Shown: one piece after another, positions 1 to 64,000 of the stretch | Layout of the letters: each line of letters starts with the position of its first letter | Position numbering within the stretch: the first letter of the stretch is position 1 | Source: an uncultured virus (IMG/VR IMGVR_UViG_3300037400_001705) | Taxonomy: Duplodnaviria > Heunggongvirae > Uroviricota > Caudoviricetes | Length of the DNA stretch: 64,000 bases | Direction: 5' to 3' (one strand) | Virus record (IMG/VR): IMGVR_UViG_3300037400_001705 | The notes under the pieces: model-generated | The model's database searches: none | What the model was told of the DNA's origin: nothing | Seen by the model: only the letters and a program-made list of their open reading frames with translations | Translations under genes and position numbers: made by a program

Positions 1-2
1 AT

Positions 3-227
3 TTCAAGACAGGCCGTTATGGTCGTTTCTATGGCTCCGTTGATCCAATGGTGATAACCTGCGCTCTACGAGATTTTATCAAAGAGCGTAACATCTTCAT
101 TGACCAGTATGAGCGAGAGCAGAACAACCTACAGCGAGAATTGAACAAACAAGGTGCAATAACTCGCGAGCAATGGCTTGAGCAAAAGAAACAACTTAGT
201 TTGGAAAATAAAAATGAGCAAGAATGA
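3..227 (+). CDS. C-terminal part of a conserved Bacteroidales phage protein (partial)
   Basis: Frame 3 is open from the window start (FKTGRYGRFYGSVDPMVITCALRDFIKER...) to TGA at 225-227. Confidence 0.7.
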   Translation, partial: FKTGRYGRFYGSVDPMVITCALRDFIKERNIFIDQYEREQNNLQRELNKQGAITREQWLEQKKQLSLENKNEQE

Positions 228-513
228 TACTCTTTGTCAGCATGGGGATAAGATGATAAACATGAAGTATCTTCCTCAGTGGAATGATGACAACATGCCG
301 TCTCTTTCTGATAACAACCCTATGGAAGAGGATAAGCGTCTTTTGCCGGACGAACAGCCGTTAGACGCTAACCAAATCGACGATTTTGATAATTTCAAGG
401 CAGTTCAGGTCCTCGACAGATACGGCAATATTATTGGTGAGAGGTTAGAGCCTGCAAGAAGGAAACGTAAACCAAAGAAAAATAATAATGAGTATGAAAT
501 TCAAAGTTGGTGA
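214..513 (+). CDS. hypothetical protein
   Basis: ORF; ATG at 214 overlaps the previous gene end. Confidence 0.55.
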   Translation: MSKNDTLCQHGDKMINMKYLPQWNDDNMPSLSDNNPMEEDKRLLPDEQPLDANQIDDFDNFKAVQVLDRYGNIIGERLEPARRKRKPKKNNNEYEIQSW

Positions 514-715
514 CAAAATCAGAATCGCAAAGAGTTTCATGCGGATGGGCCGCAATCATCTTGGCTCCGTCGGCATAGTCATAGAGCATAGATGTTACGG
601 TGGCAGGTATGTTGGCAACGAGCCAACTCACTACGTCGTGAAGTTCGATTGTTACAAGGTGCCGCACATCTTTATGCGGTATGATTTGGAAGATAGCTGT
701 GATTTAATAGAATAA
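488..715 (+). CDS. small hypothetical phage protein
   Basis: ORF starting MKFKVGDKIRI, typical of small phage SH3-like proteins. Confidence 0.65.
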   Translation: MSMKFKVGDKIRIAKSFMRMGRNHLGSVGIVIEHRCYGGRYVGNEPTHYVVKFDCYKVPHIFMRYDLEDSCDLIE

Positions 716-723
716 AAATAGCT

Positions 724-948
724 ATGACGTACAAAGATTACCAGATAGGTAGTATCGTAAAATGGTACAACGTCAATTTGCTGGTTAAGGCGGTAAAGTT
801 TCCAATATGTGCAAAGTGTTATTTCTCGGCACATCAATGCCACAAGGAACACCGAAAGGAAATAAGCTGCATCAACCATGGTTTCGCGTGCACACCTACC
901 ACTCGTAAGGATAAAAAGCACGTAGTATTCGTCAGAGTTAATTCATAA
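724..948 (+). CDS. Cys-rich hypothetical protein
   Basis: ORF with CxxC motif, packed in operon. Confidence 0.65.
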   Translation: MTYKDYQIGSIVKWYNVNLLVKAVKFPICAKCYFSAHQCHKEHRKEISCINHGFACTPTTRKDKKHVVFVRVNS

Positions 949-990
949 CATTAAATTAGTAAAATATTAAACGAACTTAAAAGATAACTT

Positions 991-1920
991 ATGGACTACG
1001 AAAAAGCATATAAATACGCTCTTGGAAAAGCAAAAGAGTGGTGCAACTTGCCAGATGCTTCTGATTTGGATAAGAAGCTGCTTGGACATATGTTTCCCGA
1101 ACTCAAAGAGAGCAATAATGAGGAGATAAGGAAATGGTGTATTATGCATTTTAGGGAATGCCTTAGAGTTTCAAAAGATAATCCAGAATACCAAGAATAT
1201 CTTATCAATAATGTAATGCCTTGGCTTAAAAAGCAAGGCGAACAGAAGCCTGATAAGGTTGAACCGAAATTTAAGAATGGGCAGTGGATTGTTTGGCAAG
1301 ATAAATACTATAAAGTCAACTATAACGGTTGTGGGTATGAATTGGTTGACCAAAATGGTTTGAGTACATCATTAGAATATGGAACTATTGATGAACATGC
1401 TCATCTATGGTCAATCCAAGACGCAAAGCCTGGTGATATGCTTGCGGCTCACGAATGCTATGTGATATTCAAAGAAATTGATGGGTTGAATATTAAATGT
1501 TATTGCACATATCATTATATGGGTTCTAATCCAAGGTTTTATACAGATACCTTACAAAATAAGAATGCTTTTTATCCAGCAACCAAAGAACAGCGTGATA
1601 CTCTAATGAAGGCAATGGTTAATACCGGATATACCTTTGACTTTGACAAGAAAGAGTTGAAAAAGATTGAGTATAAGCCCACTTGGAATGAAGAGGATGA
1701 AGAAAAATTTAGAGATGTAATCAGACTCATTGAACAAGGTGCTCCTGTTCAGTCAATGAGAGACCACTACACAAATTGGCTCAAATCCCTCAGACCTCAG
1801 AAGCAGTGGAAGCCAAGTGAAGAACAAATAATCGCATTACGATGGGTTTTGAATAATGTACCTTATTGCAAGCATAAAGAAGAAATAAGCGGATTACTTG
1901 ACCAAATAAAAGAACTATAG
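991..1920 (+). CDS. hypothetical phage protein, 309 aa
   Basis: Long ORF with modular motifs (EPKFKNGQW, LWSIQDAKPGD, WKPSEEQ). Confidence 0.85.
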   Translation: MDYEKAYKYALGKAKEWCNLPDASDLDKKLLGHMFPELKESNNEEIRKWCIMHFRECLRVSKDNPEYQEYLINNVMPWLKKQGEQKPDKVEPKFKNGQWIVWQDKYYKVNYNGCGYELVDQNGLSTSLEYGTIDEHAHLWSIQDAKPGDMLAAHECYVIFKEIDGLNIKCYCTYHYMGSNPRFYTDTLQNKNAFYPATKEQRDTLMKAMVNTGYTFDFDKKELKKIEYKPTWNEEDEEKFRDVIRLIEQGAPVQSMRDHYTNWLKSLRPQKQWKPSEEQIIALRWVLNNVPYCKHKEEISGLLDQIKEL

Positions 1921-1967
1921 GTTATGGATAAAACAGACAAAGAAAAATAGTTTATTAATTTAAAATC

Positions 1968-2705
1968 ATGGCAACAAAAATTGAGTGGACTCAAAAGGTG
2001 TGGAATCCGGTAACGGGCTGCACCAAGGTAAGCGAGGCTTGCCAAAACTGTTACGCGGAAGTGATGGCACGACGGCTACAGAAAATGCCTGGCAGTGCTG
2101 ACAAGTATCGCAACGGCTTCAATCCGACAATTCATGTCAGCAGTCTGAGTGAGCCGTTTGGGTGGAAGAAACCTACTATGGTTTTCGTGTGTTCTATGGG
2201 CGACCTGTTCCATAATGAAGTGCCGTTTGATTTCATCGACAAAGTGATTGAGACTATCCGTGAATGTCCTCAACACACATTTCAGATTCTTACCAAACGT
2301 CCTGAGCGCATGGCAGAGTATTTCTGTGACCTGCGTGGCGTTCCTCAGAACGTCTGGCTTGGTACGACCTGTGAGAGCGATAAGCATTTTGACCGCATCG
2401 ACCACCTGCGTAAAATCAAAGGTGCAAAGGTGCGTTTCCTGAGCTGTGAGCCGCTGTTAGGTGACTTGTGGGGTATCAACCTGCGTGGTATTGATTGGGT
2501 TATAACAGGTGGAGAAAGTGGATCGTGCGCCCGTCGTACACCTACAGAATGGTTCCGCACCCTTCGCGACGTGTGCCAGCGTAACTTTGTGCCTTTCTTC
2601 TTTAAGCAGTGGGGCGCATGGAGCGAGGGCGGCATTAAACAGAGTAAGTATAAGAATGGCTCTCTGCTCGATGGCAGAGAGTGGAAAGAATATCCAAACG
2701 TATAA
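1968..2705 (+). CDS. phage Gp37/Gp68 (DUF5131) family, radical-SAM-like protein
   Basis: TKIEWT..WNPVTGCTKVSEACQNCYA, FVCSMGDLFH, LTKRP, SCEPLLG, WVITGGESG, FFKQWG. Confidence 0.9.
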   Translation: MATKIEWTQKVWNPVTGCTKVSEACQNCYAEVMARRLQKMPGSADKYRNGFNPTIHVSSLSEPFGWKKPTMVFVCSMGDLFHNEVPFDFIDKVIETIRECPQHTFQILTKRPERMAEYFCDLRGVPQNVWLGTTCESDKHFDRIDHLRKIKGAKVRFLSCEPLLGDLWGINLRGIDWVITGGESGSCARRTPTEWFRTLRDVCQRNFVPFFFKQWGAWSEGGIKQSKYKNGSLLDGREWKEYPNV

Positions 2706-2707
2706 TC

Positions 2708-3250
2708 ATGTTAGATAACGAAAAACTACAAAAATTAGCAAAGGAAATCTATGAGATTGCCGTTGCTCATGGCTGGCACGAAGATGTCAAGCCTAACGGG
2801 CTGTGGATGGCCCTAATTGTTTCTGAGGTAGCGGAAGCTATCGAGGCAGACCGAAAGAATAAACACGCAGATGTTTCTCTCTTCCTCAACCATCATTTAG
2901 AGAGTGATACAATATTCAAATTTTGTTATGAGAGCTACATCAAAGGCTCTGTCGAAGAAGAGCTGGCAGACATTGTTATCCGTTTGCTTGACTACCTCTA
3001 TATGCGTTGGGGTGACAAGTACGATTGGTGGTATCTATCATCCAATTTTGGCATTCCTGATGACTTCCCTGTAGCCGCATGGAAGCTTGTAAAGAAATAT
3101 CTTAACGATGGCGCTATGGCTGTTCGTGACAGCATCCAGTACGTCATCGAGTGGGCTGACAAATTGAACATCAACCTTGAAGAGCATATTGAATGGAAGA
3201 TGCGTTATAACTCTCTCCGTTCATATAAACATGGTGGCAAAAAGTATTAA
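2708..3250 (+). CDS. MazG-like nucleotide pyrophosphohydrolase
   Basis: LIVSEVAEAIEADRK, EEELADIVIRLLD, KMRYNSLRSYKHGGK. Confidence 0.8.
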   Translation: MLDNEKLQKLAKEIYEIAVAHGWHEDVKPNGLWMALIVSEVAEAIEADRKNKHADVSLFLNHHLESDTIFKFCYESYIKGSVEEELADIVIRLLDYLYMRWGDKYDWWYLSSNFGIPDDFPVAAWKLVKKYLNDGAMAVRDSIQYVIEWADKLNINLEEHIEWKMRYNSLRSYKHGGKKY

Positions 3251-3253
3251 ATC

Positions 3254-3648
3254 ATGGATATAAAAGAACTAATGGTTGGCGACATCGTGGAATACCTCGA
3301 TGTCGCGACCAACCTATTCCCGTAGTGGTCGTAAAGATTGACGGCCCAAGTAGTATCGTGTGTTTGAAGCAGAAGAATGGCCATAAGTTCAATACGACCA
3401 TAGATTTTCTGAGACCTCTCAATGTAACCAAGGAAATACTTGAGCATAACGGAGCAGACACTTTCGACTCTTTTGCTCGTATCGAACTCGGTAAATATTA
3501 TGTAATATACGACTATGATGGCTTTGTGACGATTCGCGACGAAGCTAATAATATTAGGAAGATAAGTTACCTGGAATGTGATTACGTCCACGAACTCCAA
3601 CACGCTTTCTCCATTTGCAAAATCAATGAACAAATAACTCTCCCGTAG
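3254..3648 (+). pseudogene. hypothetical protein split by a frameshift (or a sequencing error)
   Basis: MDIKELMVGDIVEYL stops at 3325; the adjacent frame reads CRDQPIPVVVVKID...YVHELQHAF from about 3300. Confidence 0.6.
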
Positions 3649-3654
3649 TATAAC

Positions 3655-4137
3655 ATGAAAGAAAACCAATTTTCCATCGAGCCAGACTTAGGCTCGATCC
3701 CAGCAAAAGGTACGACATGCTGGTATATTCGCGCAAACATGGTAGCGCATAAGTTCGTCATCCAAGAAACGGAATGGGTAGGTGGAGTATCTGACCTGCT
3801 CCGTATGGCCAAAGGCAACATGTTCTTCTCTTTGGAAGAAGCCAATGAGGTAGAAACACAGCTCAACGAGCGTCTTGAAAAGTTCAAGGCAATCACGCAG
3901 ACTGCAGAGTTTAAGCAGAAACTCGCTGATGATGAAGCCAAGAAAAAGGCTGAATCAGAAGAGCGCAAGCGTAAGCGCGAGGAAGCTCTGGCCGCAAAGA
4001 GGGCAGAAAAGGAGGCCGCTTTGGTAGACAACTCACCGTCCGGCAAGCAAAAGAAGTATGCGCTCTCCACAAAGGAACGTGCCCTCAAGTACGAATCTCG
4101 TAAAAAGAAATCTCCGCACCCTGATATTGTCATGTAA
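3655..4137 (+). CDS. hypothetical protein with charged coiled-coil C-terminus
   Basis: ORF of 160 aa. Confidence 0.8.
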   Translation: MKENQFSIEPDLGSIPAKGTTCWYIRANMVAHKFVIQETEWVGGVSDLLRMAKGNMFFSLEEANEVETQLNERLEKFKAITQTAEFKQKLADDEAKKKAESEERKRKREEALAAKRAEKEAALVDNSPSGKQKKYALSTKERALKYESRKKKSPHPDIVM

Positions 4138-4143
4138 TACTTT

Positions 4144-4192
4144 ACAGGCCCAGTAGCTCCGATTGTGAGTTGCTGGGCCTGTTTTTTTGTTT
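4144..4192. terminator. intrinsic terminator between convergent operons
   Basis: ACAGGCCCAGTAGCTC-loop-GAGTTGCTGGGCCTGT followed by a T tract. Confidence 0.85.
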
Positions 4193-4675
4193 TTACAAAC
4201 CGAAATACGACCTTATGTTGAACTTCTTATCTTCGTCTTTCAGCTTGTCAACGGCAAGCTTGTGAACGAAGTCAAACAGTTTGTCGTTGGGGATATAGTC
4301 AGAAATGGTCCTGCCACTGTCAGACATAATCATATTCATCGTTGCCCACATGGCGCAACGATTATAGCTTGGTGCCTCTTCCAACTCATAGCCGTGCTGT
4401 TCCATGGTAGACTTCCATTGGTCATGGGACCATGGCGCTTTAGGCTTCATGCCTTCTATGATTTTCGCTGCTTCTTTGGGGGTGAGATAATTTCCCCATC
4501 TGACACTCTCCAGCTGACAGATAAATTCTTCGGCAGCTTCGGGCTTTACTTCAATCAGCCAGTCGATGATAGAAGTCATCACACGTCCGAATACCTGCAT
4601 ATTCTTCACGTCATTACTCGTAGCCATTAGCTCATAGAGCTGCGTGTATTTTGCTTTCAATTCCTTTGCATTCAT
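4193..4675 (-). CDS. hypothetical protein
   Basis: ORF of 160 aa. Confidence 0.85.
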   Translation of the reverse strand: MNAKELKAKYTQLYELMATSNDVKNMQVFGRVMTSIIDWLIEVKPEAAEEFICQLESVRWGNYLTPKEAAKIIEGMKPKAPWSHDQWKSTMEQHGYELEEAPSYNRCAMWATMNMIMSDSGRTISDYIPNDKLFDFVHKLAVDKLKDEDKKFNIRSYFGL

Positions 4676-4680
4676 AGTTC

Positions 4681-5217
4681 TTATGATACAATCTTCTTCA
4701 TCATGTCGATAATCTCATCCAGCTTGTCGCCTTGTTGTTTCTGTGCCTCTTCAATCTTAGCAAACCGCTCTTCGGTCTGTTGGCGCTCTTGGAAGTTGGT
4801 GTCAAGCTGGGCTATCAGAGCCTTGCAATCGGTGATACGCTTCTTCTGCTTGGGCACCTCGCGCTCTGCTTCTTTCAGGTAGTTCTCGCTGCTCTTCAGG
4901 GTAGCGTGCAGCTCGCGCACAATGGCCTCCTTATCGGTGCTTACCAGTGTCAGCGCACCGGGATTCTTCGTCGGAAACATACTGGCCGTCACGTCCACCA
5001 CGTCGGTATAGTTCTGGCCGTCCAGCGAATAGGTCACGTCCACCACGTTCTGCACCGCTGGCATCTGCATGGGCACCTGCCCGGCCTCATACTTCGGCAT
5101 GTTCACCCTTGGCTGGCTCACGCTCACAATAGCCCCTTCGGTGTATTTCAATTCGTCGCCCTTAACAAGCGCATACACCACCGCCCCAGCCGTCATGTCT
5201 TTAAAAAGTATATTCAT
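4681..5217 (-). CDS. hypothetical protein
   Basis: ORF of 178 aa, coiled-coil C-terminus. Confidence 0.85.
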   Translation of the reverse strand: MNILFKDMTAGAVVYALVKGDELKYTEGAIVSVSQPRVNMPKYEAGQVPMQMPAVQNVVDVTYSLDGQNYTDVVDVTASMFPTKNPGALTLVSTDKEAIVRELHATLKSSENYLKEAEREVPKQKKRITDCKALIAQLDTNFQERQQTEERFAKIEEAQKQQGDKLDEIIDMMKKIVS

Positions 5218-5346
5218 ATCTCTATCCTCCGTTTTTGTTGTTTTTTCTGTTTCTTATCTTCTTCTGTTGCCCGTGATGCCATCACGGCGTGCGCCCCCTA
5301 AAAAGGGGCCAACGGCCCCAACAGCCGCCGCCCCTCGGAGGATAAT

Positions 5347-6141
5347 TTAGCCGTTGTTCTGAGAAGCAGCCTTAGCACCGCCACTATAAGTGTTGATGAA
5401 CTGCTGCATCTCCCACTCCAGACGCTTGAACTGGCCTTCAAGCACGTTGAAACGAGCCTGATCACCCTGCTGAGTGCGCAAAAGGTCAAGCTCGGTCTGC
5501 AGGCGTGTCTTCTCGGCCACCACGTCCTGATAGCGCGAGTTCTCCCAAGCCTGACGGAACGATGCAATCTCGGCACGGGTCAGACCGTTCTCCAGACGCT
5601 GTGAGTCCTTCAGGTCGTTGGTCTGGTTGATGGTCTCAATGCGGCCCTGATAGCCCTGTTCCAGAATCTGCGTCTTCAATCCGCAGCAGCAGTCCTTCAA
5701 CTGCTGTACCAGGTTCAGGTTGCCCAGGTTGATGGCGTTGGTCACACCGGCAAAGCCCATACCGTTCTGTGCGCCAATCTGGAAGATAGCATCCTTCACG
5801 TTACCAATAGCCGTCTGGAGGGAGTCGAAGTTCACGCCGAGGTTCTGAGCAAGCTGGCTGATGGCAAAGCCGTTGCCCTGGATGGCCTCGCGGGCCCACT
5901 GGTTGTTGTTGTTGTCGTTGATCTGAGCCTGCAAGCTATTAAGCTTGTTCTGGGTCTCCATGTCGAGAACTCCGTTAGCGGCCACACCAGCACCACGGCC
6001 ACCACCGAAACCGCCGTTGCCCAGCCAAGCCATCATGACAAGGTACATCCACGGGTTGTTCATCATCATCGCCATAGTGTCGGCGGGGCTGCTGCCGTTG
6101 CCGTTGCCGACCATAGGCAGAATGTTAATCTTTTCGTCCAT
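5347..6141 (-). CDS. Gly/Asn-rich coiled-coil hypothetical protein
   Basis: ORF of 264 aa with NGGFGG and QLKDCCC motifs. Confidence 0.85.
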   Translation of the reverse strand: MDEKINILPMVGNGNGSSPADTMAMMMNNPWMYLVMMAWLGNGGFGGGRGAGVAANGVLDMETQNKLNSLQAQINDNNNNQWAREAIQGNGFAISQLAQNLGVNFDSLQTAIGNVKDAIFQIGAQNGMGFAGVTNAINLGNLNLVQQLKDCCCGLKTQILEQGYQGRIETINQTNDLKDSQRLENGLTRAEIASFRQAWENSRYQDVVAEKTRLQTELDLLRTQQGDQARFNVLEGQFKRLEWEMQQFINTYSGGAKAASQNNG

Positions 6142-6233
6142 AATAATGCAAAATTAATGGGTTTTGTTACTTTGTTTTCTTTTCTCGTACACCGAGGAAC
6201 CGCCTCGGTCTTTGTCATTGGCCTTTGACGCCA

Positions 6234-6241
6234 CAAAGTTA
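6234..6241 (-). promoter_or_regulatory. Bacteroidota -7 promoter box
   Basis: TAACTTTG on the minus strand, about 90 bp upstream of ATG 6141. Confidence 0.55.
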
Positions 6242-6303
6242 CAAAAAGCCGCCGTGCCCGTCCGCATTAGCGGCGGGTTTCAGCCCTCACTCCCCGAGTC
6301 CTT

Positions 6304-6531
6304 TTAACACTCTCCGTCCAGTCTCTTGATTGCTCTCTCCACTGTCGCCCGTCCTATATGGTATTCGTCTGCCAACACCCTTACGGCCTCCCTATACTTT
6401 ATTCCGTTTCTCCGCATAGCCTTAAACCTCTCATACATGCCTACATACTTATAATCGTCCATCATGACCTCATGTTTTGAGAGCATTTTTAACGGTTCGG
6501 ATAACATTTTCAGCAACTCAATCTTTTTCAT
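6304..6531 (-). CDS. small HTH-like regulator
   Basis: EAVRVLADEYHIGRATVERAIKRL. Confidence 0.65.
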   Translation of the reverse strand: MKKIELLKMLSEPLKMLSKHEVMMDDYKYVGMYERFKAMRRNGIKYREAVRVLADEYHIGRATVERAIKRLDGEC

Positions 6532-6574
6532 GGTATACAAATTGTTTTTTCTATGCCGACACACTGTGCCGGCA

Positions 6575-7126
6575 TTAAAATAATCTATAGGAAATACCTA
6601 CCCCCACAAAAAAGTCACCCTGCTTACTTCTTATTCCATATCCGGCGCCCGCAACAATTCCCACCGAAATCCGTTTCTGTTGCGTATGTTGTCGTGTCAC
6701 GACAACGCTTTCATTAACGGTCTTTCTCTTCACGAAGATACTGTCAAGCTGTGCCTCATACCCGCTCACATACGCCCTGTAATCTTCCGTCTCATATTTC
6801 TTCTGCGTAATGGGCACCGTCACGGCTGCACTATCATTCACGGCACTATCCCCGTACACTCCGCTTTCACCATTCGTCCCGCTTTCATCGTGCATTTCGC
6901 TGACATTCTTGCCAGCGTTTACGGACGGTAATATCTTTGATATATATCTCACCACCGCACTATCCTTTGCCACTGGCTCATAGTACGGGATGGTATCTAC
7001 CACCTCCGTCCTCACAGTGTCAATATGCACGTTTTCTTGGGCGGAACGAGCCTCGTACCAGCCAATCAGCCCAGAAACAATCATCAGGGCTACAATCACT
7101 ACAAAAGTAATAAATGGTCTCTTCAT
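6575..7126 (-). CDS. membrane-anchored lysis-module protein (spanin-like candidate)
   Basis: N-terminal TM helix, C-terminal beta strands ending SYRLF, directly after the putative endolysin. Confidence 0.6.
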   Translation of the reverse strand: MKRPFITFVVIVALMIVSGLIGWYEARSAQENVHIDTVRTEVVDTIPYYEPVAKDSAVVRYISKILPSVNAGKNVSEMHDESGTNGESGVYGDSAVNDSAAVTVPITQKKYETEDYRAYVSGYEAQLDSIFVKRKTVNESVVVTRQHTQQKRISVGIVAGAGYGIRSKQGDFFVGVGISYRLF

Positions 7127-7581
7127 CTTTCTATTGTTAAATATACTTTCTCGCCCTTTTTCAAGGCATCACTGATTCTGCTAATAAGCAAGCCGGTCCA
7201 GTATGTGGATTTGCTAATCCATCCCACTTTGTCATTAATACCAAACAGGATGCAGCCCTCGGTGTCTTTGTTACTGTTGCCAGGATGCAGTCTGACACCC
7301 GTAAAGCCTTTCACTCCGCATACGTGCGGCATGTTCTTCCTGAACTTCGGGCTGTACGTCATTTCTATCAAGTATCTTCCCGCAGGAATAGCCGTCTGCC
7401 CTTTGACCTTAACAGCCAAAACTTCGTCTACGCTCATATCCGACGTAAGTCCCCTATCGGTATCTTCAAGGGCATTGCACCAATTTCTACCGTCGCCAAA
7501 ACGCTGGTCGTCAACGAACACGCGGCTGATGGTGTAGTCGCGCTTCTTCCATGCTCTGTCTATACGTATCTCCATAGTCAT
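7123..7581 (-). CDS. DUF5675-family protein, putative endolysin
   Basis: CNALED, TAIPAGRY, YSPKF, GVRLHPGN..DTEGCILFG; lies next to holin. Confidence 0.8.
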   Translation of the reverse strand: MTMEIRIDRAWKKRDYTISRVFVDDQRFGDGRNWCNALEDTDRGLTSDMSVDEVLAVKVKGQTAIPAGRYLIEMTYSPKFRKNMPHVCGVKGFTGVRLHPGNSNKDTEGCILFGINDKVGWISKSTYWTGLLISRISDALKKGEKVYLTIER

Positions 7582-8045
7582 TCGCCGTTTTTATGGTTCT
7601 CTTGATATTTCTTCACAAACGGGATTTTCTCCACAAACTGCACCGTCAGCACGTAAAGCAGAATATCCACGAACTTCCATGTTGCAGTACCCTCTTTCAG
7701 CATTTTTCTCCAATTCTTAAGAATATTAGTTCCGAATACCCATACCGCAATGAAACAAGCATACTTCACGCACATAGCCGCCTCGGCATCCTGATGCAGA
7801 AAGTGGCCCACGGCAAACATACTTGCAAAGCAGAAGAACAGACCGCCGCAGAACACAAAGAACATACACGCCTTTTTCCACGACCAACCTTCACCGCTCG
7901 CTACTGCCGAGGCAATACCGAACACCAGATTCACCGTCAGCAGGATCATCATCGCAACCATGAAGTCCTCTATTGGAGAAAACAAACTTGCCAACAACCC
8001 AAACACCGTAAGGGCCAACGTCTTTAATTCCATTAAATTTCCCAT
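7578..8045 (-). CDS. holin
   Basis: Several hydrophobic TM segments; upstream of the putative endolysin. Confidence 0.7.
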   Translation of the reverse strand: MGNLMELKTLALTVFGLLASLFSPIEDFMVAMMILLTVNLVFGIASAVASGEGWSWKKACMFFVFCGGLFFCFASMFAVGHFLHQDAEAAMCVKYACFIAVWVFGTNILKNWRKMLKEGTATWKFVDILLYVLTVQFVEKIPFVKKYQENHKNGE

Positions 8046-8140
8046 ATCACATTTCGTTTTTATTGTTTTTCCTTTATTGTTCCGCCTGTTGCCGTACCAC
8101 AGCAACCTTCTTTGTTGATTGCTCCGCAATTTAATTGCGG

Positions 8141-8407
8141 TCATAACCCTTCCTCTTCCACCGCCTCTGCATCCTCTGGCTCCTGTTGTTTCAACTCCGC
8201 TATCTCCTGCTCGATGGCATTGATGCGGTCACGCCACTGCTGCCGCTGCTGGTGTAGCGAGCTGGCATCGTATGGCAGTCCATCGCCAGCGGCCTGCGCC
8301 TCGGCACACTTGATGATTTTGTAGTCACCACCGGCAAGTCGGGCTTCCAGATTCATCTTCTCGGTGTAGAGCAGATTCATCTTCTCATTAATTTCTGAAT
8401 TTGTCAT
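8141..8407 (-). CDS. small tail-fibre-associated hypothetical protein
   Basis: DYKIIKCAEAQ..LPYD..LHQQRQQWRDRIN. Confidence 0.7.
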   Translation of the reverse strand: MTNSEINEKMNLLYTEKMNLEARLAGGDYKIIKCAEAQAAGDGLPYDASSLHQQRQQWRDRINAIEQEIAELKQQEPEDAEAVEEEGL

Positions 8408-9614
8408 TTGTTTTAATTTTTAAGTTATACTTATGGTTCATTCTTGATTTCCAGTTATATTGGGGCTTGCATACGACACACTGACTCTGCTCATCCCATT
8501 CCATGTAGCGTCCCCATTCGGTCATTATTATTTCTCGTAGCAGACAGAGCCGCTTATGGCTTGTGCGGCCTTTCAGCAGTCCCGTGTAGCTGTTTACCGG
8601 CGATAGCAGGCGGTCAAGCCACCGTTCTTTGTCGGACATTCTATTTAATTCCTCTATCCGTCCAATGGCGCGGCGCCACGTCTTGTCGTTCAGGATAATA
8701 CGGAATGGGTGGATATGGCTTCCCAGGAACTCTACGCCGTGCCCGTATGGCTGGTCGTAGAATTTCTTTTCGTTGAGCTTTACGCCTTTTGTGGCAAACC
8801 GCTGCCGAAGTGTCGGAATCAGTGATAGTGCATATTGGTGAAGCCGTTCGGGTACTATCATAACGATGTCATCCACAAAACATACCACATGCAGACCGCA
8901 TTCTTCCGTTAGCCAGCGTATGTCATCGTTGATGTACAACCCCATTGCTGTTTGCCATATCAGCCTACCGATAGCCGCGCCCACTCCTTCGGGCTTGCGG
9001 AGTATCGACTTTTCAGGGTCTATGTGTTCTTTCCAGAAGTAGGCAGGCGTGCGCTTCTCGCAGTGGGCTGCAGGATTGCAGTGTATGGCTACCATTGTGA
9101 GCCACTTTAGGTACGCCTTGCGCTCCTCGTCGACATCCATCGCGTCTATCACGCTGTCTACACATTGTTCGGCGTGATTCCATAGAGCATTAGGAAAGTA
9201 GCCCTTCAGGTCTATCTTGATGATACGGCATGGTTGGGTATAGCCCTGCGACACCTCGTGGATATGTTCTATCAGTTGGTTGATGGCCGACTGTGATCCG
9301 TACCCTACGCGGTTGTTATAGGTATAGGGTGACAGCACCTTGTCGGCCAATGGTATCACCTCTTCGCAAATCTCGTGGTCTATGATACGTCCGCGTAGTT
9401 CGGTGGCCATAATCTCCCGCCACCTTGGGATAGAAGTAAGGAAGGTGTAGTTGTGGTGGATTCGCAGCGTGCGCTCCTCGCGTTCGCGGTGGTCGCGGAC
9501 AAGGTTCGACACCCACGACATTTCATACGTCATGGCATCGCGTCCGTAACGCTTATTCCTTCGGGTGTCAAAGTAGACATCGACAAGGTGCGCAAATCGC
9601 TGTTTCTCCTTCAT
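8388..9614 (-). CDS. DGR reverse transcriptase
   Basis: RIIDH, IKIDLKGYF, FVDD catalytic motif, GVEFLG; start set at MKEKQRF because the longer ORF begins inside TR. Confidence 0.93.
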   Translation of the reverse strand: MKEKQRFAHLVDVYFDTRRNKRYGRDAMTYEMSWVSNLVRDHREREERTLRIHHNYTFLTSIPRWREIMATELRGRIIDHEICEEVIPLADKVLSPYTYNNRVGYGSQSAINQLIEHIHEVSQGYTQPCRIIKIDLKGYFPNALWNHAEQCVDSVIDAMDVDEERKAYLKWLTMVAIHCNPAAHCEKRTPAYFWKEHIDPEKSILRKPEGVGAAIGRLIWQTAMGLYINDDIRWLTEECGLHVVCFVDDIVMIVPERLHQYALSLIPTLRQRFATKGVKLNEKKFYDQPYGHGVEFLGSHIHPFRIILNDKTWRRAIGRIEELNRMSDKERWLDRLLSPVNSYTGLLKGRTSHKRLCLLREIIMTEWGRYMEWDEQSQCVVCKPQYNWKSRMNHKYNLKIKTNDKFRN

Positions 9615-9647
9615 AGTCGTAGCGTTTTTCTGATTTCTGTGTAAATT

Positions 9648-9765
9648 CGTGACCGCCTGAGACCGATTCTTGTTGTTCACGTTGTTGTTGTTGAGGTTGC
9701 CGTTGGTGCCGTTGAAATTCCAACTGTTGTTGGTGTTGTACCTCTGAGCAAACCACCGGTTGACG
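9648..9765 (-). repeat. DGR template repeat (TR)
   Basis: 118-bp ungapped match to 10419-10536; AAC-rich; all 17 mismatches fall at TR adenines. Confidence 0.96.
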
Positions 9766-9840
9766 GTATTAGAGCAAGTCTGTTGCTGGTATAAATGATA
9801 CCCTGCTCCCTTTTACTCATAGCCTCTGACACTGCCGCTC

Positions 9841-10251
9841 TCATACGCTATTGGTATTCGTGCGTTGGCTGTGCTCCTGACGCTGAGCCGACTGCGAGTT
9901 TTTCCACTTCATTACACCTTCCTCTATTCTCGCCATTCGCATTGCAATAGGAAGTTTGAACTCGTCACGCATCACCCCTTGTAGACAACAAATTTCGAGT
10001 GCCGCCTGCAAGTGTCCGTACCAGCCTATCATCTGTCTTATGTGTTCCTGTCGGACTTCTGGACAGAAATAGGCTATATGGTACTCGCGGATGATGGCGT
10101 ATGCAGCACGGCGCATCTCGGCACCAGCACCGTCCATGCGTTCTATCTTGGGCATGTGCTGGATGGCAGGGTGCAGGTGTCTCAAAAGCTCCTTCACTTC
10201 TGCGGGTATGCTGATGAATGCGTCGCGGTTCGCCTTATTGCCTCGTGCCAT
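9841..10251 (-). CDS. avd: DGR accessory variability determinant (Avd-like)
   Basis: 136-aa helical protein between target gene and TR; MPKIER..G...RR and C-terminal KWK pattern. Confidence 0.8.
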   Translation of the reverse strand: MARGNKANRDAFISIPAEVKELLRHLHPAIQHMPKIERMDGAGAEMRRAAYAIIREYHIAYFCPEVRQEHIRQMIGWYGHLQAALEICCLQGVMRDEFKLPIAMRMARIEEGVMKWKNSQSAQRQEHSQRTNTNSV

Positions 10252-10366
10252 GTTCTGTTGGTGTTTGGTTTTCTTTCATTTTGTCACAACATGCCTCATA
10301 AGCATCTTCAAGGTATTGGCCGTAATCTTCGTATTGTTTTGACATAAGAGATTCATTTGGGTAAAA

Positions 10367-10390
10367 GGCGGTGTGACGGAGCACACCGCC
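10367..10390 (-). promoter_or_regulatory. GC-rich hairpin downstream of VR (DGR homing hairpin and/or terminator)
   Basis: GGCGGTGTG-ACGGAG-CACACCGCC, perfect 9-bp stem 10 nt after the target stop. Confidence 0.8.
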
Positions 10391-10400
10391 AATATTAATA

Positions 10401-11735
10401 TTAATCTAAGTCGACAAGCGTGACCGCCTGAGACCGAAACTTGTAGTGCACGTAGTTGTAGCCGAGGTAGCCGCTGGTGCCGCTGAAAAACCAACTGCCG
10501 TTGGCGTTGTACCTCTGAGCAAACCACCGGGTGACGCTGTTGGTAACTACCTTGCCGCCCATCTTGCGTAACGTTTGGTTATACTTGCGCTTCATGTCGG
10601 TAGAGGAAAGGCCGCTTGTCCAGTCGCCGTCAGCCATAAGCGTAAGACCCTCGCTGACGTCCAGCAGGTGCCACGTACCTTGCCGCAGGCCGTCGGCATC
10701 ATAGCCTACGTTCCACGCGGCGTTGAGGGCCTGGAATATAGCTTTCGTGCCACCATTGCGAAGTGGTGCCAGCAGCTTGCCATACTTCTCGGTCATAGTC
10801 TGAGCATTGGGCAAGGCGAAAACATTCCTTCTCGGTTGCCAGTCGGCCAGCAACTTGAAGTCGCGCAAATAGCTGGTGTAGGTGCCGCCCGCCTGCTTGT
10901 AGGCTATTACGTCGGCATTGGTAGAGTTTGTAAAAGCGTTGAGGGTCATAATGGCAGCGGTCAGCCCCAGCGTCACGTCATCCGTACCGCTGGCTCCATA
11001 ATATATCTCTCCGCGTGTCAGGTTTAGAATGCCGCCGCTACCGCCATCCTTGCGCACGCCGTTGGTACTGTTAGAGGTAGAGTCGCGATAGGTTACGTTG
11101 GCCACCGTCATTCCTGTACCGCTGACGTTACGTTGGTTGTAGTGGTTATCGGTATCGCACTGCACGATGATGCATGCCGCCTGACTTTCGTCGGTGGTGA
11201 TGTTGTAGTCGCTGTCTGCCAGATACGCCCACCATGCTTGTGCGCTACCTACCTCAGTTGCCTTGGCCTGTATCTGCTGATTAATGGCGGCTGCATTGGT
11301 AGCGTTGATGTCGGTAGATTCCAATGAGAGTTCCACAACTGTATTGTTGCCATAAGTATTTGCCGACGTCATGCGCAGGCTGATGGTTGGCGTAGTACTG
11401 CTCAGAGCTGTGATGGCAAACTGCCACAGACCGACGTACTGCTGATCACTGCCAGCATTGTTTACTACTCTCACCTTGCGGCCCGTGCGCTCTATGACGG
11501 CTCCTACTGGAGTCCACGACGCTGGCAGCAGCTCGGTGTTCAGCTCGTTACCACCCTTTAGGAATACCTTGTTTCCGTCTGCATCAAGGTACAGCGCGTC
11601 GCCGTCCTCCGGCTCTCGCGTCACCACATTGATGCCGTCATACTTACACTCTACGCCTGCCAGCGATACCATACTCTCGGTGGTAGGCTTCTGAGCAGCG
11701 TTATATTCTGCTACGGTCGAAAATTTCTTAATCAT
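10401..11735 (-). CDS. DGR target protein, probable receptor-binding protein
   Basis: VR encodes the C-terminal ~40 aa (RWFAQRYNANGSWFFSGTSGYLGYNYVHYKFRSQAV); follows tail-fibre genes. Confidence 0.9.
   Translation of the reverse strand: MIKKFSTVAEYNAAQKPTTESMVSLAGVECKYDGINVVTREPEDGDALYLDADGNKVFLKGGNELNTELLPASWTPVGAVIERTGRKVRVVNNAGSDQQYVGLWQFAITALSSTTPTISLRMTSANTYGNNTVVELSLESTDINATNAAAINQQIQAKATEVGSAQAWWAYLADSDYNITTDESQAACIIVQCDTDNHYNQRNVSGTGMTVANVTYRDSTSNSTNGVRKDGGSGGILNLTRGEIYYGASGTDDVTLGLTAAIMTLNAFTNSTNADVIAYKQAGGTYTSYLRDFKLLADWQPRRNVFALPNAQTMTEKYGKLLAPLRNGGTKAIFQALNAAWNVGYDADGLRQGTWHLLDVSEGLTLMADGDWTSGLSSTDMKRKYNQTLRKMGGKVVTNSVTRWFAQRYNANGSWFFSGTSGYLGYNYVHYKFRSQAVTLVDLD
10419..10536 (-). 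repeat. DGR variable repeat (VR)
   Basis: Differs from TR only at adenine positions. Confidence 0.96.
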
Positions 11736-11775
11736 GATTCTTAATCTTTAATGTTTCATCTTTAATCTTTCATCT

Positions 11776-14700
11776 CTATACCAGTACCCAGTCGCTTACG
11801 CTTCCAGTGGTGTCCTTCGATATATAGAGATTGCCGTTGGTCGTGTCGAGTCGTGCCAATCCAACTGCCTTGGGGTAGTCGGTTGGCGCACCGTCGATGA
11901 CGTCAAACACCTTCTCACCGTTCTTTTTGTACTCGGCTGCGTTAAGAATGCCCATGTTGTCAGCCACCTGTCGGCGCAATCCGTCAAAGTCGCGCTTCAG
12001 TTCCAGGAATAGTTGGGAAATGACCGTCATCTGTACCTGAAGCTCGTATTGTGCAATAGCCGCTAGCGTGTCAGCATAGTTGCGGGTGTACTCCGTCGTG
12101 ACGATGGCGCTTCCCGTAGCCTCTGTCCACATCTCCAGACCCCAATCTTCCAGCACGTAGACGCTGTTACCAGCGCCGTAGATATTCATGACACTGCTGC
12201 TGGTGCCGCTGGCTAATTCGTAATTGACCGTCATCGCTGCACCGTCTTCGTTGCTATCCTGATAGCTGACCGTCGTACCGTCAACCATGAGTGCCACGCC
12301 AGACAAGGCGCGAACAAGACCGCCCGACTTCATGCCAGTGATGGTCTTGGCATGGGTATAGGTGGTGCCGCCCTCGGTGGTCTCGCTCGTGGTAGTCCAG
12401 TCGGTGGCAGCAATAGAAATCTGACCAACGCGCTGAGCCTTGGTTGCTGTCGTACCACTCACAACAATGCTGTCATACACGCTGGTGTCAATGTAGCGCA
12501 ACGGCATGAGTGACGAGAGGTTAATGGTAGAGCCTGCATCTGCCGCACTGTTGTAGGCCACAAACTCATCGTAGCGCTTCGACCATGCAATGTGGGCGCA
12601 CACTTCACCTATTGTCAGCGAACCCAAGTCGATGACCATGTAGCCAACGCCAGGCGTGGTGTAGAAGCGATAGCCGTTGCTGCCTACGTAGTCGGCTGCA
12701 CTGCCATAAGAATTGGCGGTGGGCACGCCGTCGGCCAATGCCTTGAAATAGACGGTTGGTGTCAGCTTCGTGTTGTCGCTCTTGGTAAACAGCACGCCGT
12801 TGTTTTCCTTTGCCGTTCCGTAGTTGCCAAATGTCAGCTTGGGAACAAGGAAGTAGTACTTCGTGGTAGAGCCAATCTGCACGGCATTGTGCAACAGGTT
12901 GAAGCCCGTAGTCTTCAGGGCTGCAGCCGTGAAATCGCCACCGTTGGGATAGATAGAAACTATCTTGCCACCGTTCTCGGTGTTCACGCTGACATCTCCT
13001 GCCGTGGTGCGCACAATGTCAGTCCAAGTATCGTCAACGGGCAAACCCTCGCGGTTGGCCCACGATGTGATATTGTCGGCCAACGGTGCAGGTGTGGTTT
13101 GCAGATGCTTGATGTTTTCGGTATTCTCTTCGGTCTGAGCTATCAGACCATACACGGCATCGGGCACGTTCAGCGCATAGCGGATGACGTACATCACGTT
13201 TCCATGGGCGTTGGTGATGACGTTGATACCCCAGTCTGAAAGTCCGGTGATATTGGTAATTAGGCCGATAGGTGTGTACGTCGGTGCTGCCAGCTGATAC
13301 CATACGCCATAACCACTGGCAACCGTGCTCTGCTGGTCCATGAACGACACATTGTTACCCTCAACGGTCAGACTGATACGTGCCGTACCACCGTTCAGCA
13401 AGATTTGAGCGATACCGTTGTAGCTGATGTCGTTAATCGTTGCCTCGTGCTTGTAGTTGCCGGTGGATACGTTGTTAATCTTCTCGGCAGTGTTCGTCCA
13501 TGTGAGGTCGGTAGCAAAGCCAACGTTAGTCACCTTGACGTCACCTGTCGGCAGGTATGTCCAGTAGTCAAATACGATGTCGTTCTTCTTCCAGACGGCA
13601 CGCAGCGTACCCAGCAGCGAAAGGTTAATGTTAGTGCCGTCATCCTCTTCATCTGTGGGCGACACGTACTTGTCATAGTCGGTAGACCAGCCGAGGTGTG
13701 CGCAGGTGTTGGCCCAATCAATGCCGCTAACAATTAGATAGCCTGGCTCCGTTGTGCCTATATAGAAACTATAGCCGTTGGACTCGTATGGGGTCAGCTG
13801 TACGCCATCCGTAATGCTGGTCGGTGCGCCGTCGCTGTACGACTTCCAGTAGACCGTCGGAGTGATGCACTCACCTTCGCTGTTAATGAAGAGCACGCCG
13901 TTGTTCTCCAAGGCTGCACCGTAGGCTCCCCATACTAATGCAGGAACAGGGAAATAGTAGCCCGCGCCCACTGCCACGGCAGAACCGTTGTTGCTCTGGA
14001 GTCGCAGCAGGTTGAAGCCCGACATGATGAGCGCATCAGCCGAAAAGTCGGCACCCGTACAGGCAATGTAGGGAAGAATAGCATCCTTCGATGCGTCGAT
14101 ACTCAGCGTACCGCCGGTGGTGTCCACCAATGAAGCGTGGTTTTCAGCCACAGCCTGCACCGAACGTTCCTCCCAGCTCGTCAGGTTGTCAGCCAGCTTG
14201 GGAATTACTGTACCGTTCTCCAAGTTGACTTGCAGGGCACTGGCAGCTTCAGCGGCATCGTTGGCAGCGGCAGTAGCTTCCGAACTTGACTGGTGGTCTT
14301 CGTTGGCCCGTGTATGGTCATTACCAGCTTGCGTATGGTCAGCGCCAGCTTGCGCATGGTCAGCGGCAGCGTTCTGGTGGTCTGTACCGTACTGCGTGTG
14401 GTCGTTCTGGGCCGTGGTGTGGTCGGCGTCAGCGGTTGTATGGTCAGCCGACGCAGTTTGGTGGTCAGAACCAGCCTGCACATGGTCGTTTTCAGCCCGT
14501 GTGTGGTCTGACGATGCCGTACCATGGTCAGTCAAGGCCTGCGTGTGGTCGCTTTCAGCACGGGCGTGGTCGCTCTCGATGGTGGGTTTGTAGTTATTGA
14601 ACCAGTCAGCCCAAGCGGTAGTAGCAGCCTGGTCGAGGTCGCAGAGGAACGTAAACGGCTCTGCTGACGATGCAGCATTCTCGTTGCGCACATACAGCTT

Positions 14701-15552
14701 GGCGTTGTCGGTGCTCGTGGTGTCCGTGGTGGCAATCATCACAAACTTACCATCAGCCACGTTCTCCGCGTCGGCATTCATAGCAGCAACGGAAGCGTAG
14801 GTCTTGTAGATGTAGAAACCGATGTCAACGCTGGTCTGCACACCGTTCTTGTCGGTAACGGTTACTACCGTACCGTTGACGGTGGCATTCACGTTGCTGG
14901 CCTTGGTTGTAGCCTCGGTACTGGCCCGATGGTCATTACCTGCCTGCGTGTGGTCGGCGCTGTACTGTTGGTGGCGCTGGGTCTCGGAAGCGGCTCGGTT
15001 ATTCTCGGCAATAGAACGTTGTGCCTCAGACTGTTCCCTCAATGTCTCAGCCTGCACACGTCCCTGCTCTGCCTGCTCACGCTCCAGCTCCTTGCCATGG
15101 TCGGTGGTGTACTGGGTGTGGTCATCCACGGCCTGCTGATGGTCTGTGTTAGCCCGTGTGTGGTCGTTGCTTGCCTGTGTGTGGTCATCCACGGCCTGCT
15201 GGTGGTCGTTGCCATACTGCGTGTGGTCGTTGTTGTACTGCTGATGGTCGGCAGCGGACTGACGTTCGCGTGCCTCTTCTGCTGCCACGCGCAAGCGTTC
15301 TGCCTCGTCAACGGCATCGTTCAGGGCATCAATGCGGTCGCTCTCGCTCTTGATGCTGCTGAGGTCGATAATCTTAAACCACCACGTCTCGTCGGTCAGC
15401 GGATGACCCACGTTGCCGCTTTTCAGTGAGCGGTAAACACTAAGCCCCGTGGGGTCTTGTACCACAGCGGCATAACTGTAGGGAGTGTCGGCGTTGTATT
15501 CACCTTTCCATGCCTCGCCTACTTGATACTGAATTTTCATTGTCTCTTCCAT
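11776..15552 (-). CDS. tail fibre-like protein with Asp-His heptad repeats and a duplicated domain
   Basis: 1258 aa; repeats such as NNDHTQYGNDHQQAVDDHTQ; LADNxTSW...ENNGVLF...CAH.xWS occurs twice. Confidence 0.8.
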   Translation of the reverse strand: MEETMKIQYQVGEAWKGEYNADTPYSYAAVVQDPTGLSVYRSLKSGNVGHPLTDETWWFKIIDLSSIKSESDRIDALNDAVDEAERLRVAAEEARERQSAADHQQYNNDHTQYGNDHQQAVDDHTQASNDHTRANTDHQQAVDDHTQYTTDHGKELEREQAEQGRVQAETLREQSEAQRSIAENNRAASETQRHQQYSADHTQAGNDHRASTEATTKASNVNATVNGTVVTVTDKNGVQTSVDIGFYIYKTYASVAAMNADAENVADGKFVMIATTDTTSTDNAKLYVRNENAASSAEPFTFLCDLDQAATTAWADWFNNYKPTIESDHARAESDHTQALTDHGTASSDHTRAENDHVQAGSDHQTASADHTTADADHTTAQNDHTQYGTDHQNAAADHAQAGADHTQAGNDHTRANEDHQSSSEATAAANDAAEAASALQVNLENGTVIPKLADNLTSWEERSVQAVAENHASLVDTTGGTLSIDASKDAILPYIACTGADFSADALIMSGFNLLRLQSNNGSAVAVGAGYYFPVPALVWGAYGAALENNGVLFINSEGECITPTVYWKSYSDGAPTSITDGVQLTPYESNGYSFYIGTTEPGYLIVSGIDWANTCAHLGWSTDYDKYVSPTDEEDDGTNINLSLLGTLRAVWKKNDIVFDYWTYLPTGDVKVTNVGFATDLTWTNTAEKINNVSTGNYKHEATINDISYNGIAQILLNGGTARISLTVEGNNVSFMDQQSTVASGYGVWYQLAAPTYTPIGLITNITGLSDWGINVITNAHGNVMYVIRYALNVPDAVYGLIAQTEENTENIKHLQTTPAPLADNITSWANREGLPVDDTWTDIVRTTAGDVSVNTENGGKIVSIYPNGGDFTAAALKTTGFNLLHNAVQIGSTTKYYFLVPKLTFGNYGTAKENNGVLFTKSDNTKLTPTVYFKALADGVPTANSYGSAADYVGSNGYRFYTTPGVGYMVIDLGSLTIGEVCAHIAWSKRYDEFVAYNSAADAGSTINLSSLMPLRYIDTSVYDSIVVSGTTATKAQRVGQISIAATDWTTTSETTEGGTTYTHAKTITGMKSGGLVRALSGVALMVDGTTVSYQDSNEDGAAMTVNYELASGTSSSVMNIYGAGNSVYVLEDWGLEMWTEATGSAIVTTEYTRNYADTLAAIAQYELQVQMTVISQLFLELKRDFDGLRRQVADNMGILNAAEYKKNGEKVFDVIDGAPTDYPKAVGLARLDTTNGNLYISKDTTGSVSDWVLV

Positions 15553-15564
15553 ATCCTTATAATA

Positions 15565-16266
15565 CTATAATGTTATCGTCATTACGCCATTCTCTTCGTC
15601 CACACTGATGCGTTCCACTTCCTGTTTCAGTCCAGAGACAGTCAACACGCCGTCCTCAGCATTAAAGTTCATCTTGGGAAACAGCATTCCACCACTCGTG
15701 CCGGTATCGCCTTTATCTCCCTTGTCGCCTTTCTCGCCTTTCTCTCCTTGGATTCCCTGAGGGCCTTGCTCACCTTGGTCGCCCTTATCGCCTTTGTCGC
15801 CTTTCAGGGCTGCAAGCTGCTCGGGTGTAAAGTCTGCATAGGTAAAGGCATCACCTTTATCTCCCTTGGCAAAGAAGAAGAGTGCCGCACGGGCTTCCAC
15901 GTCTTTCTCCTTAAACTCATCCCACTCCTGCAATACAGGGTCGTTACTCGTCGTGACCACTACTTGGCAGTCCCACTGAGAGCGATACTGCGATTGGTCG
16001 GGATTGACCACGACGACCTCTACACCATAGCAACCAGTAGGCAGCGTACCTGTGTCGGTTATCCTCAGCAGATTGCCGTCAACAGTTGGCGTATAGCTGT
16101 ACTTCTTGATTCTCCCAACAAGATTCACTGTTACCAGCGCGTTAGCGTCGGGGTAATACGGAACGGCCTCTATCTGCTCCTGCTCCGTCATCACCTCCTG
16201 CTCCAAAGGTATGAGCAACGTCTGTGTGTTGCCATATACCCAATAGACTTTTTTGTTATCTTCCAT
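15565..16266 (-). CDS. collagen-repeat baseplate/fibre protein
   Basis: [22 protein letters not shown]. Confidence 0.8.
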
Positions 16267-16285
16267 AGCTTTCCTTTACATTTAT

Positions 16286-16606
16286 TTATTCAAGGATGTA
16301 TTTCGCCCACGAAAACGGAACGCGGGAGTCCAGATAGCAGACATCTTTCTGATTGCTGTATGCCTCGCGCTCAAAACCGACATTCTTATGGGCTGTATGA
16401 ATGTTGCGGTAGTATGCCCACTTGATAAGCCATTCCGCACCGTACCAATAGTAGTAGACAGGCAGGACAAGAAACACCCACCATCCGCAACCACTCACCG
16501 CCATGATGACGGACACTATCCCGCCCACAAGCATCATTTCAAACTTCTGCATTCTGTGAATCTTCTTGTGGCGCTCGTCGATGTTGTTGTAATATACTTC
16601 TTTCAT
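16286..16606 (-). CDS. small membrane hypothetical protein
   Basis: Start MKEVYY; HKK..H..Q and FEREAY motifs; TM segment. Confidence 0.65.
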   Translation of the reverse strand: MKEVYYNNIDERHKKIHRMQKFEMMLVGGIVSVIMAVSGCGWWVFLVLPVYYYWYGAEWLIKWAYYRNIHTAHKNVGFEREAYSNQKDVCYLDSRVPFSWAKYILE

Positions 16607-16628
16607 AGTCGTAAATATTTTTATCGTG

Positions 16629-19600
16629 TTATTGCATACGGTTGGCGTACCACGTTGAACCGTCGAAGAACAGGAATACCGTGTACCTGCGAGGAATGGT
16701 GAAAGAGGACACAGCATCGTTGTCCCATGTGCTAATCTTGAAGGTATTGCTGTTGGAATTGATGGTAATGTCGCTCGTCCTTGCATTACGGATAATGTGT
16801 ATCTCGCCTGCGTCAGGACTTGACGGCAGGTAGACGGTAGCGCAGTTGTCAAATGCGACAAAATGACTCTGGCTTTTATTGAGTGTCTTACTGGAGCCGC
16901 CATAGCTTGTCGGTGTTATCTTGTAGCTTTTAGCCGATACACTTCCCCAATATCCGTCTAATACGACTCTATTCTCCCCGTTGTCATTATTGGTAAGAAG
17001 TACATATCCATATACGATATTGTTGCTGGACTGATAGCGTGCGCCGAAGGTGGCGGCGTCTGTCCATTGGTTGTTGGCATTCTTATAGCGTGCCGCGATA
17101 CCTCGCCATGTGCCGTAGCTCGGATAGGACTGCCCTATCTCCAGATGCTCTTGTGCGGTGTATATTGCATCGGTCATCGTGGTACCGCTGGCCAGTGTGC
17201 CGCTGAAGTGGCCGTCCACGGCGTGCAGGGTGCCGTAGGTGGGGTCAATCCATATCTTGTCGTTGACCGTGCCGGTGCTGTTGGTGAACGTCACTCGGTC
17301 GGCCTGTAGGTTGATGGTCTTGGTGGGTCCGCTGATGTTGATACCAGTCTCGCCAAGGTCGTCGCGGATGCGCTGGTCTATCTCTTCGGCGGTCTGCACG
17401 GCTTCCGACTCAGAGGTATATTTCTCGTAGGGACAGTAGTCCGTCGGCGCGTTGCCTTTTTCTAACTGCGGCTTGTAGAGGTAACAATCGCTGGCATATA
17501 GGTTGAGCACAAACCATCTGATAACGCCGTCGTTTGGCGTCGTGAATACAAAGCGATACCTGTTCGTACCTGTAATCTTCTGCCACGAGAGTGTACTATA
17601 TACTGTTGCACGACCGTCGTACACAATGTCGCTATTGTGTGTATAGCTGTACTTGGCAGGCATTAGGGCATATACACTATCGCCGTTCGGATTGTTATCA
17701 AAGTAGGCCGAGAAGCAGTAGGTAGTGTTCGGCATCAATCTGACAACGGGCGAGTAGAGGTCGGGCTGGTTTTGGCCGCCCTCGTCTTCTACCTTATAAC
17801 TACTACGTGTGATGACGATAGATGTAGTGTCGCCGCCATACGACTCCCATCCGTCGGCAAAGTTCGGGAAGAAGTTGTTGGAGTCGTTTTGTTTACTCAA
17901 CTTGGCCGAATTAGTGGACGACGAGCGGATATATTCTGCCAGCGTCTTTGACTCCACGACGTTGCCGTTCTCGTCATAGACATAGTACGTCTTGTTGGCT
18001 ATGCTGGTTTCTACGTCGCCCTCGATGGTGGTCTTGAATGAGCCCAGCATGTTAATAGCAATGGTGACGCTAATGGTGACGGTGACGGTGCTGTCGCCCT
18101 CGCTGAGTGTGGCCGAACAGGTGACGACGCCCTTGGTGGCCGAAAACTCCGACGACGTGTAGCTGTTGATGACCAAAATGTTGCGGTCGGTGGAATGACG
18201 ACTGACGGACAGACCGACAAACGACTGGATGCTATCCGCGTTGATAGTCACGGTACCGGCATTGCTGCCGTGCTTGGCCGAGATGGAAATATTCATCGGC
18301 AGTCCAAAGTCGGTGGTGTTGTTGTACGTCGTGCCGCTGGAAGGAGACAACGCCTGATTGAGGATAATTGGGCTGGGATTGACGGTGATAGTCCAACCGT
18401 CAGCGCCGTCCTGTCCGTCTTGGCCATCCTGCCCGTCCTGCCCGTCATCGCCTTGTGGACCGCGCAATCCGTCCTTGACGACGGGGATGGTCTCGCGGTC
18501 GAGCAGGGTACCCGACAAGTTGAACATGGCAATATATAGGTTTGATGCGGTGTTTGCAACAGTGATATTGCCAGACGTCCACGATGTGCCAGCTGAAGAA
18601 GAAGCAGGCATGGCCGACGTACTATAACGTACTGTCACGCCAGCAGCCATTGCCGTAGAGTATTCCGTGGTCGTGCTACCGATGGTCTTGGTGATTTCCA
18701 AACCAACACCTCTATTGGCAGGTGTAAGTGAATCATCAGAATTTCGCGAGAACGGAATGCTCGACATCGAAGGCTTCAGCTGATAGATGATGGCGGGTTC
18801 GCCGTTGGCACCAGGGCGCACACCATTGACCGTGAAGGTCAGGTCGCGGGTGATGGTATTGTCGGTGCTGGCGGTTAGGGTAATGCCGTACTCGTCCTTG
18901 CCGTTGATGACGGCCTGTGTGTCGGAGGCGCCGTCGTAGGTCACGGTCAGCACCTTGGTCGCGCTGTTCCACGTCACGGTGACACCGCTGGTCTTGGTGC
19001 CGAGCGTGACGGTAGTGCCGTTGCGCTTGACGGCTGGCGTGGCAAGGGCCAGCTCCGTCGTGCCGTGCCACAGCGAGAGCACCGTGCTCACGTTCTGGTC
19101 GCTGCCGCTAATCTGTACGGGTTTGCCGTCCACGTCGCAGACAACGGAGTCCATTTCGTTGTCGAGGTCGGCAAAGTATGGCGACGTGCCGTTGGGACCC
19201 TGGTCGCCGCTGATGCGCGCCGGTGTGCTCCACGAGACGCTCTTCAGCGAATACGTGCCGTCGGCAGCGGTCAGGACGACGTTCTGCGACATCCATATAT
19301 CGTAGCCGTCGGTGCGGTTGGGTGCCGACTTGCTCCAGCCGTTGAGGTTCTTGCCTGCCATGTAGTTTGCGGCGGTCACTTGCGGGGCATAGACGGTGGT
19401 GCCGTGTGCCTCCTGCTTAAACAGCATGGCGGGCGTCTCGCCCGGGTTGCCCGGGTCGCCTTTCTCACCCTTGACTTCCTTCCACCATGCAGCGGTAGTG
19501 CCTGGGGCCTCGGTGGTGTATTTTGAACCGTTCATGGTGCCAACGGTTTCGCCAGTAGCATTGCTGGGGATGACACAAAGCCAGCGGCTGTCGTCGTAGT

Positions 19601-22600
19601 CCCACTCGTAACCCCAGAAGCTCTTGTTAGCGCTTGACCAATCGCCCATGTAGATAGTCGGGTCTTGATGTGTACCCTCTGCAGTAGTCCACTGAAAACG
19701 TCTGGCACTCATGCGCACAGCATCTTTTCCAAAATGGTGCACCTCAAAGGTGCTCAATACTGCATAATCGTTGATGCCGTCAAAGATGTCGATGGTGGCA
19801 TTACTCACATCATTGCTCTCGCCTGTGGCCTTTATCTGCACAGCACCGCGACGGGTAGCCGTGGTCAGCGAACCGAGACAGATGGCCTTGTCTTCCTCTT
19901 GCGGTACAGCGTTAGGATTGGTAGCTCCATTGTAGCCCTCGTAACCGGCAAACATCTTATAGCTGCCGCCTTCCATGATATAGTCGCTGGTGCCGTCCCA
20001 CAGCATGACAGCCGAAATGTTGCTCACGTCCGTAAAGTGCCACACAGAACCGTCATAGTTGGCGGGAATGTCTGATGCACTTCCGATAATGGTTCCATCA
20101 TCCAGACACAAGCCTGTGCGCGTCACCAGTCGCCACCAGCGGCGATTGGCGAAATTGTTATACACGCCCGACTCCTGGATGCCAAACACTTCACAGAAAG
20201 CCATGTCGCCAACCTGCCAGTAGTTCATGGTACTGGTAGTACCATCGTCAGCTTTCCATAACAGGCGGTAGCCAAATACGTCCTCAGAAGCTCCGTTTGG
20301 TGCCCAAGAGTGGGAATACTCCGACTGTCCCGTGCTGCCGTGTAGTTCCATGATGCGCTGTACGGTGCTGGCAGCTGGTGTCAGCAGATACACGCCGCCA
20401 ATGTAGCTGACCTCACGAATCTCCAGCGTATTAGCAAGCATACGCCCAAGCACGTAGAGGTCATCCACCTGCAACTGACCGCGCCCATCACCATACCACA
20501 GTTTGAAGCCATTGCCTGCCAGTCCGTCCATCGGAGTAAATGGGTCACTCTTAATGCCGTTGGAGATAAGGCCCTTGAGGAATGTGATGATACCTTCTGC
20601 AGAGTCATTGCTTTTCTTCGATAGAAAGTTGTTGCTACCGTAATTTTCAACAAGACTTTGTATCTGCTTGCTGGTGTAACCGCCACCACCTGAGCTGTTG
20701 TTGTCAGATACGGTCTTGTCTATCATGCGCTGAATGGCGCTGACCTGCTTCTCGTCTCTCAGGGTGACTTCGTAGGTAGGCACACCGTTATTACCACCCT
20801 CTCTGATGGTCAGCACGTCAATGATGATGCCTTCGTCGATACCAAGGTCTGTGTCGGCAAACAGGAAAATATCTCCAGCGTGTAACGTGTCATGCAAACT
20901 TACTGTCCCGTATGTGGCCATATCATAGCCACCCTTGACAGCATCGTCCTGTCTGGCCATCCATATCTCGTCTATTCTCGGCTGATAGGTGAAGCGGGTG
21001 CTGTCGTTCTTCTGTAATGCTTCAATAGCGGCATACAGCAGTCTCTCACTGGCCGATGCCACATATTCATCTGGCAACGAAATGCCCGTCAGCACATAGT
21101 GGTCACCGCTATGAATTTGGAAGTCGCTATATGGAAACCAAAGGTTAAGGGATTCGTCTTTCACGCGCTCTACCTTGCACACCCATTGGTTGTTGTTGTT
21201 CTTGATGGGCCTGCCTGCCATCTTGAAACTGCGAGAACCACACATACCATCTTTCATGTCGATGGTAGCACCATCTTCGTAGTATTCCGAAAGATTGAAG
21301 CCGAGGTTGGGTAGGGTAATGGTAAAATTGGGAACATCACCCTCACCAAACACACCATTGTCGGTTATCTGTTCAGCCGAAACAACCACGTCAACAGCAT
21401 TGCCAAGATACGTCATGCCCTCTAAGGTGGGGTGGATATTCTCGGTGTCGTCGCTGCCGTCAAAATAGATGTTGCCGGGACGGATGCCGTACTCGTCTGC
21501 TTTCAAGCTCTGAATCCATGGACGGTGGCTGTCTTTCGAGAAATAACCCGTAAAACCGTTGATGGTAGCCTGTCCTGTCGTATCGTTACAGTTCGTGCCG
21601 CCATGAGCCTTTACCCAAGCATATAATGACTGATTGGGAAATCCGGGCAGCATCAGCCGCGACACGGCCATATTGTTAGGCAGGTTGGCGGTGGCGTAGT
21701 ATTTGTTGGCAGCGGGGAAAGCGCTTTTCTCCACGCCACCGACAAAATAAACGGTATCGCCCTGACTGATAGCTTCAGAGAAGGCATTCATAGCCTGCTC
21801 GTCGGTCTCGTCGCGGTCATCGTCTGGATTCGGACCAGTGTATTCGCAATAGACGTAGCAGCGGTTTGAACTCCCTGACTTGCTGACAAATCCCTTTACG
21901 GTGATGCCGTTGGCGGTTATCCTGACAATGTAGTTGTATACATCGTCATAACCGGGGTAGGACTGTGAACGCTCGGTGAAATACTTTTGGTTGTAGTCAA
22001 GGTCAAGCCAGAACGAGGCGTAATGTATTCCAGAGGTGGCATAGTTATTATCAATGGTCTCTACATGGGCAAACACCTGCATATTTAACTCGGCATAGTA
22101 TCTGCTTGGCAGGTTTTCCTCGCTGCCGTATGCTTTCAGACGGGTGATTACCTGCTGGTCCTCTTCGCTGATGCGCTCTATCTCATAAAGGCCGTTGCCC
22201 TTGCCATAGCGGAATGTCTTGGCGGTAAAAGTACCGTCGGTTCCTACAATGACAACATCGCCACGCATGATGAAGTTCAGCCCAAACTCGGAATTGACTT
22301 TTGTAATAGCCTCCCAGCAGGTGATATTATCCACCGTTAGGGCTACACTCGTTTTTCCGTAAGAGGCCGTACGCTCTGCGCCTGTTGGGTCAACATATTG
22401 CTTGTAGGCATTAATGAACGCCTGCTGTCTACCGACCAACAAACCGCGTTGGGCATTTCTCACGGTATTCAAACCAATGAGAATAAACCTGCCTGGGTAC
22501 AGTTCTTCCAAACAGGCCTGCACTCTATCCAAGAGGTCATCAACGCTCTCGCAGTAGAATGGGAATGTAGGCAGTCCCGTATAGTGCAGTTGGTTGTCGT

Positions 22601-22910
22601 TGAGCACAATATCCGTGAAGTCACAGCCAACAATCTTACTTTGTGGCTCCGACACAAACTTGATATTGTCGTAAACAAAGCCCTCGCCGTATGCGCCACT
22701 GCGGGCTTTCTTCAACACTCGTGGGTCGTAGTTGATGCAGTAACGTTCACAGCGGTAGTCGATATAGTCACCAATCTGAAAACTAACTGGCTCAGCACTC
22801 TTAACCGTAACGGTCAGGTAGCACTCAGCCATCCATTCGTCGTGCAGCTCAAGTTCTTTCACTTGCGCCCGCTCAACTCCATTGATGCTATATATCTTCC
22901 ACTCACTCAT
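16629..22910 (-). CDS. very large tail tip/hub protein
   Basis: About 2090 aa downstream of tape measure; FRYGKGNGLYEI, ITRLKAYGS.ENLP, collagen-like linkers. Confidence 0.85.
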   Translation of the reverse strand: MSEWKIYSINGVERAQVKELELHDEWMAECYLTVTVKSAEPVSFQIGDYIDYRCERYCINYDPRVLKKARSGAYGEGFVYDNIKFVSEPQSKIVGCDFTDIVLNDNQLHYTGLPTFPFYCESVDDLLDRVQACLEELYPGRFILIGLNTVRNAQRGLLVGRQQAFINAYKQYVDPTGAERTASYGKTSVALTVDNITCWEAITKVNSEFGLNFIMRGDVVIVGTDGTFTAKTFRYGKGNGLYEIERISEEDQQVITRLKAYGSEENLPSRYYAELNMQVFAHVETIDNNYATSGIHYASFWLDLDYNQKYFTERSQSYPGYDDVYNYIVRITANGITVKGFVSKSGSSNRCYVYCEYTGPNPDDDRDETDEQAMNAFSEAISQGDTVYFVGGVEKSAFPAANKYYATANLPNNMAVSRLMLPGFPNQSLYAWVKAHGGTNCNDTTGQATINGFTGYFSKDSHRPWIQSLKADEYGIRPGNIYFDGSDDTENIHPTLEGMTYLGNAVDVVVSAEQITDNGVFGEGDVPNFTITLPNLGFNLSEYYEDGATIDMKDGMCGSRSFKMAGRPIKNNNNQWVCKVERVKDESLNLWFPYSDFQIHSGDHYVLTGISLPDEYVASASERLLYAAIEALQKNDSTRFTYQPRIDEIWMARQDDAVKGGYDMATYGTVSLHDTLHAGDIFLFADTDLGIDEGIIIDVLTIREGGNNGVPTYEVTLRDEKQVSAIQRMIDKTVSDNNSSGGGGYTSKQIQSLVENYGSNNFLSKKSNDSAEGIITFLKGLISNGIKSDPFTPMDGLAGNGFKLWYGDGRGQLQVDDLYVLGRMLANTLEIREVSYIGGVYLLTPAASTVQRIMELHGSTGQSEYSHSWAPNGASEDVFGYRLLWKADDGTTSTMNYWQVGDMAFCEVFGIQESGVYNNFANRRWWRLVTRTGLCLDDGTIIGSASDIPANYDGSVWHFTDVSNISAVMLWDGTSDYIMEGGSYKMFAGYEGYNGATNPNAVPQEEDKAICLGSLTTATRRGAVQIKATGESNDVSNATIDIFDGINDYAVLSTFEVHHFGKDAVRMSARRFQWTTAEGTHQDPTIYMGDWSSANKSFWGYEWDYDDSRWLCVIPSNATGETVGTMNGSKYTTEAPGTTAAWWKEVKGEKGDPGNPGETPAMLFKQEAHGTTVYAPQVTAANYMAGKNLNGWSKSAPNRTDGYDIWMSQNVVLTAADGTYSLKSVSWSTPARISGDQGPNGTSPYFADLDNEMDSVVCDVDGKPVQISGSDQNVSTVLSLWHGTTELALATPAVKRNGTTVTLGTKTSGVTVTWNSATKVLTVTYDGASDTQAVINGKDEYGITLTASTDNTITRDLTFTVNGVRPGANGEPAIIYQLKPSMSSIPFSRNSDDSLTPANRGVGLEITKTIGSTTTEYSTAMAAGVTVRYSTSAMPASSSAGTSWTSGNITVANTASNLYIAMFNLSGTLLDRETIPVVKDGLRGPQGDDGQDGQDGQDGQDGADGWTITVNPSPIILNQALSPSSGTTYNNTTDFGLPMNISISAKHGSNAGTVTINADSIQSFVGLSVSRHSTDRNILVINSYTSSEFSATKGVVTCSATLSEGDSTVTVTISVTIAINMLGSFKTTIEGDVETSIANKTYYVYDENGNVVESKTLAEYIRSSSTNSAKLSKQNDSNNFFPNFADGWESYGGDTTSIVITRSSYKVEDEGGQNQPDLYSPVVRLMPNTTYCFSAYFDNNPNGDSVYALMPAKYSYTHNSDIVYDGRATVYSTLSWQKITGTNRYRFVFTTPNDGVIRWFVLNLYASDCYLYKPQLEKGNAPTDYCPYEKYTSESEAVQTAEEIDQRIRDDLGETGINISGPTKTINLQADRVTFTNSTGTVNDKIWIDPTYGTLHAVDGHFSGTLASGTTMTDAIYTAQEHLEIGQSYPSYGTWRGIAARYKNANNQWTDAATFGARYQSSNNIVYGYVLLTNNDNGENRVVLDGYWGSVSAKSYKITPTSYGGSSKTLNKSQSHFVAFDNCATVYLPSSPDAGEIHIIRNARTSDITINSNSNTFKISTWDNDAVSSFTIPRRYTVFLFFDGSTWYANRMQ

Positions 22911-22954
22911 ATCTACATCTTTACGTGCTCTATGTTGTTGCGTGTGTTGTCGTA

Positions 22955-23461
22955 TCACGACAACGTAATGTCAGTCACAGGGTCATTGACCTTGAATGTC
23001 ACTTCAAATATTAGAAACTCGCCATTCTCGTCAGACTTCCACTTGGCGCTGTCTGAGACGGACTCCAAACGGACGTTCTGCCTACCAATACGGGTATAAG
23101 AGGAATAGAGCTTAAAAAGCCCGGACTTCAAATGATTTAGGAATGTGCCAACGTTTGCGCGGACATCGGTTATAGTGCTCGTGCCATATTTAGTGGCATT
23201 GCTGCTATCCAACTTCTTACAGCCAAATTCTACCTTTATACTGTAAGCTTCAAGTTTCAAACCGTCCGCTGGGATATACTCGTCATCGCCGTCCTCGTCG
23301 GGCCACGAACGCTTGGCTGGTTCCTTGACTTTCTCAAATAATTTGAACGGAATATCCTTGCAGAATATTCCCCATGTGGCTACGCTTTCACAAACTGGAT
23401 ATGAATCGCCATTCCCGTCCGTACCCATGCGCTGTAAGAAAAAGTTTTGCCATGCAGCCAT
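22955..23461 (-). CDS. distal-tail-like protein
   Basis: Position; KEPAKRSWPDEDG, FKVNDP. Confidence 0.7.
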   Translation of the reverse strand: MAAWQNFFLQRMGTDGNGDSYPVCESVATWGIFCKDIPFKLFEKVKEPAKRSWPDEDGDDEYIPADGLKLEAYSIKVEFGCKKLDSSNATKYGTSTITDVRANVGTFLNHLKSGLFKLYSSYTRIGRQNVRLESVSDSAKWKSDENGEFLIFEVTFKVNDPVTDITLS

Positions 23462-23504
23462 AAACCTATCGCGTTTTTGTTATCCCAAACAGTTAATTTA
23501 CTCC

Positions 23505-23540
23505 GCAAAGATACGAATAATTTCCGTATAATTATACATA
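23505..23540 (-). promoter_or_regulatory. promoter with palindromic operator
   Basis: TATCTTTGC on the minus strand plus GTATAATTATAC palindrome shared with 37261-37276. Confidence 0.65.
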
Positions 23541-23561
23541 TATATCGAATATTTATGCAAT

Positions 23562-24071
23562 TTAACACATTTGTTGTCGCTTATCCCTAATGGTCACATT
23601 GCCCTCATGGTAGATAGCACCACCATGCCAGTATACAAAGGCTTTGGAATTTTTGTCCACCTTCACATGCAAAATGCTGTTATCGTAGACCTCTATAAAC
23701 ACCTTCGCACCACGTATAACTTCTACCGTCACTTCCGAAAAATGCTTCACGTAGATATTGCCCGTGTGCATACTGTCATACCGAATACAACCAATGGCAT
23801 TACCAAGGGAAACGGCAGTCATCAGATTGCTGGCATCAATGCAACAGTCAAGGAATATGTTGTTTTCGGCAAGCAAATCCTTGGGGAAATGCTCCCGTAT
23901 AAAATCCAACTTCGGATAGTCGTGCTTCATGCAGAAATCTATTCCTTGTAAATATTTTTCCACTAATTGCTGCAACGTTTCCTTTTTACCCCAACTATCG
24001 TAAAAGCGGTCGCAAATCCCTAATGCTCTCGCATCTTCTTTGAGTGTTTTGTTAAGTTTTTTTGTACTCAT
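23562..24071 (-). CDS. hypothetical protein
   Basis: ORF of 169 aa. Confidence 0.8.
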   Translation of the reverse strand: MSTKKLNKTLKEDARALGICDRFYDSWGKKETLQQLVEKYLQGIDFCMKHDYPKLDFIREHFPKDLLAENNIFLDCCIDASNLMTAVSLGNAIGCIRYDSMHTGNIYVKHFSEVTVEVIRGAKVFIEVYDNSILHVKVDKNSKAFVYWHGGAIYHEGNVTIRDKRQQMC

Positions 24072-24072
24072 A

Positions 24073-27000
24073 TTATCTTACTTTTATACTCTGGCCGTCT
24101 GGTGCAAGATTGTGTAACAGCTTGTAAATGTCGGCTGCTGCATCAGCGTTAATCTTGGTGTTTCTGGCAATCTGCTCCAACTGCACAAGCTGTGCACGGG
24201 CTATCACAGGCATTTCGGTTTGCGTCTGGGCGATAACAAGCAACTGCATGAGTGTTGCCCTGTTTGCGCTGGTGTCGGCACGGATGGCATTGATGTACGA
24301 GGCTATCAGGTCCGCTGTGCTCTCGGTGATGTTCTTGATGCTGGCACTGGCATTGCTCGTGCCGTCATCCTTGAAGGTCTCGCCGTGTTGGTTGGCGAGC
24401 CGTTCCATGCCGTCGAGGAAAGAGGTTGTGATGGCGGCGGCTTTGTCGGCATCGCTATACATTTCCGCAAGGATGGCAAGGCCTCTTTCATCCATCTTGC
24501 CGTCGTTGCTCTCGAAATAGGATATGAATTTCTCCATATTCTTCTCCAGCAACGGCTCAAGATATTTCTGAGCGATAACCTTGGCACCTACCTCACGCAG
24601 TATCTCTGTAACCTTCTTCTTGTAGGCTTCGGCAGCATCCTCGCCATTTTCCCATGCACTGACAAGAGCATCGGCCAAACCTGACGCCCAACTCTTATAG
24701 TCAATGCCGTACAGGTCCTTGGCCATTTCCTCAGCAAAATAGCGTATCTCACTTTCAAGTTCCTTGATTTGCTGTTCCATGTCGCGAATCTTGTCAGCGT
24801 CGCCGTCTTTCTTGTCTCTCTCTGACTCTATCTGATGGCGTAGTTCGTCCTGCTGCACCATCAAGGATGCTTTCTGAGCGTCGTAGTAGCTTCTGCTCTG
24901 GTTGGCTTCCTTAATTTGGCTGTATGTTCTATCCTCGATGTAGCCCCTGCGGTGGGTAAGCAGGTCATACATCTTTTTCACCATGTCTTCGTCGGCCTTG
25001 GTATAGTAGACGCTGCCTAACGTGTGCGTGAGGATGGTTTCAAGATTCTTGGTCAGATTCTTCATTTCTTCCTGTCTTCGCTTGGAGGCTTGTATCTCTT
25101 CCTCTAACGCATTGTCGTGGGCAGCAAAGAGGGCACTGAGACCAGAAGAAACGACACTCAGACCTGCACCAATGGCAGCACCCAAAGGACCAGAGGCGCC
25201 AAGGGCGGTAAATAGCTGTGCACCACTGGCTGCTCCAGCAAAACCGCTTTGGGCTACACTAAGAGCCTGGCCGACACCAGACATGCCAAGGGTGTCAAAG
25301 AGCTTGATGACGGGATCAAGAACGTTCGCCAAGGCATTGAACTTGTCTGCCAGTCCATTAACCCCCTTTGAGAAGTCTGAATTAGCGGCCTTTTGGGCAT
25401 CGCGAATCTGCTTCTTGGTTACTTTCGAATTGGGGTCGATACCAAGCACCTTTGCAAGCTCCGTTCCTGCAATATCTCCGTCAGCATGGGTTCTTTCGGC
25501 ACGACTGAGCACCCTCATATTGTGCAGGGCGTTGCCCATGACTGAGAACGGATTGCGGTTAGCCAGCTCTTCGCGCATCTTGGCAAGGGCACTTTGCAGG
25601 GCTTTCACGTCCTCTACGCTAAGACCTGCGGTGTGTCCGAACTTATCCGTGGCGGTCATTAGGTCCGTCAGCGTCTCAGTAGTCACCCTATCAAGGTCAT
25701 CGAAAATCTTGACCCAATTCGAGTTGTTCTTGAATTGCTCAAACTGCAAATGGGCTACCTTTTCGTTATGCTCCTGTGTGACTCCTGCTTCTGCCTGCTG
25801 GCGTAGGGTGGGGTCGTTGATTTGCTTGATAAGTTCCAGCTGACGCTCGTAGCGGCGGTTTTCATCCTCTATCTGCTGGGCGATGGTGCGGTTCTTGCTG
25901 ACGGCATCTTCCATCAACTGCAACGTCTCTTGCTTGATTTTCTTCTCGTTGGCAGCATAAGCCTCGTACAACTCAGAGAACATCTTGCTGTTCTCGCCGA
26001 ACGTCTTAGCGAAGGCGTTCTTATCCATGGCGAAAACGTCCTCTGCTTTCAGGGTGCCTTGTGGATTGGCTGCAAGGGCTTCGCGCATCTGACGAATCAG
26101 TTCATCCTTATAGGTCAAGCTCTGCACACCGCCACCAAAGGCAATAGTCATGGCCCCTTGCTGATTACCTGTCAGCTGGTATATCTTCTTATAGGTGTCG
26201 TACTGCTCCGAAAGCATACTCAACTGCGTTTTCAGCTCGCTATTGAGCTTATTGATGGCATCTGTATCACTCTTCCGCTGCTGCGATACCTTGTCGGCAT
26301 CCACGGAACTAATAAACTTCTTCCGCGCCTCAGTATTGGCATTGAATCCCTTTGTCAGCTTATCAAGGCTCTGGCGATAATTGGTGACATCACCAAGATT
26401 CCAGCCAAAGACTTCTGCAAATCCGTTGGCTTTCAGATAGTCGGTTGCACCAGAGCCATACAGCTTACGGGCATTCTCCAACTCCGAATAGAACTTCTTA
26501 TAGAGGTCAACACGATTCTTCAATGCCTCAAGGACTGTATCTTTCTTATTGCCGCCTCCAGAAGTACTTTTCTTGTTTATATTCAATCCAAGGTCTTTGC
26601 CGGCCTGCACTATTTTGGCATCCTCTGCCTTATCGTTGTTATAGTCCTGTAAAACCTTGCCGATATAGCTACGCCATTCGGGCGCAAGTGGAGTAAGACC
26701 GTTTTCAATATCTTGTGGAAGGCTACTCAGGTCGAAGCCAAACTTGATAAGAATCTTACCGTTGCGCTCAATAGATTCCTGCATTTCCTTGTGCTTGTTT
26801 TGAAGGTCTTTCTCGACTTTCTCTAAGGAACTCTGAGCGTCAACGGTTATCCTTATCTTGTTTTTCTCAAAATAATTCGCCAAATCCTGCTGCCAAGGTG
26901 CGAGCGCATCCTGCTCTATGACAGGCAGAGCTTTGACCTTAACAATCATTGGCTCACTAAGCAGCTGGCTATATAACTTGTCACGGAAACGCTCTTTGGT

Positions 27001-30000
27001 CTCACCATCCAGCTCATAACTATTCAGTACGTCGTTGACGGAATCGCGGAACTTCATCAGCCCCTCATTATCCCATTCTGCTATGGTAGCCGGATTGAGG
27101 CCCTGAGCTTTCAGGGTTTCGTTAAGAGCAATTTCAATATGGTCGGCATACTCCTGCATCTGAGTGTCAACCTCTGCCTCTTTGTTCTTAAGGGCATCAA
27201 GGGCATTGCTGTATTTCTTGATGGACTCATAGACCTCATCATCAAAGTCAGTCTGTCTGCGAGCATTGAGGAAATTCTTGAAATTACCACGACCTATATC
27301 TGTTAGCTTGTCATACAACGATTGCCAGTCAAGCGAAGCCATCTTTTCCTCATTCCACGCTCCTATTTCTTTGTAGAACAGTTCGAGTTGCACCTTCATG
27401 GCTGCACTCAGTCTGTCAACACTCTTTTTGGCAACATTCTTTGCTACGTTGGCTTTGCTCCAATCAGCAAGGTCTTCTGCCATATTATCGTTGAAGAGCT
27501 GAGTAAACCAGTTTCCTTCACCGCTCTGGTTGGCAGCTGCAATGTATGCCTGAACGTTGTCACGCATGATAAGATACTCGTTAGAGACACGCTCCAGCTC
27601 GCCAAAGAGGATGCGATATTTCTCTGTCAGACTATCAGCACCCTGAATCTGCTTGTCAATCTCTTCGCTATAATTGCCGCTATTCTTGAGGGCGTTTGTC
27701 ATGCGCTCAACGGCACTTGCCATTTCGTCTGCATTCTTCGGGCGCTCTTTATTAAGCGAATTGTAGATATTGTTGACACGGCCTAATTGTTCAAGCATGG
27801 AGCCTGTTGCGCTTCCAGCAAGTTCACTTGCGCGTTTGGCTTGCTCTGAGGCACGCTCGTAAAGGGAGTAAATGCCACCGATGGTTGCAAAAGCAACACC
27901 CCACCAGCCGCCAACAAGACTAAGAGCACCATTGCCCATCTTTGACGCCATGCTCTTTTCTTGCTGCAATAGCATGGTGTTACCATTCATAATCTGCTTG
28001 CGTTGCTCAACAGTATAACCCTGTAATTGCAGCAAACGTCTAAAATGGGTCTTCGTGAGTTTGCCTTCCTGCATCAGCTGGTAAGCTTTTTGTGTACTTA
28101 TTTCTTTCTCAAGAGCAAGGATATAATATTCCTCACTCTTTAATTCACTCTTTGTCCTAACAAGACGCTTTTCTTCTTTTGTAAGCTCGCGGCCCAATAA
28201 CACACGCTCTCTCTCTAATCGGTTGGCCTCCTTAAACTTGGCAAGCTGCATATTCTTGATGGCTGTATTACCGCTGGCCTTGTCTATGCTTGAGCCAACG
28301 CCAGAAATAGCATACTTACCAAGTTTAGCAATGGCAACGCCACTGAGCATCGGTGTGAGAGTGTCGGCCATGGAAACGATGCTAACAATTAGCTCAAGAA
28401 TGTATTTAAGGCCGCTACCCATCACACCCTCACCGTCAGCAATACGGCCCAACATAATCTGCCAGGAATCTTGTAGCTTCTGATACTTACCGTACAGGGT
28501 ATCGGCAAGCTTTGACTGCATATCAAAGAACTGACCGCCCTCGTTGGTCATATCCCAAAGAACTTCCTGCACCATCTTGAACGGAACGGCACGCTTGGAG
28601 ATAAGTTCAAAGACCTCACCAGTAGTTACCATTCTGCCATTCAGGTCAGAGAATTTCTCCGAAAGCTTTTGCACCATGGGAATACCAGCCTCAGTAAACT
28701 GACGCAATTCTTGACCTCTCAGAACGGCTGCACTACGCACCTGACCGTATGCTAATATCAGGCGTTGCATGTCAACACCAAGTCCTGTAGAAATGTCGGC
28801 AAGTCGCTTGGTTGTATCAAAAAGCTCCTTGTAGGGTATCTGATAGGCTGACAGCTGTTTGGTGTAGGCCGTCAACTCCATAAAGGTTTTTGGTGACTCG
28901 ATTGCCAAATCCTGCAACTGCATATACAGGGTATTTGCCTGCTCTATGTCACCAAGAATGTTCTGCAAGGCTACGTGCTGGAACTCAAACTGACCGCCAA
29001 TGGTAATAACGCTTTTCAAGATACGCTCCAAGCCATAAAGTCCAGCGTAGGTCCCAATCTGATTTCGTATCTGTATGGAAATCCTGTTAGCTTTGTTTCC
29101 TGCCTCAGCAATGCGGTTGTAAGAAGAAATAAGACCTTCGTTAACGTGGGCCAGCATGCCAACGGCTTCTGCTGCCTTCTTGGCGGCATTGGTACGTTGA
29201 TTCATGGCAGCGGCATCGTCAAGTTCTCGCTGCTTGCCTGCTGCATGGGTTTCGTTATATCTGCGCTGAATGGCATTCAACTCTTCCGTAACCTTTTCTT
29301 TGGTCCATGTGGGCGTGGTGATACGTCCAGCTGCCAGCAAACCATTCTCATAGCTGACTTGGTGCATCAAGTTCTGAATTTCCTGAATCTTACGACCAAG
29401 GGCTGCGTATTCAACTGCCTGTTTTCGGATTCCTGCAATCTTCTGCTGACTGATAGCGTCGGCACTAAGCTTGTTCAATGCAGACTGTATCTGCTTGTTG
29501 GTTTCCAGCCGGCTGTTATAGTCGTTGGTGGCACTTGTCAGTCCACTCATTTCAGTCTTGACACGTCTCAGGAACTCTTCGTAGTCGGCACCAGAGGCAC
29601 TTGCAGGCATACCGCTACCATTGCGTTCGGCACGTTTGACGGCTGACATTCGCGCGGATATGCTGTTGATGATGCTGACAGAGCCGGACGTGTCAGTGCC
29701 AGGAGCCGCACCAACAATGGCATCAGACAGTTGCTTGCGATAACGCTGCAATTCATAATACTTGGCTTTTAGTTCGTCGATACGTCTTGATTCGTTGGCG
29801 GCATTCTTGGCTTCGGCAGCTTCCTTGGCCTCGATGTTGTCAACATAGCGAAGGGTATCTTTGAGCATCAGTTCGATGTTTAGGCGCGTCTTTTCAAACT
29901 GAGCCTCACCCCTTGAGGTGGCCCTGTCGGGATTTTTGAGGATGGCAGCAAACTCCTTGCGCACATTCTCAAGTTCCTTGCTCATTTCTTTAAGGCCTTT

Positions 30001-30240
30001 CTTCTCGTCTGCTGTAAGAGTTTTGGCACCTCTTAGTTCTGATATACGCTTCTGGGTAACATATATCTTGTCATAGACGTTGGAAATATCCAAGATGTTC
30101 TTATAGACATTCTTCATCTCTACTGCGTCATCAGTAAGCATACCTGCCAGCTTCTCAGAGTTGCGCATCAGCTTTTCAAGAACACCTGAAATCTCGTCTC
30201 TTACGCCAAGTTCAAACCAAAGTTTATCTGCTGCTGCCAT
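24073..30240 (-). CDS. tape measure protein
   Basis: 2055 aa, helical; LAIESP.TF.EL, RLILAYGQV, GQELRQFTEAGIP. Confidence 0.92.
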   Translation of the reverse strand: MAAADKLWFELGVRDEISGVLEKLMRNSEKLAGMLTDDAVEMKNVYKNILDISNVYDKIYVTQKRISELRGAKTLTADEKKGLKEMSKELENVRKEFAAILKNPDRATSRGEAQFEKTRLNIELMLKDTLRYVDNIEAKEAAEAKNAANESRRIDELKAKYYELQRYRKQLSDAIVGAAPGTDTSGSVSIINSISARMSAVKRAERNGSGMPASASGADYEEFLRRVKTEMSGLTSATNDYNSRLETNKQIQSALNKLSADAISQQKIAGIRKQAVEYAALGRKIQEIQNLMHQVSYENGLLAAGRITTPTWTKEKVTEELNAIQRRYNETHAAGKQRELDDAAAMNQRTNAAKKAAEAVGMLAHVNEGLISSYNRIAEAGNKANRISIQIRNQIGTYAGLYGLERILKSVITIGGQFEFQHVALQNILGDIEQANTLYMQLQDLAIESPKTFMELTAYTKQLSAYQIPYKELFDTTKRLADISTGLGVDMQRLILAYGQVRSAAVLRGQELRQFTEAGIPMVQKLSEKFSDLNGRMVTTGEVFELISKRAVPFKMVQEVLWDMTNEGGQFFDMQSKLADTLYGKYQKLQDSWQIMLGRIADGEGVMGSGLKYILELIVSIVSMADTLTPMLSGVAIAKLGKYAISGVGSSIDKASGNTAIKNMQLAKFKEANRLERERVLLGRELTKEEKRLVRTKSELKSEEYYILALEKEISTQKAYQLMQEGKLTKTHFRRLLQLQGYTVEQRKQIMNGNTMLLQQEKSMASKMGNGALSLVGGWWGVAFATIGGIYSLYERASEQAKRASELAGSATGSMLEQLGRVNNIYNSLNKERPKNADEMASAVERMTNALKNSGNYSEEIDKQIQGADSLTEKYRILFGELERVSNEYLIMRDNVQAYIAAANQSGEGNWFTQLFNDNMAEDLADWSKANVAKNVAKKSVDRLSAAMKVQLELFYKEIGAWNEEKMASLDWQSLYDKLTDIGRGNFKNFLNARRQTDFDDEVYESIKKYSNALDALKNKEAEVDTQMQEYADHIEIALNETLKAQGLNPATIAEWDNEGLMKFRDSVNDVLNSYELDGETKERFRDKLYSQLLSEPMIVKVKALPVIEQDALAPWQQDLANYFEKNKIRITVDAQSSLEKVEKDLQNKHKEMQESIERNGKILIKFGFDLSSLPQDIENGLTPLAPEWRSYIGKVLQDYNNDKAEDAKIVQAGKDLGLNINKKSTSGGGNKKDTVLEALKNRVDLYKKFYSELENARKLYGSGATDYLKANGFAEVFGWNLGDVTNYRQSLDKLTKGFNANTEARKKFISSVDADKVSQQRKSDTDAINKLNSELKTQLSMLSEQYDTYKKIYQLTGNQQGAMTIAFGGGVQSLTYKDELIRQMREALAANPQGTLKAEDVFAMDKNAFAKTFGENSKMFSELYEAYAANEKKIKQETLQLMEDAVSKNRTIAQQIEDENRRYERQLELIKQINDPTLRQQAEAGVTQEHNEKVAHLQFEQFKNNSNWVKIFDDLDRVTTETLTDLMTATDKFGHTAGLSVEDVKALQSALAKMREELANRNPFSVMGNALHNMRVLSRAERTHADGDIAGTELAKVLGIDPNSKVTKKQIRDAQKAANSDFSKGVNGLADKFNALANVLDPVIKLFDTLGMSGVGQALSVAQSGFAGAASGAQLFTALGASGPLGAAIGAGLSVVSSGLSALFAAHDNALEEEIQASKRRQEEMKNLTKNLETILTHTLGSVYYTKADEDMVKKMYDLLTHRRGYIEDRTYSQIKEANQSRSYYDAQKASLMVQQDELRHQIESERDKKDGDADKIRDMEQQIKELESEIRYFAEEMAKDLYGIDYKSWASGLADALVSAWENGEDAAEAYKKKVTEILREVGAKVIAQKYLEPLLEKNMEKFISYFESNDGKMDERGLAILAEMYSDADKAAAITTSFLDGMERLANQHGETFKDDGTSNASASIKNITESTADLIASYINAIRADTSANRATLMQLLVIAQTQTEMPVIARAQLVQLEQIARNTKINADAAADIYKLLHNLAPDGQSIKVR

Positions 30241-30303
30241 AATAATTCTTAATTTTTATTTGTTTATATCAGCCTATTCGATTATTTTCCCTACATTTGC
30301 AAC

Positions 30304-30780
30304 ATGAAAAGAATAAATATACTAATCGTTATCATTGCCGCTGCCTTGTTTACAGCTTGCTCTAAACCGAATTTGGAAGACAGGGCCAGAGAGCGTGCAA
30401 AGGCTAATCTTGAAATCAGATTGAAAGATTCTGAGGTGTCGTCGTATGAACTGCGGAATGAGAAGGTAGACTTCTCTGGTGATTCAATCTGCATCCTACA
30501 GTTCGAGGTAAATGCTCGTAGTGTATATGGGGAGACTTGTGTCATTCCTATGGAATATATCATTGGCTGGACTACCGTCAATCCGTCTTTATACGAAGCA
30601 TTATATCCCATTGACAGGAACAAGAAACCGCTACCCATAAAAGTGATAGCAAGGAATTTAACCAAAAAGGCTCTTCCTGATGACAAAAAAGAATGCGAAA
30701 GAATACTCCGCATATACGCTTCTTCACAAATGGTCATAAGTGGCCGCAAAGTCAAAGACATTGCGGTTTTCGAACCATAA
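30304..30780 (+). CDS. lipoprotein moron, antisense to the tail operon
   Basis: Signal peptide with lipobox LFTAC; own TACATTTG box at 30292-30299. Confidence 0.8.
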   Translation: MKRINILIVIIAAALFTACSKPNLEDRARERAKANLEIRLKDSEVSSYELRNEKVDFSGDSICILQFEVNARSVYGETCVIPMEYIIGWTTVNPSLYEALYPIDRNKKPLPIKVIARNLTKKALPDDKKECERILRIYASSQMVISGRKVKDIAVFEP

Positions 30781-30851
30781 AAACAAAACTTTTTTGTCAT
30801 AGTCGTTATCCTGTTTATGTTGTGTGTGTTGCTGTGTCATAGCAACCATGA

Positions 30852-31103
30852 TTACTCTACTTTCCCATTCAAAAAGTCATTCAGGGAGAATGTCTTTCCT
30901 GCATAACTCTTGCCGTTGCGGTCTTTCTTCCATGCCTCTACCAAATCCTTCATTTCGTCCTCTTCCTGCTTGGTGGCTATCATCGACTTCTTGCCCGTCT
31001 TGTCTTTATTGGAACCATATTCTACGGTGGGCTGGTCCATAATCATCAAGTCTATCTGAGCCGATGTATAACCGAAACGCCATCCGTATTCCATAATACC
31101 CAT
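30852..31103 (-). CDS. tail assembly chaperone, frameshift extension (gpT-like)
   Basis: Frame is open upstream to the A10 run in the preceding gene. Confidence 0.65.
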   Translation of the reverse strand: MGIMEYGWRFGYTSAQIDLMIMDQPTVEYGSNKDKTGKKSMIATKQEEDEMKDLVEAWKKDRNGKSYAGKTFSLNDFLNGKVE

Positions 31104-31135
31104 AAATGGAGTAAACAGGAATGGGAATTTTTCTG

Positions 31136-31606
31136 CTACGGAGTGGTTGCCGCCCCATGATGTGCGACTTGGCCACGCTCGTGTCGTGCTGTCGTCATCA
31201 TCGTGTCCATTGCCTCTACCATCAATACGGTACTCAGACCTAATGCGTCTGACCGCTCCTTGATTTTTTTTTTACTCGTCAAGATGACTTCCATCTGAAA
31301 CGCAGTACAACGTTCACGCTTCACATACCAGAGCCAACGCCAGTAAATCCAATAACCCAGCCAACTCAGTACCCACGTCAGAAAACCACTCTTGCGGTCC
31401 AGCTTGACAAGAGAGAACCATTTTACCAGACGCTTCTCAGCATTTTTCTCTTTCAGCATCAGGTGGGCTATACGGGCCTCTGTATCTTTGTGGAGCCACC
31501 CAATAGTGATTACACGACCGTTGACCTTAACAGTCTCACGCTCGTTTCTTGTTAAGTCGCTCAATAGCTCCTGTACGTCTATCTCTGGCTGTTTTACTTC
31601 TTCCAT
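31136..31606 (-). CDS. tail assembly chaperone (gpG-like)
   Basis: Lies between tail tube and tape measure genes; contains slippery A10 run. Confidence 0.7.
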   Translation of the reverse strand: MEEVKQPEIDVQELLSDLTRNERETVKVNGRVITIGWLHKDTEARIAHLMLKEKNAEKRLVKWFSLVKLDRKSGFLTWVLSWLGYWIYWRWLWYVKRERCTAFQMEVILTSKKKIKERSDALGLSTVLMVEAMDTMMTTARHERGQVAHHGAATTP

Positions 31607-31728
31607 TCTTTTCTTTCTTCTTCTTTTGTCCGCTATACCATAGCGGAGTTAAACAAAAAGAGTGGCAAAGCGGAATGCCCGCCCGCCACTCGGTTCTCTA
31701 CTGTTCCTGCTACTCGGGCAGGTCCAGT

Positions 31729-32298
31729 TTAAGAGGTCTTCTTCTTCAAGAAGATAACGTCTGGGTTCGTGCCGTCGCTCTCGATGGAACCGTTGAAGTC
31801 AACAGCCATAACGCCCTTCGCGTCTGAGTCAAGAACCAGACTGGCAAACAGGACGGTGTTGTTGAGGACCATGATGCGGTCTTTCTGGCTGTTGACAATC
31901 ATCCAGGTGCCCTGCACCTTCTTGTTCTTCAGCACAAGGGCAAGGCCCTCGTAGTCCACGCTGTCGACTGTACCCTCGATTTCGCTGACGGCATCAGAGC
32001 CAAAGGCAAGCGTCAGAATGTCCTCGGAGATAGAGGGAACGCGGAAGCCCAGGTCGATGTCGCCCGGATCGGACTCGGTAACCCACGCACCGGCAAGGCC
32101 GATGATGTTGTACTCTTCCGTGTCGGCCTCGCCCTGCTCGAAATTCAGGGAGTCAACCTTACAGGGAACGTCCAGTTCGGGGGCGGCAGTGAAAGTCTTC
32201 GTACCACCCTGACCTTCAGTAATGGTTAGTGCTGCACTCTGGTAAAGCAGTGAGCTGGGGCCACTGAACTTGTCTGCTAACTGAGATTTTGTCTTCAT
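31729..32298 (-). CDS. major tail tube protein
   Basis: 189 aa, acidic, beta-rich; synteny. Confidence 0.75.
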   Translation of the reverse strand: MKTKSQLADKFSGPSSLLYQSAALTITEGQGGTKTFTAAPELDVPCKVDSLNFEQGEADTEEYNIIGLAGAWVTESDPGDIDLGFRVPSISEDILTLAFGSDAVSEIEGTVDSVDYEGLALVLKNKKVQGTWMIVNSQKDRIMVLNNTVLFASLVLDSDAKGVMAVDFNGSIESDGTNPDVIFLKKKTS

Positions 32299-32362
32299 AG
32301 TTATATGCTTTAAAATGTTAATAAAAATCTTCTTCTATTGGTTGTGATGTCATCGCAACACT

Positions 32363-32782
32363 CTACACCATCGTTGTCATCTTTGCCTGTATGCGTGTGT
32401 AGTGGTAGCCGTGTCCGTCGCTTGATGCAGGAATGACCGTACGGGGAAAGTCTATCTTGAACTGGTTGGGTACGACGATTGGAAACTTTTCCATCAATGC
32501 CTTTCTCAGTCGTTTCATTGCAGGCTGGTTGAACTCTTTCGGGTTGCTTCGGGTTTTCCTGTCAGCAACATATATCTCAAAGACAACGGTCATGTCAAAC
32601 CACCAGTCATCAGCCTCACCAAGAGTCTTATTGACGGTAGAGTATGGCAGGGAAACGACGATAAACTCTGTCAGTGTCTCGTCGGAGGCATTGGGACGCT
32701 CCTGTAGGAACGTCTTTTCGCACACCGTCTGCGATTCCTTATCCATTGTCTCAAGTATATCCTCTGGAGTAATCATAGTCAT
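32363..32782 (-). CDS. tail terminator-like protein
   Basis: Synteny and size. Confidence 0.6.
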   Translation of the reverse strand: MTMITPEDILETMDKESQTVCEKTFLQERPNASDETLTEFIVVSLPYSTVNKTLGEADDWWFDMTVVFEIYVADRKTRSNPKEFNQPAMKRLRKALMEKFPIVVPNQFKIDFPRTVIPASSDGHGYHYTRIQAKMTTMV

Positions 32783-33339
32783 GCAAACCTAAACGCTCTG
32801 ATGTCACCACCACGACTTTCAATGTCATCGGCAATCTGCAAGAGAACCTTATTGCCGCCTACCATCTTGGCATAATCGACAACAGTAACCACTCTGTACG
32901 CTAAAGAGTTCTTGTCTTTTGGAACTCTTGGAGCATTCCTTCTGAGCCACCTCACCACTTCTGCATCAGCTAAGATGTGACGCATGCCTTCGGTAGCCTT
33001 GAAGGTGTATTCCTGGGTGCTGCCATCATAACGCTGACGGCCCTTGAGGAACTTGTCACCTTCTGCAAGCGTCAACTGAATGGGTGATTCCCCTTCTATG
33101 TCGCTGCTGGTGGCACAGGCAATGAACTCGCCGTTTCTGTAAATGGCAATGCCAAAGGAGTTGATATAGTTGCCAGTCATGTCAGACTTTTTCAGCTCGC
33201 CCATCTTCTCACGGGCAAAAGCATGTATCTCGGACATGACAAACGGCAATGATTTCACCATCTCACGCTGAGCCTTGTTATAGGCATTCTTGCGAATGTT
33301 CTCGAAGACATGCTTGATATTGCTTCTACGTACCGCCAT
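32779..33339 (-). CDS. neck/tail completion protein
   Basis: DMTGNYINSF motif; synteny. Confidence 0.6.
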   Translation of the reverse strand: MAVRRSNIKHVFENIRKNAYNKAQREMVKSLPFVMSEIHAFAREKMGELKKSDMTGNYINSFGIAIYRNGEFIACATSSDIEGESPIQLTLAEGDKFLKGRQRYDGSTQEYTFKATEGMRHILADAEVVRWLRRNAPRVPKDKNSLAYRVVTVVDYAKMVGGNKVLLQIADDIESRGGDIRAFRFA

Positions 33340-33341
33340 AA

Positions 33342-33734
33342 TTACTGCTCCATGTTGGCATTTCGGTTCATTTCCCCATAGACAACGCTCCTGTTGTTGT
33401 CGGGCTCGAAATCCTTGACTTCCCATTCCTCGGTGATATTACCTTTTACTGCTATCAGAATATCACCCGACATTGGTATCAGGCCTGCCGTAGTTCCCGA
33501 AGCGTAAGCTCCGGGCTTACCCCACTCGTCAAAGCGAACTGGAATACTGGCCTTGCGCTTGTTGCTGTCAACTTTAGCGTCCCCCGTTGTCGTGGTGTCT
33601 GTATAGCTGCGGCCTATACCCTCATAGACGATTTGCTCTGCAAGCTCTCCCTCGGAGTACCTGTCTGGCACTTCTCGCCTCACTATCTTGATAGTGTGAG
33701 GGTATCGCGGATTACTGACCTCATTCTTCCTCAT
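33342..33734 (-). CDS. head closure-like protein
   Basis: NPRYPHTIKI; synteny. Confidence 0.6.
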   Translation of the reverse strand: MRKNEVSNPRYPHTIKIVRREVPDRYSEGELAEQIVYEGIGRSYTDTTTTGDAKVDSNKRKASIPVRFDEWGKPGAYASGTTAGLIPMSGDILIAVKGNITEEWEVKDFEPDNNRSVVYGEMNRNANMEQ

Positions 33735-33769
33735 ACGTTCTTGCTCTTCTTCATTTGTCCGTGATGCCA

Positions 33770-34213
33770 TCACGGCATTGCAATATGCGGAAGTGGGATG
33801 CCTGCCTCATTGTAGTCACAGGGCTGAATCCCAAAGCTGCTTACTGTCACCTCTACAGAGTCATCGTAGTCAAACTCTTCGCCATACTTGTCATAGATGG
33901 TCTTGGCGTAAGCCAGCATACGGTCTTTGTCTTCATCCGTCAACTGATAGCCGCCCTCGGAATGACTCCATCCGTTGTCAGAGTCGGAAGTGGAGTTGAC
34001 CTTGCTCGGACTCATGCAAATCCAAACATACAGGTCAGCCTTGAGCAGGTCACGGTCACGCTGATCCACAGAGCCGTAACGTGTCGTCGGCTCTATATTA
34101 CGCTCTGCGCAAATAGCCGTAACAGCTCCGTCGGGAACGGCAAAGTTTACACAATCGGAGAGGTATTCCCCGACTGTGTAAATATTTGCACATTGTTTAC
34201 AGCTACAACGCAT
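33770..34213 (-). CDS. head-tail adaptor-like protein
   Basis: Directly after the capsid gene; DLLKADLY. Confidence 0.6.
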   Translation of the reverse strand: MRCSCKQCANIYTVGEYLSDCVNFAVPDGAVTAICAERNIEPTTRYGSVDQRDRDLLKADLYVWICMSPSKVNSTSDSDNGWSHSEGGYQLTDEDKDRMLAYAKTIYDKYGEEFDYDDSVEVTVSSFGIQPCDYNEAGIPLPHIAMP

Positions 34214-34229
34214 ACAGGCTCACGATGAA

Positions 34230-35438
34230 TTAATCCATGATGTTCAGATAGTAGAACCAGCGGGTCTGTGTGGGCACACACAGGGTCTGGCTCTCGGACT
34301 TCGTCTTGATGGTCATGTGCTCACCGTCGCGAATCTCGCGAATCAGAGTGCGGCCACCGTCGAACAATGCGCTGCGGGTGTTGCCAGAGTCGATGAAGAT
34401 GGGCTTACCGCTCTGCACGCTACCAATGTCACCGTTGGGAACATACACCAGCACACCTTCCTTGAAGGCCTGGATATTCTTGTAGGCAGCTTTCTTGGTC
34501 TTCGGGTTGATGAACTCGACGCTGCCAACAGCATCAATAACCTCGATGCGACCAATGCGACTCTGGATATAGGCCCAGATGGTGTCTTCCTCGATGGTGT
34601 TAGCCCATGCAACGCGGGTGTCATCACTGGTGATGTCGGGACGTGTGGCAAGAGCATACATCTGACGGAAGTACGGCATGGCCAGCAGGTCATCCTTTGT
34701 GCGCTTGGAGCACTCCCAGTGTCCGGCGGGGGCAAAGTCGTTCTCTTCGGCATTGCGGATAATCTTCTTAGCAACGTCGATGGGCTTGGTGCTGCCACTC
34801 GTTACGCCAGCATCCTGACTGACGGTGCCATCCTTCGACTTCGTGAACCAGACGCTCGTGGTCTTGTTCTTTGCAGGAACACCAAAGTCAATCTCAACGG
34901 GCAGACCGTAGGGGTTGTTCTCGGCGTTGATGATGAGCTTACCTTCGTTACCAACAATCTGGTGGCGCTGGAACATCACCGTGTTGAAGTTACCACCGAT
35001 AAGGTCATCCGTGGCGGTGAAGAACAGGGACATAACGGCATCAACAATCTCGTTGTTCATGCCACCAAGGGCATCCGTGAGAGCCATCTTCTCCTTGATC
35101 TTCTTGCGGTCGAGGTATACTTCATGCTTGAAGATGGGAATCTCACCACTCTTCAGCATCATACCGTCAACGCTCTTCGAAGGACCGTCAGAGTCGTAGT
35201 CTACGTAGGCGGCCATCGTGTAAGGACGGATGGTGGCCTCAATCTGCTCGTAGGTCGGGTGCAGCTTGATGTCGGAGTCAAGAGGGAAGCCCATCTGAGA
35301 ATAAGTCTTCTCGGCGTTCCACTTCTCGGCAAACATGTCGTTGAGATACATGTCAAGGCTGACCTGACCGTTCACAATGTAGCCCATCGAGGCAAGGCCC
35401 TGGGCTATGAAATCGTAAAATTGTGCGTCTCTAATCAT
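34230..35438 (-). CDS. major capsid protein
   Basis: About 400 aa; MAAYVDYDS, IDFGVP; follows scaffold and decoration genes. Confidence 0.85.
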   Translation of the reverse strand: MIRDAQFYDFIAQGLASMGYIVNGQVSLDMYLNDMFAEKWNAEKTYSQMGFPLDSDIKLHPTYEQIEATIRPYTMAAYVDYDSDGPSKSVDGMMLKSGEIPIFKHEVYLDRKKIKEKMALTDALGGMNNEIVDAVMSLFFTATDDLIGGNFNTVMFQRHQIVGNEGKLIINAENNPYGLPVEIDFGVPAKNKTTSVWFTKSKDGTVSQDAGVTSGSTKPIDVAKKIIRNAEENDFAPAGHWECSKRTKDDLLAMPYFRQMYALATRPDITSDDTRVAWANTIEEDTIWAYIQSRIGRIEVIDAVGSVEFINPKTKKAAYKNIQAFKEGVLVYVPNGDIGSVQSGKPIFIDSGNTRSALFDGGRTLIREIRDGEHMTIKTKSESQTLCVPTQTRWFYYLNIMD

Positions 35439-35455
35439 AATCTGCTCCTTTCTTG

Positions 35456-36118
35456 TTAGGCGGTTACAGTTACTACACACTCAGCAGTACGTACATGACC
35501 GCCAATGGTGGAACTGGCAGTAATGACGGCGGTTCCTGCTGCAACACCCGTAACGGTGCCGTTGGAAACGGTGGCCACACTGGTGTCGCTCGATTCCCAA
35601 GTGACGGTCTCGCCAGCGGGGTCGGTGGTAGCAGTCAGCGTTGTTGTAGCCAATGCGGCAACGGTAGCCGTGGTCTTGTTCAATGAGATGCTGCCAAGCA
35701 GTGCCTTGTAGGCATCCTTGCGCAGACGTTCAAAAGTGATGTTCGGGAACAGACGGCTCTCCACACGGGCGGGAACGTCTACGGCATCACCCCACAGCTT
35801 GCCTTCGATGACGATGGCAACACTGGCAAAGTAGGTCCCCTCCACTACCTTTACGTCGTGGCGGGTAAGACCATTCACAGAGTCAAGCTTGGTGTTGTTG
35901 TCGGTGCTATGGATAATCTCGGCAAAGTCACTCTCGTTGTCGAAGTGAACCATCGTACCAGCAGGAATCACCGTACCAGCCTCAATGCCGGTAAGGTCAA
36001 GCTTACGACCAAAGTGAATCATCTTCTTGACATCAATCCAACACTCAACGTTACCGCCAAGCATTTCGGTGGAACGCTTACTGATGGTGTTGTCAGTTCC
36101 TCTGTTGTAAATGTCCAT
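35456..36118 (-). CDS. head decoration protein with C-terminal Ig-like (Big_2) domain
   Basis: IPAGT motif; VTWESSDTSVATVSNGTVTGVAAGTAVITA. Confidence 0.85.
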   Translation of the reverse strand: MDIYNRGTDNTISKRSTEMLGGNVECWIDVKKMIHFGRKLDLTGIEAGTVIPAGTMVHFDNESDFAEIIHSTDNNTKLDSVNGLTRHDVKVVEGTYFASVAIVIEGKLWGDAVDVPARVESRLFPNITFERLRKDAYKALLGSISLNKTTATVAALATTTLTATTDPAGETVTWESSDTSVATVSNGTVTGVAAGTAVITASSTIGGHVRTAECVVTVTA

Positions 36119-36215
36119 GATGAATCTTTTTAATAATAAATAATGTTACCTGAAAACAATCTCACAGGGATTTGCCCCTGTGCCCTGTGCATCAGCGCAG
36201 GGTCTGCCCTAAAAG

Positions 36216-36923
36216 CTATTTCTTCTCTTCGGGCTTAGGGAGCTTGCCGCGAGCACGCATCTTAGCCTTAAACTCTTCGCGCTTCGCGATAGCTTCCTTG
36301 TCGGGTCCGTCGGTACGATGCTCCTGACCCTTACGGGGACGCTCGAACTTGATGCCTGCATCCTTCAACTCTTGGTAATAGGCTTCCTCTGCGTCCTTTG
36401 CCAGCTTGGCAATGTCATGAGTCTGGCCATCTTCGAGTTTCGGGAGCTGAATCTTGGCAATGGTAGCGTTGACGAAATACGAGTTAGGGGTGATTTTCCC
36501 TTCCTTGAACGTCTCAGCAAGCTTGTTGCGGACCTGGGCGATAACAGCATCATTTGCCGCCTTTTCGTCCTTTTCTTTGAGAGACTTCTTAAGACCGTCA
36601 ATCTCATCCTTCAAGGCTTTGAGTTTCGGGTCATCCTCATCCTCTTCCTGATGCTCATTGGGCTTCGGCTTTGGAGAAGTCTGCGTCGGATGCTTTTTCT
36701 TCCAGTCGTTAATCTGGTTGCCTGCTTCCTTTGCAACATTACCGTTCATGCGGAGCAAACGCTGGGCAATCCTCTTGCAGAATGCTTCATCGGCTTGGCT
36801 GTCTTCGGTGATTCCTGCGATAGCGTCATCCAACTCTGCGTTAATAGTCTCTTCACTGAGCACTGTGATGCGTGATTCGCCATACTGTGCTTCTACTAAT
36901 GGTCTGAGTGATTCTCTATCCAT
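36216..36923 (-). CDS. capsid scaffolding-like protein
   Basis: Charged helical ORF upstream of capsid genes. Confidence 0.65.
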   Translation of the reverse strand: MDRESLRPLVEAQYGESRITVLSEETINAELDDAIAGITEDSQADEAFCKRIAQRLLRMNGNVAKEAGNQINDWKKKHPTQTSPKPKPNEHQEEDEDDPKLKALKDEIDGLKKSLKEKDEKAANDAVIAQVRNKLAETFKEGKITPNSYFVNATIAKIQLPKLEDGQTHDIAKLAKDAEEAYYQELKDAGIKFERPRKGQEHRTDGPDKEAIAKREEFKAKMRARGKLPKPEEKK

Positions 36924-37007
36924 GATTTTTAAAGTTTGTATATTGATGATTTCAACATTTCCTCTTCTTCTATTGCCTGCAATGTCATTGCAGAAACTTC
37001 CATCTTG

Positions 37008-37080
37008 TAGCGGGAAACGGGTTCGAACCGCCGACCTCCAGGCTATGACCCCGGCGAGCTACCAACTGCTCCATCCCGCG
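37008..37080 (-). tRNA. tRNA-Met(CAT), initiator-like
   Basis: CGCGGGATGGAGCAGTTGGTAGCTCG-CCGGG-GTCATAG-CCTGG-AGGTC-GGCGGTTCGAACCCGTT-TCCCGCTA; unpaired 1:72. Confidence 0.85.
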
Positions 37081-37201
37081 GTGTAAAAACCCCAACGCTT
37101 TGGGGTTGTAAAACGTTACTATAACCTTAACCACAAATTTTTAAGTTATGAAAAAGATTAGACCCTCACGGGCACAATTTGAATAAATATGCTAATTTTT
37201 T

Positions 37202-37276
37202 GCAAAAATATGAATAAATTTCGTATAAAACAAATATTTTTGCGTATTTTTGCAGAAAATTATGTATAATTATACG
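37202..37276. promoter_or_regulatory. divergent promoters for structural and packaging operons, with palindrome
   Basis: TATTTTTGC on minus (37202-37210) and plus (37245-37253); GTATAATTATAC palindrome. Confidence 0.65.
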
Positions 37277-37287
37277 ATTTAGGGTGG

Positions 37288-38958
37288 ATGGAAAAGTTTT
37301 CAGGACTCTATATGCCCGATGGTGAGCCTATCCTGACACAGGAGTACATCAATACCCTCCAGCAGCAGGCGATTGCTAAAAAATTAAAGAACGCAATCGT
37401 ACCGCAAGCTGGAGGGCAGGAAAATATGCTCTCTACCAACGTAGACATTCTTATCTGTGGCGGCTCTCGCGGTGGAAGTAAAAGTTTTTCGGGATTGATG
37501 GAAGCACAAAAAGACATTCTGAATCCTGATTTTCATGCGGCTGTATTTAGAAACAACAAAAAGGCCATGGAAAAACTGATACGTGATTCACGTAAACTTT
37601 TTTCACAATTTGGCACGTACAACAAGTCGCAGTCTGATATGACTTGGAACTTCAATGCAGGCGGCACCCTCGGATTCTACTACCATGATGACAGCTACGA
37701 GGACTTTAAAGAACGTTTCCAAGGCCAGGAATATGCCTACATCTTCATAGACGAGATAACACACATCGAATACAACAAGTTCAAATACCTCACGACGTGT
37801 AACCGTAATGCCTACGGCATTCGCAACCGCTTTTGGGGTACTTGTAACCCCGACCCTCGCTCATGGGTACGTCAGTTTATCGACTGGTGGATTGACAAAG
37901 ACGGATATATCGACCCGGAACGTGACGGAAAGGTGCGCTACTGCTTCATGAAGGGTGACCGCATCAATCAGATTGTCTGGGGTGACACGCGAGAAGAGGT
38001 GTACCTAAAATGCAAGGAAGAGATTGATGAGGTCTGGAATCCTAAGTTTGACGAATATGGCATGACAAAGGAACAGATGGTAATGTCGGTGGCTTTCGTC
38101 CGTGCTGACCTCTCGCAGAATCCTATGCTTCTGCTCTCTGACCCTACCTATCTCGCACGTCTGGCACAGCAGGACAAAGGACAGGTATTGCGCGACCTTA
38201 AAGCCAACTGGAACGCTTCCGAGGCTGGCGATGACATGATTTCCTACGACGAACTGGAATCAGTATTCTCCAATGCCTACCAGTACGGCGATGGCGTCAG
38301 ACGGTGTACGGCTGATATTGCACTCGAAGGTGGTGACAACCTTGTCATGTACCTATGGATTGGCTACCACGTCGCTGACTTCTGCTGTGTCAACGTCAAT
38401 TCCAAGACGGCTGTCTCTGTCATCAAGCACAAACTGAAGGAGTGGGGGGTACTCGAAGAGAATTTCTGCTACGACTTGCAGGGTGTCGGACAACTCGTAA
38501 AAGGTTTCTTTCCCGAGGCTATACCATTCAACAACCAGGCAGCTCCAATCGCAGACGAGGATGACGACTATGATGATGGCGTGAAGTATCTCTATAAGGA
38601 CCTCAAATCACAATGCGCATACCTCACATACCGCAAACTCAAGGAACTGAATATCTCTTTCGATGCAAGCCTGCTCGATAGAAAGGTGTCGGGTAACGGC
38701 TACGAGGACATCATGCTTCGTGACGTGTTGCAGAAAGAACGTATGTCGCTGCGTCGCGATCCTGACACCAAGGATAAAGGCTTTTGCCTCATGCCAAAGA
38801 AAAAATCAAAACTGATTGTCGGACACTCGCCTGACTGGTGGGAATCTCTATACTTCAGAGCATACTTTGATATTGCGGAAGCTGGCGGCGCCAATATTGA
38901 TGGCTCGTGGATGCTGGGCGCAGATATGGAAATGAATTTTGATATGGAATTTAATTAA
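37288..38958 (+). CDS. terL: terminase large subunit
   Basis: GGSRGGSKS Walker A, IFIDE Walker B, TCNP coupling motif, C-terminal HSPD. Confidence 0.93.
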   Translation: MEKFSGLYMPDGEPILTQEYINTLQQQAIAKKLKNAIVPQAGGQENMLSTNVDILICGGSRGGSKSFSGLMEAQKDILNPDFHAAVFRNNKKAMEKLIRDSRKLFSQFGTYNKSQSDMTWNFNAGGTLGFYYHDDSYEDFKERFQGQEYAYIFIDEITHIEYNKFKYLTTCNRNAYGIRNRFWGTCNPDPRSWVRQFIDWWIDKDGYIDPERDGKVRYCFMKGDRINQIVWGDTREEVYLKCKEEIDEVWNPKFDEYGMTKEQMVMSVAFVRADLSQNPMLLLSDPTYLARLAQQDKGQVLRDLKANWNASEAGDDMISYDELESVFSNAYQYGDGVRRCTADIALEGGDNLVMYLWIGYHVADFCCVNVNSKTAVSVIKHKLKEWGVLEENFCYDLQGVGQLVKGFFPEAIPFNNQAAPIADEDDDYDDGVKYLYKDLKSQCAYLTYRKLKELNISFDASLLDRKVSGNGYEDIMLRDVLQKERMSLRRDPDTKDKGFCLMPKKKSKLIVGHSPDWWESLYFRAYFDIAEAGGANIDGSWMLGADMEMNFDMEFN

Positions 38959-38971
38959 ACAGGATAACAAT

Positions 38972-40621
38972 ATGGTAAAGAGTTTTGACTTTAAGGAAGT
39001 TCTCGTTCGCAAGCCTATCTACAAAGTATTACCAAGCGAAAAGAACGTTATGTTTGAGACATATCAAGGCAGCGATATGTCGGAGCCTGATGACCCTCTC
39101 AAGCTGCAGGTCTACACGCAGTCGAAGATGCTACGTGAATACTACCCGTCGGCTCACAACATCAACAATCCTGTCCTCTATCCTGACGTATGGAAGGAAA
39201 TGCCAGTTCCGGGCAAGCCGAATCAGAAGCGTTACTTCCGTCAGCCCATCACACGCACAGCCTTGGCTTTCCAGCGGGTGATAAAGATTAAGAGGAATAC
39301 GCATGTCTGTGGTAACGACATACAGTTTGAGTTGGCGTCAAAGAGCCGTGACGAGGCAAAGACACTACAGGACACACTATCACTGTTGGACTTCAAAGAG
39401 GGCTGGCTGACAATGGGTATGGAGGAACGCTTCTACGAGGCCGTGGACTCCATCAACACCGTTGCGGATGCTGCCGTGGTGGCATATTTCGACGAAGACG
39501 GTGAGCCTCAGACGCGCACGTTCTCATTCATCAATGGCGATAAACTATATCCACATTACGACCCCATCACGGGACGCATGATTCTCTTTGCACGTAAGTA
39601 CTACGACCTCGACGAGGACGGAAAACATACCACGGAATGGGTAGAGGTGTGGGATGATGAATACATGTATCGCTTCAAGCGGGACGTGAAGAGTGTGTCG
39701 GCAAAGATACTTGACGTCTTTGGGTTGAACGGCTTCAAACAGGTGGGCGAACCTCAGAAGCATGGCTTTCCGTTCATTCCCGTTGCCTATCATGTCAATC
39801 CCGAGGGTCCGGCATGGGCTTTCTCTCAGGACACTATCGAGAAATACGAAGAGGCTATGTCTTACTTCTTCGAGAACAACAAGGCATACGCTTTTCCCAT
39901 CTTCTATGCCAAGGGCAAGGGCGTGAAGCTCAGTGGAAACATGAATGGTGCCGTCAAGGCAGTGGCTATCTCTGACCCCAAGGGTGAAGCTGGTTTTCTC
40001 AAACAAGAGGATGTATCAAACTCGTACAACACTCTTCTTATCAAACTATATGACCTTATCTATGAACAGTCGTTTGCCGTCAAACCGCCTGAATTGAAGT
40101 CTGGCGACCTGCCAGGAGTAGCCGTGAAGCTACTCTTCTCGCCTGCCATCGAGCAGGCCATTGGTGACGCGGAGCACTTGCAGCCATTCGTGGAACAGCT
40201 GGTGCGCATCATCAAGTATGCTTGGGGATATAAGCTCAACCATCCGGCTACACTCATGAATCTGCCTATCAAGTCGTGGATTGAGCCGTACATTCACCAG
40301 AATTTGGGCGAACTGATGCAGAATTTACAAATAGGCGTTCAGCAGGGTTTTATTTCAAAACAAACCGCTGCCGAAAGAGCGTCTATGTATACAAAGAACG
40401 ACGAGATAGACAGAATTATGAAGGAGTATAAGCAAAAACAAGAAATGGATTTGCTTTACGAAGTCCGCAAGCGTCAAGAAGAAGTTGCCCTTGAAATAAA
40501 GAAACAAAAAGAAATTGGAAAGGCAAATGTAAGAACGGGAAACGGCCAAAGACTGACAGACGAAAACGGCAATAGATTAACTGGCGAGAATAATTGGGAT
40601 GATTGGAATAAAACGCATTAA
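38972..40621 (+). CDS. portal protein
   Basis: About 550 aa after terL; HGFPFIPV, LPGVAVKLLF, GFISKQTA. Confidence 0.85.
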   Translation: MVKSFDFKEVLVRKPIYKVLPSEKNVMFETYQGSDMSEPDDPLKLQVYTQSKMLREYYPSAHNINNPVLYPDVWKEMPVPGKPNQKRYFRQPITRTALAFQRVIKIKRNTHVCGNDIQFELASKSRDEAKTLQDTLSLLDFKEGWLTMGMEERFYEAVDSINTVADAAVVAYFDEDGEPQTRTFSFINGDKLYPHYDPITGRMILFARKYYDLDEDGKHTTEWVEVWDDEYMYRFKRDVKSVSAKILDVFGLNGFKQVGEPQKHGFPFIPVAYHVNPEGPAWAFSQDTIEKYEEAMSYFFENNKAYAFPIFYAKGKGVKLSGNMNGAVKAVAISDPKGEAGFLKQEDVSNSYNTLLIKLYDLIYEQSFAVKPPELKSGDLPGVAVKLLFSPAIEQAIGDAEHLQPFVEQLVRIIKYAWGYKLNHPATLMNLPIKSWIEPYIHQNLGELMQNLQIGVQQGFISKQTAAERASMYTKNDEIDRIMKEYKQKQEMDLLYEVRKRQEEVALEIKKQKEIGKANVRTGNGQRLTDENGNRLTGENNWDDWNKTH

Positions 40622-40635
40622 AAATCATTAAAATA

Positions 40636-40667
40636 TTTGTGAGATAAGAAAGTATTACCTATCTTTG
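40636..40667 (+). promoter_or_regulatory. consensus Bacteroidota promoter
   Basis: TTTG-N20-TATCTTTG. Confidence 0.8.
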
Positions 40668-40691
40668 CAAAGTCTTAAATATTTATTTTAT

Positions 40692-41693
40692 ATGGAAGAA
40701 ATTTGGAAAGATATTAAAGGTTATGAAGGACTCTATCAGGTATCAACGCTTGGTAGAGTTAGGTCTGTCTCACGTGAGGTTATAGACAGTATTGGCAGGC
40801 ACTCTATTAAAGAGGGCAGAATACTTTCTCTAAGAAATTCCACTCAGACTGGTTATCCTACGACTAATTTAACAAAGGACGGGAAATGTGCATCGTTCAA
40901 CGTTCATCGACTTGTTGCAGAAGCATTTATTCCTAACCCGAATAATCTTCCTTGTGTAAACCACAAAGACGAATCAAGGAACAATAATATTGTTAGCAAT
41001 CTTGAATGGTGCTCGTATAGATATAACAATACTTACGGAACCGCTGTGAAAAGAAGAAATGAAAGTCTTGTCAGATTTTACGAAAAACACAATGAACTTC
41101 TTTCTCCAGTCGTTCAATATTCAAAATCTGGTGAAATTATATGTGAGTATAGGAGTATTCGAGAGGCTGAGAAGATTATTGGACTTGAAAAGTCATCTGG
41201 TATTTCTGCCTGCTGTCACGGAAAACTCAAAATCGCTTATGGCTTTGTGTGGAGATTTAAAGGCGAGCCGTTTTCCATCGAAGAATACAAGCCAAAGCGT
41301 CATCAGAAATTCGTCATCAAGCGTGATGCTAACGGTGAAGAGATTGCGAGATATACAAGCATGTCTGCTGCCGCAACCGCAAACGGATTTGACAGAAAGT
41401 TACTCAGAAAGACAAATTCTATCAATGGCTACACATACGATGTAGAGAAGAAAGAGAATGAATATATCCCAAAAGGACACAAAGGCCCACGCCCAGACCT
41501 TATAGACAAAGGAACGAAGAAAGTGTATCAGTACACAAAAGACGGAAAGTTTGTAGCAGAATATAATAGTATCAAAGAAGCTGCAATAGCCATGGGCGGC
41601 ATAAAGCGTTCATCGGATATTATAAATTGCGCGAAAGGCAATCTTCGCTCTGCATTTGGATTTGATTGGAGATATAATAAAAAGAAAAAATAA
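40692..41693 (+). CDS. NUMOD4-HNH homing endonuclease with NUMOD1-like repeats
   Basis: EIWKDIKGYEGLYQVS.LGRVRS; VHRLVAEAF..VNHKDE...NLEW; repeated VxQYxKxG..YxSIxEA. Confidence 0.9.
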   Translation: MEEIWKDIKGYEGLYQVSTLGRVRSVSREVIDSIGRHSIKEGRILSLRNSTQTGYPTTNLTKDGKCASFNVHRLVAEAFIPNPNNLPCVNHKDESRNNNIVSNLEWCSYRYNNTYGTAVKRRNESLVRFYEKHNELLSPVVQYSKSGEIICEYRSIREAEKIIGLEKSSGISACCHGKLKIAYGFVWRFKGEPFSIEEYKPKRHQKFVIKRDANGEEIARYTSMSAAATANGFDRKLLRKTNSINGYTYDVEKKENEYIPKGHKGPRPDLIDKGTKKVYQYTKDGKFVAEYNSIKEAAIAMGGIKRSSDIINCAKGNLRSAFGFDWRYNKKKK

Positions 41694-41695
41694 CT

Positions 41696-42256
41696 ATGGA
41701 CGTAACAGTATCATCAAAGACAAGTAAGCTGGCTCGTTCGCTGGGCCTCACTCCCGAACAGATGGCTTTCGCTGACCTCGCAACACAGGGCTGGCCAGAG
41801 GAGGACGCTTACGCAGTTTCAATCCGCACGGGCATGCAAACATGGAACCGTACCGCTATCAAGGCAGAGGTGGCTAAGATTCTCGCCATGGATGCAGTAC
41901 AGAAGCGTATCGCTGCCAACAAAGAAGTCCTACGTGAGTCGCAGGTGAAGAAAATCCAAAAGGACATGAAGGAGAATGCCGACGAACTCCTGGAACTGGC
42001 TACCAACAAGGAAAAGAAACTCATAGAACTGCAGACTATCCTCAAAAGCCTCAAACCAGGCTCTACTGAGTATAACAAAATCAACGACCAAATCATTAAC
42101 ATCTCTCGCATGAAGCAGAACGAGGTAAAGACGGATGACAAGACCATCCACTACTATCTCCCTGTCTCATATCCTACTGGTTGTCACGACTGCCTGTATT
42201 CTCGTTGCAACGAGTGCCAGTATAAGCGCGAGTGTCTTACCAAAGAATCAGATTAG
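41696..42256 (+). CDS. possible terminase small subunit
   Basis: N-terminal HTH-like LTPEQMAFADL...EDAY; in the packaging operon. Confidence 0.5.
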   Translation: MDVTVSSKTSKLARSLGLTPEQMAFADLATQGWPEEDAYAVSIRTGMQTWNRTAIKAEVAKILAMDAVQKRIAANKEVLRESQVKKIQKDMKENADELLELATNKEKKLIELQTILKSLKPGSTEYNKINDQIINISRMKQNEVKTDDKTIHYYLPVSYPTGCHDCLYSRCNECQYKRECLTKESD

Positions 42257-42342
42257 CTTCGACAACTTCTAACAACCCAACTTTATTTTGTGTCATACGT
42301 AAAAGAGGGGGCCACTTGCGATAAGCAGCTCCCTCTCTCTTG

Positions 42343-42603
42343 TTATGTATGTTGCTGTTGCACAGCAACCGCTCGTTCGTCGAAATGTTCACACGCCCTA
42401 TCACTCAGCAGCACACAGTAGACACCATCCTTATACCACGGACACCGCCCCATCGTTGGCTTCTTGTCCTTGACCGTCAACGTATGCTGCAACGTCACCT
42501 CAGTACAATGAACGCACTCGCCACACTTTCGCCCTATCCATTTCTTGGCCTTCTCTGGCTTAGGTAGTGGATTTGGTTTCCTGTAAACAGCCATATTCTG
42601 CAA
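42343..42603 (-). CDS. Cys-rich hypothetical protein
   Basis: CGECVHC...C...C motifs. Confidence 0.6.
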   Translation of the reverse strand: MQNMAVYRKPNPLPKPEKAKKWIGRKCGECVHCTEVTLQHTLTVKDKKPTMGRCPWYKDGVYCVLLSDRACEHFDERAVAVQQQHT

Positions 42604-43018
42604 TCAGTAGTGCATCAGCATTCTTCAACGTCACCTTCGTCTTGGGGAATAATTGTTGGGCCTTACCCTTCAACCTGTTCTTGTGGGCGGTGTAGGCTTC
42701 GTCTTTCTTCGACTTGACGCCGAGGACCGTCTGCCATTTAGACGGCAGTACGTCGATGCAGCGTATCTTATGACAAGTGACGGCCATCTGGACGTAGCCA
42801 TAAAACTGGCCAAACGTAAACGTACTGGCCACTCCCTGTTTGGGCATGGAGTGGACTATCTCGATGTAAGCACAGCCAGCATCTTTGTGACGCTCCACAA
42901 AATCGCTGATGTCAGCAAGGGTGTCTGGCATGGCAACAACCTCTATCACTTCATGGGTGTCGGAGTCTATAACTGCCAGACCACCACCTTTTCCCGGGTC
43001 TATTCCTAATATCTTCAT
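42560..43018 (-). CDS. RuvC-like Holliday junction resolvase
   Basis: ILGIDPG, YIE, STFTFG, ADALLIA. Confidence 0.85.
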   Translation of the reverse strand: MKILGIDPGKGGGLAVIDSDTHEVIEVVAMPDTLADISDFVERHKDAGCAYIEIVHSMPKQGVASTFTFGQFYGYVQMAVTCHKIRCIDVLPSKWQTVLGVKSKKDEAYTAHKNRLKGKAQQLFPKTKVTLKNADALLIAEYGCLQETKSTT

Positions 43019-43221
43019 ACCAGCTTCTTCCTCAAATCCTTGATATGTTCGGTAATCGTAGTCAGCCTGTCCGTCACAAGGCTGTCATTACACACAGGGA
43101 TGAAGTTGGGCATCTCCACCTTCGGATTCTCAATGGCACAGCAGAGGTTACCCAAATAGTCCGTAACTCTGGTATAGTCCTCTACAATCTCTATGATGTC
43201 TTTACTCGCCTCCATGCTCAT
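43015..43221 (-). CDS. hypothetical protein
   Basis: ORF with overlapping start and stop codons. Confidence 0.6.
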   Translation of the reverse strand: MSMEASKDIIEIVEDYTRVTDYLGNLCCAIENPKVEMPNFIPVCNDSLVTDRLTTITEHIKDLRKKLV

Positions 43222-43807
43222 CCTCTTCTGCTTTTTCTTCTTCTGTTGCTTGCGATGTCATCGCAACCTCCTTAGCCATATCCATGAGCACGGCCTTCTG
43301 CTCTTCCTCTTCCTTGACTTCTTCCAGTATCTTGTCATCCTCAGCTTTCTCTTCGGCTGTCTCGACAGCACCAGCAATAGACTTCTGACGCTCAACGAGG
43401 CCTTTCAGGGCGTTGGCCTTATCCTCGTAGTATTTCTGGTCCCCGGCAGTACACACGTCGGCCATCCACATACCAAAGACGTGCAGAATGTCGGCGATGC
43501 TGTTCTGGTCTGGAATCTCACCACCTTCTTGCACTTCCAAAGCGGCGGGAATACAGTAGTCAAGCCAGCGGAATACCTGTGTATTGAAGGCAAACGTCAG
43601 CGAGAAAACGCCGCTAATGGCCTCTACCTTAATGTATGGTATGCCCGTGCGTGCGAATTTCCTTACTTCATCCGGCAATTCCTTGGCCGCACGCAAGCCT
43701 TTGAGCTGGCTCTTACTGAGTGCTCTCGTGAACTTCAGAACTTTCCAGTTCCCAATCTTAATCTCCTTGCCAAATGGCAAAGTAGGTCTTTCTTTCTTCT
43801 CTTCCAT
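43202..43807 (-). CDS. hypothetical protein
   Basis: ORF of 201 aa, acidic C-terminus. Confidence 0.8.
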   Translation of the reverse strand: MEEKKERPTLPFGKEIKIGNWKVLKFTRALSKSQLKGLRAAKELPDEVRKFARTGIPYIKVEAISGVFSLTFAFNTQVFRWLDYCIPAALEVQEGGEIPDQNSIADILHVFGMWMADVCTAGDQKYYEDKANALKGLVERQKSIAGAVETAEEKAEDDKILEEVKEEEEQKAVLMDMAKEVAMTSQATEEEKAEEDEHGGE

Positions 43808-43824
43808 GATTATTTACTTTTTCG

Positions 43825-44067
43825 TCATTTTATTTGCATTTCTTTCATTATTTCGTCATAATCTGTAATGACACTTTTCAGAGGATTCTTATACTTTCCT
43901 TCATAGTTGACGCATCTATATATGACACCAGAGATATTGCCGTTTGGCCCCTTTATGGTACCCTTATCGGCCTTATGCTTCTCACGCTCACACAGCAGCC
44001 GCATCTTTTGTGTACAAGTAGCACAGTTGGCCTTGTCTTGTGGGAAATCGTCAATGGTCAAATACAT
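43825..44067 (-). CDS. hypothetical protein
   Basis: ORF coupled to the helicase stop (TGATG). Confidence 0.6.
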   Translation of the reverse strand: MYLTIDDFPQDKANCATCTQKMRLLCEREKHKADKGTIKGPNGNISGVIYRCVNYEGKYKNPLKSVITDYDEIMKEMQIK

Positions 44068-45590
44068 CAGTCATCCTCTTTAATGAACGTTCCTTTTTCT
44101 TCCACGTAGTCCACCTGCAAATTGGCATCACGAATGACAAACTTCTCTTTTATACGCTCGGCATTGCAGCCATAGACAATATAACTGTTGCCATCCTGCG
44201 TGCGTTTCTTGCCAAAACCGAGCTTACTCATGGTATGCCCGAACTTCTGGCCAGAAACAGGCTCTACGTCATTGTCCAAACAGAACTGTGTGAGGCTTTC
44301 AATCATTTCCGATGAAGGAATAAGGGTGTACTCTTCATGTACCGCATGGGCCTCTTTGCGCATCTGATAGCTGTTGACCCACGCCAATACGGGATTCATC
44401 TGCAACTGCGCCAACAATATCTGCCTGCGATTGCCCTCACTCGACGGAAAAACGAACTTCCTGCGCTTCAACTCCCTACTGCCCCTCAATATCCAGTTAA
44501 AGATACCGGGGTACTCGGCCACAAGTTCCCTCGACAAAGCGGGATTCTGCTTGTCTCTCGGAATGGTAATCTCAAAGCTGATAAACTGTAAGCGTCGAAT
44601 GAAACCAAGGCTCTGGTCATCACTATACGGCAACTCGTTAAGGTTGAATATCAAGAACGGAATATTGTAGTTCTCCCTTACGTCCTCGCCTAACTTCCTG
44701 TCCGTGACGCTCTCGCCAGATACGATGCGCTTAAAAACGCCCGTGCGCTTTCTGCCAAAGGTACGCTGGTCGCTATCCGATGACCAGTTGAAGATGGCTT
44801 CACGCAACAAGCGTCTGGCTCTCATACCCTCATCACCTGTGGCAGTCAGATCATCGTAGTCGAGTCCGCTGATACGCTCCTTGCCAAAGATACCGACGGC
44901 AGTATCATAGATGGTACTCTTGCCGTTGGCTCCTGCACCCAACAATATCAGGCACAACTCTATCTTCGCCGCATTTTTTCCCTCGTAGGGATTGTAGACC
45001 GTGCCGCGCTCCATCAATCCAAGACCCAAGAACATCTGCAATATCAGGCGGCTGTTCTTGTCGGGCAACACCTCATGCAGGAAGTTATTCCACTTGTTAC
45101 ACTTGGCGTTCTCTTTATACTCGTAAGGATGGTAGTACGTCACATGATACTCAGGACTGAAAGGAAACAGCCTGTACTCCCTCAAATCCAACACGCCATT
45201 CCTGAAAGCTATCAAGTCTGGACGCGGCACAAGAACGTTATAATAGCGGATGATGTCAACGAAGTATTTTTTGCAGATAGTCTTATCACCAATCATCGGC
45301 ACTATCCTCAGATGCTCCAAGAGAAGGTCGTAGGCGGTCACTATCAGCTCTTCGCGGATGGTGACATATATCTTGCCGTCAAAGAGGTAGAAACTGCCAT
45401 CGTAGTACTTGATAGCGGCTTCTTTGGCCATCTTTCTTATCTTCTCGATGAAGTCCAGTTTCTTATCTTGGTACTCTTCGGAAGTCCTGTAACCCCAGCG
45501 ACCCTTGAACTTCTCAAAGTTATAGTCACCACCGGAGCACAGTTGCAAGAGACTGGCAAAAATCTGATTGATAACTGTACTGTCTGTCAT
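44067..45590 (-). CDS. P4/D5-family primase-associated SF3 helicase
   Basis: IAFRNGVLDL (D5_N), GAGANGKST Walker A, FKRIVSGE, GFIRR. Confidence 0.9.
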   Translation of the reverse strand: MTDSTVINQIFASLLQLCSGGDYNFEKFKGRWGYRTSEEYQDKKLDFIEKIRKMAKEAAIKYYDGSFYLFDGKIYVTIREELIVTAYDLLLEHLRIVPMIGDKTICKKYFVDIIRYYNVLVPRPDLIAFRNGVLDLREYRLFPFSPEYHVTYYHPYEYKENAKCNKWNNFLHEVLPDKNSRLILQMFLGLGLMERGTVYNPYEGKNAAKIELCLILLGAGANGKSTIYDTAVGIFGKERISGLDYDDLTATGDEGMRARRLLREAIFNWSSDSDQRTFGRKRTGVFKRIVSGESVTDRKLGEDVRENYNIPFLIFNLNELPYSDDQSLGFIRRLQFISFEITIPRDKQNPALSRELVAEYPGIFNWILRGSRELKRRKFVFPSSEGNRRQILLAQLQMNPVLAWVNSYQMRKEAHAVHEEYTLIPSSEMIESLTQFCLDNDVEPVSGQKFGHTMSKLGFGKKRTQDGNSYIVYGCNAERIKEKFVIRDANLQVDYVEEKGTFIKEDD

Positions 45591-45597
45591 CGGGATA

Positions 45598-46212
45598 TTA
45601 TTTCAGATTTAACAGTCGGGCAAAGAAACCACGGTTAAGAAGATAGTCGATATACTCCTTGCTCTCTTTGTCTGACTGCAACAATTCGGCAGCATTGGCA
45701 CGCAAGTCTTTCGCAATACCCTTCTGCAAAGTAAGCTCAGCATCTATGAGTTTGTTCGACTGCTCAAGGGTGGTATTCTTATCACTCAGCCTTCTATTGG
45801 CCTCTTCCAGACGGGCGACTTTGTCTTCCAATAGACGCAGTTGGCTCACCGTCGGACGGGTACGCTTTTTCACCACCTTGAAGGGCATCGGCTCACCAGC
45901 ATACGCATGGGCCATGTAGGCCTTTGCGTCTTCAATGCTGAAACCTTCACCAGACGTGAAAGTAAGCGTCTTGGCATCGTACTTGACACCCTTGGACTCC
46001 AGTAACTGGAAGAAACGCTTCCTCACTCGCGACGTGGCATGACGCGCAAGGTGCATATCGACGCTGACAGTGCCACCAGCACCGTCATAAGGAGCCAGAG
46101 CCTTGTAATGACCGTCGCTATCAGTACAACACTCGCCAGTAAACACAAGGATATTTCCCAGGCCACTGACAATTACATCACCACGCTTGAAAATCCTGTC
46201 TTTGCTAATCAT
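45598..46212 (-). CDS. hypothetical coiled-coil protein
   Basis: ORF ending RGFFARLLN. Confidence 0.75.
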   Translation of the reverse strand: MISKDRIFKRGDVIVSGLGNILVFTGECCTDSDGHYKALAPYDGAGGTVSVDMHLARHATSRVRKRFFQLLESKGVKYDAKTLTFTSGEGFSIEDAKAYMAHAYAGEPMPFKVVKKRTRPTVSQLRLLEDKVARLEEANRRLSDKNTTLEQSNKLIDAELTLQKGIAKDLRANAAELLQSDKESKEYIDYLLNRGFFARLLNLK

Positions 46213-46420
46213 AACATAAGCAGAAACAGAACAAAAGATAGCTACACAAGAATGAACGTTCGGCAAATAACCTCAAAATCTCACAAAAACGCCTGCACAT
46301 CGGCATTCTCAACGATTACCATACACAACACTATGTACGATAAACACGATTTGAAGGATAAAGCCAGGACCTAAGCCCCTCTCGCTATTATACCTATCTT
46401 AAAGATAACTAAACCCGACG

Positions 46421-46428
46421 CAAAGATA
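46421..46428 (-). promoter_or_regulatory. -7 promoter box of the leftward replication operon
   Basis: TATCTTTG on the minus strand. Confidence 0.6.
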
Positions 46429-47288
46429 CACAAAATCTTTCATATCATACATTTTTATCCACAAAACCCCATAAATATTAGGATTTTTTAATGAACGATA
46501 ATATCTGATGGCTTATTTTATACTCATTTTTATGAACGAAATCGTGACATCATCAAAAATGTCAAAATTTCGGTATCGTTCATGCTTCAAACTCACCAAA
46601 TTTACACCACAAAACAGCAGCTAACGCCTGAATTGTTAAAACGACCTGAAAAATTGGGAAAAAAATATTTTTGAGGTGACTGGGGCGCAAATTTCGTGCC
46701 AGATGGGGGGGGTAGGGGGTGTTAAAGAGTATTTAACACTCCACCTTAATTTTAGTTAATATTTACACTCAACGCCCTATTTTACAGTTATTTAACACCA
46801 TTTCCGATATTATACCATATAACATAGGATATTTAATTAACATTTATTAACTTAATATATTTGGTTTAACAAATTTTTGCAGTTCGCGCCACCTTGTCAT
46901 CTCCCTGACAATCTGTCAGTTACATATTTTTGTCAATATATTTTCCATGTAAAGAAAAGCGAAATTTTGTGTTCGCTTCCAATTCTAAATAATACCTTAA
47001 TTTTTGTTAATTCATAAATATGCACTATAATGTACTGACTTTGAGCACTTTACGCGCTTTGCATATTCATCCTATTTAGACAAAACGCGCCACGACGCAA
47101 ATATTTTCTTATGAAAGATATTGACAAAACAGCCTTAAAATAGCCTTAATTTAGACTGTGTTTATAGCAATAATTTTGCACTCGCAACTACTTGATATAC
47201 AATACTTTGCAAATCTACTTTGTGTTTATAATATAGTTATTTAGACAAAATAGTAAAAATGTTTACAAAATATCTCGTTTTTATTTCG

Positions 47289-47296
47289 TACCTTTG
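47289..47296 (+). promoter_or_regulatory. -7 promoter box of the rightward accessory operon
   Basis: TACCTTTG, about 80 bp before ATG 47380. Confidence 0.65.
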
Positions 47297-47379
47297 CAGT
47301 ACATAAGAGATATAGTATTAACCAAAGGAGCGCAGCGTCTGGGCTCGCCTGCAATCAGGAACAAGGGACGCACGAAGTT

Positions 47380-48000
47380 ATGGCAAAGTTTACAGACAAT
47401 CAGAGAGAGAGCGCGAAGGTAGCAGCTATGACAGCTTACCAGAACACACTGATTGAATCCTACCTTTTCGGCGCAACCGACGAGGAGCGCGAGAACATGA
47501 AGAAGGCCTTCAACGATGACACGAAGGCGGGTGCGTTCCTGCTTATTCGTGGAACTGACTCAAAGGTCAACGAGAACGGAGAGCTGACAACCACCGACAA
47601 AGATGGTAACGTTGAAGTGTGGAAAGGTGCGTATGTGTTCACGTCTCTAACTTGGAAAGTAGACAAAGAGACTGGAAAGGTGACGGAAACGCGGAACTAC
47701 TTCCGTGCTCCTATTGAAGTTAATACGTGGGTACGTTGCGAGCGTGTCGTTAACTCGTGGATTGACTATGCCGAGCGCAAGTATCAAGACGTTTTGGACA
47801 CCATTACAAAACGTCGCGAGAAGGTTGAGAAGGATTGCAAAACGTTGATGGCCGCAGCCGTTGCCCTTCTTGAGTTTACCGACACTATTCCCGAGAAGTT
47901 CGTTGAGAAGTATCGCGAGACATACCGTGAAGGCGTCCGCTACGGTTACGCATTCGACGATGAGATTGTTTCCGCCTTCACGGAAAGCGACGGCAAGTAA
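47380..48000 (+). CDS. hypothetical protein, first gene of the accessory operon
   Basis: ORF of 206 aa. Confidence 0.85.
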   Translation: MAKFTDNQRESAKVAAMTAYQNTLIESYLFGATDEERENMKKAFNDDTKAGAFLLIRGTDSKVNENGELTTTDKDGNVEVWKGAYVFTSLTWKVDKETGKVTETRNYFRAPIEVNTWVRCERVVNSWIDYAERKYQDVLDTITKRREKVEKDCKTLMAAAVALLEFTDTIPEKFVEKYRETYREGVRYGYAFDDEIVSAFTESDGK

Positions 48001-48025
48001 TCGACACCGCACAACCAAACAAGAC

Positions 48026-48058
48026 GGGACGGGGAGAAATCCCCGCCCTATCTTTTTT
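48026..48058 (+). terminator. intrinsic terminator
   Basis: GGGACGGGGA-GAAA-TCCCCGCCC-TATCTTTTTT. Confidence 0.7.
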
Positions 48059-48065
48059 GATACCA

Positions 48066-48131
48066 TTTCAAAAATCCCCTGACGAGTCTTTGAGAATTAA
48101 GACGAAACACCTGGCGTGTCGGGATCTGAAA
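48066..48131 (+). ncRNA. hammerhead ribozyme (type I)
   Basis: Stem I ATCCC/GGGAT, core CTGACGA, stem II GTCTT/AAGAC, GAA, stem III ACAC/GTGT, GUC cleavage triplet ending at 48120. Confidence 0.9.
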
Positions 48132-48193
48132 AATCTCCAGTGTATTGTCCGACTGAACGAACGGACTGAACGAATAAAACGAACGAACGATTT

Positions 48194-48583
48194 ATGAGAA
48201 CGAACGAACAACTGGCCCGAACGAACGAGCCGAACAACCGAACGACTAACGATGCTGCCAGACAGCTTCGCAGACGTCAGGCAAAGAGAAATGAGAATGT
48301 ACGGAGAGCGATTTTAGACGCTATCGAGAGTACGATTCCGTATGCTCCGCGCCTGATTGAGTTCCCGAACGAGATTGTAGTACGAACGAAGTACGAGAAC
48401 CACGCTATTTTCCGCGCCAAGTATCTGCGAACGAGTACGCATTTCCCCGGCATTGTTCCAGAGCTGGTGAACGATAGCGGTGGCTACATGCTGATAACGT
48501 GGTTGACGTTTGGCTCTCTGCTGAGATTGCTCAAGGAAGTACGACAGGGCAATGAGATTAAGAATTTCGATTTCTTCATGTAA
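48194..48583 (+). CDS. hypothetical protein between the two ribozymes
   Basis: ORF of 129 aa; N-terminus encoded by AACG repeats. Confidence 0.65.
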   Translation: MRTNEQLARTNEPNNRTTNDAARQLRRRQAKRNENVRRAILDAIESTIPYAPRLIEFPNEIVVRTKYENHAIFRAKYLRTSTHFPGIVPELVNDSGGYMLITWLTFGSLLRLLKEVRQGNEIKNFDFFM

Positions 48584-48594
48584 ACGATACGATT

Positions 48595-48726
48595 ATGAAG
48601 TACGTACAGAAATTCAGGGTTGCCTATTGGTACATTGTATTGGACGGCAAAGAGATTAGGTCAAACAAGTACGAAGGGACAGGTTATCGCCCAAAGATTG
48701 AAAGCGACCTGATTAGAATAGATTAA
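48595..48726 (+). CDS. 43-aa hypothetical peptide
   Basis: MKYVQKFRVAYWYIVLDGKEIRSNKYEGTGYRPKIESDLIRID; stop abuts the twister. Confidence 0.45.
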   Translation: MKYVQKFRVAYWYIVLDGKEIRSNKYEGTGYRPKIESDLIRID

Positions 48727-48798
48727 CACAGAGCGACGGCAGTACGATTGTGCTGCCGGTAATGTGGCCATCCTTCGGGATGCTGGTTGCAAGCCCAG
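48727..48798 (+). ncRNA. twister ribozyme (P5-type permutation)
   Basis: CACA-GA-GCGA-[P1 hairpin]-G-T^AA-TGTG-GC-[P3 CATCC TTCG GGATG]-CTGG-TTGC-AA-GC-CCAG. Confidence 0.88.
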
Positions 48799-48799
48799 A

Positions 48800-49450
48800 C
48801 GAACAACATTCAAGCGGTTAGAGCGTATGCGGAGCCTGCGAAGTACGCAAGTACGATGAACAGAGAGAGCTGCAGCCGTTACGTAGACGAAACCGAGGTG
48901 AACGAGTTTCACGTAGGGGAGTAGTTGAGCCGACCTGGAAAGATGGTGCAAGGGCTACGTTTTAGGACGTCCCCAAGATGGCTTTGAACAATTTATATTA
49001 CATGATTGATTCTCGCAGTTGATTGCGAGTACGATATAGAGTTGGCTACCTATCTCGAGTACGACTGTAGAAATGCAGTACGATTTATCAGAGGATAATT
49101 CGTGGTGGTTCCCGTCGAAAGGTACGATAACACATTTAATCACTTTAGGATGAATCGGGCCGTGTACTTGTGGAGTACGATGACCCCACCGCTACAGACG
49201 AATTAGATGTTTGTCTGGACGGATGGTGGAATCTTGCGCCAAAGTACGATGAACGGCTGCAATGAAAGATATTACGAGGTGCGAGACCTCAGCATAAAGA
49301 ACGGCCTGACAGATGACCAAATCTGTCACATTCCCTCGGTTGGGGCAACGACGGCCTACATTGTTAGGAAAGTCCCAGGTGAACGAAAGACGATAAAGAA
49401 CGAAGAGGGAGAGACTACGGGAGAGAGTGGAATTACATCTACTCTCTCTT
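48800..49450 (+). ncRNA. candidate large structured ncRNA 1
   Basis: No convincing ORF; many hairpins and long-range complementarities. Confidence 0.6.
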
Positions 49451-49475
49451 ACTATTAACCAAATATTGTACGATT

Positions 49476-49706
49476 ATGAAAAGAAAGCATTTCAGAATGA
49501 TTGCAGGCATCATCCTGCATCCCGTGAGAATCCTCGTTGCACATTATTACCGCAACACGTATCAGAACGTCATCCGTCGCAACATTGCCGAACGTTGGCA
49601 TTGGAAGAACTACGACAGGATGCACCACATGAGCGAGGTTACAGGTACGGCCTACACGAAGAGCGACCTTTACGGCAAGCTCATGGAAGAAACCTGCATC
49701 TATTAG
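49476..49706 (+). CDS. hypothetical protein
   Basis: ORF bounded by repeat elements. Confidence 0.75.
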   Translation: MKRKHFRMIAGIILHPVRILVAHYYRNTYQNVIRRNIAERWHWKNYDRMHHMSEVTGTAYTKSDLYGKLMEETCIY

Positions 49707-49756
49707 CCTCTCGCAGCCTTGAACGGCTGCACCACTAACCGAAAAAAGCAACAATT

Positions 49757-49954
49757 ATGAAGAAATTCCTACAAATCTCAAAGAATGTTTTGAGTATGAG
49801 TGTTATTGTACTCATCAGTTTGGCAATCTGCTCCATTGTGGCATTGGCCATCCTCTACGTGTTCGGTATCAATAATACGACGCTTCGGGCTGGTGCCTGC
49901 ATCGTATTCTTTGGCACTATCATCGTGGCCCTTATGTTGGGCGCGTTCGATTAA
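49757..49954 (+). CDS. small two-TM membrane protein
   Basis: Two hydrophobic helices. Confidence 0.7.
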   Translation: MKKFLQISKNVLSMSVIVLISLAICSIVALAILYVFGINNTTLRAGACIVFFGTIIVALMLGAFD

Positions 49955-50024
49955 CGGTCTTACGGATTTTTGTGGCGAAAATGCTGCAAAAATCGCTCAT
50001 GTTTCACCAAATAGAATGAACGAT

Positions 50025-50303
50025 ATGGATAAGTTAAAGAAATTGCAGATGTTAGCCCGTGTTCTCAGAGAGCACCGCGGCTACAAAGGTAACAAAGAGT
50101 CAGACCATTCCAACAGGTTTGACTTCAAGTTTGACAAGAAGGGCGACATTTGTGGGCCGTACATAGACATCTATAATGCCGAGAAGGGTGCAAATCTCTT
50201 CCTGTGGCCTGATTTTATCGAGCTGTGTCACGGCTTGGGTCTGTCTCATTACATTACCTATGACCAATTTGACCTCAAAGAGGTGGTGCTACACATCTAC
50301 TAA
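50025..50303 (+). CDS. hypothetical protein
   Basis: MDKLKKLQML...; bounded by elements. Confidence 0.7.
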   Translation: MDKLKKLQMLARVLREHRGYKGNKESDHSNRFDFKFDKKGDICGPYIDIYNAEKGANLFLWPDFIELCHGLGLSHYITYDQFDLKEVVLHIY

Positions 50304-50358
50304 GTCTCTCGGCTCCTGATGGAGCCACATATTTTTCACCAATTTAAAAAACGAACGT

Positions 50359-50613
50359 ATGAAGAACAAAGTTTTAAGAACAACGGCAATTTTCCGTTGC
50401 ATCGTGACGCTCAAGAACGGAGCGCATCGCATTGTAAGGACAACGATTGACAATGTAGCCAAGTTGAATGCTGCACTTTTGCAGTACCGCGACTTTGGTC
50501 TGCTTAACAATCGCTATTCAGATTTCATGAAAGAGCTGGGCCTGGCTGCCTACGATGTTCTGTCCTGCAAGGTCATCAACGAACGGACAGGACAAGAATT
50601 GATGACGATTTAG
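50359..50613 (+). CDS. hypothetical protein
   Basis: ORF bounded by elements. Confidence 0.75.
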   Translation: MKNKVLRTTAIFRCIVTLKNGAHRIVRTTIDNVAKLNAALLQYRDFGLLNNRYSDFMKELGLAAYDVLSCKVINERTGQELMTI

Positions 50614-50670
50614 CCTTTATAGGGTGGGGACGTTTTGCCGCCATCCTACCACAAACCAATAACTTTCACG

Positions 50671-50838
50671 ATGGTAATAAATAAAGTAATCCGCGATAAG
50701 AGCGGTTTTTGGTATGTTGGCAGACTTTTGACCGCAGATCCAGACGGCGTGCCCGTCTTTCAGCGCCTGTCAGAACTCTATTGCCACAAGGGATGGGCAT
50801 TGAATTTCGCCCGTCGTATGTGTATCAAGCTATCGTAG
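50671..50838 (+). CDS. hypothetical protein
   Basis: MVINKVIRDKSGFWYV... Confidence 0.65.
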   Translation: MVINKVIRDKSGFWYVGRLLTADPDGVPVFQRLSELYCHKGWALNFARRMCIKLS

Positions 50839-50911
50839 CCTTTTCGGCATGGGTGGGTTTTATTTCGTTCGTTCGCCTGCCTGTGCTGCTATTAACCAAA
50901 TCTTTATTGTT

Positions 50912-51337
50912 ATGTTAAAATCAGAATTTTATGACAGAACGCACGTATCTCTCTCGGATGAAGAGTATGGTGCAGTAGAGAACATCTACAATCGTGTCCA
51001 GATGGACAAAGACGAGTTTTGCAGACTGTGGCTTGACAATCGCGACAACAAAATCATCAACGAGCTTGTGTCGTATGCCATGGGTGTCGAGAAAGCGAAT
51101 GCCGCATTAGACAAAGTAAGCAAAGAGCTGGAAGAGAAGTTGGCTGGAGAGTTAGCAGAGAGACAGAAGCACCTGCTGGACTTTGGCCGCAAGGTTGTTT
51201 CCTATCTTGACGACGAATCACGGCTCTACGACTTTTGTGTAGAAGAGTTCGGTCAGAACTTTGTCATCAAGGTCAAGCTGGAGTGTAACATCGACCTTGA
51301 CACCAACGAACGCGAGTATCTTGCAAAGATGCTGTAG
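50912..51337 (+). CDS. hypothetical protein
   Basis: MLKSEFYDRT...MDKDEFC. Confidence 0.8.
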   Translation: MLKSEFYDRTHVSLSDEEYGAVENIYNRVQMDKDEFCRLWLDNRDNKIINELVSYAMGVEKANAALDKVSKELEEKLAGELAERQKHLLDFGRKVVSYLDDESRLYDFCVEEFGQNFVIKVKLECNIDLDTNEREYLAKML

Positions 51338-51393
51338 TCTATTGAACTGGTAACAATTTGTCACCAGTTCACTATTCACCAACAATTTACAAT

Positions 51394-51609
51394 ATGAACA
51401 AAAAGAATTTATTCAAAAAACAGGCTAATGTTGCTGAATGTACCATCGTTTGGAAAGACTCTGGCGAGAAAGAAAATGTAATCATCAGCCTTGACGGCAG
51501 CGACAACGACGGCATTTTCTTTGTCTGCAATTCAGAGGAAGAGTTTGCTCAACTGACAGAAGATTCCAGCGGCGAAGATTTTGACATTGTTACATTCAAG
51601 ATTTTGTAA
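51394..51609 (+). CDS. hypothetical protein
   Basis: MNKKNLF...DDGIFF-like acidic domain. Confidence 0.7.
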   Translation: MNKKNLFKKQANVAECTIVWKDSGEKENVIISLDGSDNDGIFFVCNSEEEFAQLTEDSSGEDFDIVTFKIL

Positions 51610-51671
51610 GTCTCTCTATCATTTTCGTGACCTCACGAAAATGGTACATTATTCACCAAATATTATTACTT

Positions 51672-52046
51672 ATGAAGATTTTGATTGAGACACGCTCTCC
51701 AGAGAACAACAACCTCCTGCATCCTGTATATAAGCAGGTGATAGGAGAGAGAGAAATTCCGTGTGCTGACGTAAAGAAGATTGGCAACTGTTGGTATGCT
51801 ATCAATTATGGTGGCCACATCGTTACAGGCGTGGAACCTGAGCGTATCAAGGAAGTACGCACGAATAGCGGTCTACTTTTCAATGTACATTTCGACCACA
51901 CGGGTTATCTCCAAGGAAAGAAATTCTGTTGTGAGGCGTACAGAAATCCGAACAACGGCTACGGATCGTGTTATTGCACCCTTGACGGTATCATGGACTA
52001 CATTCACCAAGAGGAACGATTTGAAGCACGTCTCTCGCAGTCTTAG
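51672..52046 (+). CDS. hypothetical protein
   Basis: MKILIETR...; stop lies inside the hairpin of an element. Confidence 0.75.
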   Translation: MKILIETRSPENNNLLHPVYKQVIGEREIPCADVKKIGNCWYAINYGGHIVTGVEPERIKEVRTNSGLLFNVHFDHTGYLQGKKFCCEAYRNPNNGYGSCYCTLDGIMDYIHQEERFEARLSQS

Positions 52047-52076
52047 GACTGCACTATTCACCAAACATCAAAGAAT

Positions 52077-52313
52077 ATGGAGAAACTTTTGAGAAAACAG
52101 CTCCATCTTGTCGGCTCAGCTGGCACGTTGGAAAACCTTTGTGAGTACGCTAAGAAAAGACTTTACTGGTCGCAGTTCGAAACCTCTGAGAGTACACGCT
52201 ACGAATCCCGTATTGGTAAGGTGTACGATGTGAGTAGTTCTAACGGCCTTGTTTCTGATATGGTCATCATTCAGGGTAAAGTACGTTGTTCACTCTTTCG
52301 GATAGAGAAGTAA
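52077..52313 (+). CDS. hypothetical protein
   Basis: ORF. Confidence 0.7.
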   Translation: MEKLLRKQLHLVGSAGTLENLCEYAKKRLYWSQFETSESTRYESRIGKVYDVSSSNGLVSDMVIIQGKVRCSLFRIEK

Positions 52314-52316
52314 GCT

Positions 52317-52553
52317 ATGATGACGGCTTTCAGAAGCTCTCTTATATGGAGAGATACCGTTTCCTATGCGGTTAGCATCTTCTCTTTCATTATCCGTGGA
52401 GAGGGAGAAATGAGCGGACGAAAGTTTGCTGAACATATCCGTAATTATTGCGGATGCTCTGACGAAAAACAAAAGGTCATTCTTTCCGAGATTGAAAAGC
52501 ACATCGTGAGGATTGAGGCCACCTACAGAGGAACAAAGTATTACTGCGTATGA
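52317..52553 (+). CDS. hypothetical protein
   Basis: ORF. Confidence 0.6.
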   Translation: MMTAFRSSLIWRDTVSYAVSIFSFIIRGEGEMSGRKFAEHIRNYCGCSDEKQKVILSEIEKHIVRIEATYRGTKYYCV

Positions 52554-52708
52554 ATAACGGTAAAGTCAAGTGGCTCACGTTCACGGACAATCCCCAATGG
52601 GGTCGTTACTTCATTGGCGAGAGTGATTCTAAGGCAGAAGCCCACACCAAAGGAAAGGCGGCAAACAAAGGCCGCTACGTTGTTGAACGAAGAGTAAAGT
52701 TCAAGTAG
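52550..52708 (+). CDS. 52-aa hypothetical protein
   Basis: MNNGKVKWLTFTDNPQWGRYF...; ATGA coupling; stop is the TAG of an element. Confidence 0.6.
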   Translation: MNNGKVKWLTFTDNPQWGRYFIGESDSKAEAHTKGKAANKGRYVVERRVKFK

Positions 52709-52762
52709 TCTTTTGCGGCTCTTGCATGAGCCGCACAAACAACCCTTTAAAACTGAAAGAAT

Positions 52763-53650
52763 ATGGAAAGAAGAGAAAAAGTAAATGCAATCAGAAGTCT
52801 GGCTGTAAGTAGCGGACGGATGATTAGTATGGACCCCGAAAGCTGGGGCGAGCATCGCCTGAACGCTTTGGAATCTGAGCTGCAGGAGTTTCTTGCAAAA
52901 ATTCCCGAAGAGGTACGTGACGAGTACGAAGATAAGTACATCGGCAAATACAAAGAATGGCTCTATGCTATGAGCCGTTGTGTCTCTCAGATGGTGACGG
53001 GTGCAGGCGGTTGGACGTCTTCCATGCTTCGACGCAAGCAGAAGAACGACCAGTACGAGCGTAATGCCCGTGAACGTCTTGATAAGTGGGCCGAAAAGGT
53101 CATCAAGCGCTGCAATCGTCAAGAACGTCTGACCGGCTGGGCTGAGGTTGAACGCTTGCAGGAAAAACTCGACAGCCTTAAAGAATCCCAGGAGATGATG
53201 AAGGCTGCAAACAAGATTATCCGCAACAATAATCTTGCAGAGGTTGAAAAGGTTGACGAGTTGGTTTCCCTTGGCTTTAACGAACAAACTGCATTGAAGC
53301 TCATGGAGCCAGATTTCTGCGGACGAATCGGCTTTGCCTCTTACGCTTTGAGCAACAACCTTGCCACCATCAAGGACACGGAAGCCAAAATCAAGCGTCA
53401 TGCTGCAATGGCAGAGCGTGCGAGAGGTGGTGACGAGGTTCACGATTACCCTTGGGGAAAGCTGGTTGTTGCTTTCGGCGACGAACGCTACCGCTTCATC
53501 TTCGACGGAAAGCCAGCCCCGAACGTCATCAGCCTCATGAAGTCGAACGCTTTCAAGTGGAGCCCTTCAAACTCAGCGTGGCAGCGTCAGATTACCGCCA
53601 ACGCAAAGTATGCCGTGAAGCGTATGATTGAAGAGCTCAACAACATGTAG
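52763..53650 (+). CDS. DUF3560-like / polyvalent-protein-associated domain protein
   Basis: GFASYALSNN.ATIK; RFIFDGKP...LMKSNAFKWSPSNSAWQRQIT.NA. Confidence 0.7.
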   Translation: MERREKVNAIRSLAVSSGRMISMDPESWGEHRLNALESELQEFLAKIPEEVRDEYEDKYIGKYKEWLYAMSRCVSQMVTGAGGWTSSMLRRKQKNDQYERNARERLDKWAEKVIKRCNRQERLTGWAEVERLQEKLDSLKESQEMMKAANKIIRNNNLAEVEKVDELVSLGFNEQTALKLMEPDFCGRIGFASYALSNNLATIKDTEAKIKRHAAMAERARGGDEVHDYPWGKLVVAFGDERYRFIFDGKPAPNVISLMKSNAFKWSPSNSAWQRQITANAKYAVKRMIEELNNM

Positions 53651-53702
53651 CCTTTAGCCCGCCTTGCATGGTGGGTACCACAAACCAACAAATATTTGAA
53701 TT

Positions 53703-54017
53703 ATGAGAGTAACATTAGCACGGAATTGTGGCAACAATATTGTTGAACACATTATCTTTGACGACCCTTACAGGGCACAAAATTTCTACGGGACATATTG
53801 CGGCAAGGTAGCTGGCGTCGTGAAGTGCGAAAGCATCTACACTATCGGTGCAGGCGAACACAAAGAAGAAAACTGCTTCAACTGCCCGCTGCATCACTGC
53901 TGCCTATGCGAGAACCGCAAGTTCACAGACGAGAACGGCACGAAGTTCTACGTATCTGTGTGGGACACCACAAAGAAAAGCAACGAACAGAATGCTATCA
54001 AGAAACTCGAATTTTAA
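53703..54017 (+). CDS. Cys-rich hypothetical protein
   Basis: ORF. Confidence 0.7.
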   Translation: MRVTLARNCGNNIVEHIIFDDPYRAQNFYGTYCGKVAGVVKCESIYTIGAGEHKEENCFNCPLHHCCLCENRKFTDENGTKFYVSVWDTTKKSNEQNAIKKLEF

Positions 54018-54085
54018 GAGTAGTCTTTCACTATTTCGTTGACTCCGACGAAATAGTACTATTAACCAATAAAGCAAAAAAAACT

Positions 54086-54259
54086 ATGGAAGAAAAGACA
54101 ATTAAAGTAGAGGGCGAAATAACCCTCAACCTGCACGGAGGAAGCCTATGCACGGCCCTGCTGCGCATCAATGGCGAACAAAAGTATTTTACCTCCCAGC
54201 TGGGTAGCTCTGATCTCATGCAGAAAATCGGTAAACATATCCAAACTCATAGCGTATGA
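54086..54259 (+). CDS. hypothetical protein
   Basis: MEEKTIKVEGE... Confidence 0.6.
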   Translation: MEEKTIKVEGEITLNLHGGSLCTALLRINGEQKYFTSQLGSSDLMQKIGKHIQTHSV

Positions 54260-54543
54260 AGATTGAATTATTTACAGGAGCGAAGACAATCCAAGTAGAT
54301 TGTTTTGCCTGCGAAGAAAAGACGAGGTATCGCATTGCGGCTTATTATGGTGGTGTGTATATCAAAACGCTCTACACCTGCAACAGTGAGATAGAACGTC
54401 ACGAAATGATTTGCAACTACATGAGCCAAACGCACAATGCAGGATGCAAAAACTCTTCTCTTTACGTACGTATTGGCAGTGGCCTTTGCTTCTTCTATTG
54501 CGATGGCCTGATGATTATGGAAGAAGAAATCTATGACGTCTAA
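54256..54543 (+). CDS. hypothetical protein
   Basis: ATGA coupling. Confidence 0.65.
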   Translation: MKIELFTGAKTIQVDCFACEEKTRYRIAAYYGGVYIKTLYTCNSEIERHEMICNYMSQTHNAGCKNSSLYVRIGSGLCFFYCDGLMIMEEEIYDV

Positions 54544-54554
54544 AACATGCTGAT

Positions 54555-54884
54555 ATGAATATAAGTTATTATCTCTATCTCTCAACGGCAAACTGTCAGG
54601 AATCTCACTCTCTTAGAATCTGCTCGGATGCAAATTTGACAGTCATTCGTGATGCCATTTCAAACATTATACGTGCCATGTTTGAAAGACGGCCGCATTG
54701 GTATTCCGAGGAATACGTCAACTGTCAAGCTGACGAAATGACCATGCTGTTTGCTGACCTTCTGAAAGATGGCTCGCCCATCACTAAACGCAAATATCCA
54801 TTCTATCATCTTGGCTTTATCATCACAAATTATCCAATGTGGCCAGACAACAACGGTGGGTATCTGAGCGACTTTCATGTATAA
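54555..54884 (+). CDS. hypothetical protein
   Basis: ORF. Confidence 0.7.
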   Translation: MNISYYLYLSTANCQESHSLRICSDANLTVIRDAISNIIRAMFERRPHWYSEEYVNCQADEMTMLFADLLKDGSPITKRKYPFYHLGFIITNYPMWPDNNGGYLSDFHV

Positions 54885-54946
54885 GTCTCACACCATTTCG
54901 CTGACACCAACGAAATGGTACACTTTAACCCTAAAAACAAAAGAGT

Positions 54947-55129
54947 ATGACAAAAACAATCTTTATGAAAGTCCGCGTCGATTACGATGATGACGGACGT
55001 TACGGCTCATACGAGGCCGACAGCATGGTTGCCGACATGGTTGTAGAGCGTGCGCAGGCACACAACCACACCGTAGAGAACGGCATACGCATTGAGAAAA
55101 TCACTAATCATGGGATAGATAGTTATTAA
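54947..55129 (+). CDS. hypothetical protein
   Basis: ORF. Confidence 0.65.
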   Translation: MTKTIFMKVRVDYDDDGRYGSYEADSMVADMVVERAQAHNHTVENGIRIEKITNHGIDSY

Positions 55130-55148
55130 CCCTTAAACTTATGGGAAT

Positions 55149-55484
55149 ATGGAAAACAATGCAGTAAACAAGGACGCTCAGCGCATCCATGAAATTACGG
55201 GCCGACCAATGGCCGAGTGTGAAGAGCAGGCAAAGCAGATTGCCGAGTGTGTACGTGAAATGTGTGACCGTGTGGTGGAGTTCTACTATCTTAAGAAAGA
55301 CGGCACTACACGGCAGGCTTTCGGTACGCTTCAGCAGGAAGTTGTGATTGCTCATGTGACAGCTGACTCCATGAGAGAGCCAAAGCCTGACCTCGTAACG
55401 TATTTCGATACTGAGGCGCAGGCATGGCGTTCTTTCAAGAAAGTCAACTTCAAGAACTACGTTAAGCAGGAGCCACAAGCATGA
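55149..55484 (+). CDS. WYL-like SH3 beta-barrel protein (DUF2693-like)
   Basis: VEFYYLKKDGTTRQAFGTL...TYFDTEAQAWRSFK. Confidence 0.8.
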   Translation: MENNAVNKDAQRIHEITGRPMAECEEQAKQIAECVREMCDRVVEFYYLKKDGTTRQAFGTLQQEVVIAHVTADSMREPKPDLVTYFDTEAQAWRSFKKVNFKNYVKQEPQA

Positions 55485-55618
55485 CGGATTTAGCCAAAAT
55501 CCTGTGGTGGATTTTTATCGCTTCTCTCACGCTTGGCGTCTGGACACTACCAATCGTAGTGGTTCTCGTCATCATCCAAATGTATCTCAAAAAGAAGCAC
55601 CCGAATTGGTGCAAGTAA
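55481..55618 (+). CDS. small membrane peptide
   Basis: MTDLAKILWWIFIASLTLGVWTLPIVVVLVIIQMYLKKKHPNWCK. Confidence 0.6.
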   Translation: MTDLAKILWWIFIASLTLGVWTLPIVVVLVIIQMYLKKKHPNWCK

Positions 55619-55681
55619 AGTCTTAAGCCGTGCAAAGGACACGGCACTATTTATTGTCTAACCGTTTAAATAGTAAGAATT

Positions 55682-56590
55682 ATGAAGAAAGAAAAGAATG
55701 CCTACACCGTAGAGAATGCGAAAGTTCCAGTAGTACGCTACGACTATTACAAGCGTGAAACAAAAGGCTATCTGCATATCGACGGCGGGCTGGTCTACGT
55801 CACCGTCACGGCTATCTGCATCAACTTCAAGAAGCAGCAGATCACGACGGTTCTCACGGACAAGAACGGCAAGGAGTACAAGCAGGAGGGCACATACAAC
55901 CTCTATGATTCTCCTTCGAAGTTCGAGAATAACAGCCCCATGGAGCCGACAAAGAACTTCACGTACAATCTCATTAAGAACGCTGACTGGGGCAGGCTTG
56001 CCGAGTGTGCAGTATCCAACATCGACGAAGAGGATGGCAAGAAATCTTGCTACATCAACGTCTGGACGTTCGAGAACGGAGCAGCCCAACAGGTTCCAGC
56101 CGTCATCAACGAAATTTCCTGCGACGCTTACGAGAAGTGGCACCTAACGGATGGCTCGCTGCCCGCCAAGTTTTGGGAGAGCCGAGAAGATGCCTTTGCC
56201 TGCAACGAGTACCAGGTTACCGACAGCGACGGCGAGGTGTTTGTGGAGCAGGGCTACCAGATGCGCCTTCTCCCAACTCCTGCCCAGTGGGTCATCATCA
56301 AGCAGATGAGAGCACTCTTCGAGAAAGCCAAGGAAGCAGGACTTTACTTCGTTTGGGACAGAGCGTATTGCGGCAATCTCAAGGCTGTAAACTATCAGAA
56401 CGTCTACACCTTCGATTACGACGCTGAGAATTTCGAGGGTGGAGACCTCATCCCTGTCAATAAGGCTGCGCTTGCTGACACTGGCATCGACTTCTATGAC
56501 TATTGTGGCGACGAGAGTGACAGGTATGCGTTTGCCCTCAATCCCATGGCACGTCAGAAAAAGGAATGGCTTAAGAACCATGCCAAGTAA
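55682..56590 (+). CDS. hypothetical protein
   Basis: ORF of 302 aa. Confidence 0.85.
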   Translation: MKKEKNAYTVENAKVPVVRYDYYKRETKGYLHIDGGLVYVTVTAICINFKKQQITTVLTDKNGKEYKQEGTYNLYDSPSKFENNSPMEPTKNFTYNLIKNADWGRLAECAVSNIDEEDGKKSCYINVWTFENGAAQQVPAVINEISCDAYEKWHLTDGSLPAKFWESREDAFACNEYQVTDSDGEVFVEQGYQMRLLPTPAQWVIIKQMRALFEKAKEAGLYFVWDRAYCGNLKAVNYQNVYTFDYDAENFEGGDLIPVNKAALADTGIDFYDYCGDESDRYAFALNPMARQKKEWLKNHAK

Positions 56591-56647
56591 GTCTCTAAGG
56601 TGGCCTTGCATGGCCACCACAATTATTAACCAATAAATTGTAAGAGT

Positions 56648-57061
56648 ATGAATATTTCAATTAAACCAAATGATTACGTTCGGCCAACGGAGGTGCGTGA
56701 CGAAGTTGTGAAAAAAGTCTGCAATCATATTGTTTCGTATTTAGACAGACTTGAAGTTGACATGGAGATTAGTTTGCAAGGTGCGCATCCTGCTTTATTC
56801 TTTGGAGAAAAGGATGAGGACATGACACACTACAAGAATATGGCAAAAACTGTGCTCTCCACAGAAGAAAATTATATGAACGTGTACTATTACACACGGG
56901 TAAGAGGTTGCGAAATGCGCAAGGTTTTCAAACTGCTGCAAGAAGCTGGCTACTACATCTACTCTCTTAACGAAATGGGGTGGAGTTACGCTATTTCCAA
57001 GTACCCATACCGCAATATGTACAAAGCTGAGCGTGTAGAGTTTAAGTCATTTATTGATTAG
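56648..57061 (+). CDS. hypothetical protein
   Basis: ORF of 137 aa. Confidence 0.8.
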   Translation: MNISIKPNDYVRPTEVRDEVVKKVCNHIVSYLDRLEVDMEISLQGAHPALFFGEKDEDMTHYKNMAKTVLSTEENYMNVYYYTRVRGCEMRKVFKLLQEAGYYIYSLNEMGWSYAISKYPYRNMYKAERVEFKSFID

Positions 57062-57099
57062 TCTTTCTCCCTGCTTGCAAGCAGGGAACAACAAACCAA

Positions 57100-57580
57100 G
57101 TTTTGTTCGCTACGAGCAATCTCACGGCTCGCAGTTGCCATCAGTGAGTGACAGATGGAAAGACCTCCGTCCAGCTCTCCACTATCCGCCGGACGTAAAA
57201 TAAAGGTAGTGCGGTTCTGTGACACAACAAAGTACACGATGTGCGGCAGACGGCTCAGGAAAAGAGGCATAAAACCCGTCGAAACCACTTAGGGACGTAA
57301 AGGCAGTGGGGGTATGCAACCACCAAGAGAGTAACATCGGCTGACGAAGGAAAAGCAGGGTGCTCCTGAGACCATAGAGATGGATAGCGTTAGACCACAA
57401 CTGCGCGAACAACAACTAAAGGCTACCGACGCAGGTATAGTCGTAAAAGAATCCCGCAACCACCGAGCGTAAAAGGCCGACAGACCATAACTGCGGAAAT
57501 CAAAGGCTACCGTTGGACGATAACGCAAAGCGTAAGCCATGGAAAAACTCTTCACGAAATTTCGTGTTGGAATTGGCAAA
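57100..57580 (+). ncRNA. candidate large structured ncRNA 2
   Basis: No plus-strand ORF; hairpins, long-range pairings and internal repeats; bounded by two elements. Confidence 0.55.
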
Positions 57581-57636
57581 AGTCTCATGGGGAATGTGGA
57601 CGCACATTCCCTACTACTAACCAACTACACAAGATT

Positions 57637-58155
57637 ATGGCAAAGCTAAATGTCTACTCATTTGCCGACTATAACGCTGTCCGCTATCTTGCCCATCAAG
57701 TGAAGGATGGAAACGACAGCAGTATCAGTCGCGCAGCTCGTTACATGGCGCATCTTGTGTCGTGTATCGCTGACGAGCGGTGCGTTATCGTTCCTGTGCC
57801 TGGTCGTATAGGTGTCGCTCTCTACACAAAGGTTCTTGCCGAACGTATCTCTGAGCTGACGGGTGTGCGTGTCATGGACTGCTTAAAATGCAAGCCACAC
57901 ATGACGCAGTATCTCCGCAAGTACCGCTATGGTCTTGACAGCATGCGACCGATGGACTTTTCAGTTACCGAAAATGTTCCCTCAAACGTTATCCCCATTC
58001 TCATTGATAACGTCCTCGACACGGGAACAACCGTCATGTCCGCTATGCAGGCTCTTGACCGCTCTCTCTACGCTGTTGTGCTGGGCAACACACACAACTT
58101 CCTGCATTTCAATTATCCTATCAACCTCTACGAACAATCTCTCACATGGCAATGA
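57637..58155 (+). CDS. ComF-like phosphoribosyltransferase-fold protein
   Basis: VIVPVP; ILIDNVLDTGTT PRPP-binding loop. Confidence 0.8.
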   Translation: MAKLNVYSFADYNAVRYLAHQVKDGNDSSISRAARYMAHLVSCIADERCVIVPVPGRIGVALYTKVLAERISELTGVRVMDCLKCKPHMTQYLRKYRYGLDSMRPMDFSVTENVPSNVIPILIDNVLDTGTTVMSAMQALDRSLYAVVLGNTHNFLHFNYPINLYEQSLTWQ

Positions 58156-58364
58156 GCGTCAAGTACGAAGCCGTCTGCGAATCGGGCAATACGGATGCTG
58201 ACACCATCCGAACGTTCCCTGACCGCGAATGCGCTGACCTCTTTTGTCAGATTTGGCGTGCCTCGCATCCTGGCACCCATGCTTGGGTACGAGAGACACA
58301 ACACCGCCACATGGAACACAAAACTCTTGGCAGTTCCGTAATGACGGTCGAACTCTACGATTAG
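58146..58364 (+). CDS. hypothetical protein
   Basis: ORF. Confidence 0.65.
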   Translation: MAMSVKYEAVCESGNTDADTIRTFPDRECADLFCQIWRASHPGTHAWVRETQHRHMEHKTLGSSVMTVELYD

Positions 58365-58424
58365 CCTCAGTGTGCAGCGTGATTTTGTCACGCTGTTCCC
58401 AATAACCCCTAAATATATCAGAAT

Positions 58425-58745
58425 ATGACAAAAGCAGACAAATTGTACTTGGAATTGAAGCAGGGACACCCTAACCACCTGATTCTTATCAGACGTAATG
58501 ACTTCTATGAATGCAGGGAAGATGATGCAAAGATTGTGTCAAATGTTCTTGGTATCACATTGTCAAGACACACTACTGGGCTAAAGCATTTCTTCTGCTG
58601 TTTTCCGTTTCATGCGCTCGACACCTATCTGCCTAAGCTTGTCCGTGCAGGCTATAAGGTTGCCATCTGCGACCAGCTGGACGAACCAAAGAAACCCGTC
58701 AAGCGCGGTATTACAGAACTCGTCTCTTCAAACCCACTGAAATAG
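58425..58745 (+). CDS. stand-alone MutS domain I protein
   Basis: YLELKQ.HP..LILIR..DFYE...DA...LGITL; FP.HALDTYLPKLVRAGYKVAICDQ. Confidence 0.88.
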   Translation: MTKADKLYLELKQGHPNHLILIRRNDFYECREDDAKIVSNVLGITLSRHTTGLKHFFCCFPFHALDTYLPKLVRAGYKVAICDQLDEPKKPVKRGITELVSSNPLK

Positions 58746-58779
58746 GTGGGTTCACTATTAACCAAACAACATCATCATT

Positions 58780-59475
58780 ATGAAAAGAAAACTATCACTA
58801 CCCGTAAACTGTTGGGCAGCGGAAGATATTCCGTCCAACAAACTGATTGAAGCCAATTCCGACCATCTGAGTAATTCAGAATTACTCTCTATCATCATTG
58901 GTAATGGCTCCAACACAGAGAATAGTGTAGAACTGGCACGCCGCATCCTGTCAACGTGTGACAACAAACTGTCCAAACTGGCAAAGATGACGCCTAACGA
59001 CCTCTCTTGCTTTCATGGCGTCGGCAAACAGAAAGCGGCTAAGATTATGGCAGCTCTCGAACTCGGCCGTCGCCGTCAGGAAGAGCAGGCCATTGAAAAG
59101 CCAGACTTGGGTACGGCTGTACGCATCTATAACATGATGCACCCTATCATGGCAGACTTGGAGAAAGAAGAGTTTTGGGTGCTTCTCGCAAATCAGAACT
59201 TCAAACTGATAAAGAAATTCCGACTGTCGCAGGGTGGCATCTCTGAGGTGGCCGTGGATATTCGTATCGTCATAAAGGAAGCTGTTCTCAACAACGCTAC
59301 CATCTTGGTGGTCTGCCACAATCATCCGTCTGGTTCTCTACGCCCGAGCAAGTTTGACGACGACCTGACCTTTAGCTTACAGAAAGCCTGTCAACTCATG
59401 CGCATCAAGTTTATGGACCACGTTATCGTGACCGACGGAGCGTATTATTCCTATCACGAACAGGGCAAACTCTGA
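58780..59475 (+). CDS. radC: RadC/JAB-domain protein
   Basis: LSNSELLSIII, HhH GVG..KA, EEFWV, HNHPSG...PS..D, DHVIV. Confidence 0.92.
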   Translation: MKRKLSLPVNCWAAEDIPSNKLIEANSDHLSNSELLSIIIGNGSNTENSVELARRILSTCDNKLSKLAKMTPNDLSCFHGVGKQKAAKIMAALELGRRRQEEQAIEKPDLGTAVRIYNMMHPIMADLEKEEFWVLLANQNFKLIKKFRLSQGGISEVAVDIRIVIKEAVLNNATILVVCHNHPSGSLRPSKFDDDLTFSLQKACQLMRIKFMDHVIVTDGAYYSYHEQGKL

Positions 59476-59535
59476 TTTAGTCTCTCGTGCCCAATGGGTA
59501 ACCATTGGGTAGCCACTAACCAAACTTTTAAGAAT

Positions 59536-60864
59536 ATGGAAACAAAAGAATTATTAACTTACTGCTGGAAACACAAGCTTTTCGGCAAAGGTCTCAAGAC
59601 ATCAAACGGAAAGAATTTGCAGATTATTGATGTGGGATTGTTTGACCGACACCACGGCTCTCGTTTCTTCAACGCAAAACTTGGAATCGACAGCACGCTA
59701 TGGGTTGGCTACGTCTTAGTCTTTGAGAAGTCAAGCGATTTCTACCAGTCCGACATCAAGGATTCAAGCAATGTAATCCTTGTTGTGTGCAGCTCAGAGG
59801 ACCAACCTTGCTTTGCGGCTGACGGAACGGAGATACCGCGATTGGTTGTGAGTGTTCCCGACAGCGTTACCCGCAATTATGATGCTCTGATGGGTGCCGA
59901 TGGCGATACGCTTTGCCACCGCCACATCATGCAGTACACAACTCCGCTTTCGAGACACGCTTGGATTGCTGCCATGCAGACAGAGTTTCTTGAGAACGAA
60001 ACCGAGTATATCAGTAGGTTCTATAAAGAGAGTGGTGATTTGGAAAAGACTTTCTTCATAGCTCTGCTGAGGGCTTTCGGATTCGCCACAAACAAGACGA
60101 CAATGGATCTGCTGGCACGAAACATCTGCATGAACGCCTTGGAGAACTGCCGCGACAACCTCTTTCAGATTGAAGCCATTATTCTTGGTCAGGCTGGACT
60201 TCTCACCCTGGAGCCAGACGCTCAGAGAGCAATACCCGAAAAGTATCTCAAACACGCTCAAATGGAAGGCTATTTCGCAAAACTCAGAAACGAATGGCTC
60301 TATCTGAAAAACAAGTTCAACATGCCGTTGGAAATATCAAGGCTATGCTGGCAACCTTACGGCGGTGGCGGTCTGACTTATCCGAATGTCTATCTGTCAA
60401 TGCTGGCTAATTGGTGGTATTGTAGAAAAATGGATTCAAAGACGGCCTTAAACATCAAGACTGCGAAAGAGGCTATGAACCTCTTCAACACTCATTGCAC
60501 GCCTTATTGGGAAACTCACTACGTCTTTGGCTCCGAGACATCAAAGTGTATGAAATGTCTATCCAACGACAGAAAGGCTTGGCTTGTTGCGGCTTGTCTG
60601 ACCCCGTTCCTCTTCTTCTACGGTAGGCATACCAGCAACGAAGAACTTTGTGACCGCGCTTTCGAGATAATGGAACAGCTTGGCCACTTCTCTACGTCCG
60701 ATACAAACTATTTCAAGAAGTTCGGCTTTGAGCCGACGGACGCTGGAGAGGTTGTTGGAATGACCCACCTGAAAGCCAAGTACTGCAATCCGCAATGCAA
60801 GGCCGGCGCTCCACGCCTCTGTCTTCTCTGCCGTTTTGGACGCGAGTTCATCACAAAACATTAG
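59536..60864 (+). CDS. DUF2851-like protein
   Basis: ELLTYCWKHKLF, FFNAK, FGF..NK, EAIILGQAGLL, YWETHYVFG, C-terminal C..CRFG. Confidence 0.8.
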   Translation: METKELLTYCWKHKLFGKGLKTSNGKNLQIIDVGLFDRHHGSRFFNAKLGIDSTLWVGYVLVFEKSSDFYQSDIKDSSNVILVVCSSEDQPCFAADGTEIPRLVVSVPDSVTRNYDALMGADGDTLCHRHIMQYTTPLSRHAWIAAMQTEFLENETEYISRFYKESGDLEKTFFIALLRAFGFATNKTTMDLLARNICMNALENCRDNLFQIEAIILGQAGLLTLEPDAQRAIPEKYLKHAQMEGYFAKLRNEWLYLKNKFNMPLEISRLCWQPYGGGGLTYPNVYLSMLANWWYCRKMDSKTALNIKTAKEAMNLFNTHCTPYWETHYVFGSETSKCMKCLSNDRKAWLVAACLTPFLFFYGRHTSNEELCDRAFEIMEQLGHFSTSDTNYFKKFGFEPTDAGEVVGMTHLKAKYCNPQCKAGAPRLCLLCRFGREFITKH

Positions 60865-60942
60865 TCTCTTTGTTCTGCACGTTTTTTTCGTGCAGTTCAC
60901 CAATTATCAAAAACCATGTTATAAAATCAGAAAAATAGACCG

Positions 60943-61188
60943 CTGTGTGAATCACTGTGTGAGATTTACATAAAACTTACTGATTATCAGTGTGTTTGTT
61001 GTGTGAATTGCTGTGTGAGTTGGTAAGTATATTTTACAATACCGCCTAATTTACATCAAATTATTTCATAAAAAACCGCCCAAAATCGCGGGTTTTGCGG
61101 GTTTTTGAGGGGTCACACACCAACTCACACACTTAACGTATTGATAATCATTATATTATCTCAAAACCTCACACACCTTCTCACACAG
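60943..61188. repeat. two inverted clusters of TGTGTGA repeats
   Basis: TGTGTGA x4 (60944-61018) facing TCACACA x4 (61113-61187). Confidence 0.8.
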
Positions 61189-61358
61189 TCCCCTATTATA
61201 AATAAGGTACGCAGGCGCAGCCGCTCGCCCATGCGCGATTTTAATAGTTATATATATAATATATTAAAGAAAAATTTTAAAAAGAAAGAAACACGTCTCT
61301 GCTGTTAAAAATCCAAAAGACAGCCTAAATATAAACCGTAAATAATTATCTTTGCAAC

Positions 61359-62378
61359 ATGAAAGAACTGAGAGGTCTCACCTATGAGCAAAACAAGAAA
61401 TTCCGCTTCGCTATCGACAGCGGATATTTCGACGATTGGGAACAGGACCCGCGAAAATGGAAACATACTTTCGCAGGTGCATTCCTATGGAAATACCCAC
61501 ATAGGGTAAAAATCCTCAATATCCTCAAAGATATTGTAGGAAACGTCCCAACGTGGGACGACCTGAACGACGAGGTATTGCGCGACCTCGTAGACGAACT
61601 GACAGGACAGAATCTTGCCACCTCTTCCATACGAACGATGTGTGCCGAACTAAAAGCACTACTGAACAGCAACAAGCGCAAACTGCCGTTCAACGAGTTT
61701 GGTGATATTCTCTCCGTCAAGGGTACGGCTACACAATCCGTTTACCTTACGAGCCGCGAAATGGAAATGTTCATGGCTTATAAGCCAACGACGGACACGG
61801 AGCATTTCGTACACCGAAACTTTTGCGTCAGCATGATGACAGGCGCACGACTGATAGACACGCTGAAGCTGACTATCTCTAACTGCGACATTGAAACAAA
61901 CATGCTCTCGTATGTTCCACAGAAAACGCCCGGGCTGGTGGTCTATGTCCCCGTGGACGAACGCCACAACCTACGCTTCTATCTTGCCGACGTTTGCAAG
62001 GACGAACGATGTCTCGACACATACAACGAGGTCCTGCGTCGCATCTGCAAGGTGATAGGCATTGATACGGTGTGCACCGTGGTCAAGGCTGGCAAGAGCC
62101 GAACGGCACCAAAGTACGAACTTGTCAGCTCACACACAGCCAGACGCACGTTCGCAACGAATCTCTATCTCGCTGGTGTGTCGCTCGAAGACATTGCTAT
62201 GATGATGGGCCACGGCAAGAACATCGACACCACAAAGCGCTACATCTGTGCCGAACGCACACTGAATCCCAGTGTTATGTCTTATTTCCAGAAGCCAGAC
62301 AAACCCGCCACACCTCAGGCAGCGTCCTACACGGATGAAGAACTCGACGCCTACGAGGATGCTCTTCTCGACGAATAG
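61359..62378 (+). CDS. tyrosine recombinase (second, no arm-binding domain)
   Basis: TGAR, QKT, HTARR, MGH, TKRY catalytic residues. Confidence 0.9.
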   Translation: MKELRGLTYEQNKKFRFAIDSGYFDDWEQDPRKWKHTFAGAFLWKYPHRVKILNILKDIVGNVPTWDDLNDEVLRDLVDELTGQNLATSSIRTMCAELKALLNSNKRKLPFNEFGDILSVKGTATQSVYLTSREMEMFMAYKPTTDTEHFVHRNFCVSMMTGARLIDTLKLTISNCDIETNMLSYVPQKTPGLVVYVPVDERHNLRFYLADVCKDERCLDTYNEVLRRICKVIGIDTVCTVVKAGKSRTAPKYELVSSHTARRTFATNLYLAGVSLEDIAMMMGHGKNIDTTKRYICAERTLNPSVMSYFQKPDKPATPQAASYTDEELDAYEDALLDE

Positions 62379-62439
62379 TTTCCTGCACTTCTTTCCTATT
62401 TGCGGTGTAGGAAACCATTTATTTTCCTATTCCCCGTCT

Positions 62440-63711
62440 TTAAGGTTCAGTATGGTGCTGTATCACAGCACCCAGAACCACATATTCAACCACTCTTCTC
62501 ACAGCGTTGTCTATCTTGCGCTGGTCATGGGCGATATAACGTGCCGTAACGCGCTTACTCCAAGAATGCCCGAGACACTGGCCAATAGTCTGCTCACTGA
62601 TGTCAAGGTCGTTGGCGGCTATTGAACCGAACGAGTAGCGTGCTGAATAGAGCGTGATGCCAGGGCAGAGTGGGGCATACTCCATCTTTCGGAGTTTGCC
62701 TACTTTGTCCTTTACCTTCCAGCTTGACCCAACCTTCTGCAACGCTTCGTTGGCTTGCTTGGAGAACGAGTGATAGTCACTCCTGCAGTCCATAAAACTT
62801 GTCAGCCACCCTTCCCTTGACGGATAGCGGTCAATAATCTCCTGCGCCTCTGGCAGTACTGGCAAGGTGATGACGCGAATCTTTGTCACACCTTCCTTGT
62901 TCGTTTTTTTTCTGACGAAAGACAGGTGCCCATCCTTGATGCAGTCCGCTTTGAGTGACAACAAATCTACAGGGTTGATGCCAGCAAGGTAGAACGACAA
63001 AAAGAAGAAGTCCACGTAAGGCCGTTGCCACGGTTCGCATGGATAATCTCTTAGCCGTCTCAGGTCCTCAGCGGAAAGATTGTTGGGAACTGTCTCTTCC
63101 TCTCTGATGTGATAATCCAGGAAAGGATAGTTTGTGGTCATTCCCTTGCGTCTGGCCCAGTTGAATACGGCTCTGATATTCCTCAGTTCCTTGGCCACGC
63201 CATTTATCTTCATACCCTGCTTGATGCAATAATCATAGAACGAGTCCATCCATTCCCTATTAATGGCATCAAGGCCGCAGTTCCCTGCGGTTTTCCACAG
63301 GGCGTTAAACGCTTCCACCTTCCGCGCCGTTATCCTATACAAAATAGCCGTTTGTTCCCTTTTTGTGGCGGCGAACGATTGGATAGCATCTGGCAGGGCG
63401 AACGGCTTGGTTTTCTTCTGAACGCCGAAAACGTCGTTTAAAATCCTCTCTTTGAGTTCTTGATTGCTCAGCCCTGCAATATCCCTCTCAATACATAAAG
63501 AGGTCACAGCGGCAAAATATTTGCCTAATAGGATAGTCTTACGCTTCCAGTCTCTGTCAGACTTTGGAAACGACATGTCAACCAGCTTGTCACATGTAGT
63601 AATGCCGGTATTCACAAAAAACCTGCCCTGCTTCGTACTGACTATGAAGTACACAGGAAACGAGCCGTCTTTGTTGGCTCTCGTTGTGTTTACATAGGGA
63701 TAAATCTTCAT
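62440..63711 (-). CDS. int: phage integrase (tyrosine recombinase with arm-binding and SAM-like domains)
   Basis: KDGSFPVY N-terminus, LRNIRAVFN, RKKT, YSARYS, LGHS, TARY; adjacent to att site. Confidence 0.9.
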   Translation of the reverse strand: MKIYPYVNTTRANKDGSFPVYFIVSTKQGRFFVNTGITTCDKLVDMSFPKSDRDWKRKTILLGKYFAAVTSLCIERDIAGLSNQELKERILNDVFGVQKKTKPFALPDAIQSFAATKREQTAILYRITARKVEAFNALWKTAGNCGLDAINREWMDSFYDYCIKQGMKINGVAKELRNIRAVFNWARRKGMTTNYPFLDYHIREEETVPNNLSAEDLRRLRDYPCEPWQRPYVDFFFLSFYLAGINPVDLLSLKADCIKDGHLSFVRKKTNKEGVTKIRVITLPVLPEAQEIIDRYPSREGWLTSFMDCRSDYHSFSKQANEALQKVGSSWKVKDKVGKLRKMEYAPLCPGITLYSARYSFGSIAANDLDISEQTIGQCLGHSWSKRVTARYIAHDQRKIDNAVRRVVEYVVLGAVIQHHTEP

Positions 63712-63728
63712 TTTGTTTCGAGTTTTAA

Positions 63729-64000
63729 TTTGCTACACTAACATGATGATGCTACACTATTTGCTGCACCAATAAAACCCTCAAAAGCCTGCAAAAGCCG
63801 CGATTTCTCTTAACCGCTTGTAGATTTACCTCAACTTAGATTCCTATCACAGTAACGTTAAATCGCTGATTATCAGCTTTGAGCGGAATACGGGACTCGA
63901 ACCCGCGACCCTCGGCTTGGGAAAAGATGGGCGTGACTTGCAGGGCCTTTATTTAAAGGGCTTCTGAAGAATGGCGCAGACTGCTACACTATTTGCTACA
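63729..64000. other. attP-like site: core equals 3' half of tRNA-Gly(CCC), flanked by TGCTACACT repeats
   Basis: 63881-63923 reverse complement TTCCCAAGCCGAGGGTCGCGGGTTCGAGTCCCGTATTCCGCTC; no tRNA 5' half; repeats at 63731, 63750, 63982. Confidence 0.85.

Follow-up and report, generated by a model that had tools for sequence, protein, structure and literature searches.

Within the window, by which we mean the whole 64 kb stretch of DNA analyzed here, about 20 small accessory genes of a temperate, LoVEphage-like Bacteroidota phage of gut or rumen type lie on the + strand in what would be one long operon (~47.3–60.9 kb) read as a single transcript. Most of their junctions carry one composite element that, as RNA, comprises a single-stranded GUCUYU box, a hairpin of any sequence, and a G-free leader, RCUAUUMACCAA. 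Our preferred interpretation, to which we assign a probability of roughly 0.45, is that this element works in the RNA between cistrons as a signal for processing and stability, at which the message may be cleaved, and is at the same time a recombination joint resembling the PeSLs of T4-like phages.

The consensus runs from TTAGTCTYT through a hairpin of 6–13 bp with free sequence to RCTATTMACCAA, followed after 13–18 nt by an ATG. The ACC-to-ATG distance falls in this range in 53 of 64 elements, a tight spacing that fits a role in translation or in transcription start equally; the stretch itself is weakly conserved in sequence and variable in length. The hairpin starts 2–4 nt past GYCT in most of 67 elements, which amounts to a fixed spacer, and G is nearly absent for ~20 nt 3′ of the stem (0–3 of 67 elements). 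Neither the loop nor the hairpin sequence is conserved across elements, the distance from the 5′ box to the 3′ box varies from ~27 to 58 nt, and only ~10 positions of the element are well conserved. Neither the invariant ACC nor the GUCUYU box has a known reader.

The initial annotation had counted 20 copies, and all were found at its coordinates on the + strand, every one with G-Y-C-T and (A/C)ACC; the four sequences that it quoted (50301, 54021, 56588, and 59478) match the letters of the window. A covariance model (R2) matched elements 1 (49703..49742), 3 (50301..50342), 4 (50610..50659), 5 (50835..50899, with a long irregular hairpin), 6 (51334..51382), 8 (52027..52064), 9 (52705..52746), 10 (53647..53688), 11 (54020..54069), 13 (55617..55665), 14 (56588..56633), 15 (57058..57099), 16 (57579..57624), 18 (58719..58765), 19 (59477..59523), and 20 (60861..60903, the last), and at default filters missed four of the 20 copies (long stems). 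Elements 2 (49954..50010, long stem), 7 (51607..51659, 13 bp stem), 12 (54882..54932, shared with the related phage L001), and 17 (58361..58409) complete the 20. The G of GYCT is the final base of a TAG stop in nine of the 20 copies and lies directly 3′ of TAA in four; in four others the stop codon is 1–6 nt upstream, and one copy (57582, element 16) is preceded by non-coding DNA. In the remaining two (52030 and 58722, elements 8 and 18), the 5′ box is ORF-internal, as the initial annotation had noted, and the loop contains the stop codon.

Three further + strand features carry parts of the element, all of which had been overlooked. A partial, 21st copy (49421..49460) consists of an 8 bp hairpin and ACTATTAACC, without the GYCT box, 15 nt upstream of the ATG at 49476; a lone 3′ box, TTATTAACCCTT, without a hairpin, occupies 55120..55134, and homology with L001 restarts within it; and a 3′-box-like TATTAACCAAA, with neither hairpin nor 5′ box, lies just after the operon promoter (47314..47325). 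The 3′ box is also retained where no ORF follows (four of 68 rows; elements 57058 and 60861 in the window); element 15 is followed by a non-coding cassette (57100..57578, + strand) that extends to element 16, and no gene follows element 20. Upstream of non-array genes the box is rare (4/45, versus 18/26 in the array). On these three grounds, the box does not serve as a general ribosome-binding signal.

The occurrence of the element is not due to chance. In a search of 211 kb on both strands (E ≤ 5), the covariance model gave 61 matches, 58 of them on the operon strand of five array loci; the three outside arrays were weak (E 0.72–4.4) and in LoVEphage, and L003 had none. The 16 matches in the window all fall within 49703–60910 on the + strand. 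A stricter regex-plus-hairpin scan of the 64 kb found 17 + strand sites inside the array and two beyond it (19 in all), and two on the − strand. Ten of 11 model matches (E ≤ 0.01) in a complete 75.6 kb relative lie within its array, and strong matches in the 211 kb and in this relative are on the operon strand without exception. At least seven contigs of related uncultured phages carry the same arrays. The element belongs to no family in Rfam 15 and was not found as a described motif in a literature search, in agreement with the initial annotation, which had not recognized it.

That the stems vary in sequence and yet stay paired, as noted in the initial annotation, is supported by covariation: in the model-fitted alignment, 99.2% of 398 stem cells are paired, compared with 47.8% after shuffling and 38–45% with slid partners, and double-sided changes occur at 7/7 pairs. 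The hairpins orthologous to element 10 in six relatives likewise show compensatory changes. An unbiased count over 66 distinct elements, open to mismatches of either kind, gave 28 G·T but 2 A·C pairs, and from this excess we conclude that selection acts on the sense-strand fold, which points to RNA rather than duplex DNA. The element is a single helix: no extra helices or flank pairing were found beyond controls, pairing between the 5′ and 3′ boxes (−0.16 kcal/mol) equals that of controls, and pairing of the 5′ box with the start region does not exceed controls.

At the operon head, a pattern count identified the putative host-type (Bacteroidota) −7 promoter box TAccTTTG (47290..47297, + strand), preceded by four further TAnnTTTG boxes at 46666–47178; TAnnTTTG is the −7 consensus described for Bacteroides promoters. 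Five such boxes occur in the 0.7 kb upstream versus one in 13.6 kb of the array (53753, inside a gene), and the array is without internal host-type promoters. A canonical intrinsic terminator, a GC hairpin with a T run, follows the first gene (48028..48062, or more narrowly 48030–48045, + strand), and no terminators were found inside the array. The earlier statement that the element hairpins lack a U tract holds, as the three of 20 that pass a lax terminator scan do so solely via T's of the 3′ box.

The first junctions carry ribozymes: a candidate hammerhead with a complete core (48074..48125, + strand; 21.6 bits, E 0.38, below the gathering score) and a Twister-P5 (48727..48798, + strand; 46.1 bits, gathering score 37.6). 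At the junction of the hammerhead candidate, L002 has a hammerhead and L001 a twister-P1, and a twister or hammerhead is present at the head in 7/7 array contigs showing the operon head, counts that are not independent because they cover few relatives, all close to one another. The equivalent operon of LoVEphage has no ribozymes and no full element. Clustered hammerheads flanking prophage genes have been proposed to process long phage transcripts (PMC3088659), and the same putative role has been proposed for the twister and hammerhead here. Ribozymes occur only at the operon head and never in place of an element at an orthologous junction, so their functional equivalence to the element is by analogy only.

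Given the sense-specific fold, the array without internal host-type promoters, and the ribozymes at array heads, RNA processing or stability, one of the roles that the initial annotation had offered, is the best supported. A host endoribonuclease, for which RNase Y or a Bacteroidota RNase E/G homologue would be candidates, would measure from the hairpin and cut the adjacent single-stranded box, leaving the upstream cistron with a 3′ hairpin cap against 3′–5′ exonucleases, while the downstream cistron would begin with a short leader of standard form and no structure. Gene-sized units, with stability and translation set separately, would thus arise from the long message. No operon gene is common to all array phages, which leaves no candidate for a dedicated phage enzyme. 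RNase Y is reported to cut after a G that lies a fixed distance 5′ of a hairpin required for cleavage, with spacer composition tuning efficiency (PMC11321564), and at a distance of 6 nt (PMC5449607), rules that derive from Firmicutes rather than Bacteroidota. Bacteroidota, including Prevotella, are described as having RNase Y and RNE/G and no 5′–3′ exonuclease, and their 5′-P ends as favoring A at +1 (PMC10234816), so the 3′ box would be a better-fitting cut site than the position following the 5′-box G. Since the boxes are alike at every junction, they could also serve as short homology patches for the gain, loss, and swap of cassettes between related phages, as in the PeSLs of T4-like phages.

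Breakpoints among relatives do fall at the elements. Of 66 homology-block ends in comparisons with six relatives, 31 map no more than 10 nt from an element (11.9% expected), and gain, loss, and replacement have their boundaries there, although this enrichment is partly forced because breaks between intact genes must be intergenic. A one-gene cassette (56574–57056), bounded by elements 14 and 15 and absent in L001, varies in presence with its limits exactly at two 5′ boxes; the box and hairpin of element 12 (54884–54921, 38 nt) are 97% identical to L001 amid unrelated flanks on both sides; and contigs of a further relative omit 49963–50350, 51624–52063, and 59369–60908, element to element. Together with the precedent of PeSLs in T4-like phages (PMC2839356, PMC4122927), these observations argue for recombination as the main function, with the boxes as portable homology, perhaps via excised mini-circles, and any RNA role secondary. 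We consider this unlikely, as some indels are at junctions without an element (52319/52556) and homology alone leaves the compensatory stems, the G·T bias, the G-free leader, and the fixed spacings unexplained. The cassette-type variation, the adjoining tyrosine recombinase (61359..62378, + strand), and the resemblance of variable stems with conserved flanks to attC could also suggest ssDNA-folded, integron-like sites used by that recombinase. This is very improbable: the boxes are not complementary, the recombinase is a generic phage integrase that was rejected as an IntI-type integron integrase (score 20.5 bits, cut-off 265), LoVEphage has the same recombinase pair without the element, and crossover points lie at the 5′ box, in the gap separating hairpin from 3′ box, and past the 3′ box rather than at a single site. 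Of the integron-like shuffling envisaged in the initial annotation, the cassettes with boundaries at elements therefore stand, and the ssDNA sites are not supported.

Other readings concern gene expression itself. The element might bound transcription units, with the hairpin stopping or pausing polymerase and the 3′ box acting as promoter for an unrecognized phage-directed factor or polymerase, yielding very short leaders; the ACC box 13–18 nt from the ATG, the lone 3′ box copy behind the host-type promoter of the operon, and the TTCACCC and then TAAAYTTTG-like boxes 4–5 nt upstream of ATGs in LoVEphage are consistent with this. It is nonetheless improbable, given the array without host-type promoters, the absence by Pfam of a sigma factor or RNA polymerase among the 34 other ORFs of the window, an inter-box distance so variable that the two boxes are not −35/−10, a poorly conserved ACC-to-ATG stretch, the absence of U tracts, and a wobble bias indicative of RNA. 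We know of no promoter that resembles the two conserved boxes. We rate as equally doubtful a translation device in a non-Shine-Dalgarno host, which would couple a stop to the next AUG or act as a standby or enhancer leader. The 5′ box is on or abuts the stop in 13/20 window copies, the hairpin 8–10 nt past the stop would lie about at the ribosome entry channel, judging from the known footprint, and the unstructured G-free leader has a fixed spacing to the AUG; against these stand the 3′ box kept without an ORF and beside a non-coding cassette, the 41/45 other phage genes that start without it, control-level pairing of the 5′ box with the start region, and the stop in the loop in 2/20 copies. 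Nut- or put-like sites that load an antitermination factor onto RNA polymerase, a third proposal of the initial annotation, would explain how the real terminator after the first gene is read through, as it must be, and the box-plus-hairpin layout resembles boxA/boxB. Known antitermination systems, however, have one or two sites per operon rather than one at every junction, the hairpin sequence and loop are unconserved, and the array has no internal terminators to overcome; the proposal gained nothing in its favor and is highly unlikely. Least probable is the initial annotation's small ribozyme, a new minimal self-cleaving RNA, for which the twister/hammerhead gene context, reported as a source of earlier new ribozyme classes (PMC6765202), and the conserved single strands around a variable helix, like a hammerhead core, can be cited. 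It is disfavored by a single helix with no conserved loop, flank and box pairing no better than controls, few well-conserved positions, and no match to an Rfam ribozyme.

Several known systems resemble the element. Plastid intercistronic elements and PPR10-type termini are likewise described as resolving polycistronic RNA into stable, translatable units (PMC2230500, PMC3326301), in another kingdom and with other machinery, so the likeness is in logic only. Ribozyme-punctuated prophage operons, as described in PMC3088659 and PMC6765202, share a long accessory-gene operon near an integrase and RNA elements at junctions, and the present operon itself has a hammerhead and a twister. Unlike these ribozymes, the element occupies different junctions and, with a single helix and without a catalytic core, would need a protein for any cut. 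The RNase Y sites of saePQRS and cggR-gapA are intergenic sites within operons, with a G preceding the cut, a short spacer of fixed length and functionally relevant sequence, and an essential hairpin, and cleavage yields halves of different stability (PMC5449607, PMC11321564); these are single sites in Firmicutes. The element, by comparison, occurs in 20 copies that share a spacer consensus and carry another conserved box farther 3′, and its cleavage is putative. The RNase III sites of phage T7 are also junction hairpins in polycistronic mRNAs, and leftover 3′ hairpins stabilize the upstream message, but they are long irregular duplexes of ~20 bp or more, and the 6–13 bp stems of the element are too short by the usual RNase III rule. 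Integron attC sites similarly combine conserved flanks with free stem sequence and length between promoterless cassettes, whereas the element has non-pairing boxes, no integron integrase, several crossovers, and a sense-strand fold. PeSLs occur in another host phylum and phage type and, as reported in PMC2839356 and PMC4122927, contain a sigma-70 promoter and a terminator, both of them tested, whereas the element has no host-type promoter box, no U tract, and a box spacing of ~27 to 58 nt. According to the same reports, PeSLs are like the element in being small composite motifs that extend from stop codon to next start and recur at the majority of junctions in a hypervariable block of small, uncharacterized genes, in having a stem-loop with G·T pairs, and in marking the boundaries of indels and replacements between related phages.

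All 20 copies of the element listed in the initial annotation are present in the window as described, and partial copies accompany them: a hairpin followed by ACTATTAACC at 49421-49460, a lone 3' box at 55120-55134, and a 3'-box-like TATTAACCAAA right behind the operon promoter. The total exceeds 80 copies in one phage clade. Counts over 67 copies, drawn from the window and four related contigs, define the 5' box as T(40) T(48) A(62) G Y(T 60, C 7) C T Y W; it is followed by a stem of 6-13 bp, mostly G-C, that closes a loop of mostly 4 or 6 nt, the commonest being TTGCAT (13/67). The 3' side of the stem continues with RC, a linker, and then W-M-A-C-C-M-A (consensus RCTATTMACC, n = 67), and G is nearly absent (0-3/67) over ~20 nt 3' of the stem. 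The element runs from a stop codon to the next start, with about 27-58 nt from 5' box to 3' box, and is repeated across the hypervariable gene block. Junctions that lack it are those of overlapping or tightly abutting gene pairs, so that one unit comprises one to four genes.

In an alignment fitted to the covariance model, 99.2% of 398 stem cells were paired, compared with 47.8% after shuffling and 38-45% with slid partners, and double-sided changes occurred at all 7 stem pairs. Because that alignment had been fitted to the model, an independent count was made in which G.T and A.C mismatches were equally allowed, and it returned 28 G.T versus 2 A.C among 66 distinct elements. An A.C on the sense strand is a G.T on the other strand, so selection on the fold acts on the sense strand; this pattern speaks for an RNA fold, single-stranded DNA of the top strand being less plausible. 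The hairpins 3' of a conserved 295-aa gene likewise differ by compensatory changes among orthologues in six relatives. Across 82 elements, no extra pairing between flanks, between box and flank, or between boxes rose above mismatched-partner controls, and no closing helix, pseudoknot or anti-start pairing exceeded such controls. A possible 4-bp UAGU/ACUA helix was ruled out by the GCCT variants.

The covariance model was built from 9 seeds and rebuilt from 40 matches (model R2). At E ≤ 5 it gave 61 matches in 211 kb searched on both strands, of which 58 lie on the operon strand of five array loci; the remaining 3 were weak matches in LoVEphage (MW660583.1), and the compared contig L003 yielded none. 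In G001, the complete 75.6 kb contig of the relative L001, 10 of 11 matches at E ≤ 0.01 are inside the array. The same contig has a match at 68993-69038 (+; E = 0.003) far outside the array. Arrays of the element occur in at least 7 further contigs from viral and metagenome collections. A box-pattern scan of the viral collection returned 46 stretches, most of them single chance matches, with arrays in four contigs only; single pattern matches elsewhere were mostly at the level expected by chance for the information content of the pattern. The initial annotation had not recognized the element as a described motif, and this impression holds: the element corresponds to no Rfam 15 family, and no description of it was found in the literature searched. 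We conclude that it is a real, well-defined and undescribed RNA-level intergenic motif, for which R2 could seed an Rfam family.

The window holds most of the genome of a temperate siphovirus-type phage, including genes for a terminase, portal, major head protein, tape measure, primase-helicase and two tyrosine integrases. By terminase, the nearest phages are Bacteroides phage LoVEphage and its cultured relatives, at 51% identity. Megablast of 47000-61400 found no close relatives among isolated phages, and a scan of genome contigs with the 295-aa protein family found no prophage of the array clade, only distant homologues in unrelated bacteria. The equivalent operon of LoVEphage has hairpins followed by TTCACCC-type leaders, without the GYCT box and without ribozymes. 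At its junctions in 10700-12680, a hairpin and TTCACCC precede TTTAAAYTTTG, which lies 4-5 nt 5' of the ATG; if this is a -7 promoter box, the mRNAs of those genes would be almost leaderless. LoVEphage also encodes an RtcB RNA ligase (39267-40532). A term search of the LoVEphage paper found no mention of intergenic motifs, hairpins, promoters or ribozymes in the text it covered (PMC8525569). A reverse transcriptase of the DGR type (PHROG 1423; window 8388-9680, -) sits beside large tail-fibre-like genes, the same arrangement as in LoVEphage.

The accessory operon (~47.3-60.9 kb, + strand) comprises ~35 small, mostly unknown genes, with the integrases at its end. Recognizable products are a phosphoribosyltransferase-like protein and four from likely counter-defence genes of this hypervariable region, namely WYL_2, RadC/JAB, DUF2851 and MutS domain I proteins. 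The first two genes match no Pfam, PHROG or NCBIfam family. Among the operon genes of the window, none is present in all array loci, as an enzyme gene tied to the arrays would be, and none encodes a protein that co-varies with them. Between the last element and the integrase gene, at 60930-61200, are several direct and inverted CTGTGTGAG / CACACAC words, adjoined by a terminator-like hairpin at 61086-61100; the words resemble the arm sites that an integrase uses in an attP region. A weak Rfam match to MIR5998 over 60930-61200 is surely spurious.

A pattern count placed five TAnnTTTG boxes at 46666-47289 (+), just upstream of the operon; we take this consensus, from the Bacteroides promoter literature, to be the Bacteroidota-type -7 box. 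The surrounding region, 46600-47300, is AT-rich and gene-free, lies between the divergent replication and accessory operons, and contains several TAnnTTTG on the - strand besides the five on the + strand; these boxes may represent tandem promoters or small transcripts. The 13.6 kb array stretch has a single TAnnTTTG, at 53753 within a gene. A canonical terminator, a hairpin with a T run, is located 3' of the first operon gene at 48030-48045 (+), so expression of the remaining 13 kb needs read-through or antitermination. Directly behind it is a hammerhead candidate (48074-48125, +), and two genes past that junction a twister-P5 ribozyme (48727-48798, +), both identified by Rfam search. A twister or hammerhead is present at the operon head in 7 of the 7 array contigs that include the head, these relatives being few and close. 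The first junction carries a hammerhead in the window and in L002 (5889-5960) and a twister-P1 in L001 (6227-6290), which amounts to a natural exchange of one ribozyme class for another at a single site. No ribozymes were found inside the arrays, and ribozymes and elements never exchange places. Two repeats also mark this part of the operon. Repeats of the GAACGAACG type run across the leader and first codons of the second gene (48150-48260, +), and GTACGA, a hexamer expected ~0.3 times by chance, is found 13 times on the operon strand in a 1.1 kb stretch (48330-49468, +) around and 3' of the twister, where the DNA is in part coding and in part apparently non-coding (48800-49200). The hexamer cluster is kept in every relative (L001 6653-7876, L002 6387-7491, L063 932-1793, and the minus strand of L017 and L088) and might serve as a platform for protein binding to RNA or DNA, such as iterons or a parS-like site.

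Comparison with six relatives bore out the expectation that gene gain, loss and replacement break at the element: 31 of the 66 ends of homology blocks are no more than 10 nt away from one, where 11.9% would be expected, with the cautions that breakpoints leaving genes intact have to be intergenic regardless and that a few breakpoints fall at element-free junctions. Against L001, unlike upstream genes and hairpins share one 3' box and downstream gene at 52049; a shared upstream gene, hairpin and 3' box lead into unlike downstream genes at 53688; a 38-nt island of box plus hairpin at 54884-54921 is 97% identical between unrelated flanks; a one-gene unit at 56574-57056 is present or absent exactly from 5' box to 5' box; and at 58142 L001 has an insertion directly 3' of the 5'-box-like CAGTCTCT at the end of the phosphoribosyltransferase gene. 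In contigs of a further relative (sequencing run X1), the skips also run from element to element. One cassette, ~480 nt at 57100-57578 (+), is non-coding; bounded by two elements just 5' of the phosphoribosyltransferase-like gene, it is conserved in two relatives (76-80% identity in L001, partly in L088). No reading frame is conserved in it, all six being interrupted by stops in both phages; it matches no Rfam family, its folding energy is unremarkable (z = +0.65), and the words CGTAAA(A/G)G and AGACCA recur along it. The varied crossover points fit homologous exchange at the short conserved boxes, as has been demonstrated, in the cited portions of two papers, for the promoter-early stem-loops (PeSLs) of T4-like phages (PMC2839356, PMC4122927). 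That the role of the element is mainly recombinational is a reading we consider unlikely, the sense-strand wobble bias pointing to RNA; such a role is compatible with RNA processing and does not exclude it.

Several classes of known signal were weighed against the same data. The element as a boundary of transcription units appears improbable: its hairpin is GC-rich, as in an intrinsic terminator, and, as the initial annotation had held, there is no U tract, since only 3 of 20 copies pass a lax scan (5 T in 8) and these owe their T's to the 3' box alone. On the initiation side, a host promoter was rejected on the lone in-gene TAnnTTTG and the variable distance between the boxes, a sigma-70 style scan found no excess at elements, and Pfam showed no gene for a sigma factor or polymerase in the window. 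We also give little credence to a translation device. The ACC box occurs at -24 to -15 upstream of 18 of 26 array genes versus 4 of 45 other genes, and the distance from ACC to the ORF start is 13-18 nt in 53 of the 64 copies that have a following ORF; the 3' box is retained even without an ORF (4 of 68 rows). The same retention and the rarity of the box before non-array genes set aside a general ribosome-binding leader. A stoperator-like repressor site was discounted, given that no more than about 4-5 positions of the 3' box are invariant.

Three further proposals of the initial annotation, an integron-like recombination site, an unknown small ribozyme and a nut-like site, fared poorly and are highly improbable even when taken jointly. 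The cassette-like breakpoints and the recombinase at the end of the array would suit the first, yet the boxes are non-complementary (box-box duplex -0.16 kcal/mol versus -0.14 for mismatched partners; 82 elements), the natural junctions are spread over three positions in the element instead of one crossover point, the wobble bias favours the top strand, and LoVEphage has the same recombinase pair without the element. Nor is the recombinase at 61359-62378 an integron integrase, scoring 20.5 bits against the IntI model TIGR02249, whose cut-off is 265; that at 62440-63711 had no match to the model. With one helix, variable loops and no flank pairing above controls, the element is probably not a ribozyme, and no ribozyme family of Rfam 15 matched any copy at E ≤ 5. 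A weak Rfam match to the Histone3 stem-loop covers the copy at 56588. In nut sites of the lambda type both boxA and the sequence of the boxB hairpin are conserved, and an operon has one or two such sites; the element occurs 20 times per operon, and its stem and loop are free in sequence.

The reading we favour, with a probability of roughly 0.45, is that the element serves as an RNA processing and stability signal. As the array has no internal promoters or terminators, it would be transcribed as one long RNA from promoters near 47.3 kb, the terminator at 48.03 kb being read through. At each junction the hairpin would fold with both boxes single-stranded, and a host endonuclease guided by it would cut beside it, in either box or in both. 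Because 3'-5' exonucleases are the only ones to threaten the products, cutting in the G-free 3' box would be of most use: the upstream cistron would keep a hairpin at its 3' end, and the downstream cistron would begin with a short leader of standard form. The non-coding cassette would be released in the same way as the gene units. In the cited part of a survey, Bacteroidota including Prevotella carry RNase Y and RNE/G homologues and lack a 5'-3' exonuclease, and A is favoured at +1 of their 5'-P ends (PMC10234816). The rules for RNase Y, as far as the cited excerpts go, call for a G preceding the cut and, a few nt downstream, a hairpin that is essential; the length of the short spacer sets where the cut falls, and its sequence modulates cleavage (PMC11321564, PMC5449607). 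The element has an invariant G (by definition), a spacer of 3 nt plus 2-4 nt, and a stem that is 99% paired, so its 5' half follows the same rules, and by analogy RNase Y might cleave here. Only tentatively do we extend the processing reading to a recognition module of a hairpin-guided endoribonuclease system, multiplied by one phage clade to every accessory junction, with the same boxes acting as joints for the exchange of cassettes, one of them non-coding.

If the element does act on RNA, it would be the first defined intercistronic signal in Bacteroidota phages. To our knowledge, Bacteroidota hosts lack Shine-Dalgarno-led initiation and little is known of their mRNA processing. The element is, moreover, a practical marker of cassette boundaries in the hypervariable region. 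The purpose of the self-cleaving ribozymes that stud many prophage accessory operons is left unanswered in the cited parts of two studies, where gene-by-gene processing of such operons figures only as an old proposal (PMC6765202, PMC3088659). Two ribozymes and ~20 simpler, ribozyme-free elements in one operon offer a natural side-by-side test of that proposal; were the endoribonuclease reading true, the role of prophage twisters and hammerheads would become testable, both solutions being present in one system. The putative hairpin-guided system would then be the protein-dependent counterpart of ribozyme punctuation. With PeSLs the element shares a composite stop-to-start motif, a hypervariable block, and motif-bounded indels and replacements, whereas the host-type early promoter inside the PeSL motif is missing from it. 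A member of neither class, the element is nearest in logic to PeSLs and to ribozyme-punctuated prophage operons.

Follow-up and report, generated by a model that had tools for sequence, protein, structure and literature searches.

A candidate structured RNA carried as a cassette beside a ComFC-like phosphoribosyltransferase gene in phages of rumen Prevotella

Introduction

To our knowledge, the large and intricate RNAs of bacteria and phages for which no function is known are few: GOLLD, ROOL, OLE and raiA. Each new class of large RNA has so far been a route to new biochemistry. According to a published survey, the first examples of ROOL came from cow rumen data, and GOLLD and ROOL often occur in prophages (PMC5737381). 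The raiA-motif RNA is described as a large, trans-acting RNA that is found in more than 2,500 species and lies beside comFC in most of them, comFC preceding it in 74% of cases (PMC10861870; PMC5737381). Other candidates are associated with mobile elements. The STAXI and radC motifs have been reported as RNA candidates amid the ssDNA-binding, antirestriction, integrase and RadC-type genes of such elements (PMC2864571), and arrays of ncRNA units of ~150 nt have been reported beside the UG27 reverse transcriptase (bioRxiv 10.64898/2026.09.22.753630). In T4-type phages, small accessory genes are described as bounded by a short conserved motif and a stem-loop (promoter-stem-loop, PeSL, cassettes), with indels and replacements between close relatives (PMC2839356; PMC4122927).

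We analysed a stretch of 64,000 nucleotides of an uncultured tailed virus (IMG/VR record IMGVR_UViG_3300037400_001705), hereafter called the window. A first-pass annotation, made from the letters of the window, had pointed to a non-coding cassette at 57100-57580, framed by repeated elements as if it were a gene. The candidate RNA in this stretch resembles the raiA motif RNA (ModT; RF03072) in that it is large, pseudoknotted and adjacent to a comFC-family phosphoribosyltransferase (PRTase) gene. However, the order is reversed, with the RNA of the window located upstream of the PRTase gene; it is phage-borne in Bacteroidota, whereas raiA is chromosomal in Bacillota and Actinomycetota; and it is rare, with modular variants of its 5' domain.

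With the STAXI and radC motifs, the candidate RNA shares pseudoknots, repeated units and a setting of mobile-element DNA handling, and the question of RNA versus ssDNA is common to them. Those motifs, in contrast, are proteobacterial and composed of much smaller units, and where STAXI has small pseudoknots in tandem, the window has a single one (PKa/PKb, see below) and a repeat that consists of a linear motif pair plus a hairpin. Like GOLLD and ROOL, it is a large RNA with a complex fold in a prophage setting, but it is smaller (core ~290 nt; 450-480 nt for the whole RNA) and has no tRNA cluster nearby, the sole tRNA of the window being 20 kb away. The elements that frame it border accessory genes and bound indels between relatives, as PeSL do; they differ from PeSL in host phylum and motif sequence, in that one cassette of the window carries a putative RNA gene, and in that no Bacteroidetes -33/-7 consensus is present at the elements. 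The PyrR attenuator (RF00515) is comparable in that an RNA precedes the gene for a PRT-fold protein, here one with PyrR as its best match, but the RNA of the window is about ten times larger, and one related locus (L006) retains the junction and the gene without the RNA.

Two further resemblances were rejected. That of CCAUAGAGRYGG to the PyrR site is superficial, being not conserved in L045-type sequences and giving no model match. An array of the UG27 type differs in its units, and the reverse transcriptase of the window (8388-9680) lies 48 kb from the RNA stretch, in a DGR-like unit.

Results

The stretch lies in the accessory gene array of a Prevotella phage

The window represents an integrated, siphovirus-like tailed phage of rumen Prevotella, and terminase, tape-measure and integrase genes are all carried in it. 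The large terminase gene is located at 37288 and the tape-measure gene at 24073-30240, other large tail proteins also being encoded in the window. A D5_N gene is located at 44067-45590. From ~47 to 61 kb, up to the integrases, there is a run of mostly small + strand genes, including those for a primase-like protein (52763-53650), a WYL_2 protein, a MutS-domain-I protein, RadC and DUF2851. This run forms the rightward array of early or accessory genes in the phage; two tyrosine recombinase genes (61359 and 62440) are found just past its end. Relatives were found in MAGs of Prevotella and in contigs of rumen metagenome or viral origin. When the whole window was compared with Rfam at gathering thresholds, only Twister-P5 and one tRNA matched. 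The Twister-P5 ribozyme lies 8 kb upstream of the RNA stretch, in another gene-poor stretch of the array, and a homing-endonuclease-like gene (NUMOD) is found elsewhere in the phage.

The stretch is preceded by a 137-aa gene (56648-57061), which has its own stop at 57061, is present in the window and is absent from the homologous locus L001. In the gap 57062-57636, the + strand ORFs encode 49, 45, 30, 35 and 36 aa; the earlier statement that no + strand ORF lies between the elements holds for ORFs above 49 aa. On the - strand there are ORFs of 76, 77 and 111 aa, and the one of 111 aa has zero relatives among 5.8 billion proteins.

Two copies of a composite junction element flank the stretch, as had been claimed. 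The element consists of AGTCT, a hairpin of 8-12 bp and then ACTAYTAACCAA. The upstream copy (57060-57099, + strand) contains AGTCT, an 8-bp hairpin (57069-76/57079-86) and AACAAACCAA; the downstream copy (57581-57624, + strand) contains AGTCT, a hairpin (57589-98/57603-11) and ACTACTAACCAA. The composite element recurs at about a dozen other gene junctions from 50.3 to 59.5 kb and sits between most genes of the rightward accessory array. Its hairpin sequence differs from copy to copy, and ACTAYTAACCAA is positioned ~12-20 nt before the next start codon. Compared by inspection with the attC sites of integron gene cassettes, the hairpins are short perfect palindromes (8-12 bp) of unrelated sequences. 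The Bacteroidetes promoter consensus TTTG-N17-23-TAnnTTTG, outside which phage-specific promoters would fall, had no match at the elements or near the RNA.

The RNA belongs to a new and narrowly distributed family

Loci related to that of the window (42 metagenome, 10 genome and 1 viral) were fetched via the PRTase gene, and homologues of the RNA were sought by BLAST, with an nhmmer profile and then with a covariance model (R1). Of the 52 loci from metagenomes and genomes, 10 contained the RNA stretch, in 8 distinct sequences. In all 10 the next gene downstream of it encodes a stand-alone PRTase with 56-90% identity to that of the window, an adjacency that is biased by sampling because every locus was found through the PRTase. 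The RNA was not found upstream of fused polyvalent PRTases, nor at the PRTase loci of L006, L013 and L015; PRTase genes without the RNA beside them exist, namely these three and all of the fused polyvalent forms. Beside fused PRTases with 37-52% identity, neither the nhmmer profile nor R1 detected the RNA. Weak R1 matches in L025, L029 and L050 (E 3e-4 to 4e-3) were rejected; they lie inside a 581-aa ORF and are without helix H2.

Among the genomes searched, the RNA family is narrowly distributed. It was present in 1 of 151 genomes of the genus (searched with the model) and in 1 of 401 genomes of the family (searched with a pattern), in both cases the same MAG, which was already among the loci. 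Searches of viral contigs anchored on the RNA returned only one contig, also already among the loci, and blastn against a phages collection gave no match to the RNA.

The identity of RNA-core nucleotide sequences ranged from 0.72 to 1.00 across 28 locus pairs. Relative to the window, the cores were 0.74-0.88 identical, compared with 0.41-0.73 for the third-codon positions of the adjacent gene; for the window versus L014, the values were 0.85 for the RNA core and 0.41 for the third-codon positions of the PRTase gene. In these alignments, the RNA sequence is more strongly conserved than silent positions in the adjacent gene.

The Rfam/Infernal search that the first-pass annotation had proposed as a check yielded no known family. 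Using cmscan with 57095-57585 and 56900-57800, we obtained no match in the RNA at E<=10; each noise match (E 1.3-9.9) lay in a flanking element or in the gene downstream. Five homologous loci compared with Rfam at E<=5 showed nothing within the RNA. The models of raiA (RF03072), STAXI (RF01728), radC (RF01754) and the PyrR site (RF00515) gave no match to the RNA region, nor did those of GOLLD, ROOL, OLE, HEARO, group I and II introns and self-cleaving ribozymes. The RNA is a new family, not described in Rfam.

Domains and helices of the RNA

All features of the RNA given below are on the + strand. The 5' domain, D1 (57100-57245), comprises hairpin P2 (57113-17/57127-31, CGAGC/GCTCG, with the loop YCNCACG) and an H-type pseudoknot formed by PKa (57168-72/57191-95, CGTCC/GGACG) and PKb (57180-86/57205-11). 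There are two sequence types of this domain among the relatives, and the pseudoknot is common to both: the stem of P2 reads CGAGC/GCUCG or GCAGG/CCUGU, that of PKa CGUCC/GGACG or AGGUC/GGCCU, and that of PKb CACUAUC/GGUAGUG or CACCGCG/CGCGGUG. In L008, the 5' domain is replaced by a 114-aa ORF without family match.

The 3' core domain, D2 (~57246-57535), is present in all 10 RNA-bearing loci and is the constant unit of the RNA. The earlier proposal of a ~480-nt unit held as regards a structured RNA; the conserved unit is only the 3' two-thirds of it. From 5' to 3', D2 contains Pa (57249-53/57276-80, GACGG/CCGTC); H1 (57254-56/57264-66, loop ARGAAAA), with the stems CUC/GAG, CGG/CCG, CAG/CUG and UGG/CCA; H2 (57285-89/57305-09, CCACT/AGTGG, loop UAGGGACGUAAAGGC), with CCACU/AGUGG or CCGCU/AGCGG; H3 (57311-13/57322-24, loop AUGCAACC), with GGU/ACC or UUC/GAA; the conserved strand GAGUAACAUCGGCUGA, between H3 and H4; H4 (57359-61/57371-73), with GGU/ACC, GGC/GCC or CGC/GCG; and a module composed of GACCAYAACUGCG, a linker and AAAGGCUACC, followed by hairpin H5, with CGUU/AACG, CAUU/AAUG or CGUC/GACG.

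In the window, the module is present in two copies, seen as direct repeats of AGACCAYAACTGCG (57392 and 57482), each followed by AAAGGCTACCG (57418 and 57502). Copy 1 (57392-57443) consists of AGACCACAACUGCG (57392-405), AAAGGCUACCG (57418-28) and H5a (57427-30/57440-43, CGAC/GUCG); copy 2 (57482-57525) consists of AGACCAUAACUGCG (57482-95), AAAGGCUACCG (57502-12) and H5b (57511-14/57522-25, CGUU/AACG). Nucleotides 57418-57501 (84 nt) represent an insertion or a duplication that is confined to the window, and L008 has a different, shorter module duplication. Indels between relatives of the RNA are numerous and mostly not multiples of three; some relatives differ by entire inserted stem-loops. 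D2 is followed by a variable 3' tail (57536-57580) with a hairpin CACGA/UCGUG (57553-66), and this tail is missing from L008, L011, L012 and L014.

Two long-range pairings, P1 (57103-10 with 57405-12) and P3 (57132-37 with 57398-403, CAGTTG/CAACTG), would join the 5' end to the first module and could close the molecule. Their complementarity is conserved, with no covariation and with mismatches in some relatives.

Compensatory changes in eight helices

Helices were proposed by eye from the alignment, anchored on invariant loop motifs, and counted afterwards with fixed offsets. For H1-H5, PKa and PKb together, 98 of 102 cells were canonical, compared with 28-45% when the partner (3') strand was slid by 1-3 nt. 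H1-H5 were canonical in 54 of 54 cells, with covariation; for P2 (three sequence types), PKa and PKb the counts were 14/15, 19/20 and 25/28, respectively, with changes on both sides. In a MAFFT alignment (A6), 94.6% of the cells of H2-H5 were paired, and 7 of 15 pairs were changed on both sides, a count that includes H4 misaligned by one column in three rows; shuffled alignments gave 2.1 +/- 1.1 such pairs (0 of 500 reached 7) and slid controls at most 1.

The compensatory pattern extends over eight helices among 8 distinct sequences, which belong to few lineages, so that the changes are not independent events. These comparisons indicate a structured RNA, with at least eight helices, including the H-type pseudoknot, kept by compensatory changes. 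They uphold the earlier claim of a structured RNA in a gene slot, together with the conservation of the stretch and the lack of an Rfam match or of ORF relatives. All of the hairpins, long-range complements and direct repeats listed in the first-pass annotation are present at their positions in the window, and they fared differently among relatives. The pairs CGTCC/GGACG, CCACT/AGTGG and CGAGC/GCTCG covary. CTATCC/GGATAG (57182/57382, long-range) and the hairpin CCATC/GATGG (57138/57154) occur, by inspection, only in the window's own lineage and are not conserved. CAGTTG/CAACTG (P3) stood as a conserved complementarity and not as a covarying helix.

Read from the opposite strand, the U-G pairs of H2, PKa, PKb and Pa would become A-C mismatches, so that these pairs fit only the + strand as the RNA strand. 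The MFE z-scores were +0.65 (+ strand), +0.61 (homologue L001) and -0.49 (- strand), none of which is significant; folding energy therefore gives no support, and the case rests on comparative grounds. RNAalifold did not recover H1-H4. With full-length sequences it recovered PKb, H5 and Pa, mixed with doubtful long-range pairs, and the fold that it proposed for the A6 core alignment was a different one with weak support, in which 2 of 22 pairs had changes on both sides; neither fold was adopted.

The RNA and its downstream element behave as a cassette

In L006, which has the same upstream gene and a PRTase with 90% identity, exactly the RNA and the downstream element are absent: the sequence passes from the ACCAA motif in the upstream element straight to the letters after the ACCAA motif in the downstream one. 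Because the absence in L006 is exact, the RNA with this element is a modular unit, in keeping with the term "cassette" used in the first-pass annotation. L045 and L014 have RNA cores that are 99% identical and PRTases that are 60% identical, and L011 and L012 have identical PRTases and RNA cores that are 72% identical. The divergence of the RNA and that of the PRTase do not track each other (Spearman 0.18). A motif and a stem-loop at both borders and indels bounded by the motif, the features of a shuffling cassette, were found at this locus. Together, the RNA and the downstream hairpin element behave as a cassette, with gains, losses and swaps occurring at the ACCAA motifs in the two framing elements.

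The neighbouring PRTase gene and the possibility of a leader

PyrR binds RNA. The gene downstream of the RNA (57637-58155, + strand) is a complete ORF encoding a ComFC-like phosphoribosyltransferase homologue of 172 aa with the type I PRT fold. Its best sequence matches are PyrR (E ~1e-3, 22-25% identity), and the comparison with comF (TIGR00201) gave an E of 0.01; by fold, the protein is nearer ComFC than PyrR. In distant relatives, the PRTase domain is the N-terminus of polyvalent proteins of ~1200 aa that also contain ArdC-N, MutS-I and a zincin peptidase. In the account of Iyer et al., this PRTase group of invasive elements is ComFC-like and possibly nucleic-acid binding, and the polyvalent-protein class is placed in the early phase during which phages and conjugative elements act against the host (PMC5512222). 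ComFC is reported to handle and bind ssDNA (PMC9005727).

One alternative is a cis-acting leader or attenuator of the PRTase gene. The PyrR- or ComFC-like protein or a metabolite (PRPP, nucleotide) would bind to the RNA and so control read-through at the hairpin 57589-57611 into the PRTase gene, as PyrR does in the pyr leader. Its position directly 5' of the PRTase gene in 10 of 10 RNA-bearing loci, the match to PyrR, and a hairpin between the RNA and the start codon, followed by TTTTT in L011, would agree with such a role. However, the junction of hairpin and ACTAYTAACCAA is generic to the array and not specific to the PRTase gene, and L006 has the same junction and the 90% identical gene with no RNA; because the junction is generic and unchanged in L006, a cis attenuator is less likely. 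Also against it, the exchange of RNA variants is independent of the gene, neither the Rfam model of the PyrR site nor any riboswitch model matched at E<=10, a length of 300-480 nt with pseudoknots is far above the size of known attenuator sites, and the fold of the PRTase places it nearer ComFC. We consider the leader unlikely and favour a separate RNA gene.

Contigs in RNA libraries and the remaining alternatives

A tailed dsDNA phage does not enter its host as ssDNA. Twenty public runs contain the stretch or part of it, and six of these are RNA libraries. All 4 of the metatranscriptome runs analysed (rumen or gut, one from each of 4 studies), chosen via the RNA stretch and with DNA carry-over possible, have short contigs over the core at 57209-57417; these contigs do not show strand, ends or level. 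One RNA-library contig runs on to 57581 and skips exactly 57418-57501, which corresponds to the single-module form. The 137-aa gene and most of the PRTase gene are uncovered by the RNA-library contigs, which carries no weight as absence. Heavy contig cover at 58600-58690 is due to cellular mutS of other organisms.

These contigs bear on a second alternative, in which the stretch acts as an ssDNA structure or a DNA site, such as a signal for replication or priming, a site of recombination or a protein-binding origin with GACCAYAAC / AAAGGCTACC iterons. Covariation alone cannot separate RNA from ssDNA, a doubt raised for STAXI as well (PMC2864571). The context includes DNA-handling genes (primase-like, D5_N, RadC, MutS-I), two lineages carry the motif pair in repeated form, and ComFC is a reported ssDNA binder (PMC9005727). 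Yet the conserved pairs include several of the G-U (G-T) type, which like the A-rich loops are typical of RNA, a pseudoknot and many short helices with conserved loops would be unusual in DNA signals, and contigs covering the core are present in the four RNA libraries. The mode of entry of a tailed dsDNA phage also counts against a DNA site, which we regard as highly improbable.

A selfish or self-processing RNA, that is, an intron-like insertion or a new self-cleaving ribozyme located between two genes and without function for the phage, is highly improbable. The clean presence or absence of the RNA between close relatives, the Twister-P5 ribozyme in the same array and the NUMOD gene in the phage could be taken in its favour, but intron and ribozyme models gave no match, and the borders of the indel are the generic junction motif, common to protein-coding cassettes. 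No gene is split at the stretch, the upstream ORF having its own stop (57061) and the PRTase ORF being complete, which led us to reject an intron; and the core is strongly conserved among relatives in which the identity of the adjacent gene is down to 56-66%. A decayed protein-coding gene or a neutral spacer, to which the gene slot and the - strand ORFs of 76-111 aa might point, is already largely refuted, and a protein-coding reading was rejected, by the + strand ORFs of at most 49 aa, the longest ORF without protein relatives, frame-breaking indels between relatives, conservation above the silent sites of the next gene and compensatory changes in eight helices.

Discussion

The conservation, the compensatory changes and the cassette behaviour of the locus suggest that 57100-57580 is probably a functional structured RNA gene and not a cis leader. 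We likewise think it likely that, as a folded RNA, it has a role in trans and is not the leader of the PRTase gene. The ends of the RNA may lie near the flanking hairpins, being made by termination or processing and protected by the hairpins; for this part of the proposal we regard the balance as even.

A partnership with the neighbouring protein is put forward more tentatively. The RNA may work with the downstream ComFC-like PRTase, in which case the single-stranded modules GACCAYAACUGCG...AAAGGCUACC, present in one or two copies, would be the likeliest protein-binding sites, and the pair might serve phage establishment or counter-defence. Such a role is suggested because genes of the RadC, MutS-I and polyvalent-protein types surround the locus. 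A trans-acting RNA with a ComFC-like partner is favoured because ComFC handles ssDNA, PyrR binds RNA and raiA adjoins comFC. The link to the PRTase is kept at this tentative level because the sampling was anchored on the PRTase, because the RNA and the PRTase do not co-vary, and because PRTase genes without the RNA exist.

Taken further, the locus might represent a second, independently evolved pairing, after raiA/ModT, of a large pseudoknotted RNA with a ComFC-family PRTase, this time in a mobile, hairpin-bounded cassette of a phage counter-defence array, although we hold this broader proposal to be doubtful. The RNA of the window is small enough to probe, shows clear covariation and has a defined setting, the early or accessory array, of the kind with polyvalent proteins, in rumen Prevotella phages. 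If the link to the PRTase is real, it would provide an independent and genetically simpler system for a ComFC-like protein with a structured RNA, a question that is open for raiA. The locus also indicates that the hairpin-bounded cassettes of this phage group shuffle RNA genes as they do protein genes.

If the pairing proposed here is true, ComFC-type PRTases in general would be RNA-partnered proteins, and possible roles of the RNA would be those of a scaffold, of a substrate or of a decoy against PRTase/DprA-type host systems. A further consequence would be that the accessory-gene cassettes of phages can carry RNA genes besides protein genes.

Junction elements and cassette exchange in the accessory gene array

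Nearly all genes of the array, the rightward run of mostly small accessory genes, are set apart by a composite junction element on the plus strand (window 50303-59523). It consists of AGTCT, a hairpin of variable sequence and ACTAYTAACCAA, with the start codon 12-20 nt further. Examples are located at 50303, 51336, 51609, 52030, 52706, 53648, 54022, 54884, 56590, 57060, 57581, 58722 and 59479; those at 57060 and 57581 frame the structured RNA cassette. In relatives, gene and RNA cassettes are gained or lost exactly at the ACCAA motif of the element.

A Twister-P5 ribozyme in a gene-poor stretch

Upstream, a gene-poor stretch (48584-49206) contains an Rfam match to the self-cleaving ribozyme Twister-P5 (48727-48798, plus strand; 46.1 bits, above the gathering threshold). 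In the ~450 nt 3' of this match, the word AGTACGA(T) occurs in about nine copies, and the only ORFs are tiny. The stretch is probably what the first-pass annotation had listed as its first non-coding cassette.

Other features of the phage

A unit resembling a diversity-generating retroelement occupies 8388-11735 on the minus strand. Its reverse transcriptase gene (8388-9680, minus strand) is adjoined by a template-like copy of a 123-nt direct repeat (9648-9770); the other copy (10419-10541), 85% identical, lies at the 3' end of a 444-aa ORF (10401-11735). Six copies of a 63-nt repeat with a 21-nt sub-period (14294-15265, minus strand) were found inside a 1258-aa ORF, a large tail-protein gene, which adjoins a gene for a collagen-like repeat protein (15565-16266). 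Just past the terminase/portal region, there is a homing-endonuclease-like gene (40665-41693, plus strand) with NUMOD4, NUMOD1 and I-HmuI-like domains.

Domain rearrangements in related loci

In one relative (L008), the RNA 5' domain is replaced by a 114-aa ORF (L008:3317-3661) with no family match, which continues directly into the conserved RNA 3' domain without an intervening junction element.

In more distant Prevotella relatives (L017, L050 and about 20 other loci), the domain of the ComFC-like phosphoribosyltransferase is part of a fused polyvalent protein of ~1200 aa (e.g. L050:3851-7534), which also contains ArdC-N, MutS domain I and zincin peptidase domains. In the window, the phosphoribosyltransferase and MutS-I functions reside on separate small genes with junction elements between them.
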